Source: Thermoplasmata archaeon
GTDB lineage: Archaea; Thermoplasmatota; Thermoplasmata; RBG-16-68-12; JAFNFQ01
NCBI GenBank assembly: GCA_041489255.1
Contig: JBGPQV010000003.1
Coordinates: 1-64,000 of the forward strand
Reading direction: 5' to 3'
Length of the DNA: 64,000 nucleotides
The position numbers and the translations under genes are program-made. Below are positions 1 to 64,000 of the stretch, in pieces (position 1 is the first letter of the stretch; each line of letters begins with the position of its first letter). Below the pieces are notes generated by a model, which had not been told where the DNA came from, searched no databases, and saw only the letters and a program-made list of their open reading frames with translations.

Positions 1-396
1 TCCGAGAGAGTCGGACCGAGTGAATACCTCTCCCTGAACACCAGTTCCCCGCTCCTGGACGAACTGGCGAAACTCCGCCATGTGAACCTCTCGCCCCACC
101 GCGCAGCGGCTGGCGAGTTCTTGAGGATTATCACCGCCATCCCGGAGGTGAGGAGAGTCGTCCTCTTCGGGAGCGTAGCAAAGGGCGAAGAAACAACCGG
201 CAGCGACATTGACATAGCCGTCTTCCTCTCGGCGAGGAGGAAAGAAACCGTGCAGCGCATCCTCGACACCGCATCGGAGGTCCAAGAGCGCACCCGCCTG
301 AACATCACGCCTTTCATGACGACTACGAATGCCAGGCTCAGGGGCCAGCTCGCGCGGGCGATCCAGGACGGCGAGGTACTCTACGAGGGACATTGA
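1..396 (+). CDS. Minimal nucleotidyltransferase (MNT) antitoxin, probably with N-terminal wHTH; 5' end lies outside the window
   Basis: GSVAKG..SDIDI MNT motif; frame is open back to base 1 (SERVGPSEYLSLNTSSPLLDEL, wHTH wing-like); overlaps the HEPN gene. Confidence 0.85.
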   Translation, partial: SERVGPSEYLSLNTSSPLLDELAKLRHVNLSPHRAAAGEFLRIITAIPEVRRVVLFGSVAKGEETTGSDIDIAVFLSARRKETVQRILDTASEVQERTRLNITPFMTTTNARLRGQLARAIQDGEVLYEGH

Positions 397-787
397 GGAA
401 GCAGAGTGCTGGCTCGACGCCGCCAGATTCACCCTGGACAACGACCTCCGCGGCCGCGAGCGATTCACCGTGGCGATTGCGCAGGCGATCCACGGCCTCA
501 TCAAGGCCAATGACGGGCTGACCGCGAGATTCCTCAGGCGGCGTTCGACCCGCCACGAGGACGCCTCGCTGCTGTTCCGGGACATGATAAAACAGCACAA
601 GATCGACCAGAAGTATGCACCCCTGCGAAAGCTGCTCACCGAATCGACCTCTCGGAAGTCTGAATTCGACTATGGCGGCGCCGAAACAGGACGCAACGAA
701 GCGGAACGGTGGCTGAGGGACGTCGAGAAGTTCGTGAAGACCGCCAAGGAGATCCTCGACGTAGAGTCGCCCTCCCATTACCGATGA
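383..787 (+). CDS. HEPN-domain protein (MNT-HEPN toxin)
   Basis: EEAECWLDAA, AQAIH..IKANDGL, STRH, RKSEFDY; coupled to MNT. Start is uncertain: ATG 329 or ACG 383 behind GAGGT. Confidence 0.75.
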   Translation, partial: TRDIEEAECWLDAARFTLDNDLRGRERFTVAIAQAIHGLIKANDGLTARFLRRRSTRHEDASLLFRDMIKQHKIDQKYAPLRKLLTESTSRKSEFDYGGAETGRNEAERWLRDVEKFVKTAKEILDVESPSHYR

Positions 788-808
788 TGACAAGGATTGT
801 CCCTGTTC

Positions 809-876
809 CCCTTCAGCTTCTCGCTCTTGGTGCAGTGGATGCGCTGACCCGGGTGCATGGGGGGAGGTGTGGACGG
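809..876 (+). repeat. Direct repeat copy 1 (~70 bp; partner at 8335-8403)
   Basis: CCCTTCAGCTTCTCGCTCTTGGTGCAG is identical (27 bp) in both copies, then imperfect similarity continues to GAGGTGT(G/A)GACGG. Confidence 0.85.
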
Positions 877-924
877 ATCGAATCCGGATGAGCGTTGATG
901 GTGTTTTTCCTATGCAACATGCAA

Positions 925-963
925 AAGGTTATCTATTATGATAACTATAAGCCATCATGATAA
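925..963 (+). promoter_or_regulatory. AbiE promoter with candidate operator repeats
   Basis: AT-rich TTATCTAT box followed by ATTATGATAA (935-944) and ATCATGATAA (954-963), directly before ATG 965. Confidence 0.45.
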
Positions 964-964
964 G

Positions 965-1609
965 ATGAAAGAAAGGGAGTTCGTCGAGTTCGCGAAAGGC
1001 GCACCTGTGATCACCGCCAAGCAGGTCGCGGCGCTCGTCGGCGATGCGGCTTACGCCAAGCTGTACATCCACCGCATGCTATCCAGAGGCGTCGTCCGGA
1101 GGATAGCCAAGGGCATCTACACCGCGCACAGCGACCCGGCAATCTACGCCTCTCACATCCGCTACCCCTCGTACATCTCGCTCTGGTTCGCATTCCAGCA
1201 CCATGGCGCCACGACACAGATGCCGAAGACCGTGGAGGTCATGGCCAGGGCGGCAGGCGTTGCAGACGGCGTGGAGTTCATCGGGACCCGGCACTTCTGG
1301 GGGTACGGACCGTCGAGGTACTCCGGCTTCCAGATACTGATAGCCGACCTCGAGAAGGCCGTCACCGATGCAGTCATGACGCGGAGGATGCCGGGCGACG
1401 AAATCGCCGGCGCCATAGAGAAGTGCGACAGGGGGAAGCTTGAGGACTACGCCCTCAGAGTCGACGTGAGCTCGGCGAAGAGGATCGGCTACATCGCGGA
1501 AATGGCGGGAGTCTTCCTTGCGGGGGTCCACGACAGGGTGGCGGCGGACAGGAACTACGTGCATCACGGAGAGCCCGTCGAGCGGAACAGGTGGAAGGTG
1601 ATTGAATGA
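965..1609 (+). CDS. Type IV TA antitoxin, AbiEi-like transcriptional regulator
   Basis: N-terminal wHTH (RRIAKGIY), PSYISLWFAFQHHG..QMP, ADLEKAVTD; ATGA overlap with the AbiEii-like gene. Confidence 0.85.
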   Translation: MKEREFVEFAKGAPVITAKQVAALVGDAAYAKLYIHRMLSRGVVRRIAKGIYTAHSDPAIYASHIRYPSYISLWFAFQHHGATTQMPKTVEVMARAAGVADGVEFIGTRHFWGYGPSRYSGFQILIADLEKAVTDAVMTRRMPGDEIAGAIEKCDRGKLEDYALRVDVSSAKRIGYIAEMAGVFLAGVHDRVAADRNYVHHGEPVERNRWKVIE

Positions 1610-2349
1610 TTGACATGCAGACCCTGACGAGGGTCGCGAGGACAAAGGGCATAGCGAACCTCGGGAACGCGGAGAAGGACTACTTCCAGGACATCCTGCT
1701 GCTCGCCGTCTCGAGGGAGGCGCCCGGGCTCGTCTTCAAGGGCGGGACAGCGCTCTTCAAGCTCCACGGCCTCGACAGGTTCTCCGAGGACCTGGACTTC
1801 ACGGGGAGGTTCACCAGACCCGAGGTGCTGAGGCTCGCCCGATACGTGGGTGACTTCGGCTATCCGGCTGATGCGACGGTAAGAGAGACGCGAGACGGCC
1901 TGCTCGCGTCATACGGCATCCAGGGCCTCCTTTACCAGGGCACCCCCCGGAGCATGGCGAGAGTACGGCTCGACGCGAGCTGGAAGGACGAGGTTTCCGT
2001 GACGACCGAGTGGAGGACGTACTTCCCGATGTACGGCGATGCCCCGTCCTTCAGGATCCAGGCCATGGTCGTCGAGGAGGTCCTCGCGGAGAAGGTCCGC
2101 GCCCTGCTCCACAGGCGCAAGTCGAGGGACGCGTACGACGTATGGTTCCTTCTCAACAGAGGAATCCGGGTCGATGGAAGCGTCCTGGAGAGGAAGCTAT
2201 CCCTTTATGGGGAAAAGCTCAGCAAGGGCTCACTCGACAGCGCCCTGACCACCATATCGAAGAGGTGGAGGGGCGAACTCAGGCCGATGGTGACGAACCT
2301 GCCGGAGTTCGGCGAAGTCTCTGCGGCCCTCAAGAAGCGCTTGCTGTGA
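1606..2349 (+). CDS. Type IV TA toxin, AbiEii-family nucleotidyltransferase
   Basis: AEKDY, FKGGTAL, RFSEDLDF, AEKVRAL..R.KSRDAYD. Confidence 0.92.
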   Translation: MIDMQTLTRVARTKGIANLGNAEKDYFQDILLLAVSREAPGLVFKGGTALFKLHGLDRFSEDLDFTGRFTRPEVLRLARYVGDFGYPADATVRETRDGLLASYGIQGLLYQGTPRSMARVRLDASWKDEVSVTTEWRTYFPMYGDAPSFRIQAMVVEEVLAEKVRALLHRRKSRDAYDVWFLLNRGIRVDGSVLERKLSLYGEKLSKGSLDSALTTISKRWRGELRPMVTNLPEFGEVSAALKKRLL

Positions 2350-2824
2350 TACGCCGCAAGTTGCAGGTCGACGCTTGGCCAGAAAGCCCAAGATGCCAGT
2401 GGAGAAGAAGGTTGTCTTAGGCAGGCAGCGACGGTCTACCGCCTCAAGGAGCAACAGCCCCGCTGCCTGTGAGGTCGTATGGACTCTCAGTCGCCGTGCA
2501 AGACATGAATATCCTTCGTCTGAAGTCAGCCTGCAGAGCGCAGACTCCTGTGCATTTGACCGGTGACTCGGGTGCTTGCATCTCGGCCAATGGTTTCGGC
2601 CTGGAGAGGCTCTGTTTCTCCCTTTTCCTGGCTGGCAATATTCGACCTTCGTCGGCTATCGGACTCGGCTTCTTCAACATGTTGAATGCGCTGAGGTCCA
2701 TGGTCTGTTGCCAACGTAGAAGGCCACAGCAGCAGACGTCGACCTCAACATGGCCCATGCTGGGCGATTCCACCTGAGTCGGGCAAGACGGACAAACGCC
2801 GGAAGAACCTCGAGGAAGTTCGAG

Positions 2825-3622
2825 CTAGCTTGGGTCGCTTGCCAGCAGCCCCTCGAAAAGCTGTTCAATGCCAATGAGGGAGTCCGCAACCCCGTTCCAT
2901 TGGTACAGGGATTTGAAGTTCTTCTCCTCAAAAGTGAGAAGCGCTTCTTTCGCTCCGCGAATGTATGCCTCGCTGGTCTTGCCGGTGGCGATGAGAGCCC
3001 ATCCGCACAGGTGCCCGCTTATCAGGCGGAGGCGCAGATTGGCCATTTCCATTTCCTCAAGCGTGCCGGCACCTTCTCCAAATGCGTCTCTGGCGAATGA
3101 TTGCACGACGGTGAACATCCCCGCCAAGATGTCTCTGTCCTTGGTGAGCACGGGATTCCGCGAAACGTGAGAGATCAGCCGACCGTCCTTGGCAAGAAGG
3201 AATATCTCCTCGACGCTCGTCCTCAAAAGAGAAGTGAAGCCGAGCTCTTTTTCGATGCGCTTGGCGGCGTAGGCCATCATGAATTTCAGGAGACCCATGT
3301 TCGTGGCCGGATCGACGATCGCGATGAAGCTTGCTCTGCCGCCGCCCAGATCGCAGATCACGACCTTTGCGTCCTCCCCGTCCAGCGTCATGCTTCTCAG
3401 TCCCTTCAACCCGATGTAGCCGAAAACCTTCTTGGCGGATTCCATGGCCAGTGCGCTCGTTCCGGTTATGGCGGCCGGGTCAAGAGAGCCCATGAATCCG
3501 TTCACGATAGGTAAGCCCTCGCGATCGGCCACGGCCGAGCTGCGGACTCCTTCGACTTCGTGCTCGAAGGTCTTCAGGATCTCGACCAACTTGCTTTCCA
3601 AGCTAGGCATGATTGTTGACAT
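2825..3622 (-). CDS. Roadblock/LC7 domain fused to a longin-like domain
   Basis: N-half EGVRSSAVADREGLPI..NMGLLKF (roadblock); C-half VEEIFLLAKDGRLISH..DILAGMFTVVQSF..WNG (longin-like). Confidence 0.75.
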   Translation of the reverse strand: MSTIMPSLESKLVEILKTFEHEVEGVRSSAVADREGLPIVNGFMGSLDPAAITGTSALAMESAKKVFGYIGLKGLRSMTLDGEDAKVVICDLGGGRASFIAIVDPATNMGLLKFMMAYAAKRIEKELGFTSLLRTSVEEIFLLAKDGRLISHVSRNPVLTKDRDILAGMFTVVQSFARDAFGEGAGTLEEMEMANLRLRLISGHLCGWALIATGKTSEAYIRGAKEALLTFEEKNFKSLYQWNGVADSLIGIEQLFEGLLASDPS

Positions 3623-3629
3623 GGTGCCT

Positions 3630-4055
3630 CTAGATGTGGATGTCATAGAGCGCTTTGTCGATTGCCTCGGCCGCTGCGGTCAGACCGTGCAATAGCAGGC
3701 CCAGGTTGGTGTTCTTTCGGTACAGGCCGACAATGATCGCCTCTCGACCTGCACCCATCGCGACTATCTTGCCGTCGGAACACTCGATCATGATTCTCTC
3801 TGCTACCCCTTGGCCAAGTTCCTTGGCCGCGAATGCCGCCGTGCCGAAGATGGCCGCCGCCATGGCTGAAGCAAGGCGCGGGTCATGACCTTGTCCTGCG
3901 CGATGCGCTATGACCAGCCCATCAAAACGTGCGATGACTGTGGAGCGGCATCCGCTGACTCTGTGTGCTTCTTCCATCGCTTCGTCGAGCCGCTTCTTGA
4001 TGATATCCGGCTCTGAGGTGGACGAGCCTTTTCCATTTGCGTCCAGTGCAATCAC
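3630..4055 (-). CDS. Roadblock/LC7 (MglB-like) protein
   Basis: VIARFDGLVIAH..ASAMAAAIFGTA..ELGQG..NLGLLL; start uncertain (GTG 4055 or CTG 4046). Confidence 0.85.
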   Translation of the reverse strand: MIALDANGKGSSTSEPDIIKKRLDEAMEEAHRVSGCRSTVIARFDGLVIAHRAGQGHDPRLASAMAAAIFGTAAFAAKELGQGVAERIMIECSDGKIVAMGAGREAIIVGLYRKNTNLGLLLHGLTAAAEAIDKALYDIHI

Positions 4056-4057
4056 CT

Positions 4058-4900
4058 CTATTGGAACATCCTGTGGACACGGAACGTGCATACGGCATCC
4101 CCCTTTCCTTGGCATGAAGTCTCGTCGCAGACAAGATCCTCTGCATTCACGAGCCGGGTTACCAAGCCGCAGACAAGCCCGCGAAGGAAGTGACAGATCC
4201 CCGCCTCGGACTTGCCGTCATGGGCGTCGAGCTCGAAGCTGTCACGAACCTGTGCCGTGGCTTCAAATGACTCCTTCTTGAGTGTGAACTCTCCCAGGGT
4301 ACAGATGCTTGCGGACATGAGATTCTCACGCAAAGCAGTCAGGAACTCATCCTCGTTCCTGGGACGCCAGTTCTCATGGATGAAGTCAAACACGCTCAGT
4401 CCGGCATCGGTTCCAGCTCGATAGAGAATCGAGGAGGAACCGGATCCCATGACTCCGTGTAGAGACCTCCAAATCTGTCTGCTCTGATGCCTCCGAAGGC
4501 TATCGGCGCGCTCGTGGCGTGTCCGCTCGACAGCGTAGCGCATCGCCCTCACCAGCAGCTTCCCGTCGATCTGACCTTTGACCAGGTAGTCCTGAGCGCC
4601 GCTCTGGACCGCCTTCATCGCCGTGACCTCGTCGTCAAGCCCCGTCAGAACGACTATGGTTGCCCCCGGATACTCCTTCCGGGTGCGCACGACAGTTTCC
4701 AGCCCCTGACTGTCTGGCAAACCCAAGTCCAGGAGAACTGCGTCATATCGGTCTGCACGGAGGTGCTCAAACGCTTGTTCAAGGGTGCGCGCGTGAGTGA
4801 GTTCAAGGCGCACTGTGGCCTGCTTGATGGCCTCGCCGACCAGCCGAGCATCTCCCGGGTTGTCTTCGACTAGCAGGATCCTGAGTCCGTCAACTGGCAC
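4058..4900 (-). CDS. Response regulator receiver fused to a V4R domain
   Basis: [25 protein letters not shown]; C-terminal DSFE..CHFLRGLVCG..ETSCQGKGDAVCTF V4R signature. Confidence 0.88.
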   Translation of the reverse strand: MPVDGLRILLVEDNPGDARLVGEAIKQATVRLELTHARTLEQAFEHLRADRYDAVLLDLGLPDSQGLETVVRTRKEYPGATIVVLTGLDDEVTAMKAVQSGAQDYLVKGQIDGKLLVRAMRYAVERTRHERADSLRRHQSRQIWRSLHGVMGSGSSSILYRAGTDAGLSVFDFIHENWRPRNEDEFLTALRENLMSASICTLGEFTLKKESFEATAQVRDSFELDAHDGKSEAGICHFLRGLVCGLVTRLVNAEDLVCDETSCQGKGDAVCTFRVHRMFQ

Positions 4901-4904
4901 TTTC

Positions 4905-5351
4905 TCACCTCGGGGGAAACTTCACGATTGAGAGCCAGAAGCTCTCCACCGATCGGATGACATTCATGAACTGGTCGAAGCCGACCGGCTTGGTCACATA
5001 CGCATTCGCACGGAGCTCGTAGCTCCTGACTATGTCCCGCTCGGCATCTGACGATGTGACTATCACAACTGGGATAAGTCTCAAGCGCGGGTCTTGCTTG
5101 ATCTCCGCCAACACCTCGCGGCCATCCTTCTTGGGCAAGTCTAGGTCAAGAAGAATGAGATCGGGCTTTGGCGCGTTGGTGTACGCTCCATTTCGTCTCA
5201 GAAACGCCATTGCTTCCACGCCGTCTCCGACTACACTCAGGTGGTTCGTCACCTTGGCTTCCTTGAGTGACTCGACCGTCAGGCGCACATCTCCCGGGTT
5301 GTCCTCGACAAGCAGTATCTCAATGGGGTTTCCATTCGAACGATTCATCAT
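4905..5351 (-). CDS. Single-domain response regulator (Rcp1-like)
   Basis: [33 protein letters not shown]; SD AGGAGG before ATG. Confidence 0.92.
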
Positions 5352-5352
5352 G

Positions 5353-8145
5353 CTAGCTCCTCCCTTCAGTGGGGATTGTGAAACGGAAAGTGGATTCTTC
5401 GCCCAGTTTGGACTCCACCCATATTCGCCCGCCGTGTCTCTCGACAATCTTCTTGCTCAAGGCTAGTCCTATGCCGGTTCCAGGATACTCGCTCTTGCTA
5501 TGGAGTCGTTGGAACATGACGAAAAGGCGGTCGAAATATCTGGAGTCGATGCCGATACCATTGTCGTGAACTGAGAAGACCCACTCAGTCCCAGTTTGCT
5601 CCGCCGATACATGAACGCGGGGAGGATCCTCGCGCCGGAACTTGATGGCGTTACCGATTAGGTTTTGAAACACTTGCAGAAGCTGAGAGCCATCCCCCAG
5701 CACCGTGGGCAGAGAGTTGTGGGTAATCACTGCCCCGCTCTCTTGGATCGCTTGCTCCAAGTTACTGATGGCATCGTCGAGGACTGCCTGGACGCTCGTT
5801 GGTTCAAAGGGCTTACCGCGTGTCCCGATGCGTGAGTACGTAAGAATGTCATTGATCAAACCTCGCATGCGGTTGGATCCGTCCACGGCATATGCAATGA
5901 ACTCATCTGCGTCTTGGTCAAGCTTGCCCGCGTACCGTTTGGCAAGCAGCTGAGTGTAACTTGTAACCATACGCAACGGCTCTTGTAGATCATGTGACGC
6001 TATGTAGGCGAAGCGTTCGAGTTCGGCGTTTGATCGAGCTAGCTCTTCGGCCTTCCGCTTGACTGCCTGCTCAGCCTCTTTGAGCCTCGTTATGTCTCGC
6101 GAAATCCGGGAAACCCCAATGACCCTCCCGTCTGCATACCTGAGCGGGGATGCTGCCAGCCAGATATCGATGCGCTTCCCCCCTTTGGTCAATCTCGCGG
6201 TCTCATAGGGCGGAACCCGTTCACCCGTTTTGATTCTTCCTAACGTGTCAGACTCTTCGTTGGAGCAGTCGGGAGGAATGAGCATCGAGATCGACTCGCC
6301 AATTGCTTCCTTGGGGGTGTATCCATACATGCTCTCCGCTCCTGGGTTCCAGGCGATTATTTTTCCATCAAGCGTCTCGCCGATGATTGAGGCATCTGAC
6401 GTCTCAACTATCGCGGCTAACATGGCGCGCGTTTCATCCGCCTTCCGCTGTTCCGTGATATCCCGTGCCACGCCAACGATCAGTTGTTCGTCAAGCGACA
6501 GATGGGAGTTCCACGAAATCCACCTGTATGAGCCATCTTTGCAGGCGTATCGGTTCTCGAAGGTGATCACGTCCACGCCAGGGGACGAACCTTCCCCTGG
6601 TTTGGGAGTCAATGTTTCCATAGTTAACTCACGGTCCTCTGGGTGGATGAAGTTCATACAAGGTAAGGACATTAGTTCTTCGACCGTCCATCCAAGAGTC
6701 CTTTGCCAAGCGGGGTTCAGTTGCTTGAAGTAGCCGTCAAAGCCGGCGATACACAACATGTCTGTGGAGAGATTGAACAGGAGGTCGCGCTCTTTCTTCA
6801 CCTTGTCTCGCTCGGTGACATCGCGGAAAACTACCACTCCTCCTATCAAGTTGCCAGCGCCGTTCTTCAAAGGTCCGCCCGTGAGTCTTATTGAGATGCC
6901 ATTAGGGAATCCAGTGTTGCGCACAAACAGCTCTACGTCCTTGCTCTCTTCACCTCGTATGGCTCGCGATGTCATTTCACGCGCTGGGAAGCGAGTGACC
7001 CTGTCTGGCAGGAACATGCCGTATTCCTCTGCCCAGGCTTCAGGTGAATCCTCAGTTGGGCGGGCACCGAGCATCCGCTCGGCAGCTGGATTGAAATGCA
7101 GGATCCTGCCACCGTTGTCGGCAACGACTATCCCGTCACCTATGCTGGAAATTATGGATTGCAGAAGCGCGGTCTGATCCTCCAAGTCGCGCTTGGAACG
7201 ATCCAGTTCATGTGCACGGAGTGCCAGCGCATCGTGACCCTGTATGCGCTCTGCATCGGCCCGATTAAACGAGTTTGCAATATAACATATGTAGGCGCAC
7301 GTAACTAAGACGACCACAACAACCAACAGGGCAGTGCCGAATTCCGGGGCATACAATCCTGAACGCTCGGAAGCCAGTTGCAACCATCCCAGCAACAGGG
7401 GGACGCATAATGCCACGGGAAACAGTCGGCAGGCCATTCGGCCCCCCGCGCCATCGCTCAGCAAAGTCGATGCTGGCCCCGATTTGAGGTCCATAAGCAT
7501 AACCCCTGCGGCAAGAGCTACGAACAACGCTCCGGTCAGCACAGCCATGGGCGTGTATGTCCCAATCCCGAGGAAAGCGTCCGCACCATAGAGGTAGCCG
7601 ACGAGACAAAGAAAGCCGACTAGGCCCGCAGTGATCGCGAACGATTGCGAAAGCCACACCTTGCCGCGGATTCCCTTGCCGCGGATTCCTGAGTACGTGA
7701 GTAGGATAGCCGAGCCGAGCAGGATGAAGTTGATCGCTGTGGTGGGTGCCATGCGACCGGGTGATGTCGTGTGCGTGGCTCCGAAGTCCTCCGGGAAAAG
7801 CATCTCGTCGATTCCCAGATTCCAGCCAAGGGAATACTCAACCAGAGTCAATGCCCCAAGCAGGATGGGCAGGAACGCGCACAGCGCGGCAACCACGTTC
7901 TTGAAGCGCTCAAGAGGTTCGCCGAGCCTAACGTGCGTCAGCCAAAGGGCCGCGCCTAACAAGACAAAGGCCAAGGCGGTGTTGGCCTTCATAGTCACCG
8001 TACCAGGAGAAACGCTTTTTACAGGGGTGAAATCGACTGCCCAACCGATGATAACCGCGGATCCGATGAAAATACCGGCTGCCCCAGCAAACGCTGGTAT
8101 GCGCCTGCACCATGATACTAGTCGATTCTCCACTAGGACAGTCAT
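5353..8145 (-). CDS. Membrane sensor histidine kinase (multi-TM N-terminus, 3 PAS, HisKA, HATPase)
   Basis: About 7 TM segments, PAS/PAC repeats, [11 protein letters not shown]-box, [21 protein letters not shown]. Confidence 0.95.
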
Positions 8146-8334
8146 GGAGTCGATAAGTGTACGACGGTTTGCGTGCCTTAAGAATGACTATCCCGTTATC
8201 GCATGTGATTTCGTAGGCAGTCGTCACGACCTCGCCCACATGTAGCGCAATCGACTGGGTGTAGGCTTCAGGAAGCGCTGTGCCTTTGTGAATATCACCA
8301 GCGTCGGGTCCTCGCTTGGCGACTGGATCTCCTT

Positions 8335-8403
8335 CCCTTCAGCTTCTCGCTCTTGGTGCAGAAGACGCGCTGACTCGGGTGCCTGCGGGTGAGGTGTAGA
8401 CGG
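8335..8403 (+). repeat. Direct repeat copy 2 (partner at 809-876)
   Basis: 27 bp identity plus ~40 bp imperfect extension. Confidence 0.85.
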
Positions 8404-8501
8404 GGAGGGGATTGATAGATGTTGATGAGAGGATTCGCGGTGGCAATAGTTAAGGCGGAGAGGATTCTGAAACGCTCGAATTGCGGGCGGTTGAGCCCAC
8501 A

Positions 8502-9449
8502 TTAGAAGTCATCTGTTGGATAATGCGCGAAGCGATCCTTCGTGACTCCGAACAAAGAGGGGATGTCGCGCGCCTTGACGCGCCTCCCCAGCGGAACCGC
8601 CATCGTCGTGTCGCCTATCGGACCGTCGAGGTCGTAGCCGAGCCTGAGGAAGCGCCGCTTGTCTTTCCCTGAAGTGATCCACATGATCGAAGCGACCTTC
8701 CCGCGCACGGTGCATTCCGTGAGAGCGACAGCGTCCCTGAAGTCACGGAACTCCGGCGCGATCACTTCATCGAGGTTCACGTTCGCGCTCGAGCGGGTGC
8801 GGAGGTATCCCACAGATTCCTGCTCGCGAACGAGCATGCGATAATAGCCCAAGAGCTTCGGGGAGAGTGCCACCGCCGTGGGGAGGGCCTCGGGGATGCG
8901 CCTCGTCCACCCGAAGTCACCTTTCGTGTACTCCTCGAATAGGTGCTGGATATCCGGAAGATCGCTCCTCTTCGCTTTCCGGAGGCGGATCCCACTTGGG
9001 CGAGAGCGGTCCTTCGGCACCCTCCTCAGACCGCGGAGGAAGGGGCCGAGGTCCCTGTACCCCAACGATTGATAGACGTGGTCCCCGCGGATGTTACGGC
9101 TGGTGGTCAGCGTGGATATATCCAGGTCGAGAGAGCGGAAGATGTCGTGAGTGTGCTGCATGAGCCGCCGCGCGCAGCCCTTGCCCCAGACAGAAGGATG
9201 AGAGCAGACCGCCTGCAGCCCGCCGACCTCTGTGACTCCGGTCGTGAGGTGAACGGGCATCTTCATCGGGACGACCTGGGCGAGCGGCTTCCCTTTCTCG
9301 ACCGCATAGACCGCGTAGAAGTCGAGATACCTCGGGTCCTTGCGGAGGACCGAGCGAACTTCCTTCTCCGTCATCGCCCAGCCGAAGGAAGACATACAAA
9401 GGCGGTAGATGTCGTACGGGTCCAGCTCATCGTATGTGAGAATCTTCAT
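8502..9449 (-). CDS. GNAT family N-acetyltransferase (tandem GNAT, Eis-like)
   Basis: VGGLQAVCSHPSVWGKGCARRLM acetyl-CoA motif; YQSLGY. Confidence 0.8.
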   Translation of the reverse strand: MKILTYDELDPYDIYRLCMSSFGWAMTEKEVRSVLRKDPRYLDFYAVYAVEKGKPLAQVVPMKMPVHLTTGVTEVGGLQAVCSHPSVWGKGCARRLMQHTHDIFRSLDLDISTLTTSRNIRGDHVYQSLGYRDLGPFLRGLRRVPKDRSRPSGIRLRKAKRSDLPDIQHLFEEYTKGDFGWTRRIPEALPTAVALSPKLLGYYRMLVREQESVGYLRTRSSANVNLDEVIAPEFRDFRDAVALTECTVRGKVASIMWITSGKDKRRFLRLGYDLDGPIGDTTMAVPLGRRVKARDIPSLFGVTKDRFAHYPTDDF

Positions 9450-9550
9450 TGGCGCGTGGCGGGAGGGAGGACCATGATTTTAACCTGAGCATCTGACGGG
9501 GATAACGCGAACCGTCGACCCTTTCAGCGAGTGAGGATTATTCAGGAGCC

Positions 9551-10948
9551 TCACACCATGAATACGGTGAGAATGCCCACGATGACCATCGCGCCCGCCG
9601 CGACCTGCCTCATCAGGCTGGTGTGCCCGCGCTCCCACTTCGTGACCTGGCGGGCGAGCCTGCGGTTGGAGACGACGACAAGGATGATGACCAGCGGGAG
9701 GATGAACGCGATGTTGTACAGGTAGAGGTAGCCGAGGCCCTCCCAGTAGGTTGTCTTCGCGGCGAGCAAGGAGAGCACCGCAACATAGATGCCCCCGGAG
9801 CAGGGGAACGTGCACAGCCCGACAAGGAAGCCCGCGACCCCCGCCGCGGAGTCCGTCCCCCGGTACATCCACTTCTGCACCCTCGCCCACATGAACTTGG
9901 GCATGTGGAACGGGTTCGGGACCTTCGGCAAGAACGGCTGGATGATCACGAAGATGCCCATGGCGGCGACCATGACACCCGCCACTCGCGCGAGCAGATG
10001 CGGGTCTCCTGAGATCATGATTGCACGAAGCAGACCGAGACCGATGAGGAAGTAAGCGAGGAACACCGCGTAGATGTACAAAGAGCCCATCCTGCCCACC
10101 TCGACCCGGGGGCGGCGGGTGACGTACAGGAGGGAGACGAAGAACAGCAGGACCGCGAACGCGCAGGGGTTCAGCCCGTCGATGAAGCCTGTGCCCACCA
10201 CGAGCGGGAGAAGCGCGACATCCGAATGCGGGGCGGTCGGTTGCGTCGATATGAACCACGACACATACACTGAAAGCGGGGTGCCGATCGAGTACTGCTG
10301 CGCCTCGCCCGCGAAAGCCCACGCGCGGTAGTCCGTGACGGTGCCCATGGAATCCTGGTAGACCAGGATGGGCCCGGTCTCATTCGATGCGGCGATTGTC
10401 TGCAGCATGAGATCGCCGGGGATGTGTCCTTCGAGCACCGTCAGATTCGTACCCTTCACGAAGGTGACGAGGTGGCTCTGGAGGTTGAACGGGATGGCCA
10501 GGGCGTCGTTGAGGACTCGGAGTTCCTGGCGGTACTGCGGTTCGTTGATGTAATCCTTCACGACGACGGGGGATATTCCCGCCGCCTCCAGGGTTGGTCG
10601 CAATTCCCCCGCCAGGTAGGTCGCGCAGTCCGAGCACGCCTCGTTGTAGTAGATAGTCGCGCCCTGAGCGAGGACGACGTTCGGCGGTGGCGAGATCTTC
10701 AACTGTGCGACGGCGGACGCGGCGAACAGCACGGTGGATATCACTATCATCCCAAGGAGGAACTGCCGCCAGCTCCCGCGCGATTTGGCGGGCCGGTCGG
10801 CCTCAAGAGGTTCAGCCGCAGCGTCCCCTGAGGGTTCTGGGACATTGGCGTCAACACTGTGGCAGGGTGGCGTGTCGACTTTGGCTTCAGGAACCACCTC
10901 GACCTCCGCCCCATCCTCGCCGTGACAGTCGGGCATCTCAGGCCTCAT
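9551..10948 (-). CDS. Thioredoxin-like domain plus CcdA/DsbD-type transmembrane domain
   Basis: YYNEACSDC CxxC; GFIDGLNPCAF and LCTFPCSGGIY membrane Cys motifs; alternative start 10936. Confidence 0.8.
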   Translation of the reverse strand: MRPEMPDCHGEDGAEVEVVPEAKVDTPPCHSVDANVPEPSGDAAAEPLEADRPAKSRGSWRQFLLGMIVISTVLFAASAVAQLKISPPPNVVLAQGATIYYNEACSDCATYLAGELRPTLEAAGISPVVVKDYINEPQYRQELRVLNDALAIPFNLQSHLVTFVKGTNLTVLEGHIPGDLMLQTIAASNETGPILVYQDSMGTVTDYRAWAFAGEAQQYSIGTPLSVYVSWFISTQPTAPHSDVALLPLVVGTGFIDGLNPCAFAVLLFFVSLLYVTRRPRVEVGRMGSLYIYAVFLAYFLIGLGLLRAIMISGDPHLLARVAGVMVAAMGIFVIIQPFLPKVPNPFHMPKFMWARVQKWMYRGTDSAAGVAGFLVGLCTFPCSGGIYVAVLSLLAAKTTYWEGLGYLYLYNIAFILPLVIILVVVSNRRLARQVTKWERGHTSLMRQVAAGAMVIVGILTVFMV

Positions 10949-11546
10949 GGACCTGGATCACGAACTCAGCCTCGGGATTCCCGGGGTCGTCCGTCTTCAG
11001 AAAGATGGAGCGCTCCCCGACGTACATGTCAGGCATTTCCGTCGCGTCGTAGTATACCGAGAGCTTGGCGGTTGCGCCCGGAGCTAGTCTGCCGGTCCAA
11101 GCGGGATTGTTGTGCATGCCGAACTGCGGGCTCTGGCCCCCGCCGATCTCGACGCGGGCGGTAGTGCAGCCGCAAGAGGTCCATGCACCAACGATCAATA
11201 GCGGACCCTCCCCGACATTCTGGAAAGTGAAGTCATGCTCAGAGACGGCCTGCGGGACTTGACCGAAGTCGTAGTATGCGTGGTCCGCGTAGACCCTGCC
11301 CTGCCCCCCTTTTGCCCCGCCGGTGACTGCGAAGTAGATCCCAGCGACGAGGACGGCCGCAATTAGCACCGCCACCAGGGGCCCCCATGGCTTCGCCTTC
11401 CGATGCACGGCAGGCGCTTTGGGCAAGTACAGGTCGGCATATATCCGTCGTGGAATGCTCGGATGGACCCGCCCTAGATGCTTTACGAGATTCTCCTCCT
11501 TCACCAGTTGTCCGCACTCAGGGCACTTCTTGCGCATCTTTTCCAC
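10938..11546 (-). CDS. DUF1573-like Ig-fold protein with N-terminal C2H2 zinc finger and TM anchor
   Basis: CPEC..HLGRVH; TM; YDFGQV..F.NVG..TSCGCT..LAPG. Confidence 0.8.
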   Translation of the reverse strand: MEKMRKKCPECGQLVKEENLVKHLGRVHPSIPRRIYADLYLPKAPAVHRKAKPWGPLVAVLIAAVLVAGIYFAVTGGAKGGQGRVYADHAYYDFGQVPQAVSEHDFTFQNVGEGPLLIVGAWTSCGCTTARVEIGGGQSPQFGMHNNPAWTGRLAPGATAKLSVYYDATEMPDMYVGERSIFLKTDDPGNPEAEFVIQVHEA

Positions 11547-11556
11547 CTCACCGACT

Positions 11557-11889
11557 CTAATGCCTTCCCGCCAAATCCGAGCGGATCGCCAGGTACTCGT
11601 CGCGGCTCAACTCCCCGCGCGCATAGCGCTGGTTGAGGACTTCCATGGGGTTCGCGGGTTCAGCGGGGTAATCCGTCAAGCCCCGGAGAGCCGCCATGAG
11701 GACGATCATCAAGATGGCGATAGGCACCGCCATCATCGCTATGCCCCATCCCCAGGATCCAGTCCCCATCATGCCGTAGTAGCCGCCGTTCGCGGTCACG
11801 CTCAGGACGCCGAAGACCGCCATCGGCGCGATGGCCACTCCGAGCGCAATCCCCAACCAACCTAGCGGGCTCACCTTCCGTAGCGACAT
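11557..11889 (-). CDS. SHOCT-domain membrane protein
   Basis: Two TM, YGMMG, EVLNQRYARGELSRDEY. Confidence 0.85.
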   Translation of the reverse strand: MSLRKVSPLGWLGIALGVAIAPMAVFGVLSVTANGGYYGMMGTGSWGWGIAMMAVPIAILMIVLMAALRGLTDYPAEPANPMEVLNQRYARGELSRDEYLAIRSDLAGRH

Positions 11890-11998
11890 ATCGGTGCCTC
11901 CCTTGCCGAGGCGTATACATAATCAGATGGAAGAGCCCTTGAAAGCTGCGCTCTCTGGACGACAAGCAATTGCAGGACCCTGCAAGAAGCCTGAAAGA

Positions 11999-12526
11999 CT
12001 AGGCCTGATCCAGGGTGAGGCGGACGCGGTTCGACATGCCCTGCCTCTCCCGCCTCACCAGGCCGCGCTCTTCGAGACGGTCCAGGAGTCGGCTCACCTT
12101 CGCCTCGGAGAAGGCCGTGATCCGGACGAGGTCACGCTGCAAGATGTTCCCCTTGGCCTCCACGATGACTTTCATCATTCGCCGCTCATCGCCGTCGAGC
12201 AGCCGGATTGCCAGATTCTGGTAGGCCAGGTCTGCTTGGCCCTCCGCGCGCCCCTGATCCGGAGGTGCGGCTTGCAACGGAGCGGTTCCAGGATTGGGCT
12301 GCTCAACCGGCGCGCGTGTCAGGAACAGGTACGCGAGGGCGATTCCCGCGATCAGGGCGGCGATGAGGATGAATATGCTCACGAACACGATGATCGGCTC
12401 AGGTAGGCTCTCGTGAGGAACGACGAGGGGGATGGCGATGAGGAGCACGAGCAGCGCGAGTGTGCCGACAAGGACGGTGAGTGCGAGGGTCCTCGTGCGG
12501 TGGGCAGGGTCTCCTGACTCTACCAT
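11999..12526 (-). CDS. Membrane-anchored winged-helix transcriptional regulator
   Basis: Two TM, then LDGDERR..ILQRDLV..FSEAKVSRLLDRLEERGLV.RER.GMSN; SD GGAGG before ATG 12526. Confidence 0.85.
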   Translation of the reverse strand: MVESGDPAHRTRTLALTVLVGTLALLVLLIAIPLVVPHESLPEPIIVFVSIFILIAALIAGIALAYLFLTRAPVEQPNPGTAPLQAAPPDQGRAEGQADLAYQNLAIRLLDGDERRMMKVIVEAKGNILQRDLVRITAFSEAKVSRLLDRLEERGLVRRERQGMSNRVRLTLDQA

Positions 12527-12694
12527 CAAGCCCCTCCAAGCCGCAGAACCTCTTAAAAGCCTTCGGATATGCGCCGCCATCACCGCGACCAGAGCCGTGC
12601 AGCTCCGCTATTTAGATGCGGTTGCTTATTGGGGATACGACGAATAGATGCGCTCTGGGAGGCTGGAAAGCCATGAGCGGAATCAAATGCCCCG

Positions 12695-13534
12695 CTAGGT
12701 TCGCGGATAGAACCCGAAGAATTCATTGATCTGCATGTCCTCGGGGATTCTCTCCCCGTGCGTCCCCTTTCCAGTGACCCGGTCAATATGGGCCCCGTGA
12801 TCGGTCATCCACATCAGGGCGACATCCTTGTCACCCCAGACCTCTTTCATCTCTGTGGCCAAGCGATCGAAGTCGCGCACGTGATTTCGCAACGCTCGCA
12901 GCGACCGCGGGCTCTCCGGCACGGTCTTGTGCATCACATCATCGTACCCCTGATTGTACGCAACGATGAAATCGTGGGAACCGGATGCGAGGAGTCTCAA
13001 CGCCCTCTCGATCACTTCGTCGTCATATGGCTCGATGAAGTAGTCGATCTTCCTGCCACGGAAAATGATCGACACGCTGCAATCCTCCACTGCCACGATC
13101 GCGACCTTCTTCCCGCCACGCGCCAATGCGTCGAATAGTGTGTCGCATGTCAAGACCGGCCTCTCGTACTTCCTGATGCCATGGGCTCTGGGCTGGGCGC
13201 CGGTGAAGATCGACGCAAAGCAGACAGGCGTCTTTGGCGGGAAGACGGAACTCAGTTGGACCCGGATGGGCGCGTTGCGCGTCACCTGCGAGAAAGCCGA
13301 ATTGTGGCGGTTGAATAGGGAGCTCCCGATCGCGTCTGCAGCGTAGATCAGGCACTTCTCGACAGTCCTGGATACGAACGCGCGCTTGGCGGCCCTCATC
13401 ACATCATCAAGTGGCGGACCATTTGCGAGCGCTGGCGGTTCGATCCCCATCAATGCTGAAATCGTCGGCGAGATGGAGGTTATGCTCCTCATCTTCGGTT
13501 GTCTTCTGTGGAGCGCCTCTAGGCTTTTCTGCAT
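12695..13534 (-). CDS. Alkaline phosphatase superfamily protein (PglZ/NPP-like)
   Basis: DA..PPKTPVCFASIFTGA.P..HG, DDVMH, TDHGAH, THG metal ligands. Confidence 0.8.
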   Translation of the reverse strand: MQKSLEALHRRQPKMRSITSISPTISALMGIEPPALANGPPLDDVMRAAKRAFVSRTVEKCLIYAADAIGSSLFNRHNSAFSQVTRNAPIRVQLSSVFPPKTPVCFASIFTGAQPRAHGIRKYERPVLTCDTLFDALARGGKKVAIVAVEDCSVSIIFRGRKIDYFIEPYDDEVIERALRLLASGSHDFIVAYNQGYDDVMHKTVPESPRSLRALRNHVRDFDRLATEMKEVWGDKDVALMWMTDHGAHIDRVTGKGTHGERIPEDMQINEFFGFYPRT

Positions 13535-13665
13535 TTATACATGTGCGCTCAAGCTGAGCCCGACTTTGACTCTCTGAGAACACTGTCCGCATCCTCGCCG
13601 GCGAGGTTATTAATAGAAACTCGACGCTGTAAAGTACCATAGAGCCCGCCATTGGAGGATGTCAA

Positions 13666-14592
13666 TTGTCCGACTCGTTCAGGAGCCTTGTGCCAGCCGC
13701 GAGAGAGCCAGTCACTCCGGTCGATTTGTTGGAGAGCAGGGAACTTTCCCCGAAGATGATGGCCTATCTCTGGCTCGCCGTCGATAACAAGATGTCTATC
13801 GTGTTCTGCGGTTCGAGGAATCTGGACAAATCGCGATACCTGGACGCTTTGTCCTTCTTCATTCCCGGAGAGGCGAGCGTGGCGAGCATCTCGGTGGGGC
13901 ACGAATGGGCTGTCCCTCACGGCAATTGGCAGGACGTGAGACTGAGCAGCGCGGAGGAGATGCCCCCGCACATCTGGGGCTCACAGGCCAAGAAGTCGGA
14001 CTATCTCGTGATAGAGAGGCTCGAGAGAATCGGACTCGCGATGGCTCCATTCCCGATGGCCGCAGGCAAGTCCGTCTGCTCCGCAGTCGATTTCGAAGAC
14101 CTCGACGACTTTGTCAAGTCCGCGACAGGCACGACCCCGCTCATGCACAAGGTGCAGCTGACGTCTTTGAATATGATCGCGACTGTCAAGGGTACGCCGG
14201 ACACCGACTCGACCGGGAACAGCGAAGGGACATCGCACCCCTCGAACCAGAAAGTGGCGATCATCACGGAAATGGTCGGCTACAACCAAACCACCGACAA
14301 GATCGTCGTGAACGAGCCATACTGGTGGGAGAAGAAGGGGAAGGAATCCGCTCCACACCAGTTCGACTGGTTCTTCTTCTCCGGACACAGCTTCCTCTAC
14401 GAGATGATGATGGACCAGAAGAAGAGCGAGCCGGCGGAAATCCTCTCGGAAATCGCCGCGTACGCACGAGATCCGATTGCCGTCAGCCGCAGATGCTCCG
14501 AGAGCCTGCAAGGTGTCGTGCTGCCCATCGACGGAGCGATGCAGAACGGGACTCCGTTGCCCAGAACGAAGGCGAGGCTCAGGGAGATTTAA
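13666..14592 (+). CDS. Degenerate type II/IV secretion (FlaI/PilB-like) ATPase C-terminal domain
   Basis: PVTPVDLL..MMAYLWLAVDN..LDALSFFIP..PHGNW matches archaeal T4P ATPases, but Walker A reads GSRNLDKS and the Asp/His boxes are lost. Confidence 0.65.
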   Translation: MSDSFRSLVPAAREPVTPVDLLESRELSPKMMAYLWLAVDNKMSIVFCGSRNLDKSRYLDALSFFIPGEASVASISVGHEWAVPHGNWQDVRLSSAEEMPPHIWGSQAKKSDYLVIERLERIGLAMAPFPMAAGKSVCSAVDFEDLDDFVKSATGTTPLMHKVQLTSLNMIATVKGTPDTDSTGNSEGTSHPSNQKVAIITEMVGYNQTTDKIVVNEPYWWEKKGKESAPHQFDWFFFSGHSFLYEMMMDQKKSEPAEILSEIAAYARDPIAVSRRCSESLQGVVLPIDGAMQNGTPLPRTKARLREI

Positions 14593-14618
14593 ACAGAATC
14601 CACCGCGAGCTAGGCGGT

Positions 14619-15500
14619 TCACGCGTTCTCGTGCCCGCAGTTCTCTTCCTCTATCTGTATCGTCGTGTGCTCGATTCCGTGCTCCTTCTTGAGATGCTCG
14701 GTAATCATCCGCAGCACGCTCGCGCTCTTGGGCCTCGCTTCCTCGTCAAGGACTATGTGCGCGCTCATCGCGTGGCAGTTCGAGCAGATGCTCCACACGT
14801 GCATGTCGTGCACCTCCTTCACCCCGCCGATCTCGCGTATCTCCTGGGCCAGGTGCTCGGGGGCCATGTGGCGCGGCACTTTTTCCAGCAGGATCTCAAC
14901 AGATTCCACGAGTATCCTGAGCGAGCCGACAGCGATGAGTGCGGCAATCATGAAGCTGAGCACCGGGTCGATCCAGTAGACCTGCCCCAGCTCTATCGCG
15001 ATACCGCCAACCACCACGGCCACTGAGCTGAACGCGTCGCCAAGCACGTGGAGATACGCGCTCCTGACGTTCAGGTTCGTGAATCCCCTGATCCGCCACG
15101 CGACGAATAGATTCGCGAAGAGGCCGATGACGGCCACGGAAAGCATGACGACTCCTTGGATTTGCGGTGGGCTTTGGAATCTCCCGTAGGCGAAGTAGAA
15201 AATCAGCGCAGCGATGACTATCAGGCTGAGCCCGTTGGCCAAAGAGGCTAGCACCTCCGCCCTGTGCAGGCCGAATGTCGCCTCCTCAGTGGCGGGCCTC
15301 ATCGCCAAGCGCACGGCGTAATAGCTCAGCGCGAGCGCGAAGACGTCGAGGAAGACATGACCGGAGTCTGAGAGGAGGGCGAGGCTGTTGGAGATGACTC
15401 CGCCCGCCACCTCGACAGCGAAAGTCGCTACTGATAGGATGATTGCCAGACGAAGGCCTTTGGATATCGTTTGCTCATCTTCGGTCGAGTGATGCGCCAT
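14619..15500 (-). CDS. Cation diffusion facilitator (CzcD/ZitB-like)
   Basis: SNSLALLSDSGHVFLD, NVRSAYLHVLGD, VHDMHVWS, HTTIQIE. Confidence 0.93.
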   Translation of the reverse strand: MAHHSTEDEQTISKGLRLAIILSVATFAVEVAGGVISNSLALLSDSGHVFLDVFALALSYYAVRLAMRPATEEATFGLHRAEVLASLANGLSLIVIAALIFYFAYGRFQSPPQIQGVVMLSVAVIGLFANLFVAWRIRGFTNLNVRSAYLHVLGDAFSSVAVVVGGIAIELGQVYWIDPVLSFMIAALIAVGSLRILVESVEILLEKVPRHMAPEHLAQEIREIGGVKEVHDMHVWSICSNCHAMSAHIVLDEEARPKSASVLRMITEHLKKEHGIEHTTIQIEEENCGHENA

Positions 15501-15694
15501 CAGTACAGTCACCAAGAGCGGCCACAGGTTTATGGAGTTTTTGTGATTGGACTCCGGCGCGATTCTCACGGGAGATAGCGATTTCACCTGAGCAAGATTT
15601 ATTTTTAGTTATTTATATTAGTTGAAGGATGCTTCGCGCGGGAATGAATTCAAATACTTGGAACGCCATATAGAACTTGGAGGCAAGACACCAA

Positions 15695-15742
15695 TTGCCT
15701 AAGAAGATACCGAAGAAGAAAGGAAAGAAAAGCCACAAGTGA
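15695..15742 (+). CDS. Putative 15-aa Lys-rich micropeptide MPKKIPKKKGKKSHK
   Basis: AT-rich box upstream, GGAGG at 15679-15683, TTG start, TGA stop, downstream hairpin. Confidence 0.4.
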   Translation: MPKKIPKKKGKKSHK

Positions 15743-15815
15743 CATTAGTCCTTGCGGACGATGACTGCGACAGATTCTGATTTGACTCCTGTCGCGAAAT
15801 GAACTTTCTTAGGTG

Positions 15816-16745
15816 TCATTTTTTTCTCTTTCTCTCTTCAGTTGCCATGACATGAGCCCGTCTGATTGGCTCAGGCACTCGGGAAAGGCACACCGCTCTC
15901 GTCAGCCTCAGGGCGGTCTTCGGGGTGATCATGTTCCCGGGTGAGATGAAGATTGGGTGCTTCGATTCTGAGGAGCGAAATGCGTAACCCATTATCCTCC
16001 CGCCGATTCTCACGGGGACCGCCGCGCCTTTCCCGATGACCTTCGAATTGATCTCGCCCACCAGGTGGCTCTTCCCGATGCCGATCGTCGGGATCTTGGC
16101 GGTGATTCCCAGTTGAGCGGCGATTCCGCACTTGGCAGGATGCAGAATTCCGTGACCGTCGACGAACAGCAGCGACGGTTTTGCAGGGAGAGAACGTAGC
16201 GCCATGAGGAGCGGCGGGAGTTCCCTGAACGCGAGGTAGCCGGGGATGTAGGGAAAGGCCACCTCGACTTCCGCGATGGCGTCGGCGATTGTGTGAAGGC
16301 TCTCTGAGTCCATGAGCACCGCCGCGGCGACCGCGCGATCCTCGTTGTATGAGACGTCGACTCCCGCAACGGTGCGCGGCTTCCGCACGCCATCCCGGAG
16401 AACGACTCGCTTTGCGCACTTGCGCTGGATGTTACGCAGCCGCTGGAGCGGACGATTGGTCGCGAATTCCCTGAAGGCGAATCGCTCAGCGCCCGTCACA
16501 GTGAGCCCCGACACCGCCAAGCCATCTCTCTTCAGCGCCGCCAACGTACCAGGGAGGATCGGCGAGCCGTCCGCTTTCAGAACCCTCTTCGCCTCGCCGC
16601 AACTCACGCTGATCCTCGCGAGCGCCTTCGGGAGCGCCACCGCCGCCGCCCTGTCGCCGAGGGCCTGGGCGATATCTCCCAGGAATGCAATCTTGCCCGT
16701 GGGTATCTGAGCGACCAGGTCCTCCAAGGCCGAGTAGAAGTCCAC
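15816..16745 (-). CDS. nfi: Endonuclease V with N-terminal alkyltransferase-like domain
   Basis: GVDVSY, PYIPGYLAFRE, VDGHGILHP, PIFISPG, PEPIRRAH; N-terminal QIPTGK..GDIAQALG AGT-like HTH lacking PCHR. Confidence 0.88.
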   Translation of the reverse strand: MDFYSALEDLVAQIPTGKIAFLGDIAQALGDRAAAVALPKALARISVSCGEAKRVLKADGSPILPGTLAALKRDGLAVSGLTVTGAERFAFREFATNRPLQRLRNIQRKCAKRVVLRDGVRKPRTVAGVDVSYNEDRAVAAAVLMDSESLHTIADAIAEVEVAFPYIPGYLAFRELPPLLMALRSLPAKPSLLFVDGHGILHPAKCGIAAQLGITAKIPTIGIGKSHLVGEINSKVIGKGAAVPVRIGGRIMGYAFRSSESKHPIFISPGNMITPKTALRLTRAVCLSRVPEPIRRAHVMATEERKRKK

Positions 16746-16838
16746 GTTCCGTCAGCTCACTCATTGACGATAAGCGTAGCGCCTTTCCTGCTAGATAGAT
16801 GAATGTTTAAGTCGGGAGAGGAATTGCGCCGGCAGAGA

Positions 16839-18125
16839 ATGTCACTGCTCTTGAGGGGAGGATTCGTAGTCACGCAGGACGCGCAGCGCCGCGTCGTCAA
16901 GGGCGATGTGCTCGTGGAAGGCGGGAAGATCACCGCCGTCGGGAATGTCAGCGACGAGGCGGACGAGGTCATCGACTGCACCGACTGCGCAGTCATACCT
17001 GGTCTGATCGACACGCACAATCACGTGGCGAACACCCTGATGCGCGGGCTTGCCGACGACGTCCCGCTGGAGAAGATGCTGGAGAAGACGTTCGCCGTCG
17101 ACGCGCACTTCACGCGTCGGGACGTGCAGGCGGGCGCTCTATTGGGCTGCATCGAGATGATGAAGAACGGGGTCACTAGCTTCGTCGACCTGTTCTATTG
17201 GGAAGACGAGGTGGCCCGCGCCGCTCGCGAATCTGGAATCCGCGCTTTCCTCGCATGGGTCATTCTCGATCAGGAGTTCACCACGCAGAAGGGCAGTCCC
17301 CTGAAGAACGCGGAGGCCTTCATCAAGAAGGTCAAGGGCGAGGAGAGGATTACTCCGATGGCGGGGCTGCAAGGAGTGTACGTCTGCTCCGAGGAGACCT
17401 ACCGTGCGACGAGGGAGATGGCTGACCGGGAGGGAGTAATGATGCACACGCACCTCTCTGAGACCCGCCCCGAGGTCTACAATCACCAGAAGAAGCACGG
17501 GCTCAGGCCCGTCGAATGGCTGGAGAAGATAGGCTTCCTCTCGGACAGGCTTCTCGCCGCCCACTGCGTCTGGGTCACACTCAATGAAGTCCGTGTCCTC
17601 GCCCGCCACGGGGTGAAGGTGAGCCACTGCCCCGTCAGCAACATGAAGCTCGCCTCCGGCGGCTATGCGCCCCTTCCCGAGATGTTCCAGGAAAACGTGG
17701 CGGTCTCCCTCGGGACCGACAGCCCGGTGAGCAACAACGGCCTGGACATGTTCTCAGACATGAAGGTCTGCTCCCTGATGCACAAGGCGAGCAGGTGGGA
17801 CGCATCGGTGATGCCCGCGCAGAAGGTCTTCGACCTTTGCACCGTCGACGCGGCGCGCTGCTTGGGGCGGTCGGATCTTGGCTCGATCGAAATCGGGAAG
17901 ACGGCTGACCTAGCTGTTATCGATTTGAAACAACCACATGCGACGCCTTTTTATCTCGATAACGTCTTGTCCCACCTTGTCTACAGCTGTCGAGGAAGCG
18001 ATGTCAAGGTGACCATAATCGGCGGCGATGTGGTCGTGCGTGACCACAGGGTCACGAGCGTCGACGAGGCAGACGCGGTCGAGAGAGCGCAGAAGGCCAC
18101 AGCGGAGATTCTTGAGGAAATCTGA
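16839..18125 (+). CDS. Amidohydrolase, MTA/SAH deaminase family
   Basis: PGLIDTHNH, HTHLSET, AAHCVW, HCPVSNMKLASG, LGTDS. Confidence 0.88.
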   Translation: MSLLLRGGFVVTQDAQRRVVKGDVLVEGGKITAVGNVSDEADEVIDCTDCAVIPGLIDTHNHVANTLMRGLADDVPLEKMLEKTFAVDAHFTRRDVQAGALLGCIEMMKNGVTSFVDLFYWEDEVARAARESGIRAFLAWVILDQEFTTQKGSPLKNAEAFIKKVKGEERITPMAGLQGVYVCSEETYRATREMADREGVMMHTHLSETRPEVYNHQKKHGLRPVEWLEKIGFLSDRLLAAHCVWVTLNEVRVLARHGVKVSHCPVSNMKLASGGYAPLPEMFQENVAVSLGTDSPVSNNGLDMFSDMKVCSLMHKASRWDASVMPAQKVFDLCTVDAARCLGRSDLGSIEIGKTADLAVIDLKQPHATPFYLDNVLSHLVYSCRGSDVKVTIIGGDVVVRDHRVTSVDEADAVERAQKATAEILEEI

Positions 18126-18781
18126 TGCTCTGCGGTATTGATGAAGCTGGGCGCGGTCCGGTGCTCGGGCCGATGGTCGTTGCAGGCATTCTCATAGAGA
18201 ACGATGCGCCGCTGCGCCAGCTCAACGTGAGGGATAGTAAGAAACTCACTCCGGAGAAGCGGGAAGCCCTCGCCCCCGAGATCATGAAATTGGTGAAGTT
18301 CGAAATCGTCGTCGTCTCGGCCGAGGACATCGACTTGATGCGCGCTCAGATGAGCCTCAACGACTTCGAGGCGAAGATATTCGCGACGATTATCGAGAAG
18401 TTGAACCCCGAGACAGCTTACGTTGACGCGGCCGACGTGGACGAGATCGAGTTCAAGAAGATGATCTTGAACGAACTGAAGAAGCCTGTCGACGTCGTGT
18501 CGAAGCACTACGCCGACGAGCTGTTCCCCGTCGTCTCCGCGGCCTCGATATTAGCGAAGGTCAGGAGGGACGCGGAGGTCAGGAAAATCGAGGCGGAATT
18601 CGGAAAGCCCATTGGGAGCGGCTACCCCTCCGATCAAATCACGATGACGTTCCTGGAGGAATGGCTCAAGGAAAAGGGCACGCTCCCGCCACACTGCAGG
18701 CAGTCTTGGGACACATGCAAGAGGCTGCTCACCGCATCGAAGATGCACAAGCTCGAGGAGTACCAGGAGGCGAAGAAGTGA
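18125..18781 (+). CDS. rnhB: Ribonuclease HII
   Basis: GIDEAGRGPVLGP, DSKKL, VSAASILAK, GSGYPSD. Confidence 0.96.
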   Translation: MLCGIDEAGRGPVLGPMVVAGILIENDAPLRQLNVRDSKKLTPEKREALAPEIMKLVKFEIVVVSAEDIDLMRAQMSLNDFEAKIFATIIEKLNPETAYVDAADVDEIEFKKMILNELKKPVDVVSKHYADELFPVVSAASILAKVRRDAEVRKIEAEFGKPIGSGYPSDQITMTFLEEWLKEKGTLPPHCRQSWDTCKRLLTASKMHKLEEYQEAKK

Positions 18782-19107
18782 GAGAACTGCTGGAGAAGAC
18801 CGTCGCGAGGTTCAACGAGAAGGCGAGGACCGATGAGAAGCTCAGGAGCGAAATGGCGGGAGTCGAGCGCAAGGTCCTCCTCGACCTCAAGGACGGCACC
18901 ATGTACAACTTCTTGCTGAAGGACGCCCATGTCGATGGCGTGCATGACGGGACCGTCGACTCGCCCGACATAACGATCATCGCGGACAGGGGAACACTGG
19001 AGGCGCTGTTCAAGCGTGAGATTGGACCGATGAAGGCCATCGCCCTCCAGAAGTTGAAAGTCAGGGCCTCGATAGAGGACATGCTCCGCCTCAGGAAGTT
19101 CTTCTGA
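18778..19107 (+). CDS. SCP2 sterol-carrier domain protein
   Basis: PDITI..LEALF..IGPMKA...KLKV.ASIEDMLRL; GTGA overlap with rnhB, SD GGAGG. Confidence 0.8.
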   Translation: MRELLEKTVARFNEKARTDEKLRSEMAGVERKVLLDLKDGTMYNFLLKDAHVDGVHDGTVDSPDITIIADRGTLEALFKREIGPMKAIALQKLKVRASIEDMLRLRKFF

Positions 19108-19167
19108 GAGTCGAATGCGCCGCCATCTCGATACCTTTAATATCGACGTATCTTTGAGGAGCCTCGC

Positions 19168-19273
19168 AGCGGGGTGGGGTAGCTAGGAAATCCCGTCGGG
19201 CTCATATCCGACGGACCACCCAGGTCCGAGGTGCGAAACCCGAAGATCGATGGTTCAAATCCATCCCCCGCTA
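19168..19273 (+). tRNA. tRNA-iMet(CAT) with 31-nt intron (19207-19237) at position 37/38
   Basis: A1-U72 pair, TCGGG/CCCGA anticodon stem with three G-C pairs, GGTTCAAATCC T arm, BHB-like junction; TTTAATA box upstream. Confidence 0.93.
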
Positions 19274-19366
19274 TGATTCTCCAATCGCTCCTCTCCGAGG
19301 CCCATCGAATAATCACCTACATACGTTTATATCGATGAGGCAAATCTTATCGTTTACTGAGTCAAA

Positions 19367-20443
19367 ATGGATAGAGTGTCCACTGGCGTAGCAGGGTTGG
19401 ACAAGATGCTCCGGGGCGGCCTCATACCGAGGAGGCCTTATGTCATCTCGGGCGCCTCTGGGACGGGCAAGACGATCCTCGCGATGCAGTTCATCGTCGA
19501 GGGGTTGAAGCGGGGCGAGCCGTGCATGTGGGTGTCGCTCGACGAGCCGCCGAACGAACTAAAGGCAAACATGGCGACGTTCGGCTGGAACCTCGACCAC
19601 CTCAAGATTCTCGACGCCACGCCGGACATCCGGATGCACAAGAGGAAGAGCGTCATCGACGTCGGCACGACCCTCGATGTCCGCGACATGGAGGAGGTAA
19701 AGGGCATCCGGGTGAGCCAGCAGCTGAGGAGCATGGACGTCTCCATACACTCAGTCCAGAAGATGCTCAAGCAGGAGTTCTTCCAGCATCAGGAGAGGAC
19801 GAAGGAGAACTACCAGCGCATGGCAATCGATTCCTTGACCGCCCTCAAGATGTTCTCCCTTGTCGGCGTCGACAGCAGGATCTTGATACAGTCGTTCATG
19901 CGGTTCCTCTCGGAACTGGAGGCGACTTGCATGATCGTCTCGGAGCACCTGGACACTTCGGTCATAGAGACGGAGTTCTTCCTTGCGAGGGGGAAGATGA
20001 GGCTCCACAAATGGCTCGACGGGAGCTCAATCAGACGGGCGATATCAATCGAGAAGATGAGGGGTTCGGGCTTCGACGACAAGATGCGCCCGTTGACGAT
20101 TGGCCCCAACGGCGTCACCGTGGACCCGTCCGGCCGTGTCCCGTTGAACACTACCGTAGTGCATGCTCTGGGCAGCCAATTCCTCAAGACGCGGATAGCA
20201 GAACAGGTAACCGTCTCAATCGAGAAGGCGTTCGAGATGGCTGAGCAGTGCCGCCACCAGGGGCACGACATCTCTCACGTCCAGATGGACCTGACGAGAG
20301 CGATGCTCATGATTCAGATGGGGCATCTCCACGATGCGATGGAGATGGTGGAGAGGGTGCGATTGGGCATGGAGCTGCTGCTCAAGCCGAAGTCCGAGGC
20401 GCCGCTGCCGCCACCGCCGCCTGAGGAGGCCCGAGGGATTTGA
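19367..20443 (+). CDS. KaiC/RAD55-family ATPase with C-terminal helical extension
   Basis: STGVAGLDKMLRGG, GASGTGKT, IDSLT, IEKMRGS. Confidence 0.9.
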   Translation: MDRVSTGVAGLDKMLRGGLIPRRPYVISGASGTGKTILAMQFIVEGLKRGEPCMWVSLDEPPNELKANMATFGWNLDHLKILDATPDIRMHKRKSVIDVGTTLDVRDMEEVKGIRVSQQLRSMDVSIHSVQKMLKQEFFQHQERTKENYQRMAIDSLTALKMFSLVGVDSRILIQSFMRFLSELEATCMIVSEHLDTSVIETEFFLARGKMRLHKWLDGSSIRRAISIEKMRGSGFDDKMRPLTIGPNGVTVDPSGRVPLNTTVVHALGSQFLKTRIAEQVTVSIEKAFEMAEQCRHQGHDISHVQMDLTRAMLMIQMGHLHDAMEMVERVRLGMELLLKPKSEAPLPPPPPEEARGI

Positions 20444-21198
20444 TCACGAATAAGCAGAGCACGGGAATCCGCGGCCTGGACAAGATGCTCCATGGCGGTC
20501 TCGTGCCAGGGCGTGCCTACATCGTCTCCGGACCGCCGGGATCGGGCAAGACGATTCTCAGCTCGCAGTTCCTGGTCGACGGGGTAGAGGGTGGCGAAAG
20601 AGTACTCTTCGTCGCATTGGAGGAGCCGCCAAACGAACTGAAATACAACTTCAGGGTCTTCGGATGGCCCATCGACGGGATCGAGGTCCTCGACGCGAAC
20701 AGCGACATCCGCCGCTTCGAGCCGACCCCCATCCTCGAGATCAGCACCGAGGAGGAGCCTGTCAGGTTCAGCCTGATAAGGGACGAGATCCGCAAGACCC
20801 CCGACGTTGAGAGCCACGAGGTCAGCGTCCACTCGCTCCAGCAATTGCTCAAGAGCCTGTTCATCAAGCGTGGCTACAGCAGAGTCGTGATCGACTCGAT
20901 GACCGCGCTGAGATACTTCTGCATGAAGGACTTCGAGGAGAACATCTCGACGCAGAGCTTCATGCGATTCCTCGCGGAGAGCAAGGTCACCACGTTGCTC
21001 ACGGTCGAGACGACCGAGGCCATGGAGATGGCCCCGGAGGCTTTCCTCGCCAGGGGTGAGATACGTCTCTACAGAGTGAGGGACGAGTCTGGGATCAAGC
21101 GCTTCATCTCCATAGAGAAGTATAAGGGTTCGACCCACGACGAGAGCATCCGCCCGTTCGACATCACCCCCACGGGCATCGTCGTCCACGCGGGCTAG
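20440..21198 (+). CDS. KaiC/RAD55-family ATPase
   Basis: STGIRGLDKMLHGG, GPPGSGKT, LEEP, IDSMT, IEKYKGS; paralogue of the upstream gene. Confidence 0.9.
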   Translation: MITNKQSTGIRGLDKMLHGGLVPGRAYIVSGPPGSGKTILSSQFLVDGVEGGERVLFVALEEPPNELKYNFRVFGWPIDGIEVLDANSDIRRFEPTPILEISTEEEPVRFSLIRDEIRKTPDVESHEVSVHSLQQLLKSLFIKRGYSRVVIDSMTALRYFCMKDFEENISTQSFMRFLAESKVTTLLTVETTEAMEMAPEAFLARGEIRLYRVRDESGIKRFISIEKYKGSTHDESIRPFDITPTGIVVHAG

Positions 21199-21713
21199 CC
21201 GAGCCACGCCTCGAGCGCCCTGTCCACCGCCGCGTCAAGGAAGCTCGGGCGGTATGTGATGAGGAGTTCCGCGACCTTGTCCTTGTCCGGGAGACTGTAG
21301 TTCTTCCTCTGCCTGTCCTCCTGAACCGCCACGATGCCGGCCTCCTCAAGCTTCTTCATGTGGAAAGACAGCGTCGACTTCGAGACCCCGACCTTCTTCC
21401 TGAGGTAGTCGAACCCGCTGGACTCCGCATTAAGGAGAAGGAGCAGAATAGCGCGGGGCTTCGATTGGCGCAGCAACCCCAGAAGGGCCTTATCGCCGGA
21501 GAACTCCTTCTTGCCCGGGAAGTATGTCTTGCGATAACCGTCGGTCGCCGTCAGGATCAGACCTTCCCTCTCCAGGAAATCCAGATGGTGCCGGAGGTCC
21601 CCCAGTCCCATCCTCATATCCCTCTCGAGAGCCCGAAGGTGGAGGCCCGGGTTCCTGAGGATGTGCTGATAGAGCACCCGCCTCTTCTTGAGTTCCAGGG
21701 CTTTTGACGGCAT
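21195..21713 (-). CDS. Tandem winged-helix transcriptional regulator (ArsR/MarR-like)
   Basis: NPGLHLRAL..LRHHLDFLE and VSKSTLSFHMKKL HTH motifs. Confidence 0.85.
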   Translation of the reverse strand: MPSKALELKKRRVLYQHILRNPGLHLRALERDMRMGLGDLRHHLDFLEREGLILTATDGYRKTYFPGKKEFSGDKALLGLLRQSKPRAILLLLLNAESSGFDYLRKKVGVSKSTLSFHMKKLEEAGIVAVQEDRQRKNYSLPDKDKVAELLITYRPSFLDAAVDRALEAWLG

Positions 21714-21726
21714 CCGCCACCGCCAC

Positions 21727-21996
21727 TCAACTCTTCACGGTCCCCGCGTACAGGAAGACGAGCACGAACAGGTTGACGAGCAGCAGCTCCCTGCTCATCG
21801 CGAATGCGGGAAGCGATACCGCACCTGTTTGCGCGATCAGGACAAGTAAGCCTTCAACGAAGAAGAGCGCGAAGCCCGCCGCCAGCAGGATGACCTTCAC
21901 GTTCCTGACGCGGCTGTATGTTATCAGCATCTGCATCAGCAGCAGGAAAGAGAGACCTGTCAGTATAGCGGCTAGGGCTAGGGCGAGGGGGTCCAA
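21727..21996 (-). CDS. Small 3-TM membrane protein
   Basis: TTG start behind GGTGA; three hydrophobic segments; directly upstream of the wHTH gene. Confidence 0.65.
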   Translation of the reverse strand: MDPLALALAAILTGLSFLLLMQMLITYSRVRNVKVILLAAGFALFFVEGLLVLIAQTGAVSLPAFAMSRELLLVNLFVLVFLYAGTVKS

Positions 21997-22133
21997 TGAA
22001 TCACCACAAGGGGATGAGAATGAAGGATATTGAATGCTTCCACCCCGCAATCGCCATTGAGAGTTCGAAAGACGTGCCACTACCAATTTAAATCGAGGAA
22101 AGAGATACGCTCGATAGAGGAAGGTGGGCGAAG

Positions 22134-23297
22134 GTGGGCTATTCCCCATTGAGAAGAGCGGGCGCGGCGGCGAGAACTCTTCCGGTCGCAGCAGTCATTG
22201 CGCTCCTCATCGCGACTTCGCTGCCCGTGACCGGACCGCCTGCGGGCTGGAGGGACAGGGCGCTCACCTACGCCGATTCCGAGCACATGTTCGGTCTGCT
22301 TCACCAGACCGCGACCGGATATGCAGGATCCTTTGTAAGCTTCCAGTTCGATGATGTGACGGTCGACATGACCGACTACATCGTCCTGACTCCGAGTCGG
22401 AGCACGTCGGTCTTCCAGAACATATCGCCGGAAACCGCCGCGGCGGGGGTGTCGAGCATCAATGGCTCGATCTTCAAGTATGTCAGCAGCGCCATGGAAA
22501 TCGTTGTTCATAATAATCCGACATCTGCCCTGAGAATCATGTCGAAAACTGCGACCTTCAACGCGACCTTCACCCTGTCTTCAGGGATCAACGCTAGGAG
22601 GTACGGTCAATCGCTCAACATCAGCTCGCCGGACCTCACTGCCCGTCTCTTCGTGACGGGAGCGGCGACTCTGAGCCTCTCCGGAACAGATGCGACGGCG
22701 AACCTGCCGCAGGGAACGAGCGTGATATTCAGAACGGACGCGATGACTGGAGAGGGCGTGGCGGGCGCAGCGGGGCAACAGCAATTGGGCAACGCGTCGA
22801 TCCAGCACCTCTTGGCCCTTGAGAGCTTCGGGGTCGGCCTCGAGGGTTTCATAGAGATGTCTGACGTTGAATATGGCGGCATGGCCGATCTCGGCGCGAC
22901 CGCCATTGCGGAGGGATTCGAAATCACTCTGCGGGTGAACTCGGCATCGTCCAGACTCTTCGCCTTTCACCTGCACGACAGCATAATCCCCGTGGACAAC
23001 CAGACGCAACTCAGCCTGAAGCTCGATGGTCAAGCCGTCTCCCAGCTCTCAACGCTCGACGAAGTCATGGAGTACAATGGAGGCGGGCCTGTCTGTGCTC
23101 ATGTCCTGGGGTCGAAGGGCTTGCTTCTTCTCATCAGCCTTCCTCTACAGGGCGACCATGTTCTGAGGGTCGAGAAAGTCCTGTCTACGGGGCAACAGGG
23201 CCTCAACCCGATTCAACTAGCCGCAATCGTGGCGGTGGTCCTCGCGCTCCTCGGAATCGCGGCGTCAGTGATGCTCAGGCGGAAGCCGCCGAGATGA
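22134..23297 (+). CDS. Secreted, C-terminally anchored hypothetical protein
   Basis: Signal peptide, IVVHNNPT motif, C-terminal TM plus RRK. Confidence 0.7.
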   Translation: MGYSPLRRAGAAARTLPVAAVIALLIATSLPVTGPPAGWRDRALTYADSEHMFGLLHQTATGYAGSFVSFQFDDVTVDMTDYIVLTPSRSTSVFQNISPETAAAGVSSINGSIFKYVSSAMEIVVHNNPTSALRIMSKTATFNATFTLSSGINARRYGQSLNISSPDLTARLFVTGAATLSLSGTDATANLPQGTSVIFRTDAMTGEGVAGAAGQQQLGNASIQHLLALESFGVGLEGFIEMSDVEYGGMADLGATAIAEGFEITLRVNSASSRLFAFHLHDSIIPVDNQTQLSLKLDGQAVSQLSTLDEVMEYNGGGPVCAHVLGSKGLLLLISLPLQGDHVLRVEKVLSTGQQGLNPIQLAAIVAVVLALLGIAASVMLRRKPPR

Positions 23298-23299
23298 CG

Positions 23300-23351
23300 G
23301 TCTGACCGATTATGAGTTATTGTCAGACAGACGTATGACTAGTTTTATATA
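23300..23351 (+). promoter_or_regulatory. ftsZ promoter with phased GTnnGAC repeats
   Basis: GTCTGAC 23300, GTCAGAC 23322, GTATGAC 23333, then a TTTTATATA box. Confidence 0.45.
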
Positions 23352-23393
23352 CCCCTACTGACATGCACCCAATCAGCAATCCATCGGGATGGG

Positions 23394-24545
23394 ATGGGTA
23401 TGAAATCGCTTGTAAACGAGGCACTGGCTAGGCACGAGGAGTCGAGAGCTAGGGAAGAGGCAGAGGGGACGAAAGAAACGGCCCCGAAGACTGCTGAGGA
23501 CGAGGAAATCCAGAAGATCGTGGACGCACTCAATGTGTCCATAAAGATCATAGGATGTGGCGGTGCTGGTTCGAACACCATAAACCGCTGCAGCGAGGCG
23601 GGGGTAATGGGTGCGCAGCTGTGCGCCCTGAACACTGACGCCAAGCATCTCCTGTCGATTCACTCGCCCAAGAAAATACTGATCGGGAAGCGTCTGACGA
23701 AGGGGCTGGGCGCGGGCGCGCTGCCCGAGGTCGGGGAGCAGGCGGCTCACGAGAGCGAGGAGGAGATCCGGACAATCGTGAGGGACTCGCACATCGTCTT
23801 CGTCACCGCTGGAATGGGCGGCGGGACCGGAACGGGGACGGCGCAGTACGTCGCCAGGCTCGCGAAGGAGGCGGGATCTCTGGTGATGGGCGTCGTCACG
23901 ATGCCGTTCAAGTCGGAGGGCAAGATACGCATGGAGAACGCCGAGGCCGGCCTCGACAAGCTGCGCCGCTTCTGCGACACCACCATCGTCATCTACAACG
24001 ACAAGCTCCTCGAGCTCGTCCCGAGACTCCCGATCGATGCCGCTTTCAAGGTCGCCGACGAGATTCTGATGCAGTGCATCAAGGGCATGACCGAGATAAT
24101 CACCAAGCCCGGTCTGGTGAACCTGGACTACGCCGACCTCATGACCATCATGAAGGGCGGCGGCGTCGCGATGATAGGCATAGGCGAGAGCGACGAGGAC
24201 AGGGACAGGATCGATTACGCCCTCAACGAGGCTCTTGAGTCCCCGCTGTTGGGCGAGGTCGACCTGAGCCACGCCCGCGGCTGCCTCATCAGAGTGGTCG
24301 GAGGAACCGACCTCACCATATCAGAGGCAGAGAAGGCTGCGGAGCTCGTCGGAGAGAAGATCAACCCGTCAGCCAGGATCATTTGGGGCTGCTCGCTCGA
24401 GCCGGAACTCGAGAAGACGGTCCGCGTGCTCCTTGTGATAACCGGAGTGAAGAGTAAGTCCTTCCTGGGGAAGGAGACCTCCTCCGCGTCGCGCGTCGTC
24501 AGTTCGGCGCCGTCGTCGGAAGAGGATATGGATGTAGTACGCTGA
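23394..24545 (+). CDS. ftsZ: Cell division protein FtsZ
   Basis: [28 protein letters not shown]. Confidence 0.97.
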
Positions 24546-24597
24546 ACCATCTATCCCCTCTCCCCCTCTTTTTTTATATCCCCCACGTTACCGTCTC

Positions 24598-24891
24598 GTG
24601 GCTGAGCGAAGGCGACCAAGGTTCAGATACGTGGTCTTCCGCATCGAGTCGGAGATATCCTTCACCGAGCCGGGAGTGGCGGATGCCCTCGCCGCGGCCT
24701 TCGCGGGAAGAGTCCCGAGACTCGTTGTATTCCGCAATAACTCGGGGATAGTCCGTTGCCTCAATACGACGAAGGATGAGACGATTCGAGTGCTCAACGC
24801 GATGCGCGCGATCGGCAGAAGACAGGTCGTCGTCCGCACTCTCGGAACATCGGGCACGATTCGGAAGGCGCGAGAGAAATATCTATCCTAA
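24598..24891 (+). CDS. rnp2: RNase P protein Pop5/Rpp14
   Basis: RYVVFRI, GIVRC, TLGTSGTIRKA; precedes psmA. Confidence 0.85.
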   Translation: MAERRRPRFRYVVFRIESEISFTEPGVADALAAAFAGRVPRLVVFRNNSGIVRCLNTTKDETIRVLNAMRAIGRRQVVVRTLGTSGTIRKAREKYLS

Positions 24892-24960
24892 ATCTGTGTG
24901 TTCTTCCACATAACGCATAGTTTATATCGGGGACTTCTCTTCTAAGTGGGGAGGACATAC

Positions 24961-25683
24961 ATGCAGCCAGGACAAATGGCCTATGACAGAGCTATCACGG
25001 TCTTCTCTCCGGACGGACGGCTGTTCCAAGTCGAGTACGCGAGGGTCGCCGTCACGCGCGGGAACACCACCGCCGGCCTGAAATTCAAGAATGGGATCGT
25101 GCTCATGGCAGACAAGAAAATCAGCTCGCGCCTCGTCGAGACCTCGAGCATTGAGAAGATTTTCCAGATTGATGAGCACATCGGCTGCGCGACGTCGGGC
25201 CTCGTCGCCGACGCACGCGTTCTTGTCGACTACGCCAGACTTGTGGCCCAGATTAACAAGGTCACGTACAGCGAGAAGATCAGCGTCGACATGCTCGTGA
25301 AGAAGATCTGCGACTACAAGCAGAACTACACGCAGTACGGCGGCGTGAGGCCGTTCGGCACCGCGCTGCTCGTTGCGGGAGTCGACGATCTGGGCGTCCA
25401 TCTTTTCGAGACCGATCCGTCCGGCGCGCTCGTCAGCTACAAGGCGGGCAGCATCGGCGCGGGGAGGAACACCGTCATGGAGCTCTTCGAAGAGAAGTAC
25501 AAGGACGCCATGGGCATGGACGAGGCGATACTCCTTGGCCTCGAGGCCCTCCAGAAGTCTTCGGAGGAGAAGATGGACGCCAAGACCATCGAGGTCAGCG
25601 TGGTCATGGAAGGGGAGAAGTTCAGGCGGCTGACGGAGCAGGAGATACAGTCCTACATCGGGAGGCTCCCTGGCGCCTCTTAG
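24961..25683 (+). CDS. psmA: Proteasome alpha subunit
   Basis: [27 protein letters not shown]. Confidence 0.97.
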
Positions 25684-25691
25684 GCGGTGCC

Positions 25692-26420
25692 ATGCCGAAG
25701 GAGCTGAGGTCAGACCGAAATGACGACCTGTTCAAGGAGTACGTTATCGCCCGCATCGAGAAAATGGGCGAGAAATTCGAGGTCATAGTGAAACCGGACG
25801 CCGTCCAGAGTCTCAGGGAAGGCAAGAACGTAGACATCCTCTCGAACATCGCGATTGACCAAATATTCCGGGACGCCCACAAGGGGTCGAGGGCGTCCGA
25901 GGAGAAGATGATGGAGTTCTTCGGGACGACCGACCCCATAGAGGTCGCCCGCAAGCTGATCATCGAGGGCGAGATCCATCTCACGACCGATCAGCGCCGT
26001 GATTTGCTGGAGGCGAAGAGGAAGCAGATCATCACGTACATAGCCACCAATGCAATCAACCCGCAGACCGGCGGACCCCATCCGCCGCAACGCATCGAGA
26101 TCGCCATGGAGGAGGCCAAGGTCCATATCGACCCCTTCAAGTCGGTGGAGGACCAAGTGAAGACTGTGCTCGATGGCCTTCGCCCGCTGATTCCGATCAG
26201 GTTCGAAAAGGTCAGGATCGCTGTGAAGCTCACCGGGGAGTTCAGCGCGAAGTGCTATGGCGACATCAAGAGCTTCGGCAGGATAGTCCAAGAGGAGTGG
26301 CAGCCCAACGGCACGTGGATCGGGGTGGTCGAGATACCCGGCGGCATGCAGACAGATTTCCTTGACCGGCTGTCGCAGAAGACGAAGGGCAACGTCGAGA
26401 CTAAATTGCTGAAGGGATAG
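25692..26420 (+). CDS. Ribosome maturation factor SBDS/Sdo1
   Basis: [29 protein letters not shown]. Confidence 0.95.
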
Positions 26421-26546
26421 GCGATGTTCGTGCGCTCGACAAGGTCATCGATGAAGCACTCCGCCAGTCCTTTAGACCAGACCGACAATTATATAGGAAA
26501 GGCTTGTATCAACGAAATTATAGGCAGCCTACCGAGGTGTTAGTCT

Positions 26547-27998
26547 ACGCCTGGCGGGGAGAAACGTCTTTGTCCAGTTTGCGACTCTGAGATCGAGCCA
26601 GGTGAGAGGAAGTGCCATCACTGCAACACCGACCTCCGTCTTTTCGAAATAGACAAGGACAGCAATGTGGACATCGGCAAGCTCAGCGCTCAGAGCGACA
26701 AGAACATCGACGAACTGCTCGCATCAATAGCAGAAGGCAAGGACGTCAAGCCTGACATTTTCGAGGACATCAAGAACATCTCCAGGAACGGCGAGTCCGC
26801 AGCGGCGGAGGAGGAGACCGCCGAGCCGACGGAATTCGAGTGCCCCGTTTGCGGAGCCCGCGTCGAACCGGACGCCACTCAGTGCCCCGGTTGTGGAGCG
26901 CAGTTCGCGGATGAGGCGCCCGCCGAGAAGTTTGAATGTCCCCTGTGCAGCGCACAGGTCGACGCGAATGCGACGAGGTGCCCGAGCTGCGGTGTCGAGT
27001 TCGAGGAGGAAGCACAAGAGGCCCAACCTGAACCGGCACCCGCGGCCCGCGCGCCCAGTGCGGCGAGGCGAGCGGCCGAGGAGGAGGTCGAAAGGGCCCT
27101 GGAAACGGTGACGGCGAGACCACCAGCTCGCCCTGCGGGCGCGCCCGGACCCTATGTTTCGGTCACAGGCCTCAGGCAGCGGGTCGAGGCATTGGCGGCG
27201 AAGGAGTTCCCGATCGAGAGTCTGGAAGGCGTCGACAAGAAGACTCTCTACAGGGAGCTCCCGAGAATCGTCAATGAAGTCAAGCCGTTACTCCTGTCCG
27301 CCAAGAAGATCGGAGTGAGCATAGAAGACAGCAAGCATCTCATCAACGATGCCATCGCGTTCGGAAAGAAAAAGGAGATGGAAAAGGCAGTGCGGCTGGT
27401 GAGTCAAGCGAAAGCTTCCTTGGAAAAGGCGTTCACCGTCGAGCTGGCGAACCAGATTGAATCGCTCATGGCGGAGGTCGAGAAGGCGAAGGCGTCGGGA
27501 AGCACAGTGGATCCAATAGAGACCCAGATTGCCGAGGCAGTCACATACCTCGAGGCCGCCAGATACAGCGATGTCAGCAACAGGATAGCCGAGGCGAAGA
27601 ACGAGTTCAGCGCGAGGGCAGGCGGATACTACAGGGCGAAGGAGGCGATACAGGCGGCGCAAGACCTCATCGAGGACAGCATCTTGGTGGGGGTCGAGGC
27701 GGGCGAGGCGAATCGGGCGATAGCGCGTGCCAACGATGCCTTGCAGAGGAGGAAGTGGGAGCAGTCGGAGCTCGAGGCTGGGAGGGCGAGGGACATCATC
27801 TTGAAGCAGCTCCCCAAGCACCTTGACAAGGAGATGAAGAAGGCGAGGGACATGCTCCTCGAGATGAAGGTGGGAGGCGGCGACCTCACAAAGCCGATCG
27901 GAATCCTCAAGCAGGCCAGTATACACTTAAAGCGCGAGGAGTACGCGGACGCCGTGCACTATGTGAAACTCTTCAGGGAAGAAGTCAAGTCGCCTTAG
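26547..27998 (+). CDS. Multi zinc-ribbon plus helical/coiled-coil protein
   Basis: Three double-CxxC ribbons; the first (CPVC..CHHC, from 26571) lies upstream of the predicted GTG 26667; the best in-frame start is ACG 26547 behind GAGGTG. Confidence 0.75.
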   Translation, partial: TPGGEKRLCPVCDSEIEPGERKCHHCNTDLRLFEIDKDSNVDIGKLSAQSDKNIDELLASIAEGKDVKPDIFEDIKNISRNGESAAAEEETAEPTEFECPVCGARVEPDATQCPGCGAQFADEAPAEKFECPLCSAQVDANATRCPSCGVEFEEEAQEAQPEPAPAARAPSAARRAAEEEVERALETVTARPPARPAGAPGPYVSVTGLRQRVEALAAKEFPIESLEGVDKKTLYRELPRIVNEVKPLLLSAKKIGVSIEDSKHLINDAIAFGKKKEMEKAVRLVSQAKASLEKAFTVELANQIESLMAEVEKAKASGSTVDPIETQIAEAVTYLEAARYSDVSNRIAEAKNEFSARAGGYYRAKEAIQAAQDLIEDSILVGVEAGEANRAIARANDALQRRKWEQSELEAGRARDIILKQLPKHLDKEMKKARDMLLEMKVGGGDLTKPIGILKQASIHLKREEYADAVHYVKLFREEVKSP

Positions 27999-30079
27999 AA
28001 CGAGACGGCTTCCATCTCCCTCTCGAGTATCTTCACTTCCTGCTCCTTCATCGTCTTCGGGCTAATCGAGAGCAGGAGGACGAACTGGCTCTCGGAGACA
28101 TGGTCAACCAGGCGCCTCAGGAACCTTAGGACTGCATCGAAGCTGTTGTTGCTCACGAGGTACTCGACGCCGTCGAGCATGACCGCGCCCTTGCCGCCCA
28201 CGCGCATGAACTCCTCCACCATGTAAATAAGCCTCTCCAGGGTGGGTGGCATCGTCTCCTCGCTCGTGCTTTCCCTGTCAGTCAGCCAGATGATCCGCTC
28301 GCTCCTGAGACCGTACCTCTCCCTCACCCGCTTCGGATTTGTCCGGGTCACCACCATCCCCGCACCCTTGCCCTCCGCGGCCTTCGCGAAGAGCCGGAAG
28401 ACGTTGACGGCGCGCTCTTCCTCGACGAGGTAGCTCCTTCCGGGCTTGAGTTCCCTCATGATCTGTTCGAGGCTGGGGCGGCCCTTGTGCTCCTCGCGTT
28501 CAGGGGCGAGGTCTTTGAGGACCTCCTTCGCGAGCGCGAGGCTCGCCGTCTGCCCCATCAGCGACGAGAATGCGACGACTCGGTTCAGCGCCCCGCCGAG
28601 CTCCCTGATGTTGCTTTCGATCACGCGGGCGATATGCTCGAGCACCTGCGCATCAACTTTCACGCCTGAGTCCTTCACCCGGCGCTTGAGGATAGCCAAT
28701 CTGGTCTCGAAGTCGGGCGACTGGATGTCAGCGATGAGACCGGATTCGAACCTGGACACCAAGCGGTCCTCCAGGTCAGGTATCTCCTTCGGCGGTCTGT
28801 CGCTCGTGAGAGCGACCTGCTTCCCCGCGTTGTAGAGCGCGTTGAAGGTGTGGAACAACTCCTCCTGGACGTCGACCTTTCCGGAGAGGAAGTGCACGTC
28901 GTCGATGAGCAGCATGTCCAGATTCCTGAACTTCTCGCGGAAGGCGGCGAGCTTGTTGTTCTGGGAAGCTTCCTTGAATTCATTCGCAAAGCCTTCGATG
29001 GATGTGAACAGGATCCTCGCGTTGCTGTTGCTGTCCTTGACGCGGTTGCCGATCGCGTTCAGGAGGTGGGTCTTCCCGAGGCCGGAACCGCTCGTGATGA
29101 ACAATGGATTGTAGGCCTCGTGGGGGTTCTTGGCCACCGCCAGGGCGGCCGCGTTGGCGAACCTGTTGCTGGGGCCGACCACGAACGAATCGAATGTGTA
29201 CTGAGAGACCAGGTTGGTCGTCTCGTCCCTGGTCATCAAAGCCTTTGACTCGATCGCCTCGCGGACCTTCACCTCCGTGATGCCCTCCAGCGGCTTGCCT
29301 TCGGCGACCTTGTGCTTCACGATCATGTCGAAGACTTGCCGGGCGCGCTCGCTGATTTCTTTCTCCCGCTTCACTTCGAGGCTCTTGGTAGCCTCCTCCT
29401 TGCTTCTCTTCTCGGCTCTCGCCTGCAACTCACCGATTTCAGCCTCGATGGCGGCATGCTTCCTCGGGTCCCTCATTTTCTCTTTGAGCGCGGCCACCTC
29501 ACTCTCGAATCCAAAGAGGTCCTGCGAGCCCAGAATGTCTTTGAGCACCTCGACCTTCCTGACCTCCCCCTCGAATTCCTCGAAGACCTTGCGCGCCTCC
29601 TGCGGGGGCATCGTCACGGCAGGTTCAATCGAGGACACGTCGTAGCCGGCGCTCCGCCACACCTCAAACTTTTGCTCAAGGATGCGTCTCTCGGAGACAA
29701 GCGACGAGGTCATCGATTCGGAGCTTTTCTTGCCGCGCTCTATCTCCGCATCGCTGAATTCCTCCAAGAGCGCGTTGACGTCCACGCGGGCATGGACCTG
29801 GATCACGCATAGCGGATTCCCGGTATCATCCCATATCCGCCGCAGCGCCGCTTTGCCTGTGCTCTTCGCCGTGCCCTGGACATGCACCGCGACCTCCGGG
29901 TTGCCCGTCTTCACGATAATGTAGCCCTTGGAGATCGGCTCTTTTTCCGAGACAAGGGTCTGCACGTAGCCGGAGAAGGAGTATTTCCTGAGATCAAGTA
30001 GGAGCCCTTTGAGCGAGTCGCTCCCGCCCTGCAAAGTGCGGATTGTCTTGCCCTCTGGAAATGCTGGCTCTTCGGGCAA
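27995..30079 (-). CDS. DnaA-type AAA+ domain protein with N-terminal DUF2226-like and C-terminal DUF835-like domains; no DnaA DNA-binding domain IV
   Basis: YTFDSFVVGPSNRFA, YNPLFI.SGSGLGKTHL, LLIDDVHF, QEELFHTFN, RLVSRFESGL, NIRELGGAL; tail TRTNP..IWLT..LDGVEYLVSNNSF..LRFL. Confidence 0.88.
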   Translation of the reverse strand: MPEEPAFPEGKTIRTLQGGSDSLKGLLLDLRKYSFSGYVQTLVSEKEPISKGYIIVKTGNPEVAVHVQGTAKSTGKAALRRIWDDTGNPLCVIQVHARVDVNALLEEFSDAEIERGKKSSESMTSSLVSERRILEQKFEVWRSAGYDVSSIEPAVTMPPQEARKVFEEFEGEVRKVEVLKDILGSQDLFGFESEVAALKEKMRDPRKHAAIEAEIGELQARAEKRSKEEATKSLEVKREKEISERARQVFDMIVKHKVAEGKPLEGITEVKVREAIESKALMTRDETTNLVSQYTFDSFVVGPSNRFANAAALAVAKNPHEAYNPLFITSGSGLGKTHLLNAIGNRVKDSNSNARILFTSIEGFANEFKEASQNNKLAAFREKFRNLDMLLIDDVHFLSGKVDVQEELFHTFNALYNAGKQVALTSDRPPKEIPDLEDRLVSRFESGLIADIQSPDFETRLAILKRRVKDSGVKVDAQVLEHIARVIESNIRELGGALNRVVAFSSLMGQTASLALAKEVLKDLAPEREEHKGRPSLEQIMRELKPGRSYLVEEERAVNVFRLFAKAAEGKGAGMVVTRTNPKRVRERYGLRSERIIWLTDRESTSEETMPPTLERLIYMVEEFMRVGGKGAVMLDGVEYLVSNNSFDAVLRFLRRLVDHVSESQFVLLLSISPKTMKEQEVKILEREMEAVSF

Positions 30080-30310
30080 CCTTACTCCCGCGTCGTATAT
30101 TGGAGACTGTAATTAAAGATTCTCCCAGATATCTGGGTCGAGAGCGCGAGGCCTTACGAGGACTCGCCCCGACACTGGCGCGCAGGTACATTCCGGCGTT
30201 GAACGTACGGTCGTGGGGGACAATACAGCCAAAACGAAAACGATATAACAGATAGCGGGGTTTCGCAGGGATGAAGGCGGCTCCATTCCCGCCATGATCC
30301 ACAAACGAAC

Positions 30311-31021
30311 ATGATGGCGGCGGATGGGCGGGCGGTCGGCGGGAAGATGGACGAAGCGGGTGACGGCTCGGCTCAACAGAAGAAGGGCAGGGGCATCGTT
30401 GGCCTGAACTCCGACGACTTCGTCGAGTGGGTCACGCGGAAGATAGAGAGGCCGATCAAGAAGGGCATCGCCGACCCGATAATCCGCACAGGTCTCGTGC
30501 AGAGCTTCCTGAACTGGGCGAAGAGGAACAGCACGTGGCCTCTGCACTGGGGGATCATGTGCTGCGCGATCGAGATGGCGGCGACGAGCGACCCCAGGTA
30601 TGACGTGGAGAGACTGGGCGTCATCTACAGATCCTCCCCCAGACAGGTCGATGTCCTATTGCTGAACGGTCCGATAAGCCACAAGCTGAGGCCCATGGCC
30701 AGGAGACTGTATGAGCAGATCCCCGACCCTAAGTGGGTCATCGCCATGGGGGAGTGCACCATCTGCGGCGGACCTTACTACGACTCATACGCAGTCGTGA
30801 AGGGCGCATACACCGTGATGCCCGTCGACATATTCATCCCGGGTTGCCCGGTCCGCCCGGAGGCGCTAATGTACGGGTTCCTCAAGCTCAACCAGAAGAT
30901 CAAAGCCGAGAAGACAGGATACGTGACAACTAGGAAAGGGCGGAAGGTGTCATCACGCGAGGGCAGGATGGCAGATTTCACGGGGAAATACACTCATGAA
31001 GTCCCAGAAGACAGAAGGTAA
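30311..31021 (+). CDS. nuoB: Complex I-like subunit B (NuoB/FpoB)
   Basis: WGIMCCAIEM, SPRQVD, MGECTICGG, IPGCPVRPE. Confidence 0.9.
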   Translation: MMAADGRAVGGKMDEAGDGSAQQKKGRGIVGLNSDDFVEWVTRKIERPIKKGIADPIIRTGLVQSFLNWAKRNSTWPLHWGIMCCAIEMAATSDPRYDVERLGVIYRSSPRQVDVLLLNGPISHKLRPMARRLYEQIPDPKWVIAMGECTICGGPYYDSYAVVKGAYTVMPVDIFIPGCPVRPEALMYGFLKLNQKIKAEKTGYVTTRKGRKVSSREGRMADFTGKYTHEVPEDRR

Positions 31022-31025
31022 AGGC

Positions 31026-31871
31026 ATGGCGGCCAAAAAGCGGCGGCGCGGCGGGGTATTCCGGCCGATCTTGGTCACGCTGAAGCAGGCGGTGCAGACC
31101 GCCCCCGTAATCCACAAGATCATACCGGGCGGCAGGAAGCCCGTCACCTTCCTCTATCCATACGAGAAGTTGGAGAGTTACCAATCATACAGAGGACAGC
31201 ACATCATCGATTGGTTCAAGTGCATAGGCTGCGAACTCTGCGCCAAGGTCTGCCCCAACGAGTGCATCTACTTCGAATTCATCAAGGTGGAGAAGGACTC
31301 GCCGTACACTCTCCCCCGCAGAAACAAGACGGATACGATGAAGGGGCAGGTCAGGAGGCCTGCGGTCGACGTGGGCCACTGTCTATTCTGCGGCGACTGC
31401 TCGGAATTCTGCCCGACGGACGCATGGATGTTCACTCAGAACTTCGAACTCGCGGACTACACGCGCGAGGATCTCTTCTACCATGCGGACGAGCTGAAGA
31501 AGCCGGACGAACTGAGCGACAGGAAGCAGGTCCTCCTCAACCGCCAAGGCGATGAGCCGATACTCGACGTGGACGTGTGCATCGGCTGCGCGAGGTGCGA
31601 CCGCGAGTGCCCGACAGGCTGCATCTCGATGACTCAAGGGCCGAACCTGAGGAAGGGCAAGCCCATCCAGATACCTGAGTTCAACTACACTGTGTGCATC
31701 GGCTGCCAGCAGTGCTGCGACGTCTGCCCCGTCGACTGCCTTTACATGCAGGAGATACCCTACAAATCGATGGATCAGTTCTACAACATCACCTTCCCGG
31801 GGGAAGCGAAGCCGCTCGAGGAGTGGGTGGCAAGGAAATCGCCACGGTACCAGATGCCTCCGAAGCGGTGA
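31026..31871 (+). CDS. nuoI: NuoI/FpoI-like subunit with an extra 2x[4Fe-4S] ferredoxin domain
   Basis: VTFLYPYE..YRGQH, four CxxCxxCxxxCP motifs, FELADYTREDL. Confidence 0.8.
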   Translation: MAAKKRRRGGVFRPILVTLKQAVQTAPVIHKIIPGGRKPVTFLYPYEKLESYQSYRGQHIIDWFKCIGCELCAKVCPNECIYFEFIKVEKDSPYTLPRRNKTDTMKGQVRRPAVDVGHCLFCGDCSEFCPTDAWMFTQNFELADYTREDLFYHADELKKPDELSDRKQVLLNRQGDEPILDVDVCIGCARCDRECPTGCISMTQGPNLRKGKPIQIPEFNYTVCIGCQQCCDVCPVDCLYMQEIPYKSMDQFYNITFPGEAKPLEEWVARKSPRYQMPPKR

Positions 31872-31940
31872 ATCGCCCGCCGATTCCGTCTGCTTTTTAT
31901 GCGCCTCCTGCCTTACACATCGTGAGAACCGGTGAATCAA

Positions 31941-32243
31941 ATGGTCACCAAGGATGAAGTAATCGCCACGCTGAAGAAGTGCTATGATCCCGAGATCCCG
32001 ATCAACATAGTCGACCTCGGCCTCGTCTACGATGTGAGCATCGAAGGCGAAAAGGTCGGCATTAAGATGACCCTTACGGCCCCTGGATGTCCCGCCTCGG
32101 GCTACATCTCCCAGGATGTCAAGAAGAAGCTGGAGAGCATGCCTGGTGTGAAGAAGGCGGACGTCACGGTCGTCTGGGACCCGCCTTGGTCTCCGGACTT
32201 GATGTCCGAGACCGCCAAGAAGCAATTCGGCTGGGGCTTGTAG
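31941..32243 (+). CDS. DUF59/MIP18 (SufT-like) Fe-S assembly protein
   Basis: DPEIPINIVDLGLVY, MTLTAPGCP, VWDPPW. Confidence 0.93.
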   Translation: MVTKDEVIATLKKCYDPEIPINIVDLGLVYDVSIEGEKVGIKMTLTAPGCPASGYISQDVKKKLESMPGVKKADVTVVWDPPWSPDLMSETAKKQFGWGL

Positions 32244-32311
32244 ACCCTCGGAAACGTTCAATAAGGATTCACGCAATCTCCCGGCGAACCCCTGAGCGAG
32301 ACTGCGGGGAG

Positions 32312-32857
32312 ATGGTCAGGGTCATGAGCGCGCGAGTCAGGAAGACGGATAACCCGATTGCACGAGTGCTGCAGGCGGCGAAGGAAGGCGTCGTGTTCTT
32401 CGAAAGAGCGCACACCGCCGCCAATGACCCCCGCGTTCGTGAGGTTTTTGGGAAGCTCCTGAACATCAAGAAGGAGAGCCTGAGGAGCCTCGAGGAGAAT
32501 CTCAGGGAGGCGCGCCTCCTTCTGCCGGAAATGGAGGGGCAACCCCCGCGCATCTACCCGCTCGAGGAACTTCAGAAGAAGGAATGCTACGTGTGCGGCT
32601 ACAGCACCGATCTCGAGATGATCCCCGAATCGTGTCCCAGGTGCGGTGCATCGCGATACGCTTTCGAGAAGGAGATAACGGTGAGGAAAGCCTGGGAGCT
32701 GGCGGAATCCGGGGCTCGCATCACCCTCGAGATACTGAGCGAGGCTGAAAGGGAAGTGGAAGCGAAGGCCAAGCCGGTCTTGGCAAAGCAGATCCAGCTG
32801 GAGCAGCGCGTCCTCAACGAGACGCGCAAGGAGCTGGAAAGCCACAGAGAGAGCTAG
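32312..32857 (+). CDS. Rubrerythrin-like helical protein with an internal rubredoxin-type metal site
   Basis: Ferritin-like helices flanking CYVCGY..CPRCGA; ExxH ligands not evident. Confidence 0.6.
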   Translation: MVRVMSARVRKTDNPIARVLQAAKEGVVFFERAHTAANDPRVREVFGKLLNIKKESLRSLEENLREARLLLPEMEGQPPRIYPLEELQKKECYVCGYSTDLEMIPESCPRCGASRYAFEKEITVRKAWELAESGARITLEILSEAEREVEAKAKPVLAKQIQLEQRVLNETRKELESHRES

Positions 32858-32877
32858 CACGGAGGAAGGAGTACTCG

Positions 32878-34032
32878 ATGGATATCCCGCCGATAGAAGA
32901 CGAACTCCGCGCGTGCACGATGTGCGGCTACTGCGTCCCGACATGCCCGCCATACCGGGAGATACTCTGGGAGGACGCGGCACCGAGGGGCAAAGTCTTC
33001 CACATGCGCCAGTACGACGGGAGGTCGATCCTCGACTGGCTGATGCGCAGGCGGCCCGAGATCGACGAGGAGTTCGCGAAGGCCGTCTATGAGTGCACGT
33101 CCTGCGGCATGTGCGAGGAAGTGTGCATGGTGGACATTCCGTTCACCCGCCTCTGGGACCGGGTCAAGAGATGGATAGTCGACCTCGATGTCGCTCCCAT
33201 GCCCGAGCACCGCCATCTGCTCGCGAACGTCTTGAAGGAACACAACATCCTCGGCGAGCCACACGACAAGCGCGGCGACTGGATTAGCGCGGATGTCAAG
33301 CAGGCGGAGTTCCCGGAGATCGTCTTCTGGGTTGGCTGCATGCAGAGCTACAAGAAGCAGAATGTGGCTGCCGCCGCCATCAGGATACTCAACGCCGCTG
33401 GGGTGAAGTACAGAGTCCTCGGCCCGTCAGAATGGTGCAGCGGCGCTCCCCTCATCAGGGTCGGCTACTCGAAGGTCGTCGAGGAACATCTCATGCCCCA
33501 CAACATCACGGCGGTGGCGGGGACGGGGGCGAAGGCGATGGTCACTACCTGCGCCGAGTGCTACAGGACTTTCGTGCGCGACTACAGAGAGCTCGGCGGC
33601 GTGCCGCCATTCGCCGTCTATCATTTCACGGAATATGTCGAGAAGCTCGTCAAGGAGAAGAGGCTGAAGTTCACCAAGAACGTGCCGAAGAAGGTGGCGT
33701 ACCATGACCCTTGTCACCTTGGACGGCATTGCAGCTGTTACGACCCGCCGAGGAGGGCCATGGGGTTCGTGGCGGGGTTGCAGCAGGTCGAAATCAATCC
33801 GAATAGGAACGAGGCACTGTGTTCGGGTGGGGGCGGCGGGTTCCCGGACGCGTTTCCCAATCAGGCCGACGGGATCACCGCAAAGAGGCTTGAGCAGTTC
33901 GAGAAGACTGGGGCCGAGCTGCTGGTGACCGCCTGCCCGTTCGCCCAAGAGCGGTTCAGCGGCGTCGCGAACAAGCAGGGCAAGAGCCTCGAAGTCAAGG
34001 ACATCGTCGAACTCCTCGCAGACGCTCTCTGA
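32878..34032 (+). CDS. Fe-S oxidoreductase, HdrD/GlpC-like (2x[4Fe-4S] plus two CCG-type domains)
   Basis: CTMCGYCVPTCP, CTSCGMCEEVC, WVGC, TTCAEC, YHDPCHLGR. Confidence 0.88.
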   Translation: MDIPPIEDELRACTMCGYCVPTCPPYREILWEDAAPRGKVFHMRQYDGRSILDWLMRRRPEIDEEFAKAVYECTSCGMCEEVCMVDIPFTRLWDRVKRWIVDLDVAPMPEHRHLLANVLKEHNILGEPHDKRGDWISADVKQAEFPEIVFWVGCMQSYKKQNVAAAAIRILNAAGVKYRVLGPSEWCSGAPLIRVGYSKVVEEHLMPHNITAVAGTGAKAMVTTCAECYRTFVRDYRELGGVPPFAVYHFTEYVEKLVKEKRLKFTKNVPKKVAYHDPCHLGRHCSCYDPPRRAMGFVAGLQQVEINPNRNEALCSGGGGGFPDAFPNQADGITAKRLEQFEKTGAELLVTACPFAQERFSGVANKQGKSLEVKDIVELLADAL

Positions 34033-34072
34033 ATGATGGGGACCTCGTTTTCGCCAGAGTTCGCAACATATT

Positions 34073-34087
34073 TATAACGCGGTTATA
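34073..34087. promoter_or_regulatory. Palindrome TATAAC-GCG-GTTATA overlapping the suf TATA box
   Basis: Perfect 6-3-6 inverted repeat overlapping TTTATAA, ~65 nt before sufC. Confidence 0.45.
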
Positions 34088-34151
34088 TAGGATAGGATGC
34101 CTGAGTGGAATCCGGTCCCAGAGCGACCCCTACGGCCAAGGAGATTCAGAG

Positions 34152-34913
34152 ATGAAGCGAACCCTTCAGATAGTGGACTTGCACGCTGGTCGCGATGGCA
34201 AGGAGATACTGAAAGGCATCAACCTCGTGATCAACCAGGGCGAGGTGCACGCGATAATGGGCCCGAACGGCTCCGGCAAGAGCACCCTCTCGAACGTGGT
34301 CATGGGCAACCCCAAGTACCAGATCATGTCGGGCGACGTCAGACTGGACGGCGAGAGCATCGCGAAGCTGGCGCCGAACAAGAGGGCGCACAAGGGCCTC
34401 TTCCTGGGGATGCAGTACCCTGTCGAGGTCTCGGGTGTGAAGCTCGGCTCGTTCATGAAGGCGGCCTACAACCAGGTCCACGGGCCAGACGCCCTCGACG
34501 TCGCGGGGTTCATGGAGATCGTGGAGGAGAACACGAAGCTGCTCAACATGGACAGCACCTTCGCGGGGCGCTATGTGAACGAGGGGTTCAGCGGCGGGGA
34601 GAAGAAGAAGGCTGAGATCCTCCAGATGCTCGTCCTCAAGCCCGCGTTCGCCATACTGGACGAGACAGACAGCGGGCTGGACATCGATGCGCTCAAGACG
34701 GTGGCGCGGGCGATCGACGCGTACCGCGGACCGGACGTCGGCATACTCCTGATCACGCACTACCAGCGGCTGCTGAGGTACATCAAGCCGGATTTCGTGC
34801 ACGTGCTCATGGGCGGGAAGATAGTGCTCACTGGCGGTGGCGACCTCGCGGAGAAGCTCGAGGAGCTCGGCTACGGCTGGCTCAAAGACGAGAAGTATGC
34901 GGGGGCGACATAG
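34152..34913 (+). CDS. sufC: Fe-S cluster assembly ATPase SufC
   Basis: [35 protein letters not shown]. Confidence 0.96.
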
Positions 34914-36315
34914 GACGACCGCGAAGGAGATCGTGGACGAGGACTACAGCGCCTACGACTTCAAGGACGACATCGAGTACCTGTACAAGACGAAGAAGGG
35001 GCTGCGCGAGAGCATTGTGGATGAAATAAGCAAGCTCAAGGGCGAGCCGGAGTGGATGAGAAGATTCAGGCACAGGTCGTTCGAGCACTTCGTGAAGAGG
35101 CCTCTTCCGACATGGGGCGGGGACCTGAGCGCCCTGGACTTCGAGAACATCACTTACTACGCGAAGCCGGTCGAGAGGGTCGGCAAGAGCTGGGAGGATG
35201 TCCCCGAGGCGATCAAGAAGACGTTCGACCGGCTTGGCATCCCCGAGGCCGAGAGGAAGTTCCTGGCGGGGGTCGGGGCGCAGTACGAGTCCGAGGTGGT
35301 CTACCACAGCCTCAGGAAGGAGCTGGAGGAGAAGGGCGTCATCTTCATGGGCACGGACTCCGCCCTCAAGGAATACCCCGAGATCTTCAGGAAGCACTTC
35401 GGCACTATCGTCCCGCCTGAGGACAACAAGTTCGCGGCCCTGAACAGCGCGGTCTGGTCAGGCGGCTCGTTCGTCTATATCCCCGAGGGCGTTGTCGTGG
35501 ATCAACCTCTCCAGGCGTATTTCAGGATAAACGCGGAGAATATCGGGCAGTTCGAGCGCACTCTGATCATCGCCGAGCCGCACAGCAGGGTCCACTACAT
35601 TGAGGGGTGCACCGCGCCTGTGTATGCATCCGCGTCCCTCCATGCCGCCGTCGTCGAGGTCATCGCGAAGGAGGGCGCGCACATCAGGTACACCACCCTG
35701 CAGAACTGGTCGAAGGATGTGTACAACCTGGTGACGAAGAGGGCGCACGCGCACAAGGACGCGACCGTGGAGTGGGTCGATGCGAACACGGGAAGCAAGT
35801 TGACGATGAAGTATCCGAGCGTGTACCTCATGGGCCCGGGCGCGAGGACGGACGTGCTGTCAGTCACCTTTGCGGGCAGAGGGCAGCATCAGGACGCGGG
35901 CGCGAAGGCGATCCACCTGGCCCCTCACACGCAGAGCAGGATAGTCTCCAAGTCGGTCAGCAAGGACGGGGGGCGCACGACGTACAGGGGGCATCTCAGG
36001 GTGGCGCGCGGCGCGAGGAACGTCGTGGCCAGCGTCAGGTGCGACGCTCTCATGCTGGATGCACAAAGCAGGTCGGACACTTATCCATACATCGAGATCG
36101 ATGAGGATGATGCTACGGTCACTCACGAGGCCACGGTGGGGAGGATAGGGGACGAGCAGATGTTCTACCTGATGAGCAGGGGCCTGACCGAGAACGAGGC
36201 GGTCAACATGATTGTCCTCGGTTTCCTGGAGATGTTCACGAAGGAGCTGCCGATGGAGTACGCCGTGGAGTTCAACCGGCTCATAAGGCTGGAGATGGAG
36301 GGCTCGGTGGGATAG
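34897..36315 (+). CDS. sufB: Fe-S cluster assembly protein SufB
   Basis: [38 protein letters not shown]; start ATG 34897 or ACG 34915. Confidence 0.95.
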
Positions 36316-36348
36316 ACCGGTTCTGTCCCCGGAAGGGAGTAAGACGAG

Positions 36349-37656
36349 ATGGCTGATTTCGACCTGGGGTTCGCAAACGAAGAGACGGTGAGGGAACTCT
36401 CCTCGAGCCGGAAAGAACCCGCATGGTTCCTCGCAGACCGCCTCGTGGCGCTCGCCAACTTCAAGGCGCTGCGCGTCGAGGAGCACCAGCTCTTCACGAA
36501 ATACACGGACATCAGCAGGGCGAGAGTCGGCGGGACGGATCCATACATCCAGCCCACGGGTCCTGCCAAGAACTCGGAAATGGATTTGGCGGGAGTCTCT
36601 GGGGTCTATATTCAGGAAGAGGACTCGCTGGAGACGCTGTGGTTGGATCCGGAGTTGGAGAAGAAAGGGGTAGTGTTCGAGACCCTTCAGAACGCTGTCT
36701 CCCGCCATCAGCAGCAACTGAGGACGCTCACGTTCGACCACGCCAGCCTGCCTCAGAGGGACAAGTTCGCGCAGATGACGAAGGCGCTATGCATGGCCGG
36801 CATCGTGCTGCACATTCCAGACAACGTCAGCGTCAGCAAGCCGATCCTGATCCGATGGTCGGTTGGGCGGGAGAATGCGGCTCTCCTGACAAGGACCGTG
36901 GTGTCTCTCGGGAACAATTCGAGCGCGGTGGTTGTCGAGGAGATTGAACCCGGCAAAGCCGCCGGCGGAGAGCGCATGGCGCTGTTTGGCGGGACCGCGG
37001 AGGTCATGCTCGGCGAGGGCTCGGTCCTGAGATACAATGGAGTGGAGAACGTCGGCGGCGGTGTTGCGACGTTCCTCAATCGCCAGGCGTCTGTCGGAGC
37101 GGGCTCGGAAATCCAATGGGCATTCGGCTATGTTGGCGGAGAGATGACCAGGTCGCATATCGACAACTTCCTCAGCGGCAGGGGAGCGACGGTGAGAGAG
37201 GTCCAAGTCCTGTATGGTGGCAAATCGCAATTCTTCGACATCTTCTCCCACACATGCCACGTCGCCGAGGACACGGTGAGCGACCTCCTATCCAAGGGCG
37301 TGCTTCAGGATCAGTCAAAGGCCTATGTCAAGGGGCTGATCACCATCGAGAAGGGCGGGAAGGGCTCCGATTCCTACCTTGGCGAATTCGGGATGGTCCT
37401 GAGTCGGGATTCGAGGTTCGTGTCGATTCCCAGCCTGGAGATAGAGAACCACGCGGTGAGGCGGGCCAAGCACGCTTCGTCTGTCGCACAGATAGACGAG
37501 AACCAGATCTTTTATCTTACCTCGAGGGGGATCGAGGAGAGCGAGGCGAGGAAGCTCATCGTCATGGGCTTCTTGGACCCCGTCGTGGCCAGAATCCCGC
37601 TCGAATCGGTCGCGGACCGCCTGCGCGGCCTGTTCGAATCGAAATGGAGGGCGTAG
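36349..37656 (+). CDS. sufD: Fe-S cluster assembly protein SufD
   Basis: SufBD beta-helix; SIPSLEI..AKHASSV..QIFYLTSRGI. Confidence 0.88.
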   Translation: MADFDLGFANEETVRELSSSRKEPAWFLADRLVALANFKALRVEEHQLFTKYTDISRARVGGTDPYIQPTGPAKNSEMDLAGVSGVYIQEEDSLETLWLDPELEKKGVVFETLQNAVSRHQQQLRTLTFDHASLPQRDKFAQMTKALCMAGIVLHIPDNVSVSKPILIRWSVGRENAALLTRTVVSLGNNSSAVVVEEIEPGKAAGGERMALFGGTAEVMLGEGSVLRYNGVENVGGGVATFLNRQASVGAGSEIQWAFGYVGGEMTRSHIDNFLSGRGATVREVQVLYGGKSQFFDIFSHTCHVAEDTVSDLLSKGVLQDQSKAYVKGLITIEKGGKGSDSYLGEFGMVLSRDSRFVSIPSLEIENHAVRRAKHASSVAQIDENQIFYLTSRGIEESEARKLIVMGFLDPVVARIPLESVADRLRGLFESKWRA

Positions 37657-37659
37657 GCC

Positions 37660-37731
37660 ATGGTCAGAATCATGAACGCATCCTGCAAACTCGAAGCCTT
37701 TATCAATCAAGCGACTCTGAGAGAGGAGTGA
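37660..37731 (+). pseudogene. 23-codon stub between sufD and sufS, possible remnant of a deleted gene
   Basis: GGAGG SD then ATG (MVRIMNASCKLE..); TATA-like TTTATCAAT inside. Confidence 0.25.
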
Positions 37732-37735
37732 GACG

Positions 37736-38980
37736 ATGGAGCGGACGAAACCGAGCCTCGACGTCGCGAAGATCAAGAAGGATTTCCCCATCATGGAGAG
37801 GAAGATCCACGGCAAGCCGCTGTGCTACCTCGACAGCGCTGCGACATCGCAGAAGCCGAGGCAGGTGATCGACGCGGTCAGCGAGTTCTATAGCAACTAC
37901 AACGCGAACGTCCACAGGGCGATATACGAGCTGGGCGAGGACGCGACGAGAGGGTACGAAGGTGCGAGGGAGAAGATCGCGCACTTCATCAATGCGAGGT
38001 CTTCGAGCGAGATTGTCTTCACGAGAGGCACGACGGAATCGATCAACATCGTCGCATATGGCTGGGGGATGAAGGGGAAACTCGGGAAGGGCGACGAGAT
38101 AGTCTCGACGGTGATGGAGCACCACTCGAACCACATCCCGTGGTTCTTCGTGCAGGACTACAAAGGCGTGAAGCTGTCCTGGATCGACATAGACGATGAG
38201 GGCTACCTGAAGATGGAGGACCTCGACCGCCTCGTCACGGAGAGGACGAAGATGGTGGCGGTCACGCAATGCTCGAACGTCCTCGGCACGATCAACCCCA
38301 TCAAGGAGATCGCGAAGAAGGCGCACGAGGTCAACGCGCTCTGCCTTGTCGACGCCGCGCAATCGGTTCCTCACTTCCCCGTAGATATGCAGAACCTAGA
38401 CTGCGACCTGCTTGCGTTCAGCGGGCACAAGATGCTGGGGCCCACGGGTATTGGAGTGCTCTACGGGAAGGAGAAGGTCCTGGAGGAGATGGAGCCGATG
38501 CTTGGCGGGGGCGAGATGATACGCGAGGTCCACCTCGGGCGGGCGACATGGAACGATGTGCCCTGGAAGTTCGAGGGTGGGACCCCGGATCCCGCGGGCG
38601 CCGTGGGACTTGGCGCTGCCATAGACTACCTCAGCTCGCTCGGCATGCAGAACGTGAGACAGCACGAGATCGAGCTCAATGCCTATGGCCTCGAGATGCT
38701 CGGTAAGATCAAGGGAATCAGCATCCTGGGCCCGATGGACCCGAAGAAGCGAGGCGGGCTGATTGCCTTCACCATCCCCGAAGCTCATCCGCACGACATC
38801 GCCGCCATACTCGACGCGGAGGGCATCGCAATCAGGTCCGGCCACAACTGCGCGCAACCACTGATGGAAAGGTGCGGCATCCCCGCCACCGCCAGGGCGT
38901 CGTTCTATGTCTACAACTCGCCCGAGGACATCGACCGCCTCGTCAAGGGGCTGAAGAAGGTGCAGGAGGTCTTCGCGTAG
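37736..38980 (+). CDS. sufS: Cysteine desulfurase SufS
   Basis: YLDSAATSQKP, EHHSN, FSGHKMLGPTG, RSGHNCAQP. Confidence 0.96.
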   Translation: MERTKPSLDVAKIKKDFPIMERKIHGKPLCYLDSAATSQKPRQVIDAVSEFYSNYNANVHRAIYELGEDATRGYEGAREKIAHFINARSSSEIVFTRGTTESINIVAYGWGMKGKLGKGDEIVSTVMEHHSNHIPWFFVQDYKGVKLSWIDIDDEGYLKMEDLDRLVTERTKMVAVTQCSNVLGTINPIKEIAKKAHEVNALCLVDAAQSVPHFPVDMQNLDCDLLAFSGHKMLGPTGIGVLYGKEKVLEEMEPMLGGGEMIREVHLGRATWNDVPWKFEGGTPDPAGAVGLGAAIDYLSSLGMQNVRQHEIELNAYGLEMLGKIKGISILGPMDPKKRGGLIAFTIPEAHPHDIAAILDAEGIAIRSGHNCAQPLMERCGIPATARASFYVYNSPEDIDRLVKGLKKVQEVFA

Positions 38981-39382
38981 ATGGCCTACGAGATGTACCA
39001 GGAGCAGATACTTGACCACTACAAGCACCCCCGCAACCGCGGCGAGATGCCGGACGCCGACCTCCAGGCCCGCGATTACAACCCGCTCTGCGGCGACGAC
39101 CTGACTATCTACCTCAAGACCGACGAGAAGGGGACGATCACCGATGTGAAGTTCACGGGACAGGGGTGCGCCATAAGCCAGTCATCGGCCTCGATGCTCA
39201 CTATGATGCTCAAGGGCAAGAACATCTCGGAGGCGAAAGGCATAGACCCTGACAGGATCGTGAAGATGCTCGGCATCCCGCTGAGCGCTGTCAGGCTGAA
39301 ATGCGCCCTCCTCTCCCTCCAGGTGTTGAAGAAAGCGCTGTTCAGCAAAGAACTGTCTCAGGCGGAAGCGATGAAAGAATAG
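38981..39382 (+). CDS. sufU: SufU/IscU-type sulfur transfer/scaffold protein
   Basis: ILDHYKHPRN, NPLCGD, GCAISQ, RLKCALL. Confidence 0.93.
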   Translation: MAYEMYQEQILDHYKHPRNRGEMPDADLQARDYNPLCGDDLTIYLKTDEKGTITDVKFTGQGCAISQSSASMLTMMLKGKNISEAKGIDPDRIVKMLGIPLSAVRLKCALLSLQVLKKALFSKELSQAEAMKE

Positions 39383-39394
39383 ACCGGGAGGAGA

Positions 39395-40231
39395 TCACGC
39401 GGTTGCGGCGATCTCGGCCAGCCACGCCGCACGCCTTTTCTTGTTTGCCTCGACTTCTTCCGCCGGCTTGAAGTCCTTCTCGACATCGGCCAGCAGTTCG
39501 ACGACCTTCATCAGGCTCTCCTTGCTCGGCGCGCGCACGTCGACGTTGGCGATCTCGAACTGCCTCTTGACCACCGGCATCCCCGCATCGACGCTGCCCA
39601 TCTGCGCGCAGAAGTCCGTCATTATCCTATCCGCAACGGCAATCAGGATGTCGACGGGTTCCTGAGGCACGGTCGGCAGAGCGACCTTCGGGGCGGTCTT
39701 CCCGACTCCCGCCACGATGTCCTGACCGAGCTTCACGAATGCCTCTTCGACGTGCTCTCCCGTCCTCGCGCTGCTCAGGAAGCCCTGGGCCTCGTAGCGC
39801 TGGGTGAGGTATCCCAGAAGCTCGTGCGCCGACACCTTGTCTGCGACCAAGTCGATCTTGTTGCCCGCGAACACGACAGGTATCTTCCCCACCAGCCTCC
39901 ACAGCATCGGCACCCAGTATTCCTCGAGCGACCGTCTCGTCTCGTCCCTCGTGAGGTCATAGACCATGAGAGCGCCCCTGGCCCCCTTGAGGGCCGTCTC
40001 CTGCACGCCTGCGTAGCCTCTCTGGCCGAGCACATCCCAGATCTGCATCACGATCTCCACCGGGACTCCATCATGCTTGACCGTTAGGTCCTTCTTGCTC
40101 ACCTTCGTCCCGACCGTCGTGATGTAGTCGTCGGAGAACTGGTCGACGACGAAACGGCGTATAAGCGATGTCTTCCCAACCGCCCCGTCGCCGAGAAGGA
40201 GGACCTTGGCCTTCAGCAGCTCAGGCGTCAT
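39395..40231 (-). CDS. Rab/Ras-like small GTPase with C-terminal helical domain
   Basis: G1 GDGAVGKT, G2 YITTVG, G3 WDVLGQ, G4 NKID, G5 SAR. Confidence 0.9.
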   Translation of the reverse strand: MTPELLKAKVLLLGDGAVGKTSLIRRFVVDQFSDDYITTVGTKVSKKDLTVKHDGVPVEIVMQIWDVLGQRGYAGVQETALKGARGALMVYDLTRDETRRSLEEYWVPMLWRLVGKIPVVFAGNKIDLVADKVSAHELLGYLTQRYEAQGFLSSARTGEHVEEAFVKLGQDIVAGVGKTAPKVALPTVPQEPVDILIAVADRIMTDFCAQMGSVDAGMPVVKRQFEIANVDVRAPSKESLMKVVELLADVEKDFKPAEEVEANKKRRAAWLAEIAATA

Positions 40232-40351
40232 TATCACTTCTCATTTTAGTATCGGGAGGATGCCTATAACCGTTGCCCTGTGAATATCAGTTGGGAGATA
40301 TGTGTCCTCCGTGCGAATGCTGCCCCGTCACAAAGCAATATCAGAGGATTG

Positions 40352-40591
40352 TCACAGCTCCTCGGCTGGGGCTTCCAGAAGCGTTATCGTCTTCTCCACG
40401 CCTCGAATTCTGCGTATCTTGTGCGTCACTATCCTAGCGAGTTCTTGAATGCTGGGAGCTTCGAGCTCGATGATGTAGTCGTAGTCTCCGAACAGGACAA
40501 AGGCCTCCTTGAATTCACCGATGTTGCTGAGCTGCGCCGTTACCTTCTTCTCCGCGCCAACCTCGACTTTCAGCAGGACGTACGCTAGCAT
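40352..40591 (-). CDS. Stand-alone Lrp/AsnC ligand-binding (RAM) domain
   Basis: AYVLLKV, FGDYDYII, IRRIRGVEKTITL. Confidence 0.9.
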   Translation of the reverse strand: MLAYVLLKVEVGAEKKVTAQLSNIGEFKEAFVLFGDYDYIIELEAPSIQELARIVTHKIRRIRGVEKTITLLEAPAEEL

Positions 40592-40701
40592 TCCGTAGAT
40601 TGCACGCCTCGAAAAGAGATAAAGGCGTCGCTTTAAAGAGCCGTTTGACGGGAATGCCTAGGGACTAGGAATCGAAGGCTGAGGCATTCTTATTGGTTGC
40701 C

Positions 40702-41015
40702 GCTGGGCCCAGCGGGGTTCACGCTGAAGACGGCGTGACTTGCGTCGAATACAGCGGGCTTCGCGCTGAACACAGCGCATTCTCCGCTGGAGACAGCGCA
40801 GTCCCCGCTGAACACGGCGACCTTCGCGCTGATAACGGCGGACCTCGCGCTGAGAACAGCGCATGTTCCGCTGGATGCAGCGCAATCCCCGCTGAATACG
40901 GAGACTTCGCGCTGAACACAGCGCATTCTCCGCTGGATACAGCGCATGTGGAGCTGAACACAGCGGACATACCGCAGCACAAGGCGGGACTCCCGCTGCA
41001 TGTGGCGGAAAGCCA
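40702..41015. repeat. Degenerate 21-nt tandem array (~15 units), consensus GCTGAACACAGCGCANNNNNC
   Basis: Units start at 40702, 40723, 40744, 40765, 40786, 40807, 40828, 40849, 40870, 40891 (20 nt), 40911, 40932, 40953, 40974, 40995. Confidence 0.9.
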
Positions 41016-41111
41016 GCGATATTTCGCTCGACCTACTGATCTTATCTCAGAATCCCAAGAAACCCTGCGGCTTCTCCAAGACGTGAGAATCCTTCTGGCA
41101 ACCATGTGAGA

Positions 41112-41132
41112 AGCGCGGGGAGGGGGATTTGA
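41112..41132 (-). repeat. att site: duplicate of the tRNA-Ser 3' end
   Basis: AGCGCGGGGAGGGGGATTTGA identical to 43481-43501. Confidence 0.88.
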
Positions 41133-41170
41133 CCTCCCCATACTCTCGGTACAGATTCCGAGATTATCGC

Positions 41171-41508
41171 TCACGGCATGCGCACTTCCGCAAGCCTAGC
41201 CTGCCTTCTGGCCTCCTTGACCAGACGGAAGGCGTCTATCTCGCGCAATCTGCCTCCTGGATGCATGTTTGGCTTGCTGCGGCCCTTCGATGCCGGGAAT
41301 CGCACGGGGCAAGCCACAAACAAGCGTCTCCCCGGTGCGCCCCCGACTGCTGGTTTCAATCCCTCAAGAATCCCGAGAGCCCTCAATCATCCAGACGATA
41401 ATCAATAGGCCCCCTCTCGGCCTTGCCTTCCTTCAATACTTTGATGACCATCTCGTAGGCCTTGATGGATTGCCAATCCGCTTTCTCGTTGTAGGTTCGT
41501 TCATCCAT
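41171..41508 (-). pseudogene. Probable tyrosine recombinase/integrase remnant
   Basis: Frameshifted pieces AERGLLIIVW / LRALGILEGLKP (box I-like) and RRLFVA..GRLREIDAFRLVKEARRQARL; abuts the att site; catalytic C-terminus absent. Confidence 0.4.
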
Positions 41509-41539
41509 ATTCTACCGGCTTTCTGCCTCTCGTCTGTCC

Positions 41540-41609
41540 TTGAGACGGAACCGCCTTTCTCCATTTCCCAGATGACCCACTTAATCCTTCTCTCGCTCAG
41601 TTATGCCAT
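41540..41609 (-). pseudogene. Possible IS481-like transposase N-terminal remnant
   Basis: MA*LSERRIKWVIWEMEKG resembles archaeal IS481-type starts (recalled pattern, not searched). Confidence 0.3.
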
Positions 41610-41721
41610 TCCCAAACTTGGTCGGGAGACGCGGGAAGTGTATGCAAGCTAACGCAATCCGTCGATATTGCCGTATGTTTCATTTAGATGAATCGCGTAT
41701 GTGTGATTCCGAGGGCGTTTT

Positions 41722-42860
41722 ATGACAAAGAAAAAGCTTGCTGTTGTGGCGGTAATCATAGCCGTTGTGATAATCATCTCGGGTTTTCTCGTGGTAACAC
41801 CTAGAGACGCCGGGAACTCTGCTCCCACCGTCCCGTTCACGCTTTCTGTCGCAGTCGAAGGAGCGCCGGTGGTAGGGGGGAATTTCACGATCCTGACGAC
41901 TGTCACTGCGAAAACCTGGGTGAACGCTACTGAGGTCACCCAGGGCCCGACTTTCCTTTCGCTGGATGTCACCCACGCAGTACAAGTGAACACGCCAGAT
42001 CCAGGAGATGACCCATGGGGGCTGCCGAGCGTATGGAATCTCACTGGGAAAAACGCATCGCTCGGGATTACATTCGCCCTGAACGTAACGGGGGTCTATG
42101 CGGGGGAGAGCACGTTGAACGCACAAGCATGGTGGCCTCCATCGTCGATGCACAACTGGTCTGATGTGCAACTCACCCCCACTGGCGGCCTCGTAGATCT
42201 CATGTCGGTCCAGACCATGGGCTTCGCTCAGTACAAACTGATTATCCAGGAGAATAGTCCTAGAGTTCGGTCAGAAGACGCTTCAGGTACGGAATCCTTG
42301 TACCAACCTTTCCCCATCGATAGCCTCGAAACACCAATCTCTTCCGCCAGCAGTGAGAATAACTACTCCTCACCTGAGGTGAACCCCCAGGCAAAAGCTC
42401 CCGTGCAAAACCGAAACTCGATTCCTTCTCTCGGTGCAAGAAGTCAGACTCTTGTCACTCGGCCAGAGACCTTGGGTCCATCTGATCCGTTAGCGATGGA
42501 AGATCTCGAGCCGAGCCCTTCACGGTCAGGGACGGTAACGGTCCAAGGCAGATTCATCTATGACAATCTCATAACGAAGGACCAAGCGGGTGCGAATTAT
42601 CTTCCTCAATCCGAACATCCCTATTTGCCCAATTGCGGTATTTCTTATCAGTGTGTTCAAACGAAAACCGACCCTGGCGCTGCTTTTCTAGGTGTAGTGT
42701 CTCCGGTACCTGGACAGAGCCGATTCGACTGACGAATGCAGCTGGCGATTCGAGGGTTCCGCGGCTGGCCGTCGATTTCGCATCCGGCAGGGTCGGCGTC
42801 GTATTCACGGACGATCTGGATGGCAATATGGAGATATACTTCCTAGCCAAGATGATTTAG
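41722..42860 (+). pseudogene. Disrupted secreted protein (signal-anchored N-part plus out-of-frame beta-propeller-like C-terminal blade)
   Basis: ORF 41722-42732 starts with KKK plus TM; overlapping frame 42633-42860 gives WTEPIRLT..PRLAVD..VVFTDDLDGNMEIYF. Confidence 0.5.
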
Positions 42861-43019
42861 CACCTCGGATCCGAGTTGTCCTCCTGATTAGCCAATGGAA
42901 ACGAATCCGACAATCGCCCCATCTTAATGGAGAGATTTCAGGCAACAAAAGTGCTTCAGAAACACCAATATGCCACCCCTATCCATGAAATCCCCGTCCG
43001 AAAGGACAAGGTGTAGTAG

Positions 43020-43241
43020 ATGAATGACAAGGTAGAAAGTAGTGAGATGGCGTCTAAGACTGCAGTTGTGCATGAAGTCTATTGCCCGGTAGATGAGGTA
43101 ATGGACCTGGAACCTTCGCATTGGTTCTGCCATAGTTGCAAAGCGCATTTCGGCATGCCCGTCTATGAAGTCACAGACAGGAGACAGGTCTGGGTATGCC
43201 CATTATGCAAGGAACCGGAAATAGAGGACAATGGAATCTGA
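43020..43241 (+). CDS. Small Cys-rich zinc-ribbon-like protein
   Basis: CPVD, FCHSC, WVCPLC; followed by a hairpin and T tract. Confidence 0.5.
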   Translation: MNDKVESSEMASKTAVVHEVYCPVDEVMDLEPSHWFCHSCKAHFGMPVYEVTDRRQVWVCPLCKEPEIEDNGI

Positions 43242-43265
43242 GCTAACATAGCCATATATCCCACC

Positions 43266-43306
43266 CCCGGCGGGTCTCGTCGCGCATATCCCGCCGGGAC
43301 TTTTTT
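43266..43306 (+). terminator. GC hairpin plus T6
   Basis: CCCGGCGGG..CCCGCCGGG then TTTTTT. Confidence 0.55.
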
Positions 43307-43482
43307 CAGAGCTTTTCTCAGAAGAGGTTCTAGGTGAATGACCGCCGAACCTCCTGCATGAAATCGACGACGGAGATAGGTAAAGGTGCCCCCACCCGTT
43401 TCCAGGCAGGAGCTTGAGGGGACACTCCGAGGGATTCGTGATTCCTCAAATGCGAAAATCTGCACCGTACCTATGTGTAGAG

Positions 43483-43566
43483 CGCGGGGAGGGGGATTTG
43501 AACCCCCGATCCCTTTCGGGAACTGGATTAGCAATCCAGCGCCTTACCGGGCTGGGCCATCCCCGC
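43483..43566 (-). tRNA. tRNA-Ser(GCT)
   Basis: GCGGGGA/TCCCCGC acceptor, CTGGA-TTGCTAA-TCCAG anticodon arm, long variable arm, GGTTCAAATCC, G discriminator. Confidence 0.95.
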
Positions 43567-43654
43567 AGCGCCCGCGCCTATGAGGGCGGTGAAGATAAAG
43601 GTTTTCGGGGCCGGTTCGCTCCCTTCGCCACGCGAAATGTTAAAGAGTCCCGCA

Positions 43655-46600
43655 ATGATGGATAGCGCGATGAAGGCGGGGGGCAGGCTCGCCTGCTTGT
43701 CGATCTGTCTGCTGCTCGTCGGGCTTATGTTGCCTTCGAGCCCGGTGCAGTCTGAGCGCGAGCACATGCAACCGGACTCGATTTTCCAGGTCGATGTCCC
43801 GACATGGTATGTCGGCGACACCTGGGCTTACAACACGCACATCTACCTCAGGATGGGCGAGAACTACACGAACCTCCGCGGCTCGGTCAGCTTCCGTGTG
43901 ATGGGGCTGTTGTCCGTGCGGCAGAACGGGACATACCACGAGGCCTACAACGTCAGCCTCACTGGATCTCTTACCGGCGATGGCGGGGGCGTCCTCAACG
44001 GAATCCCGTTCACCATCACGATATCCACCGGGAGCCTGACCGGATTCCATTGGTACGACCGTTCTGATCTATCGCTCATAAGGGATAATGAGACAGTCGA
44101 CGCCAGCGGGACTGTAGACGTGTTCATCTTCAGTTACCCCCTGACGTTGCGATTCGCAACGGAGAGCAACCGAAGCCCCTCGCAGGAGGACTATGACTTT
44201 CCGTTGCTGCCCGGCGACCAATGGCGGTTCGCTGGCAACATGCGGATGCTAGGGTTCTATTTCTTCTCCGTCACGGGGACGCCGTGGGGAGACCTAGCTT
44301 CGTTCAGTCCATTCGACCACAACATGACGATGGACTACAACGCGCGGCTCAGTGAGATCATCGACCTCAACATCGGCGGCACCAGCTACCACACATACCA
44401 TGTGAGCGAGACTCCGCTGCCGAGCAGTGGCACCGTCGGCGGCAGCGATCTCTGGTATGCGCCGAGCGTCAAGAACTACGCGCGGTGGTATCTCACCGCC
44501 TCCACCGTCGACTTCGTCGTCGGCGGCTTCCTGAACCTGACATCGCATTCCTTCACACTACCGCCATTCCCCGTCACGATGAACCTCGACCCGCAGATTG
44601 TGAACCCTGGCGGCTTCCTGAACGTGACCGGAAGCATGGGCATGTCAGGCACTACGATAATCCGGACCCCGTGGAACGGGTCCTATTGGACAGCAGCGAC
44701 AAACCCCGCTGGCGACTACTCCTTCATGATCAGAGCCCCGACACGAGACGACGACACGCCGTGCAACGCGGATGTCGGCAGCTTCGGAGTCCTCATCGAG
44801 GCGGTCGATCCGATAGATCGCATATCCTACAATGCATCGACGATCGTGCTCCTGTTGCCAGACCTTTCGATCAGCCAATCAGACTTGAGTTTCTCCTCCC
44901 CGCCGCAAGTCGGCGTGCCCACGAATGTGAGGGCCAATGTTCACTCTTCCTCAGACGTCGGAGTCTACAACATCGTCGAGGTGAACTTCCTCCTCGACGG
45001 ATCATTCCTGGCGGCTGATTCCTTCGGGCCGATGCTCCCGGGCAGCCAACATACGTTCACAGGGACGTGGATCCCGACGGCGGGGATTCACACCATCGCC
45101 GCGAGGGTCGATCCGCGCGACCTGATACGCGAGAGGGACGAGAGCAACAACTATGCAGAGATGGGCGCCGCCACTTCTCTGCCGGACTTAGTGCCTTGGA
45201 ACATCACGATCAGCGACGGGGAATTCGCGCACTATGACGACCCCGCCACGGTCGGGTTCGCGACACCGCTGTTGAGCGCGAGCTGGGGCGAGACGCTGGC
45301 GGTGGCGTTCGGCATCAGGAACGCGGGCAATGACACATTCGGAGGCCAGGTGAGGGTCGTGATAGTTGAGACCCAAGGGCTCAGGGGTCCCGCCATAGCT
45401 CCTCCGTTCTACGACCAGACGTTGAGCCTGACGATACCCAGCGGCACGTTTGTCGATGCTCCTCCCGCCACATGGCCCGTCCCGCAGACGCACAACACCT
45501 ACTTCTTCAACCTCACAGTCGACCCTGACAACCTAATCCCGGAGATATTCGAGGGTAACAATACATTTGCGATCCGCATCTCGGTGGGGGCGCCGGACCT
45601 GACCATCGGTGTCACAGGTCCCGCCAAGATACCGCTTGGCGGCGCAGGATCGGCGACTGTCAACGTGAGAAATGCGGGGGACAAGCTCAGCCCCGCCACG
45701 AGCGTGGAGATCAGAGATGCCACGAGCGGCAGCCTGCTCGGGAGCATCCCGGTCAGTCCGATGAACGCGGGCGCCATCGGCATGCTGAACTACCCCCTCG
45801 ACTCGCTTACATCCGCGACAGGTGCCGTGTGCCTCCAGTTCGACATCGACGCCGCGAACTCCATCCTTGAGTCGAACGAGTCCAATAACGGTTTCGAGTG
45901 GTGCTTCGATGTCATGCCGTTGCCCGAGACAACGATGGAACTCACCGGGGCAGTGTATGTCGGCGTGACCAACACATACATCACCAACGCGACGAACATC
46001 GACCTCATAGCCCATGACAACAGCGGGACCGGGATCGCCCGCACGCAGTACAGCATCGATGGCGGTGCCTGGGTGGACTATTCGGTCGGGACTCCGACAC
46101 ACATGGACAGCGAGGGCCTGCACCAGATCCGGTTCAACAGCACCGACAACATCGGCGGCGCGGAGGCGACTGTGACCAGGACGCTGTTCGTCGATGACAT
46201 CGCGCCAGTCTCTACCGCCGCCTGGAACGGGACTGCGGTCCTCATCAGCGCGACGGACGCGGGCTGCGGGGTCAACGCGACGTTCTACCGCCTTGACTCG
46301 GGGACGTTAGTCCTCTACGACGGTCCATTCGCAGTCACGGGAGACGGACAGCACACGGTCTGGTTCTACTCTGTCGACAGGCTCGGGAACGTGGAGGAGC
46401 AGGGCAGCCTCTTGTTCACGATTGGCGGGGCTTCCGCCGCCGTGGAAGTGAACTTGAAGCCCCAAATTGCCGTTGTCTTTGCGGCGGACCTGCTTGCGGT
46501 GTTCCTGTTCCTGCGACGGGAGGACAAGAGGCGCAACCTCCTCATTGTCGCAATCCTGTTCATCGTCGCTGAGCTCTCAACGGGCGCAGCCTCCCTCGCC

Positions 46601-46768
46601 GTGGACGCGCTCTCCTACGTGCCCTTGACGGGCAAGATGCTCGGCATCTACATCGACCTTGTCGTCCTCGTCGTCGGGATGGCGGTGCTCTGGATGATGC
46701 AGAAGTCTGCGGAACCCGCAGGAGCCCCAGAGGAATCCGGAGAAGGACTGCCCGAGGAAAAGGCTTAA
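43655..46768 (+). CDS. Large cell-surface protein with CARDB and Ig-like domains and a C-terminal membrane anchor
   Basis: Signal peptide; repeated PDL..VDP.N.I.E.DE.NN; YSVDRLGNVE; C-terminal TMs. Confidence 0.85.
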   Translation: MMDSAMKAGGRLACLSICLLLVGLMLPSSPVQSEREHMQPDSIFQVDVPTWYVGDTWAYNTHIYLRMGENYTNLRGSVSFRVMGLLSVRQNGTYHEAYNVSLTGSLTGDGGGVLNGIPFTITISTGSLTGFHWYDRSDLSLIRDNETVDASGTVDVFIFSYPLTLRFATESNRSPSQEDYDFPLLPGDQWRFAGNMRMLGFYFFSVTGTPWGDLASFSPFDHNMTMDYNARLSEIIDLNIGGTSYHTYHVSETPLPSSGTVGGSDLWYAPSVKNYARWYLTASTVDFVVGGFLNLTSHSFTLPPFPVTMNLDPQIVNPGGFLNVTGSMGMSGTTIIRTPWNGSYWTAATNPAGDYSFMIRAPTRDDDTPCNADVGSFGVLIEAVDPIDRISYNASTIVLLLPDLSISQSDLSFSSPPQVGVPTNVRANVHSSSDVGVYNIVEVNFLLDGSFLAADSFGPMLPGSQHTFTGTWIPTAGIHTIAARVDPRDLIRERDESNNYAEMGAATSLPDLVPWNITISDGEFAHYDDPATVGFATPLLSASWGETLAVAFGIRNAGNDTFGGQVRVVIVETQGLRGPAIAPPFYDQTLSLTIPSGTFVDAPPATWPVPQTHNTYFFNLTVDPDNLIPEIFEGNNTFAIRISVGAPDLTIGVTGPAKIPLGGAGSATVNVRNAGDKLSPATSVEIRDATSGSLLGSIPVSPMNAGAIGMLNYPLDSLTSATGAVCLQFDIDAANSILESNESNNGFEWCFDVMPLPETTMELTGAVYVGVTNTYITNATNIDLIAHDNSGTGIARTQYSIDGGAWVDYSVGTPTHMDSEGLHQIRFNSTDNIGGAEATVTRTLFVDDIAPVSTAAWNGTAVLISATDAGCGVNATFYRLDSGTLVLYDGPFAVTGDGQHTVWFYSVDRLGNVEEQGSLLFTIGGASAAVEVNLKPQIAVVFAADLLAVFLFLRREDKRRNLLIVAILFIVAELSTGAASLAVDALSYVPLTGKMLGIYIDLVVLVVGMAVLWMMQKSAEPAGAPEESGEGLPEEKA

Positions 46769-46792
46769 GCCGATTCGGTTTGTGCCGCCAGC

Positions 46793-47932
46793 GTGGAACA
46801 CAGGTTCCGTCACCTGCTGATGATACAGACGTTGCTCTCGCTCGCGGGCTCATCGGCGGGCACCTTCGGCATCGTCTACCTCGCGAAGGACGGTATCGCG
46901 CCGGGCCAAGGCTTCTCCTACGCGGAGGCGCCGATGTTCTACTTGTTCGGATTCCTGTTCGCAGCATTGTTCTGCGGGGTCATGGCCTGGAGGCCTTCGA
47001 TCCGCGTGAAGACCTCGATGGCTCTGGGACTCTTGACGCTCGGGATAGCATACGCCGGGATGGCGGTCCTCCACGGCTACATCCTGGTCACATTCATCCC
47101 GTTCTTCTATGGGATCTCGATCCCGCTGTTCTACCTCCCGTTCAATGCCTTGATAGTCAAAAAGACGAAACCCGAGAACCGCGGGATGCGCATGGGCGTG
47201 GTGTTCCTCGTCGTGACCGTCACGGGTGTCATCGCTCCGACCCTCGCCGGCCAGATCATCGGAGCGGCGGGCTATGCGACGCTGTTCGCCTTCGGGTTCG
47301 CGTGCCTCCTTGTGGACATCGTCCTGGTGTTGTTCTTCATCAACAGTGATCACGAAATGGTCTTCCGAATCAATTACGCGAGCTTCGGAAGGAGGAACGT
47401 GGCGGCGATGTTCTTCGAGGGCTGCTACGAGGGGCTTTCATTCTCCCTCATCCCCTTGATCACCCTCCTCTTCGTCAAGGGCGAACAGCAACTGGGCTAC
47501 ATCTTCTCGGTGTTCGCTTTGGCGGGGGGCGGGATGATGCTCGTCCTCGGATTCACTTCCGACAGGATACGGAGGAGGCACCTGTTCATGTGGGCAGGGG
47601 CGGTGATGTCCAGCATCTTCGCGCTCATGGTCTCCCTGGCGCCTAACCTCGGGTCATTCGTGGCGGGGAACAGCCTCCTCCAGCTCACGGGCAGCATTGC
47701 CCCCTTGTTCATATTCGCGATGATGGCGGACATCGGGGAGGACGACCCGGCAGGCGTGTCTGCGACGAGAGAGATCCTTCTGAATTCAGGCCGGGCCTTC
47801 TCGCTCTCGCTCTACGTGGTCGCGGCTGTCGCGGGCATCGGAATCCAGACGGCATTCATCGCCGCATCTGTGTACCTGCTGTTGATGTTGACCGGCAAGG
47901 GGAGCGGAGGAGCGGACAAGCCGAGAACGTGA
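46793..47932 (+). CDS. MFS transporter
   Basis: About 12 TM; PENRG, GFTSDRIRRR motif-A-like. Confidence 0.85.
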   Translation: MEHRFRHLLMIQTLLSLAGSSAGTFGIVYLAKDGIAPGQGFSYAEAPMFYLFGFLFAALFCGVMAWRPSIRVKTSMALGLLTLGIAYAGMAVLHGYILVTFIPFFYGISIPLFYLPFNALIVKKTKPENRGMRMGVVFLVVTVTGVIAPTLAGQIIGAAGYATLFAFGFACLLVDIVLVLFFINSDHEMVFRINYASFGRRNVAAMFFEGCYEGLSFSLIPLITLLFVKGEQQLGYIFSVFALAGGGMMLVLGFTSDRIRRRHLFMWAGAVMSSIFALMVSLAPNLGSFVAGNSLLQLTGSIAPLFIFAMMADIGEDDPAGVSATREILLNSGRAFSLSLYVVAAVAGIGIQTAFIAASVYLLLMLTGKGSGGADKPRT

Positions 47933-48015
47933 CGAATCCAGGAGAGCGATTCACGATGAATAAAGCGAAAAGAGCATCTAGCGATTGCGTCTACGATGAT
48001 ACCGGGTCGAACCTC

Positions 48016-49071
48016 GTGAGCAAGACGAAGTTGCTCTGCGTGACCGCTATCTTCGCTCTCCTCATGGTGACCGCCTTTCCATCAGCTCGCGGCACCGGAG
48101 ATGCCGTCGTGGAAGTGGCGGCCCACATGCCGAAAGCGCACTACAGGTCATCCGCGGTCTGGACGGGGACCGAGGCGCTCGTTCTTGGCGGCACCGATGA
48201 CATCGACGTTCTCGCCGACATCGTCGCCTACAGCACGTCGGGAAATAGCGCAAGTCTCAGAGGGGTTCTGCCCGATGCAACGATGACATCTCCCGCCATC
48301 TGGGACGGGCACTACGCGTTCATATTCGCGGGGGAAAACGGCAGCGCCAGGCAATCCCGAGTCCTCCGTTACGATCCAGTCAACAACGTCACGATATTGA
48401 TGACCGCCAGACTCCCCACAACGCGCATCGGCGCGGCGGCGGTATGGGATGGACACGACGCCTACGTGTTCGGCGGGCACAACGGGACAACAATCGAGGC
48501 GAGGGTGTTCAAGTACAACACGACGACCAATACGTTCACGGTGATGTCTGCGAGCATGCCCGTGGGCACGGGCGGCACGTCGGCCGTGTGGACGGGGACG
48601 GACATCTACATCTTCGGGGGCAAGACGAACGCCGGGGCGTCAAATCAGATTCTGAAGTATAATCTGCAAACGGACACGATGACCCAGGTTGACGCGACAT
48701 TGCCCAGCCCAAGGTTCCACACTTCAGCGGTCTGGGACGGGGAGAACGCGTACATCTTTGGCGGCAACGACGGTGCCCATGCCCTTCCCGACATCGTGCG
48801 GTTCACCCCTGCCACCGGCGAGGTCAAGCTGCTCTCGGAGAAACTTCCGGGGCCCCGCGAGATGACAACCGCCATCTGGGACGGGAACGCGGCCTACGTC
48901 TTCGGGGGGCTGAGCAACGTGATCCTTCCTCTGGACGAGATAGTCAAGTTCGGCTTGGGGGGAGGCGAAGCGGCAGACTGGTCCGGTCTCTGGGTCGGAC
49001 TGATGATCGCAGTGGCGGCAATCATCGTGGTCGCGCTCCTCAGCGTGAGACTCAACAAGAAACACGCTTGA
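48016..49071 (+). CDS. Secreted kelch-repeat beta-propeller with C-terminal TM
   Basis: Six SAVWDG..YIFGG repeats. Confidence 0.9.
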   Translation: MSKTKLLCVTAIFALLMVTAFPSARGTGDAVVEVAAHMPKAHYRSSAVWTGTEALVLGGTDDIDVLADIVAYSTSGNSASLRGVLPDATMTSPAIWDGHYAFIFAGENGSARQSRVLRYDPVNNVTILMTARLPTTRIGAAAVWDGHDAYVFGGHNGTTIEARVFKYNTTTNTFTVMSASMPVGTGGTSAVWTGTDIYIFGGKTNAGASNQILKYNLQTDTMTQVDATLPSPRFHTSAVWDGENAYIFGGNDGAHALPDIVRFTPATGEVKLLSEKLPGPREMTTAIWDGNAAYVFGGLSNVILPLDEIVKFGLGGGEAADWSGLWVGLMIAVAAIIVVALLSVRLNKKHA

Positions 49072-49099
49072 GCAGGAGCGAGCCAGGCCGCCCCGCTCC

Positions 49100-52000
49100 T
49101 CAACCATAAACTGCCCAGTCGACATCAGAAGGCACGAATATCCAGTAGCCCTCTCCCGCCGCAAACGTGTATCTGTCCGGCGCTCTCTGCAGATAGTACG
49201 GGGCAGCCCGCGCATCGAATGTCTCGACCACCACGCCAGCAAGGCCGATTGCGGCCTTGAGGTCCGCCACGGTGTAAGAGGTGTTGAAAGACGGATAGCC
49301 GACCATGTTCCAGCCGGCGTGAAGGGACAGCACGGTGAGTCTCTCGGGGTAGCCGGTCACAACGAAATCGCAGGGAGCCGTGACGTTGATCCAGAAACCC
49401 ATGGTGTTGTCCAGCCGCCTTATGTCGTTGTATCCCCTCGAGGACTCATAGGACTTCCAGTGGTCGTTGGAATCGAGCGCATCATACCGGCGGACATAGT
49501 CGTAGCAACCGGAAAGCGAACTCAGCACCGCCTCGACGTCATCAGGGACAGGCTTGAGCGGGAACGACACGAACCGGTGACCAGGGGTGAGCGAGAGAGT
49601 GTAGGTGGTCAGGACCAGGAATGCGCGGCAGGCCAGATTGTTAGCTTCATTGCCTTCAGCTATTCCATTGTCAGGGTCGGCGATTACACATATGTCGTGC
49701 ATACCGAGCGGGTTCGCAATCCACACGACGGAGGCGAGCCCATTGCCGCCCGGACTCGGGATGAGCGGTATGACCTGGTCAGATCCTATCTGGTTTGAGC
49801 CGGAAGGCGGACCATCGTGGAACCTGACCACGACACCGATGGCGTCAGAGGACCCGAGGTTGTCGATGGTCGCGTTTATCGTGACCGGTGTGCCGGCCGC
49901 CACCGGCCCCGGCGGGTCGAAAGCTATGTCCCGTTGACCGATCGCGAGGTCCGGGAACAACCGGCCCAGTTTCGTGACATAGCCGTCCCTGTTCGGATCG
50001 ACTGTCGTGTCGAAGGCTCCCGGCGTGACGGGGAAATCCGTGGAGTTCGTGATGCCGGTCACGTAGGTTTCGCCGACAGCGTTGACAGTGAGGAAGTTGA
50101 GATACCCCTCCGTCCCGCTCCCGCCAAGGTATGTGGAGTTGGCGGGGAATCCGGTCTCGTTCATCTCAGTGACGAATGCATCCATGAGGCCGTTGTACGA
50201 GCCGTCGAGAGCGCCCGGTGTGACTGGAAGGTCATCCGAGTCGGTACCGCCCGTTATGTAGGCATTCCCCGCCGAATCGATCGCGATGGCGTTCCCGAAC
50301 TCGCCGTTCCCACCGCCAAAATAGGTCGAGTATGTCAGCGAGCTCCCGCCCGAATTCAACTTCGTGATGAAGGCATCGTAGAGACCTCCGTTGAAAGAGG
50401 AGTCGTAAGCACCGGGAGTCATGGGGAAGTTCGGCGAGACCGTCGATCCGGTCACGTAGGCCAGCCCCGAGGGATCGACCGCGATGCTGAGCCCGACGTC
50501 GTAGTCGCTTCCCCCCAAGAACGTGGAATAGCCGAGGGAGCTACCTGTGACACCGATCTTCGTGACGAAGACGTCGGAAGAGCCGCCCTGCGATGAATCG
50601 AAGGCGCCGGGCGTGGTCGGGAAGTCGGCAGACCAGGCGCCCCCCGTCACATACGCGTTCATGGCGGTATCCACCGCAATCGAGTAGGCGAAGTCCGCAT
50701 CGCTCCCGCCAAGGAACGTGGAGTAGATGAGAGCCATCCCCGTCGAGTTCAGATTCATCGCGAACGCATCTGAATCTCCGGAGTTGTATGAGACATCGAA
50801 GGCTCCAGGTGTCACGGGGAAGTCCGCTGACTCGGTTATGCCCGTGACGTAGACGTTGTCCGCAGCATCGATCGCCACAGAAGGCCAAGTGTCGTTCTCA
50901 GCCCCGCCGATGTACGTGGAGAACAGCAGAGCGTTTCCATCCGAGTTCAGTTTCGTCACGAACCCGTCGAAATTGCCGTGGGGGGTTCTGCTGAAGGCGC
51001 CTGGAGTAGTGGGGAAGTTAGAGGACATCGTGTCGCCCGCGATGCACGCATTGCCATTCGCGTCGAGGGTTATGGAGAGGCCCGCGTCGAAACCGCCACC
51101 GCCGACATAAGTGGAATAGACGAGCGAACTCCCGTCCGCGCTCAGCTTCGTCACGTAGGCGTCATCAGTCCCTCCCCGAGTGGTGTCGTACGAACCAGGC
51201 GTGGTCGGGAAATTGATCGACTGTGTCTGTCCCGTCACGTAGGCGCTGCCGCTGCCGTCGACCTTGACGGAGTAGCCACGGTCCCAGCCGCTCCCGCCGA
51301 GGAACGTGGAATAGATCAGGGGGTCGATGGTCAGGGGCGACGTCCCGTCCCATCCGGCGCAGTCGAAGCCGTAGGATTCTCGATCGCGGAGGGAGAAGCC
51401 GCAACGGACCTCCGCACCGCCCTCTTGGTAGGAGTAGGGCTCGCTGTCCCGCATCTCGCCCGCCGCCGTCGCGACCGCCATGCCGCCCGCCACGACATCA
51501 AGAGACTCAATCCCGTCGTACCGCAGTGTGATGACCCTCGGGTCCGCCCCGGGGCTCAGGAGGAACTCGTACTTCACCCCGTTCCCGGTCGGGCGGTAGA
51601 CGAGGTCGATGCCATCGTACAGGTCCTCGTAGACGACCTCCCGGTAGCTGGGGACGTCGGTCTTCCACGTGGCGGGGTCGCTGCCGATGAAGAAGTTGCT
51701 GCTGAAAGGCAGGCGGTCTCTGCCGACCGGCCTGACCTCGTTCTCCCCCTCGAAGCGGAGGAGGTAGGCGACCGAGACGGTTCGTTGCACCGCTTCGACA
51801 AGGGCTGGGCGGGCGTGCTGGAGTACCTGATCACTCTCCGTCCCATCTTGCGCCTTCATCTCATCAGATAGTACGAACACCACGCCGTCATCGCGGAATC
51901 CAGCCGAGGGATTCCCCATCGAATAGAATCTTACACCGTCCGCGACTTGACCGGCGTTCTCGATGACGTAGTCTCCGGAAAGGCTCCGCACGACCGTCTC

Positions 52001-52180
52001 CTGGGACATTGCCCTGCTCCCGCCACCGCCCGAAGGGGGGGCGGTCTGCAGCAGCGGGACTGCTGTCAGGCTCGACACGAGGATGAGGGCCACCGATGCC
52101 GACACGGCCAGGATGCCGCCTGGGTGCGCATGCCTAGTCGCATCATGTGGCTGACCAGCGCGAGACATTCGCGGATGCAA
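49100..52180 (-). CDS. SBBP beta-propeller repeat protein plus CARDB domain
   Basis: Repeated YSTFLGGS..D.G.SIAVD..G.AYVTG.T.S.DFPTTPGA; exact start uncertain. Confidence 0.9.
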   Translation of the reverse strand: MHPRMSRAGQPHDATRHAHPGGILAVSASVALILVSSLTAVPLLQTAPPSGGGGSRAMSQETVVRSLSGDYVIENAGQVADGVRFYSMGNPSAGFRDDGVVFVLSDEMKAQDGTESDQVLQHARPALVEAVQRTVSVAYLLRFEGENEVRPVGRDRLPFSSNFFIGSDPATWKTDVPSYREVVYEDLYDGIDLVYRPTGNGVKYEFLLSPGADPRVITLRYDGIESLDVVAGGMAVATAAGEMRDSEPYSYQEGGAEVRCGFSLRDRESYGFDCAGWDGTSPLTIDPLIYSTFLGGSGWDRGYSVKVDGSGSAYVTGQTQSINFPTTPGSYDTTRGGTDDAYVTKLSADGSSLVYSTYVGGGGFDAGLSITLDANGNACIAGDTMSSNFPTTPGAFSRTPHGNFDGFVTKLNSDGNALLFSTYIGGAENDTWPSVAIDAADNVYVTGITESADFPVTPGAFDVSYNSGDSDAFAMNLNSTGMALIYSTFLGGSDADFAYSIAVDTAMNAYVTGGAWSADFPTTPGAFDSSQGGSSDVFVTKIGVTGSSLGYSTFLGGSDYDVGLSIAVDPSGLAYVTGSTVSPNFPMTPGAYDSSFNGGLYDAFITKLNSGGSSLTYSTYFGGGNGEFGNAIAIDSAGNAYITGGTDSDDLPVTPGALDGSYNGLMDAFVTEMNETGFPANSTYLGGSGTEGYLNFLTVNAVGETYVTGITNSTDFPVTPGAFDTTVDPNRDGYVTKLGRLFPDLAIGQRDIAFDPPGPVAAGTPVTINATIDNLGSSDAIGVVVRFHDGPPSGSNQIGSDQVIPLIPSPGGNGLASVVWIANPLGMHDICVIADPDNGIAEGNEANNLACRAFLVLTTYTLSLTPGHRFVSFPLKPVPDDVEAVLSSLSGCYDYVRRYDALDSNDHWKSYESSRGYNDIRRLDNTMGFWINVTAPCDFVVTGYPERLTVLSLHAGWNMVGYPSFNTSYTVADLKAAIGLAGVVVETFDARAAPYYLQRAPDRYTFAAGEGYWIFVPSDVDWAVYG

Positions 52181-52420
52181 GCGGATGTCTACCTGTCGAA
52201 TCCCTATTTAGCAGTTTCACACGCAGGGCTATGCACGGACCCGGATGGTCGATTGAGCGGAGTGGGTGGTGGATATGATCTTCATCCGGACGCTGGTCGG
52301 AAGAATCTTGCATCATGCGAATGGAATAATCGCATTACGCGAAGGCGACGAGGGCCAATCGGAGGCCGTTGGGATCGAGGAATCCTCCATCGGTGCGCAT
52401 CCCACTCCATACAGGGGTCC

Positions 52421-52921
52421 TTTCAACCACAGTCGCACGGACTCCGTCCACACTCGGAGAGACTCCGTCCGAACTCGCTCCGCCTACGTCCACGTGTGGA
52501 GACACTCCGTCCACACGCGCACGGACTCCGTCCGCGTTTTCCGGGGGTATCGATACTTGCGCGTATATGCGCGAGAATGTTCCCGGGCTCCGTCCACACT
52601 CGCTCCGCCTCCATCCACACGCGGAGAGACTCCGTCCACACTCGCACGGCCTCGGTCCACGCGTGGGAGGGTCCGTCCACACGCGGACCGGCCTCATCCA
52701 CGTGCGGAGGAACTCCGTCCACACGTGGAGCGGCTTGCTCCAGACTCTCCGGGGCTTCCGGTGCAGTTTTCCGCATCCGCGACGATGTTCCGAAGCTCGG
52801 TCCGAGTGCTCCGAGAATCCATCCACACGCGGAGGGACTTCCTCCACACTCGGAGCGACTCCGCCCACATGTGGAGCAGCTCCCCCCACACTCACCCGAG
52901 CTTGCTCCGGATGCATCGGAG
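52421..52921. repeat. Degenerate 21-nt tandem array (~20+ units), consensus CTCCGTCCACACNCGGAGNGA
   Basis: Units at 52442, 52463, 52484, 52505, 52526 .. 52588, 52609, 52630, 52651, 52671, 52692, 52713 .. 52817, 52838, 52859, 52880. Confidence 0.9.
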
Positions 52922-53010
52922 TCCAATCCGCATTCGTGCGCGACAACGCTCGATATTCTCGGCAATCCTTTTAAGTAGCCCTCGATGGCATCGGGGCTCA
53001 GGAAGATGAG

Positions 53011-53187
53011 ATGAAGAAGAAGGTGACGAGGCCCCTAATCAAGGTCAACAAGAAGGTGCACGTGGTGCACTTGAACGTCGGCTCGGGCTATGTCACGTAC
53101 CTCGAGGAAGATTGCAGGCAGGGGGATGTAAGGGTGAGGGGGATCTCGCTCGAAGCCTCCGCGAGGAAGAAGGCGGCAAAGAACTAA
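53011..53187 (+). CDS. 58-aa basic protein, possible Cc1-like chromatin protein
   Basis: MKKKVTRPLIKVNKKVHVVHLNVGSGYVTYLEEDCRQGDVRVRGISLEASARKKAAKN; TTTTAAGT box upstream; host-like codons. Confidence 0.55.
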   Translation: MKKKVTRPLIKVNKKVHVVHLNVGSGYVTYLEEDCRQGDVRVRGISLEASARKKAAKN

Positions 53188-53310
53188 GCGGCAGTCTCCT
53201 TCGAATCCTGATAGCATTTCATGATTTGCGGTTTCACATACATCCTCATCGCTGGATACACCCCGACATTCCCAGACGTAACAGACCGGCGATACATAAG
53301 GGAGGAGTCC

Positions 53311-53478
53311 TTGAATCCCACCCCTGAAGACAGCGTCCTCCAGAAGTGCGTAGAGATCAGGAAGGTGAAGCAAATGAGTATTTTCACCCAGTAATGCGTC
53401 TGCGTGAAGGCCTCCAAGGGAAACCCGGAAAAGATGTGGTTCTGCAAGCTGCCTGACTACCGAGGCTGCGGTTGGTGA
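53311..53478 (+). pseudogene. Small Cys-rich ORF interrupted by an in-frame TAA (53392)
   Basis: GGAGG plus TTG; ..QKCVEIRKVKQMSIFTQ*CVCVKASKGNPEKMWFCKLPDYRGCGW. Confidence 0.45.
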
Positions 53479-53543
53479 ACCGGGGATTTGATACGCCCCA
53501 GGCTCTACAAAAGACTTATGAGCCTGCCAGCGAATCTTGACTC

Positions 53544-56012
53544 ATGGGTCTGGAGGCGGGGACCGTGAGGACTGTCGCTGCGTTATTGGTTGGGTGCCTC
53601 TTCGTGAATTCCATTTCCGGCTATGTCATGCAGCAACCGCCGTCGCCTCAGACAGTGACGCTGCCATGCACGTTCGAGGTCGCCCAGGGCGGGTCGAACC
53701 ATGCAGTAGAGCCCGTCGAGCGGGCGCAGACAGTCAGCTCATTCTACAACTACTTCAGCGACAGCGCACACACGCCGTTCGCCGAGGCCTACGTGAGCGT
53801 GCTCTATCTCTATCTTGACACCGGAAGCAGCAGGTTGTACTTCGTGTTCCACTTCAATGTCGACGGAAGCGGAACGCCTGATGCACTGACGGATGTTGAG
53901 CTGCAGGGAATCCCGGCAGGAGCTTCAGTGGCGGTCTCCGACGACCCCGGGGAGTTCAACCTCGCGCGCAATCCCCAGGGCCAGTTCCATTACTTCACCA
54001 ACACTGACGGCGGCGCCCTTGGACCGCTGCCGACGAGCAGCGAGTGGACCATGAAGGTGGACCTGACCCACTATGGCCCGGACCCGGCGCGCTACCAGCG
54101 CTGGGTCGATAGCGACGGTACTCACATCCCGCTTTCGATGACGGGGCAGGTCACGATCGGGAGCGCATGCAACAAGCCGCCTGTGGCGAACGGCAGCGGG
54201 CCGTACATCGGCACCGAGGGGTCTCCGATCCTGTTCAACGCGAGCGGTTCCTATGACCCCGACGGAGACGCGCTCACCTACGCATGGGACTTCGAAAACG
54301 ATGGCACCACGGACATCACGACGATGAACGCCACGGTCAGCCACACATATCCTGATGACTTCAAAGGGAAAGCGAGGCTCACAGTCTCCGATGGGAAACT
54401 GCAGAATTCTACGACGGTCGACGTGGGCGTGAAGAATGTCTCTCCGTCAATAACCTTCGACTCAGTCACGGATTCTCCAGAGGGCGGTGTGATCACGCTG
54501 CAGTTCAGCATCACCGACCCAGGAGCAGATCCGGTGAATGTCACGGTGGACTGGGGAGACGGCCTCCCGCCAGAATTCATCGGCCCATGGTTCAACCCGA
54601 GCGGACAGACGGTGACCGCCACGTGGACTTACGGAGATGACGGCAGCTTCCCGCTCGAGATCACCGCAACCGACGACGATGGCGGGGTCGGGATGCTGGA
54701 AGGCAAGTTCGCGATAGTGCAGAACCTCCCGCCGACAATCATCGCACTTTCATTCCCAGCCACCGCAGACGAGGGGTCGCTCGTCGACATGACCGCAACC
54801 GGACAGGATCCGGGGAGCGATGACCTCCGTTTCACCGTGGACTTCGGAAACGGCGAGGTGGAGTCGAGGGTTTTCTACAATGACGGGGCCCGCCCTGACC
54901 CGCCGCTGAGCCCGCTCGGGACGTTCCCGTTCGCAGCCACGTCCACATTCACGGCATTCTACCCGCAGGACGGGGACTATGCCGGGGAGTTGACGGTGCA
55001 GGATGACGATGGCGGTAGTCTCGTGGTCACCTTCTACATCAACATTCAGAATGTTCCTCCGACGATTATCCCCTTCGGACCGGTCTATGTCGACGAGGGA
55101 TCACCCGGCAGCATGACCGCCACCGCAACAGACCCGGGCAACGACACGCTCGCATTCCATTGGGAGTTCGAACTCGGGCCCACCCTGGACGAGACATTCC
55201 CCGCAACCGGATCGCCAATGAGCGCCACCAGCACCGCCGCCTTCCTGTACGGGGATGACGGCAACTATTCCGTCCTCCTCACTGTGACAGATGAGAACGG
55301 CGCCTCTGCGGTGTATGAGACAGCGGTCATCGTCAGGAATGTCGCACCGACCACGCGGATCGTCCAGGTCAACCGTCCAGGAACGTTCACGCTGCGCGTT
55401 GCGGGAGAGAAGTGGCACGATGTCGAAGGCATCTTCTTCATCAACGACACTGTGCTCGGCGACCTGCGCATCGTCAGGATGCCGGGCTCCCCCGATGATC
55501 AGGCGATGTCAACGAACGTGACGGACCTGTTCCTATCGGCCAACTATTCCGCGAGGATCGTGTACACACCAGAAGACGACCCGATCAACGGGCAGCCTAA
55601 TGGCGCGAACCCCGTGTGGATCATGGTCGGGTCTCCAGGTGAGGAGCCGATCAGAATACACCACACGTTCAATGTCAACCACCCCGGGACCTACGTATGG
55701 GAGGTGGACCTCACGCCGTATGTGGCGAGATTGGCGGTTCAGTTCAAGGCGGTGGCGGTAGACCCGGGCAGCGACGACCTGACGTTCGAGTGGGACTTTG
55801 GGGACAACAGCACGATCCAGAACTCAACGGCGTTCAACGATGATGTCGGGCCGGACCCGCCAGAGAGCCCGGGCGGTACCTTCCCGTTCACCGCTGCGAG
55901 CGAGGTCAGCCATGCTTTCGCGAGCCCTGGAACCTATGTAGTCAGGCTGACCGTTCATGACGATGATGGCGGGAGCTCGACCACCAGTATGACCATCGCG
56001 ATCCTTGGCTGA
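53544..56012 (+). CDS. Secreted PKD-domain protein
   Basis: Signal peptide; FNASGSYDPDGD.LTYAWDF and multiple WDFGD / TV.DDDGG repeats. Confidence 0.88.
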   Translation: MGLEAGTVRTVAALLVGCLFVNSISGYVMQQPPSPQTVTLPCTFEVAQGGSNHAVEPVERAQTVSSFYNYFSDSAHTPFAEAYVSVLYLYLDTGSSRLYFVFHFNVDGSGTPDALTDVELQGIPAGASVAVSDDPGEFNLARNPQGQFHYFTNTDGGALGPLPTSSEWTMKVDLTHYGPDPARYQRWVDSDGTHIPLSMTGQVTIGSACNKPPVANGSGPYIGTEGSPILFNASGSYDPDGDALTYAWDFENDGTTDITTMNATVSHTYPDDFKGKARLTVSDGKLQNSTTVDVGVKNVSPSITFDSVTDSPEGGVITLQFSITDPGADPVNVTVDWGDGLPPEFIGPWFNPSGQTVTATWTYGDDGSFPLEITATDDDGGVGMLEGKFAIVQNLPPTIIALSFPATADEGSLVDMTATGQDPGSDDLRFTVDFGNGEVESRVFYNDGARPDPPLSPLGTFPFAATSTFTAFYPQDGDYAGELTVQDDDGGSLVVTFYINIQNVPPTIIPFGPVYVDEGSPGSMTATATDPGNDTLAFHWEFELGPTLDETFPATGSPMSATSTAAFLYGDDGNYSVLLTVTDENGASAVYETAVIVRNVAPTTRIVQVNRPGTFTLRVAGEKWHDVEGIFFINDTVLGDLRIVRMPGSPDDQAMSTNVTDLFLSANYSARIVYTPEDDPINGQPNGANPVWIMVGSPGEEPIRIHHTFNVNHPGTYVWEVDLTPYVARLAVQFKAVAVDPGSDDLTFEWDFGDNSTIQNSTAFNDDVGPDPPESPGGTFPFTAASEVSHAFASPGTYVVRLTVHDDDGGSSTTSMTIAILG

Positions 56013-56047
56013 ACTGATTCCAATCAGCCACATCCATACGGCAAAGT

Positions 56048-56186
56048 ATTTTGTCAGGCCGAATATCGGTCGACAAAATGGGACTGCTCCATAGAACTCT
56101 TTGTCCGGTCTTGTCCCCCCAAGCTCCGCCCTGCAATACGGGCGGGGCACCTTTCCTTTTTCCATTATGGGATAAATTCTTGTCCC
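56048..56186. other. Cluster of three stem-loops (terminator or structured RNA)
   Basis: Hairpins 56048-56079, 56123-56148 (followed by a pyrimidine tract) and 56169-56186. Confidence 0.45.
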
Positions 56187-56216
56187 GATTCCTGCACTCG
56201 CTCTCACAGGTGGAAC

Positions 56217-56516
56217 ATGGAAATTGAATGAACGAAGACTAGCCCTGAAGACTCACAGGAATCGCGGGCAAAGATGATCGCCGAAAATAATAGGGCGTTG
56301 AACCGATATGTGGCAGGAATTAGTAACCAAAGCCTAACGAAGGTGAAAGAGCGAGCCGATTCTCTCCAAATGGCCATGGATCAGTTGGGGAATGATGTGT
56401 GCCCGGCAGCTGCCGACCTCAACAAGGTAGCAAGCTGCGTGCGGCTGCCAACGTGGGACGCAATCTGCGAATCTCTTATCGTGAAAGCATATCCTCCCCA
56501 TGGCTTAGCGGACTAG
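56217..56516 (+). pseudogene. Probable gene fragment
   Basis: SD-preceded ATG 56217 is in frame with ORF 56274-56516 but has TGA at codon 5. Confidence 0.25.
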
Positions 56517-56573
56517 GTGACCACTTGATTGAATCTACCCTCTTGCTGCGCCTGCTCTGCGCCCAGCCGCGGT

Positions 56574-57119
56574 TCACAACTGCACGAAGAGGCAATTATA
56601 GACCGTCGGAGGTCCGGGCTCCCCCGGTGCATTGCCTTTCATGCCAGGCACTCTTAGGGAGAGTATCGACCATGGCAGCACCTCGATGCCTTCGTTCTCG
56701 AGTTGTCTCAGTATGCAGTCCTCCAGATGTTTCAGTCTGTCGGGCACGATCTCGGGGTCCTGCCACCCTCTTTCCCCCAGCACACCCCAGTGGAACCTCG
56801 CAAGCGGCCGCGCCTTGCTGATGTGTATGAAGGCTTCGTAATCGCCCATCCTTATCTGGCCCGGCTTCGTGCGAGGGTCCCTCGAAACAGGTTTCAGTCT
56901 CGACTCCGAGGTCCTTATCCAGTGGCATATGTCGTAGTTCCCATCTAGCCAATAATACGCGTTTACGCCGCATTCGTCTCTGATGCGTTGGCAAAGTCTC
57001 TCCACCTTGGCACAATCTCTCATCGTGAATTCGAACTTGGGGTCCATCTTGTCGAAATCCATCGATGGATACATCTCTCTTGTCAGACGGATTATCTTGT
57101 CCGGAATCACGCTCTCCAT
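56574..57119 (-). CDS. Putative immunity protein, copy 3 (181 aa)
   Basis: 26 of 181 residues differ from 58242-58787; lies behind an orphan toxin tip. Confidence 0.8.
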   Translation of the reverse strand: MESVIPDKIIRLTREMYPSMDFDKMDPKFEFTMRDCAKVERLCQRIRDECGVNAYYWLDGNYDICHWIRTSESRLKPVSRDPRTKPGQIRMGDYEAFIHISKARPLARFHWGVLGERGWQDPEIVPDRLKHLEDCILRQLENEGIEVLPWSILSLRVPGMKGNAPGEPGPPTVYNCLFVQL

Positions 57120-57135
57120 TCAAATCATCTCATGG

Positions 57136-57318
57136 TTATTTCTGCTGTCGCCAATCGTTCACTGCTTTAATCCAGGCCCATACATTCTCATCTTTCACGG
57201 GGAAGAATGAAATTATCGAACCATCCGAAGCCCTTACAACAATTTTCATCTCGTCGATGTCACGCATCCCTGGTCTATACGTGTATGTTCGTCTGACTGA
57301 ATCTTGGCTTGCCAGAAT
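57136..57318 (-). pseudogene. Orphan toxin C-terminal tip (variant of the main tip)
   Basis: TYTYRPGMRDIDEMKIVVRASDGSIISFFPVKDENVWAWIKAVNDWRQQK* versus main IYTYKPHMYGIDEVTIVVRASDGSIISFFPVQGENVWAWIKALNDWRQQI*. Confidence 0.88.
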
Positions 57319-57374
57319 CTAACAGGAAATCGATATCCTGTAGAGACCCGTCTTTCTGGCCCTCACATGACCAT

Positions 57375-57920
57375 TCAAATCCAGGAGAAGAGGCATTCGA
57401 ACACTCTTGGCGGCTCTGGATTGTCGAACACCCGACCTCCCATGCCTGGCACTGGGCGGAGCAAGATATCCCTCGGAATGACCTCGATGCCCTCCGATCG
57501 TAGTTGGCTCAGTATGCACGTTTCAAGGGATTTCAGCTTTGCTGGCGGTTCGGGGAGTATCTCCCAGTGAAGCTTCCCTAGAACTTGCCAGGTCATTGCT
57601 GCCAGCGGGGCCGCCCTGCTGATATTCATCTGAACCTCGATGTCTCCAGTCCTATAATCCTCATGGCGAGCTTTGGGGTGCCCCGACACAGGCTTCTCCC
57701 TCGAGGTTGAGAGCCGTATCCAGTGACAGATGTCGTAGTTGCCGTCTAGCCAGTAATGGACGTTGACTTGACATTCCGATTCCAGGCGTCTGCAAAGCCT
57801 TTGCACCCTCGCAGGGTCGTCCTTTGAGCGCGCAAGGCGGGAATCCCTTTCGTTCACGTTCATGGTTGGATAAATTTCTCTTATCAAACGCATCAGGTCA
57901 TCTGGGATTGCTGTTTCCAT
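57375..57920 (-). CDS. Putative immunity protein, copy 2 (181 aa, divergent)
   Basis: ATG behind GGTGA; shares YWLDGNYDICHWIR, EGIEV, P.VF.CLF with the other two copies; same length. Confidence 0.8.
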   Translation of the reverse strand: METAIPDDLMRLIREIYPTMNVNERDSRLARSKDDPARVQRLCRRLESECQVNVHYWLDGNYDICHWIRLSTSREKPVSGHPKARHEDYRTGDIEVQMNISRAAPLAAMTWQVLGKLHWEILPEPPAKLKSLETCILSQLRSEGIEVIPRDILLRPVPGMGGRVFDNPEPPRVFECLFSWI

Positions 57921-57936
57921 CTCTGTCACCGTTTCG

Positions 57937-58150
57937 TCAAAACTGTTGAACCCATCTTGAGGGGCTTGGGTCTTGTGCCAAGAAATCCATCCTTGACCTA
58001 GTTCCGTGGCGGGAGGCAGCATCGCGCTGCAGCTGGAGGTACACCGTCTTCCTCCTTCCATCCCTTTCAAACTCCCCGAATATCGAACGGCCGATGTTCA
58101 TTTGACCGCACGGATGGAATGCGCTTGGGGCATTTAAGCCATCATTTGGA
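57937..58150 (-). pseudogene. Probable divergent orphan toxin tip
   Basis: Frame ends RWVQQF* 16 nt before the immunity ATG, the same spacing as WRQQI* and WRQQK*. Confidence 0.5.
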
Positions 58151-58241
58151 AAGCAGTCAAATCTTTGCGCCCAATCTCTCTTCCATCGATTGGATGCGGT
58201 ATCGGAGTCGGGCGTACTCGCCGCAGCCGCTCGGCTGCAAT

Positions 58242-58787
58242 TCATATCGACGAGAAGAGGCAATTATAGACAGTCGGAGGTCCCGGTTGCCCAGGTGCAT
58301 TACCTTTCATACTAGGTACTCTTAGGAAGAGAATCGACAATGGCAGCACCTCGATGCCTTCATTCCTGAGTTGATTCAGAATGCAGTCGTCCAGCTGTTT
58401 CAGTCTGTCGGGCACATTCTCGGGGTGCTGCCACCCTCTTTCCCCGAGCACACCCCAGTCGAACCTCGCAAGGGGCCGGGCCTTGCTGATGAATATGAAA
58501 GCCTCGTAACTGCCCATCGTCTTCTCTTCCGGCTTCGTGCGAGGGTCCCTCGAAACGGGTTTCAGTCTCGACTCCGAGGTTCGTATCCAGTGGCATATAT
58601 CGTAGTTCCCGTCTAGCCAATAGTACACGTTCACGCCGCATTCTTCTCTAATGCGTTGGCATAGTCTCTCCACCTTGGCGCTGTCTCTCATCGTGAACTC
58701 GAACTTGGGGTCCATCTTGTCGAAGTCCATCGATGGATACATCTCCCTTATCAGACGCATTATCTTGTCCGGAATCACGCTCTGCAT
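58242..58787 (-). CDS. Putative cognate immunity protein, copy 1 (181 aa)
   Basis: Starts 16 nt after the toxin stop codon. Confidence 0.82.
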   Translation of the reverse strand: MQSVIPDKIMRLIREMYPSMDFDKMDPKFEFTMRDSAKVERLCQRIREECGVNVYYWLDGNYDICHWIRTSESRLKPVSRDPRTKPEEKTMGSYEAFIFISKARPLARFDWGVLGERGWQHPENVPDRLKQLDDCILNQLRNEGIEVLPLSILFLRVPSMKGNAPGQPGPPTVYNCLFSSI

Positions 58788-58803
58788 TCAGATCATCTCA
58801 TGA

Positions 58804-61800
58804 TTATATCTGCTGTCGCCAGTCGTTCAATGCTTTAATCCAGGCCCATACATTCTCACCTTGCACAGGGAAGAATGAGATTATCGAACCATCTGAAGCC
58901 CTAACGACGATGGTTACCTCATCAATACCATACATGTGAGGCTTATAGGTGTAGATAAGATTGCCTGAATTGGTATCGAGCTTGATGTCTCCCAACGGGG
59001 TATTTCTTAGACCGTCCCTGAGCAACTCCCAGACTTGTGCGTCGGTCATTGCCGGAGGGAGCGTCTTTTCGATTGGATATCCAGTGATGGTCTTGCCCGT
59101 CGGGAAGAAGGATGTAATATCCTTATCCAAGCTGACTATGCTGCCTTCAATGTGGCGGCCAATGACATGGAACTGACCAAACCGCCCGTCTCCCATTTTG
59201 AGGACCGCGATGCCGTCGGGCAATCCGCTGGCCTTCCATGCTTTCAACACTTCATCAGCGCCAGCACCTTCGTCGAGCGGGTTAGCACCGTTCTTCCTAA
59301 CCCACGCTCCGAACCTTTCGAGGGCCCCAGGTTCGAGTTCGATTACATCTTTTGTCACAGACCTCCAGACACCCTCTCGAATAGCTCTATCCGGAAAGGC
59401 GGCTTCGAAACCGATTACTTCAGCCTCTGGAAGTCTCAACAACGCCTTTGTCCTTCCGCGAAGGATGTCGTCTGATATGCCGAGGACATCCGCACTCCAC
59501 TTGGTCATCAGCACCAAGCCCGCCAGCCCGATTCCGTTCGCGAACATCTCCTCGAAGAAGCCTCCGAACAGCTCTGCAAGTGCGTAGCTGCCAGCGAAGA
59601 TGGCACCCGCAAGGGCGAGTTTCACTGTGCATCGGCCGAAGTATTCATAAGCCCTAGCTGCGAAACTGATGATTCTTTGGAGGGGACCGAGCTTGGAAAG
59701 TGCTTGAGTAATCATTGCCCCAATGTTTCCAGCTTCGAGGGCTCCTTTGACAGCGGCTCCCGCACCCGCCGTCACAATCATTCCGATTATATTTCCGATC
59801 CAATACCAGTAATTGAATGTCTCGTGATCATTGCTCATGTCCCAGGGATCGTTGTCGCCGTCGGGAACCGGGTCGTAGGGATTGGCGTTTTCTGCTTGTT
59901 GAACTAAAGCGTCGTAGAGAGACCCAAGAGCGTTTCGCAATGTATCACCGGGATTCCCGCTATTGAGCAGGTCATGCCCGAACGATGCGCCAGAATCGAA
60001 CAGCGAACCTGCATTTTTCATAATGGACGGTATGCTCGTGAACATCCCCGAGAAACAATCCCACAAGCCGACTGCCATCCCTCCAACCTCTGGACCAAGA
60101 TACTTGACCGTCAGGTCTTTCAGAAGGTCCCGAGCTCTGTCAAAATATGTGTCTTGCTTGAGCCAGTAATGGTTTGCATTGCCGTTGACGTCCACCACAT
60201 AGAAATCGACGGTCTTGCCCGTGAATGCATCCAAGAAGCCGATGCTGAAGTCCTTATTGCGAGTGTCGAAGATATTCGCATAGAGATCGTCGTTGGAATA
60301 CTCCTTTCCATCAACGACAGTTATTAAGGACCCTAGCCCCACGTTGTCGGACATGACGATGGTGACGTGGACACACTTCAGCCCTTCCCAGCAAAGTGAG
60401 GTGGACCAAGACAAATCAATGTAAGGAACGACCAATTCCACTACGCTGGGTTCGTCATCTATGTCATCTTTCATCCTATCTCCATCGCTGTCCTGCTTTC
60501 TTGGGTCAACTTTCTGTAAGAACTCCATCAGATCATTTAGCCCGTCTCCGTCCGTGTCTTTCTTGTCCGGATCGGAAGTCACGTGGTAGCGAGTAAAGAG
60601 TGGCCTTATGGCCTCCGACACCATGTTCTGGGCGTGGACTGGAAGGGATGTATCGTCGAGTATGCGGGTCATCTCGTAGACGTTCGCGACGGAGGTGAGC
60701 ATGACCGTGTCCCATCCTAGGATCTCTATTCCGTCGAGCAGAAGGTCCCCGTCGCAATCAGGATTCAGCGGGTTAGTCACCCATCCATAAACACCAGTGA
60801 CTTCTTCGCCATCTTTGAGTCCGTCGCCATCCGTGTCGGGTTCCAACGGATTCGTCCCGTATCCACCGCCAGGATTCGGCTCCCCCAGGTAGCCCACCTC
60901 ACCTAACTCTTCACCAGAATCCCAGACTTGGTTGCGCAAGGTGTCGTGCCAGCCATCCCAGAGTCCGTCCCCATCCGTATCAGAGAGCACGGGACTTGTG
61001 CGGTAGTTCCGTTCCCCCATCAGCTCGCCAGAATCCCATATTTGATTGGGAGTCCCCTGATTGTCATTCCAGCCGTCCCAGAGTCCGTCCCCATCAGAGT
61101 CTGGATCGCATGCGTTTATGAGGCTATCACCATCAGTGTCAACCCACCAGTCTATTTCCGAACCATCTAAGATTCCATCTCCGTCACTGTCAGGATTTGT
61201 TGAGGAAAGGCACGAGTAGGCAGGTAAGCCCTCGATTCCGTCGCTCAGTCCATCGGAATCGGAATCCAGCAGATCTTCCGGCGTGTAATCTCTGCCGCCT
61301 AGAATCACGAGAATCGATTCGAGCAATAGATCGCCCTTGGTGCTCGAGTGGAACCGAATCGGTATGAATTGATAACCGTCCACATCCGGGTAGCTCGCCA
61401 GCAATGCGTTGATAGCGTCGGTATCCAAAAGCACAATCAGGTGGTCAGTCCATGGAAATGGGATGCCTGCATCAGGGCTGACATATCCCTCTTGCTTCCA
61501 CTCAGGATTGTCATCCCCCTCTGATGTCACGATATTGATGGAGACATCATGCGGATAATCTACGCAAAACATCTGATATACCAAAGAGCCCGAATCGGTA
61601 GTCCAATCAATCGATTCGAAGAAATTAACATCGTAGAGCAAAGCATGGTTTGCCCAAATTCGCGCGTCGTCGCTCGCGGCCCAATAGAATTCCCCGTTGA
61701 ACATCCTTAGTATCATCCAGTATGTGGTTTCCGCTTCTAGCAGTACTGGGGAATCGAATCGAAACTCAAGCCAACCGTAGAGGGCGCCGGATACTTCGAC

Positions 61801-64000
61801 TGAAGAAACGGCATAATCGCTTGCCAGAGGTCCAATTTCGCCGGTGGAGAGATCCCATGAGGCCGCCTCACCCAAGACGAGGTCGATCCATGCGGTTTCG
61901 CCAGTCGGAATGGCGTAGGCGACTGCGACTTTGACCGTAATTAGAGATTGAGGCCCATCGCTGGAGGAAATGTAGAATGGGACGCCCGCCGCGTATCCGG
62001 CCCATCCGTCATCAGGAACATGCAGCCCCGGGAATGTTGGGTTGGAGTCATGAGAACCTGACCATTTGTGGGGCTGGAATGTCAGGACCACCCGCGGAGC
62101 ATCCCAACCCATCACTGGTTTGACTTGTTCAAGAACCCCTTTCTTGACGGGGACTTTCAGATAGAGCTCGGTGTCTCCGCCGGTGTCTCCGCCAGCATCC
62201 TCAAAGAGCGTCCATGTATACCAATACGTCCCCACCTCCGGAGTTGCGCATTGGCCTGCATCATTGGTGCTACAAAGCCACTTGGGCCATTCCTCATACG
62301 CAGCGGCGCCGAACTCGGTGCCGTCTTTCGCCCCATCTGCATCGAAATCGCGCTGGAAGCTGTCAGCCATGGCGAAATCGCCTAGGGCGCCAGAAAGAGA
62401 CCAGACGTAGTCATACGCGGTATTCCTCCAAGTCTCCTCACCGATGTACTTATGTTTCATCGGAACCCATTCGCCTGCGTCCCCATTCCCATCCCAATGA
62501 TACATCAAGAGTCCATCCTCGCCCACTGGATTCCCTAAGTTGTCGACTGGACCCTCTGGATAACTGATTTTGACCACAGCGCGGTAGCCTTGAGCTGACG
62601 AGGTCTCCACGTGAATCACCTGCCCTACGAGCCCTGCATCAGTGAATGTCTGAGAACCTTCGGTAATGGTGACCGTTGCGCCAGGGTCAGGCATACCAAA
62701 ATCGAGGGCCACACTCACTCCAAGGTCTCTGTTGACTGCAATCACATCAGGCTCGAAGTCGGACGGGAGCAGGATTCCGAGCGTTGGGTTTGCGGCAGCG
62801 TCTGGGTCGATGTCGTATTCTAGGTTGCGAACGTCAAGGCCATCAGGTATCAAGTCGTAATCTGTGTCAGCGTCTGCGGGGTTGGTGTTCTGAAGATATT
62901 CCTGTAGGTTCGTGAGAGTGTCCCCATCCTTATATTCGGAAGAGTCATCATAGGTCGGCAATAGTCCGTATTTCACTTCCCAACCATCCGGCATCCCGTC
63001 AGGCTCTGTGTCCGCCTGTATAGGATTGGTGTCAGTCTGGATTTGCTCCACTGAATCGGTTAGCCCATCATTATCGCTGTCAGGTATGTTCGGATTGGTC
63101 TCAGCGGTTCCCTCCAGCCCCGTCCATGAGCCAGTATCTACGCGGCCGTCGATGTCACGATCTTCGAATTCCCCCTGTTCGATTCCATCGCTGTCAGTGT
63201 CAATCCACCCGTCGGGCAAACCATCTGAATCGCTATCCACATTCAACGGATTCGTTACCGTAGTTGGGTCCTCATCCGGGACGAATCCTGATGGTGCTCC
63301 CAAGGTCTGCGAGTCCCCGTCATTCTGCCAATCCGCAAGAGAATCGTAGCCTTGAGGCCAAGGGAGCCCTGCTTCCTGTCCGTCTGTCAGGTGATCACCA
63401 TCTGTGTCGCGCATACTTGGATTCGTTTCGATGTTGTCGACACAACCATCGCGGTCTACATCCTCAGTGCCGTCCCATAAACCGTCGTCATCTGTATCTC
63501 TATCCAGAGGATTCGTGGTTGTGCTTGAATCGGAATCTCTCTTGGGGATGCCAAATATGTCTCTGTCCAGTGTGTCGCCAACCTCCGGCAACCCAAGCTC
63601 AAGTCCATCAGGAAGCCCGTCACCATCCGTATCCGCAATCGAAGGGTCGGTTTCCTCTGCATCGATGTTGCCGTCAAGGTTCTTGTCCTCGCTCTCCCAT
63701 CTGTCAATCAGTCCATTCCCTTCCGTTCCCTGGGGATTCGTTGCGGGATCGTAGTCATCATGGTCAGGGTCAGGATTGCCGATCAGGTCATATCCGGGTT
63801 CCTGCCAGCTGAAAAGACAGCCTGACGCCCCCAAGCCACAATCCACCCATCCATCTGGCAGCCCATCCTTGTCTGTGTCTATGCTTGTGGGATTAGTCGT
63901 CACGGAGTCTGGGACATCATATCCTGGTACACCGGTCTCCACTCCATCCCCCAATCCATCATCGTCCGTGTCGGCATCCAGAGGATTCGTTAGATAGGTA
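58804..64000 (-). CDS. Giant polymorphic toxin-like protein (DxDGDG Ca-binding repeats, hydrophobic Gly/Ala region, C-terminal putative nuclease); 5' end outside the window
   Basis: Frame open to 64000; many TNP..DTDGDGL.DG.E repeats; WIGNIIGMIVTAGAGAAVKG; tip GQFHVIGRH..SFFP..IISFFP. Confidence 0.85.
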   Translation of the reverse strand, partial: TYLTNPLDADTDDDGLGDGVETGVPGYDVPDSVTTNPTSIDTDKDGLPDGWVDCGLGASGCLFSWQEPGYDLIGNPDPDHDDYDPATNPQGTEGNGLIDRWESEDKNLDGNIDAEETDPSIADTDGDGLPDGLELGLPEVGDTLDRDIFGIPKRDSDSSTTTNPLDRDTDDDGLWDGTEDVDRDGCVDNIETNPSMRDTDGDHLTDGQEAGLPWPQGYDSLADWQNDGDSQTLGAPSGFVPDEDPTTVTNPLNVDSDSDGLPDGWIDTDSDGIEQGEFEDRDIDGRVDTGSWTGLEGTAETNPNIPDSDNDGLTDSVEQIQTDTNPIQADTEPDGMPDGWEVKYGLLPTYDDSSEYKDGDTLTNLQEYLQNTNPADADTDYDLIPDGLDVRNLEYDIDPDAAANPTLGILLPSDFEPDVIAVNRDLGVSVALDFGMPDPGATVTITEGSQTFTDAGLVGQVIHVETSSAQGYRAVVKISYPEGPVDNLGNPVGEDGLLMYHWDGNGDAGEWVPMKHKYIGEETWRNTAYDYVWSLSGALGDFAMADSFQRDFDADGAKDGTEFGAAAYEEWPKWLCSTNDAGQCATPEVGTYWYTWTLFEDAGGDTGGDTELYLKVPVKKGVLEQVKPVMGWDAPRVVLTFQPHKWSGSHDSNPTFPGLHVPDDGWAGYAAGVPFYISSSDGPQSLITVKVAVAYAIPTGETAWIDLVLGEAASWDLSTGEIGPLASDYAVSSVEVSGALYGWLEFRFDSPVLLEAETTYWMILRMFNGEFYWAASDDARIWANHALLYDVNFFESIDWTTDSGSLVYQMFCVDYPHDVSINIVTSEGDDNPEWKQEGYVSPDAGIPFPWTDHLIVLLDTDAINALLASYPDVDGYQFIPIRFHSSTKGDLLLESILVILGGRDYTPEDLLDSDSDGLSDGIEGLPAYSCLSSTNPDSDGDGILDGSEIDWWVDTDGDSLINACDPDSDGDGLWDGWNDNQGTPNQIWDSGELMGERNYRTSPVLSDTDGDGLWDGWHDTLRNQVWDSGEELGEVGYLGEPNPGGGYGTNPLEPDTDGDGLKDGEEVTGVYGWVTNPLNPDCDGDLLLDGIEILGWDTVMLTSVANVYEMTRILDDTSLPVHAQNMVSEAIRPLFTRYHVTSDPDKKDTDGDGLNDLMEFLQKVDPRKQDSDGDRMKDDIDDEPSVVELVVPYIDLSWSTSLCWEGLKCVHVTIVMSDNVGLGSLITVVDGKEYSNDDLYANIFDTRNKDFSIGFLDAFTGKTVDFYVVDVNGNANHYWLKQDTYFDRARDLLKDLTVKYLGPEVGGMAVGLWDCFSGMFTSIPSIMKNAGSLFDSGASFGHDLLNSGNPGDTLRNALGSLYDALVQQAENANPYDPVPDGDNDPWDMSNDHETFNYWYWIGNIIGMIVTAGAGAAVKGALEAGNIGAMITQALSKLGPLQRIISFAARAYEYFGRCTVKLALAGAIFAGSYALAELFGGFFEEMFANGIGLAGLVLMTKWSADVLGISDDILRGRTKALLRLPEAEVIGFEAAFPDRAIREGVWRSVTKDVIELEPGALERFGAWVRKNGANPLDEGAGADEVLKAWKASGLPDGIAVLKMGDGRFGQFHVIGRHIEGSIVSLDKDITSFFPTGKTITGYPIEKTLPPAMTDAQVWELLRDGLRNTPLGDIKLDTNSGNLIYTYKPHMYGIDEVTIVVRASDGSIISFFPVQGENVWAWIKALNDWRQQI

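Follow-up and report, generated by a model that had tools for sequence, protein, structure and literature searches.

The 64,000-nucleotide stretch of DNA analysed here, which we call the window and which comes from a Thermoplasmata archaeon, encodes a 694-aa protein with a DnaA-type AAA+ core and a C-terminal DUF835 domain. In the textbook division, DnaA is bacterial and Orc1/Cdc6 is archaeal. In this study, we found that nearly every genome of an archaeal order with Orc1/Cdc6 also encodes, as a single-copy gene, a DnaA motor that shares 50-57% identity with the bacterial protein. The reading we favor, at somewhat better than even confidence, is that the protein acts in a KaiC-type network as a self-assembling adaptor switched by ATP and does not open replication origins. 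The initial annotation, made from the sequence alone, had placed a gene with a DnaA core and DUF835 at 27995-30079, and translation, Pfam, and NCBIfam confirmed this observation. Its interpretation was partly supported: the DnaA domain III, the missing domain IV, and the fusion proved real, whereas the proximity to ftsZ and to the two KaiC genes of the window held only within the genus. The layout of the gene and its neighbor is given in Table 1.

Table 1. Features of the gene and its convergent neighbor in the window.
Feature	Positions	Strand	Residues	Basis or remark
Whole gene, N-domain / helical region / DnaA-type AAA+ / DUF835 protein	27995..30079	-	694 aa	Single open frame; stop codon 27995-27997; TTG start at 30079
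N-terminal alpha/beta domain	29759..30058	-	8-107	AF2 pLDDT about 90; own family, probably related to DUF2226/DUF4388 (PatA_N)
Charged helical region, long helix 205-260	29225..29704	-	126-285	Predicted secondary structure
DnaA domain III (AAA+ core + lid)	28505..29212	-	290-525	Pfam, NCBIfam, alignment, Foldseek
Short variable linker where DnaA domain IV would sit	28442..28504	-	526-546	pLDDT <50 at 526-533; column identity 0.22
DUF835 domain (published label 'iKaiC'), without P-loop	27998..28441	-	547-694	Pfam E 4.9e-30
Convergent neighbor, two zinc ribbons (CPxC..CPxCG, twice) + C-terminal helical domain	26667..27998	+	443 aa	Pfam Zn_Ribbon_1/DZR; 4-bp overlap

The TTG start lined up with the Met of close homologues in the alignment, and the local GC of the gene was that of the window. 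Column identity in the homologue alignment was equal for the AAA+ core (0.61) and DUF835 (0.60), and all domains of the protein were under constraint. The helical region, in which D/E/K/R make up 41% of residues, was the least conserved structured part (mean column identity 0.33).

A well-conserved DnaA domain III had been described, and our results agreed with it. Pfam Bac_DnaA (PF00308) matched residues 292-450 (E 5.4e-64, 215.7 bits), and all four motifs quoted were present in the translation: GSGLGKT at 331-337, LLIDD at 390-394, RLVSRF at 439-444, and NIREL at 490-494. The functional residues comprise Walker A K336/T337, Walker B D393/D394, sensor I D427/R428, box VII R439, the arginine finger R443, and sensor II R492. 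The Walker A K, Walker B DD, sensor I DR, and sensor II R were each kept in 40/40 homologues, and the arginine finger in 38/40. The NCBIfam DnaA model TIGR00362 scored 347.7 bits, just over its cut-off of 343.9, over profile positions 42-353 of 437. The core aligned without gaps to residues 9-242 of B. subtilis DnaA 8bv3, and its predicted structure was matched by Foldseek to domain III in 8bv3_A with a TM of 0.95, an rmsd of 1.2 Å, and 57% identity. Identity to bacterial DnaAs by sequence comparison was 50-56%. The protein shares the AAA+ core and lid, the nucleotide-binding residues, and the arginine finger with bacterial DnaA (8bv3/8btg; T. maritima 2z4r; A. aeolicus 3r8f). Unlike bacterial DnaA, it has no domains I, II, and IV, its core is flanked by the archaeal N-domain and DUF835 modules, and its host has Orc1/Cdc6. 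Hda/HdaA likewise belongs to the DnaA family of AAA+ proteins, lacks domain IV, and acts as a regulator rather than an initiator, a likeness that is one of functional analogy; the core is far nearer to DnaA (phmmer E 5e-83 vs. 3e-07), and the archaeal protein carries additional domains at both ends.

Neither Bac_DnaA_C nor DnaA_N was listed by Pfam at E <= 1 in the 694-aa protein. This bore out the expected combination of Bac_DnaA present with Bac_DnaA_C absent, and also the claim that the N-terminus is unlike DnaA domains I and II. Bac_DnaA_C was absent across the whole 96.5%-complete genome, and domain IV was absent in 15/15 other archaeal DnaA-core proteins. The TIGR00362 match ended at position 353, which is where domain IV begins, and in full-length B. 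subtilis DnaA (8btg_A) the aligned part was chain residues 95-350 of 446. Since only a low-confidence linker of 21 residues lies between the lid and DUF835, there is no space for a domain IV of about 95 aa.

The residues that hold single-stranded DNA were also compared. I190, K222, and T225 of B. subtilis DnaA are ssDNA (DnaA-trio) contacts according to one report (bioRxiv 10.1101/2022.03.18.484894), and their equivalents in the archaeal protein are K369, K401, and V404. Among 75 bacterial DnaAs, the three positions held I in 74, K in 75, and T in 69. In the window clade (21 rows), I was found in 1, K or R in 17, and T in none, and the other archaeal DnaA cores (22) had a hydrophobic residue in 21, K in 16, and T in 19. 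The window clade has therefore lost two of the three ssDNA-contact residues, those equivalent to I190 and T225. At the K222 position, 30/40 homologues keep a basic residue, and some contact with the DNA backbone through it is conceivable. The 64-kb window contained no exact DnaA box, and its 12 one-mismatch sites (6.2 expected) were scattered. The lost ssDNA residues, the presence of Orc1/Cdc6, and the lack of a DnaA-box cluster in the window lend support to the earlier proposal that the protein is not an initiator.

The N-terminus had been called DUF2226-like. The match of the window protein to Pfam DUF2226 was below the cut-off of 22 bits (E 0.016, 15.2 bits), but kinship with DUF2226/DUF4388 was indicated by transitive evidence. 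Of 12 family members, 4 gave a match (best E 4.2e-5), and a profile search with the N-domain reached 410 representative clusters at E <= 0.001, two proteins of which pass the Pfam cut-offs of DUF2226 and/or DUF4388. Atlas scores of 0.87 and 0.84 are leads only. For the fold, a Foldseek search of the PDB had no match at E <= 0.001, and the best Z in the wide VIA-align search, 5.8, was inside the stated noise range of the tool. The N-domain accompanied DnaA cores in 15/30 sampled proteins and DUF835 alone in 3/30.

The DUF835-like tail was recognized by Pfam DUF835 (PF05763) at residues 561-689, above the cut-off (104.5 vs. 33.1 bits). The P-loop pattern G....GK[ST] was found in 0/24 DUF835 sequences. 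A relation of DUF835 to KaiC is only modestly supported, by a co-linear hhalign match to the KaiC-like proteins of the genome (probability 34.5%, E 4e-4) and by FlaH 4yds, the only match of the DUF835 profile to PDB sequences (E 0.022). The primary description of iKaiC is reportedly that of Makarova, Galperin and Koonin in 2017 (mBio), and it could bear on the novelty of the fusion. In the DnaA-core protein's own genome, DUF835 was also found fused to IleRS, fused to a 930-aa protein, and in stand-alone forms. In the part of the literature consulted, some archaeal response regulators have DUF835 as their output domain (PMC5847659). The protein shares this domain with such REC-DUF835 signaling proteins, in a genome with many KaiC-like genes, but here the partner of DUF835 is a DnaA AAA+ core, with no receiver or PAS. 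In the tree, DUF835 domains linked to DnaA cores, whether fused or in the next-door gene, formed one group (17 rows, SH-aLRT 85).

The same architecture was found in more than 120 homologue clusters, and the gene was present in 75/79 genomes of the order, almost always in one copy, including 24/24 high-quality genomes. These results rule out an assembly chimera, a possibility raised in the initial annotation, and show that the fusion is genuine and common. The phylum has further DnaA-core proteins, which share the core and often the N-domain and likewise lack domain IV. They occur as N-domain-X-DnaA-double zinc ribbon proteins of 1250-1420 aa, as short forms of 390-530 aa, and as split pairs with separate DnaA-core and DUF835 genes. 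They largely keep the I190- and T225-type residues, as counted above, and many carry zinc ribbons instead of DUF835. A single archaeal clade of DnaA cores was not rejected (p-AU 0.85), which fits an old acquisition; a quick tree did not pick out the bacterial donor lineage.

The zinc-ribbon gene was adjacent and convergent in 17/18 order-level loci, as well as in 5/5 named archaeal loci and in G230, and the cysteines of its ribbons were invariant. Fusions of a DnaA core with zinc ribbons occur in other lineages. Since convergent genes are not co-transcribed, the putative partner link is drawn from conserved adjacency and fusions. The ribbons of the partner could bind DNA in trans. Its helical domain matched only unnamed Thermoplasmatota clusters in the Atlas, where a score of 0.79 to EzrA was at chance level, and nothing in NCBIfam. 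A complex prediction for residues 1-535 with this neighbor scored 0.02 against a mark of 0.32 and is uninformative either way.

A KaiC-like gene lay near the DnaA-core/zinc-ribbon pair in 13/18 order loci. In the genus of the window, the orthologue of this conserved neighbor is on another contig (C18 in this genome), away from the gene. The nearby ftsZ and two KaiC genes that had been pointed out do lie in the window, at 23394-24545 and 19367-21198, but this arrangement is confined to the genus, occurring in 1/17 other order-level loci. A conserved ftsZ linkage was rejected, as ftsZ was near the gene only in one same-genus locus (L129) among those 17, and additionally in one split-form locus (L119). 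The suggested synteny check therefore yielded other conserved neighbors, namely the zinc-ribbon gene and a KaiC-like gene distinct from the two in the window.

The genome has two Orc1/Cdc6 genes, and Orc1/Cdc6 was present in 77/79 order genomes, which excludes that the DnaA core replaces it. In the other lineages with DnaA-core forms, Cdc6_C was found in 5/5 genomes. At 42/43 loci, covering all 10 genera of the order, the conserved Orc1/Cdc6 gene was immediately followed by a stand-alone DUF835 gene in the same orientation, and the sole miss was a contig end. This tandem is new here. In this genome, Orc1/Cdc6 and its downstream DUF835 of 205 aa are on contig C1. The DnaA-core gene lies apart from orc1, on a separate contig here and 310 kb away in a one-contig genome (G378).

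As an adaptor, the protein would work as follows. The DnaA-type AAA+ core would bind ATP, and its arginine finger would stack copies head-to-tail, as in DnaA. In the window clade, this core lacks domain IV for box reading, domain I for helicase loading, and two of three ssDNA-gripping residues of DnaA. At the two ends of the protein, the DUF2226/DUF4388-like domain and DUF835 would serve as protein-docking modules, linking partners to the nucleotide state of the core. The likeliest partners would be the convergent double-zinc-ribbon/helical protein and the KaiC-like ATPase beside the pair in most genera. The ATP-dependent oligomerization and the docking to KaiC-type proteins are inferred; for the process controlled, coupling to the cell cycle or to replication is one possibility, and the protein may act as a signaling or cell-cycle scaffold. 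The tandem of Orc1/Cdc6 and DUF835 counts against the adaptor reading, as it suggests a role in replication rather than in generic signaling. The basic residue kept at the K222 position, the possible DNA binding by the zinc ribbons in trans, the modest support for a relation of DUF835 to KaiC, and the placement of the KaiC-like neighbor on another contig in the genus also weigh against it.

Following this tandem, the protein could be a replication-control factor. It would then regulate initiation by Orc1/Cdc6, perhaps as a timing module or in the manner of Hda, by making DUF835-DUF835 or AAA+-AAA+ contacts to the pair of Orc1/Cdc6 and DUF835. We regard this as unlikely, yet as the strongest of the alternatives. 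DnaA and Orc1/Cdc6 are both initiator-clade AAA+ ATPases, almost every genome of the order has the DnaA-core gene in one copy, and ftsZ is nearby in the genus of the window and in one split-form locus, all of which argue for it. However, DUF835 is promiscuous in the genome, the gene is far from orc1, and the DUF835 domains linked to DnaA and to Orc1 group separately; the DnaA-fused copy was 32% identical to the Orc1-linked copy and 38% to the IleRS-fused one. The Hda model TIGR03420 gave 97.6 bits, under its cut-off of 194.8, and neither a PIP box nor the Hda-type clamp motif QL[SPDA]L[PF] was found in any of 40 homologues. A true second initiator, with a core that oligomerizes on and stretches ssDNA to melt origins while the zinc-ribbon partner recognizes DNA in trans, appears improbable. 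The intact core with its gap-free alignment to B. subtilis domain III, the TIGR00362 score, the basic residue at the K222 position, and the conserved double zinc ribbon of the partner are consistent with it, but the window clade keeps the I190 and T225 equivalents in only 1/21 and 0/21 rows, domains I and IV are missing, nearly all genomes of the order have Orc1/Cdc6, and no exact DnaA box occurs in the window.

A mobile-element, defense-type, or decaying gene, such as an IstB/DnaC-like helper or a recent bacterial import without host function, is very hard to reconcile with the results, although the core is close to bacterial DnaAs in identity and Pfam IstB_IS21 scored 33.7 bits against a cut-off of 24.1. 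The Bac_DnaA match is far above the IstB match, and the NCBIfam IS21 helper model NF038214 gave 52.8 bits against a cut-off of 200, so that an IS21-type helper was rejected. The gene is single-copy with synteny kept across 10 genera, all its domains are constrained, its GC does not depart from that of the window, and one archaeal clade is compatible with the tree. No patchy distribution, flanking transposase or integrase, or pseudogenized close relative was seen.

Beyond the adaptor reading, a bolder scenario, which we hold to be doubtful, is that some ancestor within the phylum captured a bacterial initiator ATPase once and domesticated it into a replication-control circuit based on DUF835. 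DUF835 modules and KaiC-like ATPases would link the DnaA-core/DUF835 protein to the operon of Orc1/Cdc6 and DUF835, and the nucleotide state of the DnaA-type oligomer would gate Orc1/Cdc6-dependent initiation. If true, this circuit would combine bacterial and archaeal parts into an archaeal counterpart of DnaA-ATP/Hda timing in bacteria. The protein shed precisely those parts that make DnaA an initiator, and it would be a natural separation-of-function variant that could reveal how the DnaA ATP switch acts once detached from origin DNA. The protein further offers a handle on an unstudied DUF835/KaiC-like network that in these genomes touches replication (Orc1/Cdc6), translation (IleRS), and the DnaA-core protein.

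Among the papers covered by our literature search, none described the family joining a DnaA core to DUF835. In the excerpts it covered, passages pairing DnaA with Thermoplasmatota were incidental mentions. Homologues had been expected to sit unstudied in annotations, and we found them there as 'DnaA/Hda family protein' and 'DUF835 domain-containing protein'. Some are misnamed 'chromosomal replication initiator protein DnaA' in databases, a misleading name for these archaeal homologues, with TIGR00362 barely over its cut-off.

The target is encoded by one long open reading frame of 694 aa (window 27995-30079, minus strand), whose TTG start lines up with the Met of close homologues. The initial annotation had described a DnaA ATPase module without a DNA-binding domain. 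All four motifs it quoted were found, namely GSGLGKT (residues 331-337), LLIDD (390-394), RLVSRF (439-444), and NIREL (490-494). The Pfam scan it proposed detected Bac_DnaA, with neither Bac_DnaA_C (domain IV, the DnaA-box reader) nor DnaA_N (domain I) in the target down to E <= 1. The match to TIGR00362 (NCBIfam DnaA) covered profile positions 42-353 of 437 and thus stopped at the start of domain IV. It passed the cut-off narrowly (347.7 vs. 343.9 bits), which is probably why some homologues are named "chromosomal replication initiator protein DnaA". A phmmer search of PDB sequences paired residues 272-529 with positions 95-350 of B. subtilis DnaA (8btg_A, 446 residues; E 5e-83), and the alignment to 8bv3, a domain III crystal construct, was gap-free.

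The full-length target was modelled with AlphaFold2 (40-row alignment, mean pLDDT 85, pTM 0.44). In Foldseek searches, the core model matched B. subtilis DnaA domain III (8bv3_A) with TM 0.95, rmsd 1.2 Å, and 57% identity, and T. maritima 2z4r with TM 0.96, whereas Hda structures gave far weaker matches. The roughly 21 residues between the lid and DUF835 are too few for a hidden domain IV, which is therefore excluded. The own genome (96.5% complete) contained one Bac_DnaA match and zero Bac_DnaA_C. These results bear out the absence of domain IV.

Features of the target, the window, and the own genome (G000; C, its contigs; L, loci)
Feature	Location	Detail
N-terminal alpha/beta domain	target residues 11-107	AlphaFold2
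Disordered stretch	target residues 116-127	AlphaFold2
Charged helical region	target residues 126-277	AlphaFold2; includes one long helix, 205-260
AAA+ core and lid	target residues about 290-520	AlphaFold2
Bac_DnaA	target residues 292-450	Pfam, E 5.4e-64
Low-confidence linker	target residues 526-533	AlphaFold2
C-terminal alpha/beta domain	target residues 547-693	AlphaFold2
DUF835	target residues 561-689	Pfam, E 4.9e-30
AbiEi antitoxin-like gene	window 938-1609	paired with the next
AbiEii nucleotidyltransferase toxin-like gene	window 1606-2349	
Signalling cluster	window 2825-8145	two Roadblock/LC7 proteins, receiver-V4R protein, 930-aa multi-PAS histidine kinase
Two KaiC genes	window 19367-21198	
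ftsZ	window 23394-24545	
Zinc-ribbon gene	window 26667-27998	convergent with target, 4-bp overlap
NuoB-like cluster	window 30311-39379	divergent from target
Ras/Roc-family small GTPase	window 39395-40237	280 aa
Run of large proteins with surface-type domains	window 43580-56012	CARDB (1062 aa), Kelch beta-propeller (380 aa), DUF7948 + SBBP + CARDB (1026 aa), PKD repeats (822 aa)
ORF without Pfam match at E <= 1e-5	window 58804-63954 (-)	1716 aa
Stand-alone DUF835 gene, with Orc1/Cdc6	G000:C1:251207-253095 (L122:5174-7096, minus strand)	205 aa
DUF835 fused to IleRS	G000:C4 (L123:4865-9019, minus strand)	1385 aa; TIGR00392, 943 bits
DUF835 in another protein	own genome	930 aa
Two DUF835 beside KaiC-like genes	own genome	

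Residue conservation was counted across 40 full-length homologues. Walker A K336/T337, Walker B D393/D394, sensor I D427/R428, and sensor II R492 were each present in 40/40, and box VII R439 and arginine finger R443 in 38/40. Mean column identity was highest in the AAA+ core (0.61) and DUF835 (0.60), followed by the N-domain (0.51), the helical region (0.33), and the linker (0.22). Excerpts of a study of B. subtilis DnaA identify R264 as the arginine finger required for oligomerisation, and I190, K222, and T225 as ssDNA-binding residues (bioRxiv 10.1101/2022.03.18.484894). By phmmer alignment these four correspond to R443, K369, K401, and V404 of the target. The I190, K222, and T225 columns held I in 74, K in 75, and T in 69 of 75 bacterial DnaAs. 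In the 21 rows of the target clade, I occurred once, K/R 17 times, and T never, being replaced by V/I/L. The 22 rows of other archaeal architectures had a hydrophobic residue in 21, K in 16, and T in 19. These results indicate that the DnaA-trio-type ssDNA grip was given up specifically in the target clade, with the ATP switch and oligomerisation finger retained; the other architectures, which largely keep the I190/T225-type residues, may still bind ssDNA.

The supposition that similar proteins exist in archaeal annotations proved right: among the matches listed, more than 120 homologue clusters (45-98% identity, full-length coverage) shared the PF00308 + PF05763 content, the named sources being MAGs of Thermoplasmata, Thermoplasmatota, or Methanobacteriota archaea. 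Within the window's own order, the family was found at E <= 1e-60 in 75/79 genomes, nearly always in single copy, including all 24 genomes at least 90% complete and all 10 genera; completeness was 53-78% in the four that gave no match. An even sample of 301 phylum genomes yielded 64 with a match at E <= 1e-20, a number that includes matches to DUF835 alone, and 42 had a listed row across the DnaA core. Zero or one match was obtained from several large families within the same class, indicating a core gene of particular lineages rather than of the whole class.

Bac_DnaA_C was absent from all 15 DnaA-core proteins scanned from other genomes of the phylum. Their architectures were X-DnaA-DUF835 (six), X-DnaA-double zinc ribbon (three), HEAT-DnaA-DUF835-zinc ribbon (one), and a DnaA core without other Pfam domains (five; one of 821 aa, four of 390-530 aa). 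Genomes G150, G094, and G129 carry split forms, with the DnaA core and DUF835 encoded by adjacent genes. In other classes of the phylum (loci L016, L021-L030, and L118-L121), the architectures comprise N-domain-X-DnaA-double zinc ribbon proteins of 1250-1420 aa, the short 390-530-aa forms, and split DnaA + DUF835 pairs; all five such genomes checked also carry Orc1/Cdc6. When 43 archaeal and 75 bacterial DnaA cores were placed in a quick maximum-likelihood tree, the target family formed a supported clade (21 rows, SH-aLRT 95), and the remaining archaeal forms fell unresolved near or among bacteria. A tree with all archaeal cores constrained together was not rejected and scored higher (lnL +19.8, p-AU 0.85), so that one ancient acquisition, although unproven, is compatible with the data. 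The bacterial rows were top-scoring pattern-scan matches, a biased sample from which no donor can be named.

The gene neighbourhood was compared with 17 other order-level loci with flanks of about 8 kb. The ftsZ and two KaiC neighbours noted initially are present in the window, but recurred only in a same-genus locus. The product of the zinc-ribbon gene has 443 aa, two invariant zinc ribbons, and a helical C-domain that is also conserved. The gene adjoins the target family convergently in 5/5 named archaeal loci, in genome G230, and in 17 of the 18 order-level loci; G378 is the exception, and there the DnaA-like match itself breaks off at residue 410. Directly past the zinc-ribbon gene, 11/18 loci have a KaiC-like gene, and two more have it on the opposite side; the own-genome orthologue of this KaiC-like gene (81% identity) is on contig C18. 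The conserved adjacency and the DnaA-core/zinc-ribbon fusions make the zinc-ribbon protein the best candidate partner of the target. The target is on a contig other than those of both orc1 genes, and 310 kb separate the family member from orc1 in the single-contig G378; by the orc1 criterion, it is not origin-proximal. No DnaA-box cluster was found in the 64-kb window.

Excerpts of PMC5847659 label DUF835 "iKaiC", for a KaiC-like ATPase domain that has been inactivated, and list it among the output domains of response regulators in Methanomicrobia and Thermoplasmata. A P-loop was present in 0/24 DUF835 sequences. Using hhalign, DUF835 was co-linear with the own genome's KaiC-like proteins (probability 34.5%, E 4e-4), with the P-loop position deleted and LDGxEYL opposite the KaiC Walker B strand; the best PDB sequence match was FlaH (E 0.022). 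These tests back the iKaiC label only modestly. The own genome has seven DUF835 domains. The IleRS fusion ends in a helix-hairpin-helix followed by DUF835, and is probably conserved, since eight other genomes have C-terminal DUF835 matches in reading frames of about 1350-1450 aa.

The N-domain modelled by itself reached pLDDT 86.5. Foldseek (E <= 0.001) found no solved relative; with VIA-align, the top Z was 5.8, inside that tool's noise range. Its profile matched 410 representative clusters at E <= 0.001, nearly always N-terminally, at times in tandem, in proteins of 91-1420 aa. Among 30 scanned, 15 had Bac_DnaA, three DUF835 without DnaA, one a terminal zinc ribbon, and two exceeded Pfam cut-offs for DUF2226 and/or DUF4388. 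The "DUF2226-like" label of the initial annotation thus holds by transitive homology through these two relatives but not directly, the target's own match being sub-threshold (E 0.016). PF14332 carries the name PatA_N. The N-domain also begins a separate gene directly downstream of a DnaA-zinc-ribbon gene (L023:674-991, minus strand).

The best-supported reading, which we favour by a modest degree, is that the target works as a self-assembling adaptor switched by ATP. Its DnaA core would provide nucleotide-dependent head-to-tail assembly, and the N-domain and DUF835 would dock it onto KaiC-like ATPases and the zinc-ribbon protein; the abilities to recognise an origin directly and to stretch ssDNA as DnaA does would be gone. 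It is rather unlikely, in our estimate, that the target instead regulates Orc1/Cdc6-dependent initiation. The strongest reason to consider such a replication-control role is that the 205-aa DUF835 gene lies 30 bp downstream of Orc1/Cdc6 on the same strand. This Orc1/Cdc6 type occurs in 77/79 order genomes, and the tandem was found in the best 30/30 loci and 12/13 chosen from the remaining genera (42/43 in total, L155-L197 included; all 10 genera), the lone miss being a contig that ends 139 bp past the Orc1/Cdc6 match. However, DnaA-linked and Orc1-linked DUF835 domains formed separate groups in a quick tree, which demonstrates a shared module class and not a specific pairing. We consider it improbable that the target is a true melter, with the zinc ribbons of its partner contacting DNA, and highly implausible that this near-universal single-copy gene of the order is mobile or decaying. 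In some Orc1/Cdc6 loci, a second DUF835 gene follows the first.

Our literature search found no report of the DnaA + DUF835 combination or of DnaA-like proteins in Thermoplasmata-type archaea; excerpts on DnaA with Thermoplasmata/Thermoplasmatota contained the textbook split or incidental mentions. The primary iKaiC paper (Makarova et al. 2017) was outside the search and might mention the architecture.

Elsewhere in the window, the NuoB-like cluster comprises NuoB-like (Oxidored_q6), poly-ferredoxin, Fe-S assembly, rubrerythrin-like, and CCG-domain (HdrD-like) genes, followed by a SufC/SufB/SufD-cysteine desulfurase-NifU operon. Positions 56000-64000 have a GC content of 52-54%, against about 60% before, and include, besides the 1716-aa ORF, three ORFs of 181-231 aa without a Pfam match at E <= 1e-5; this region may be foreign or fast-evolving.
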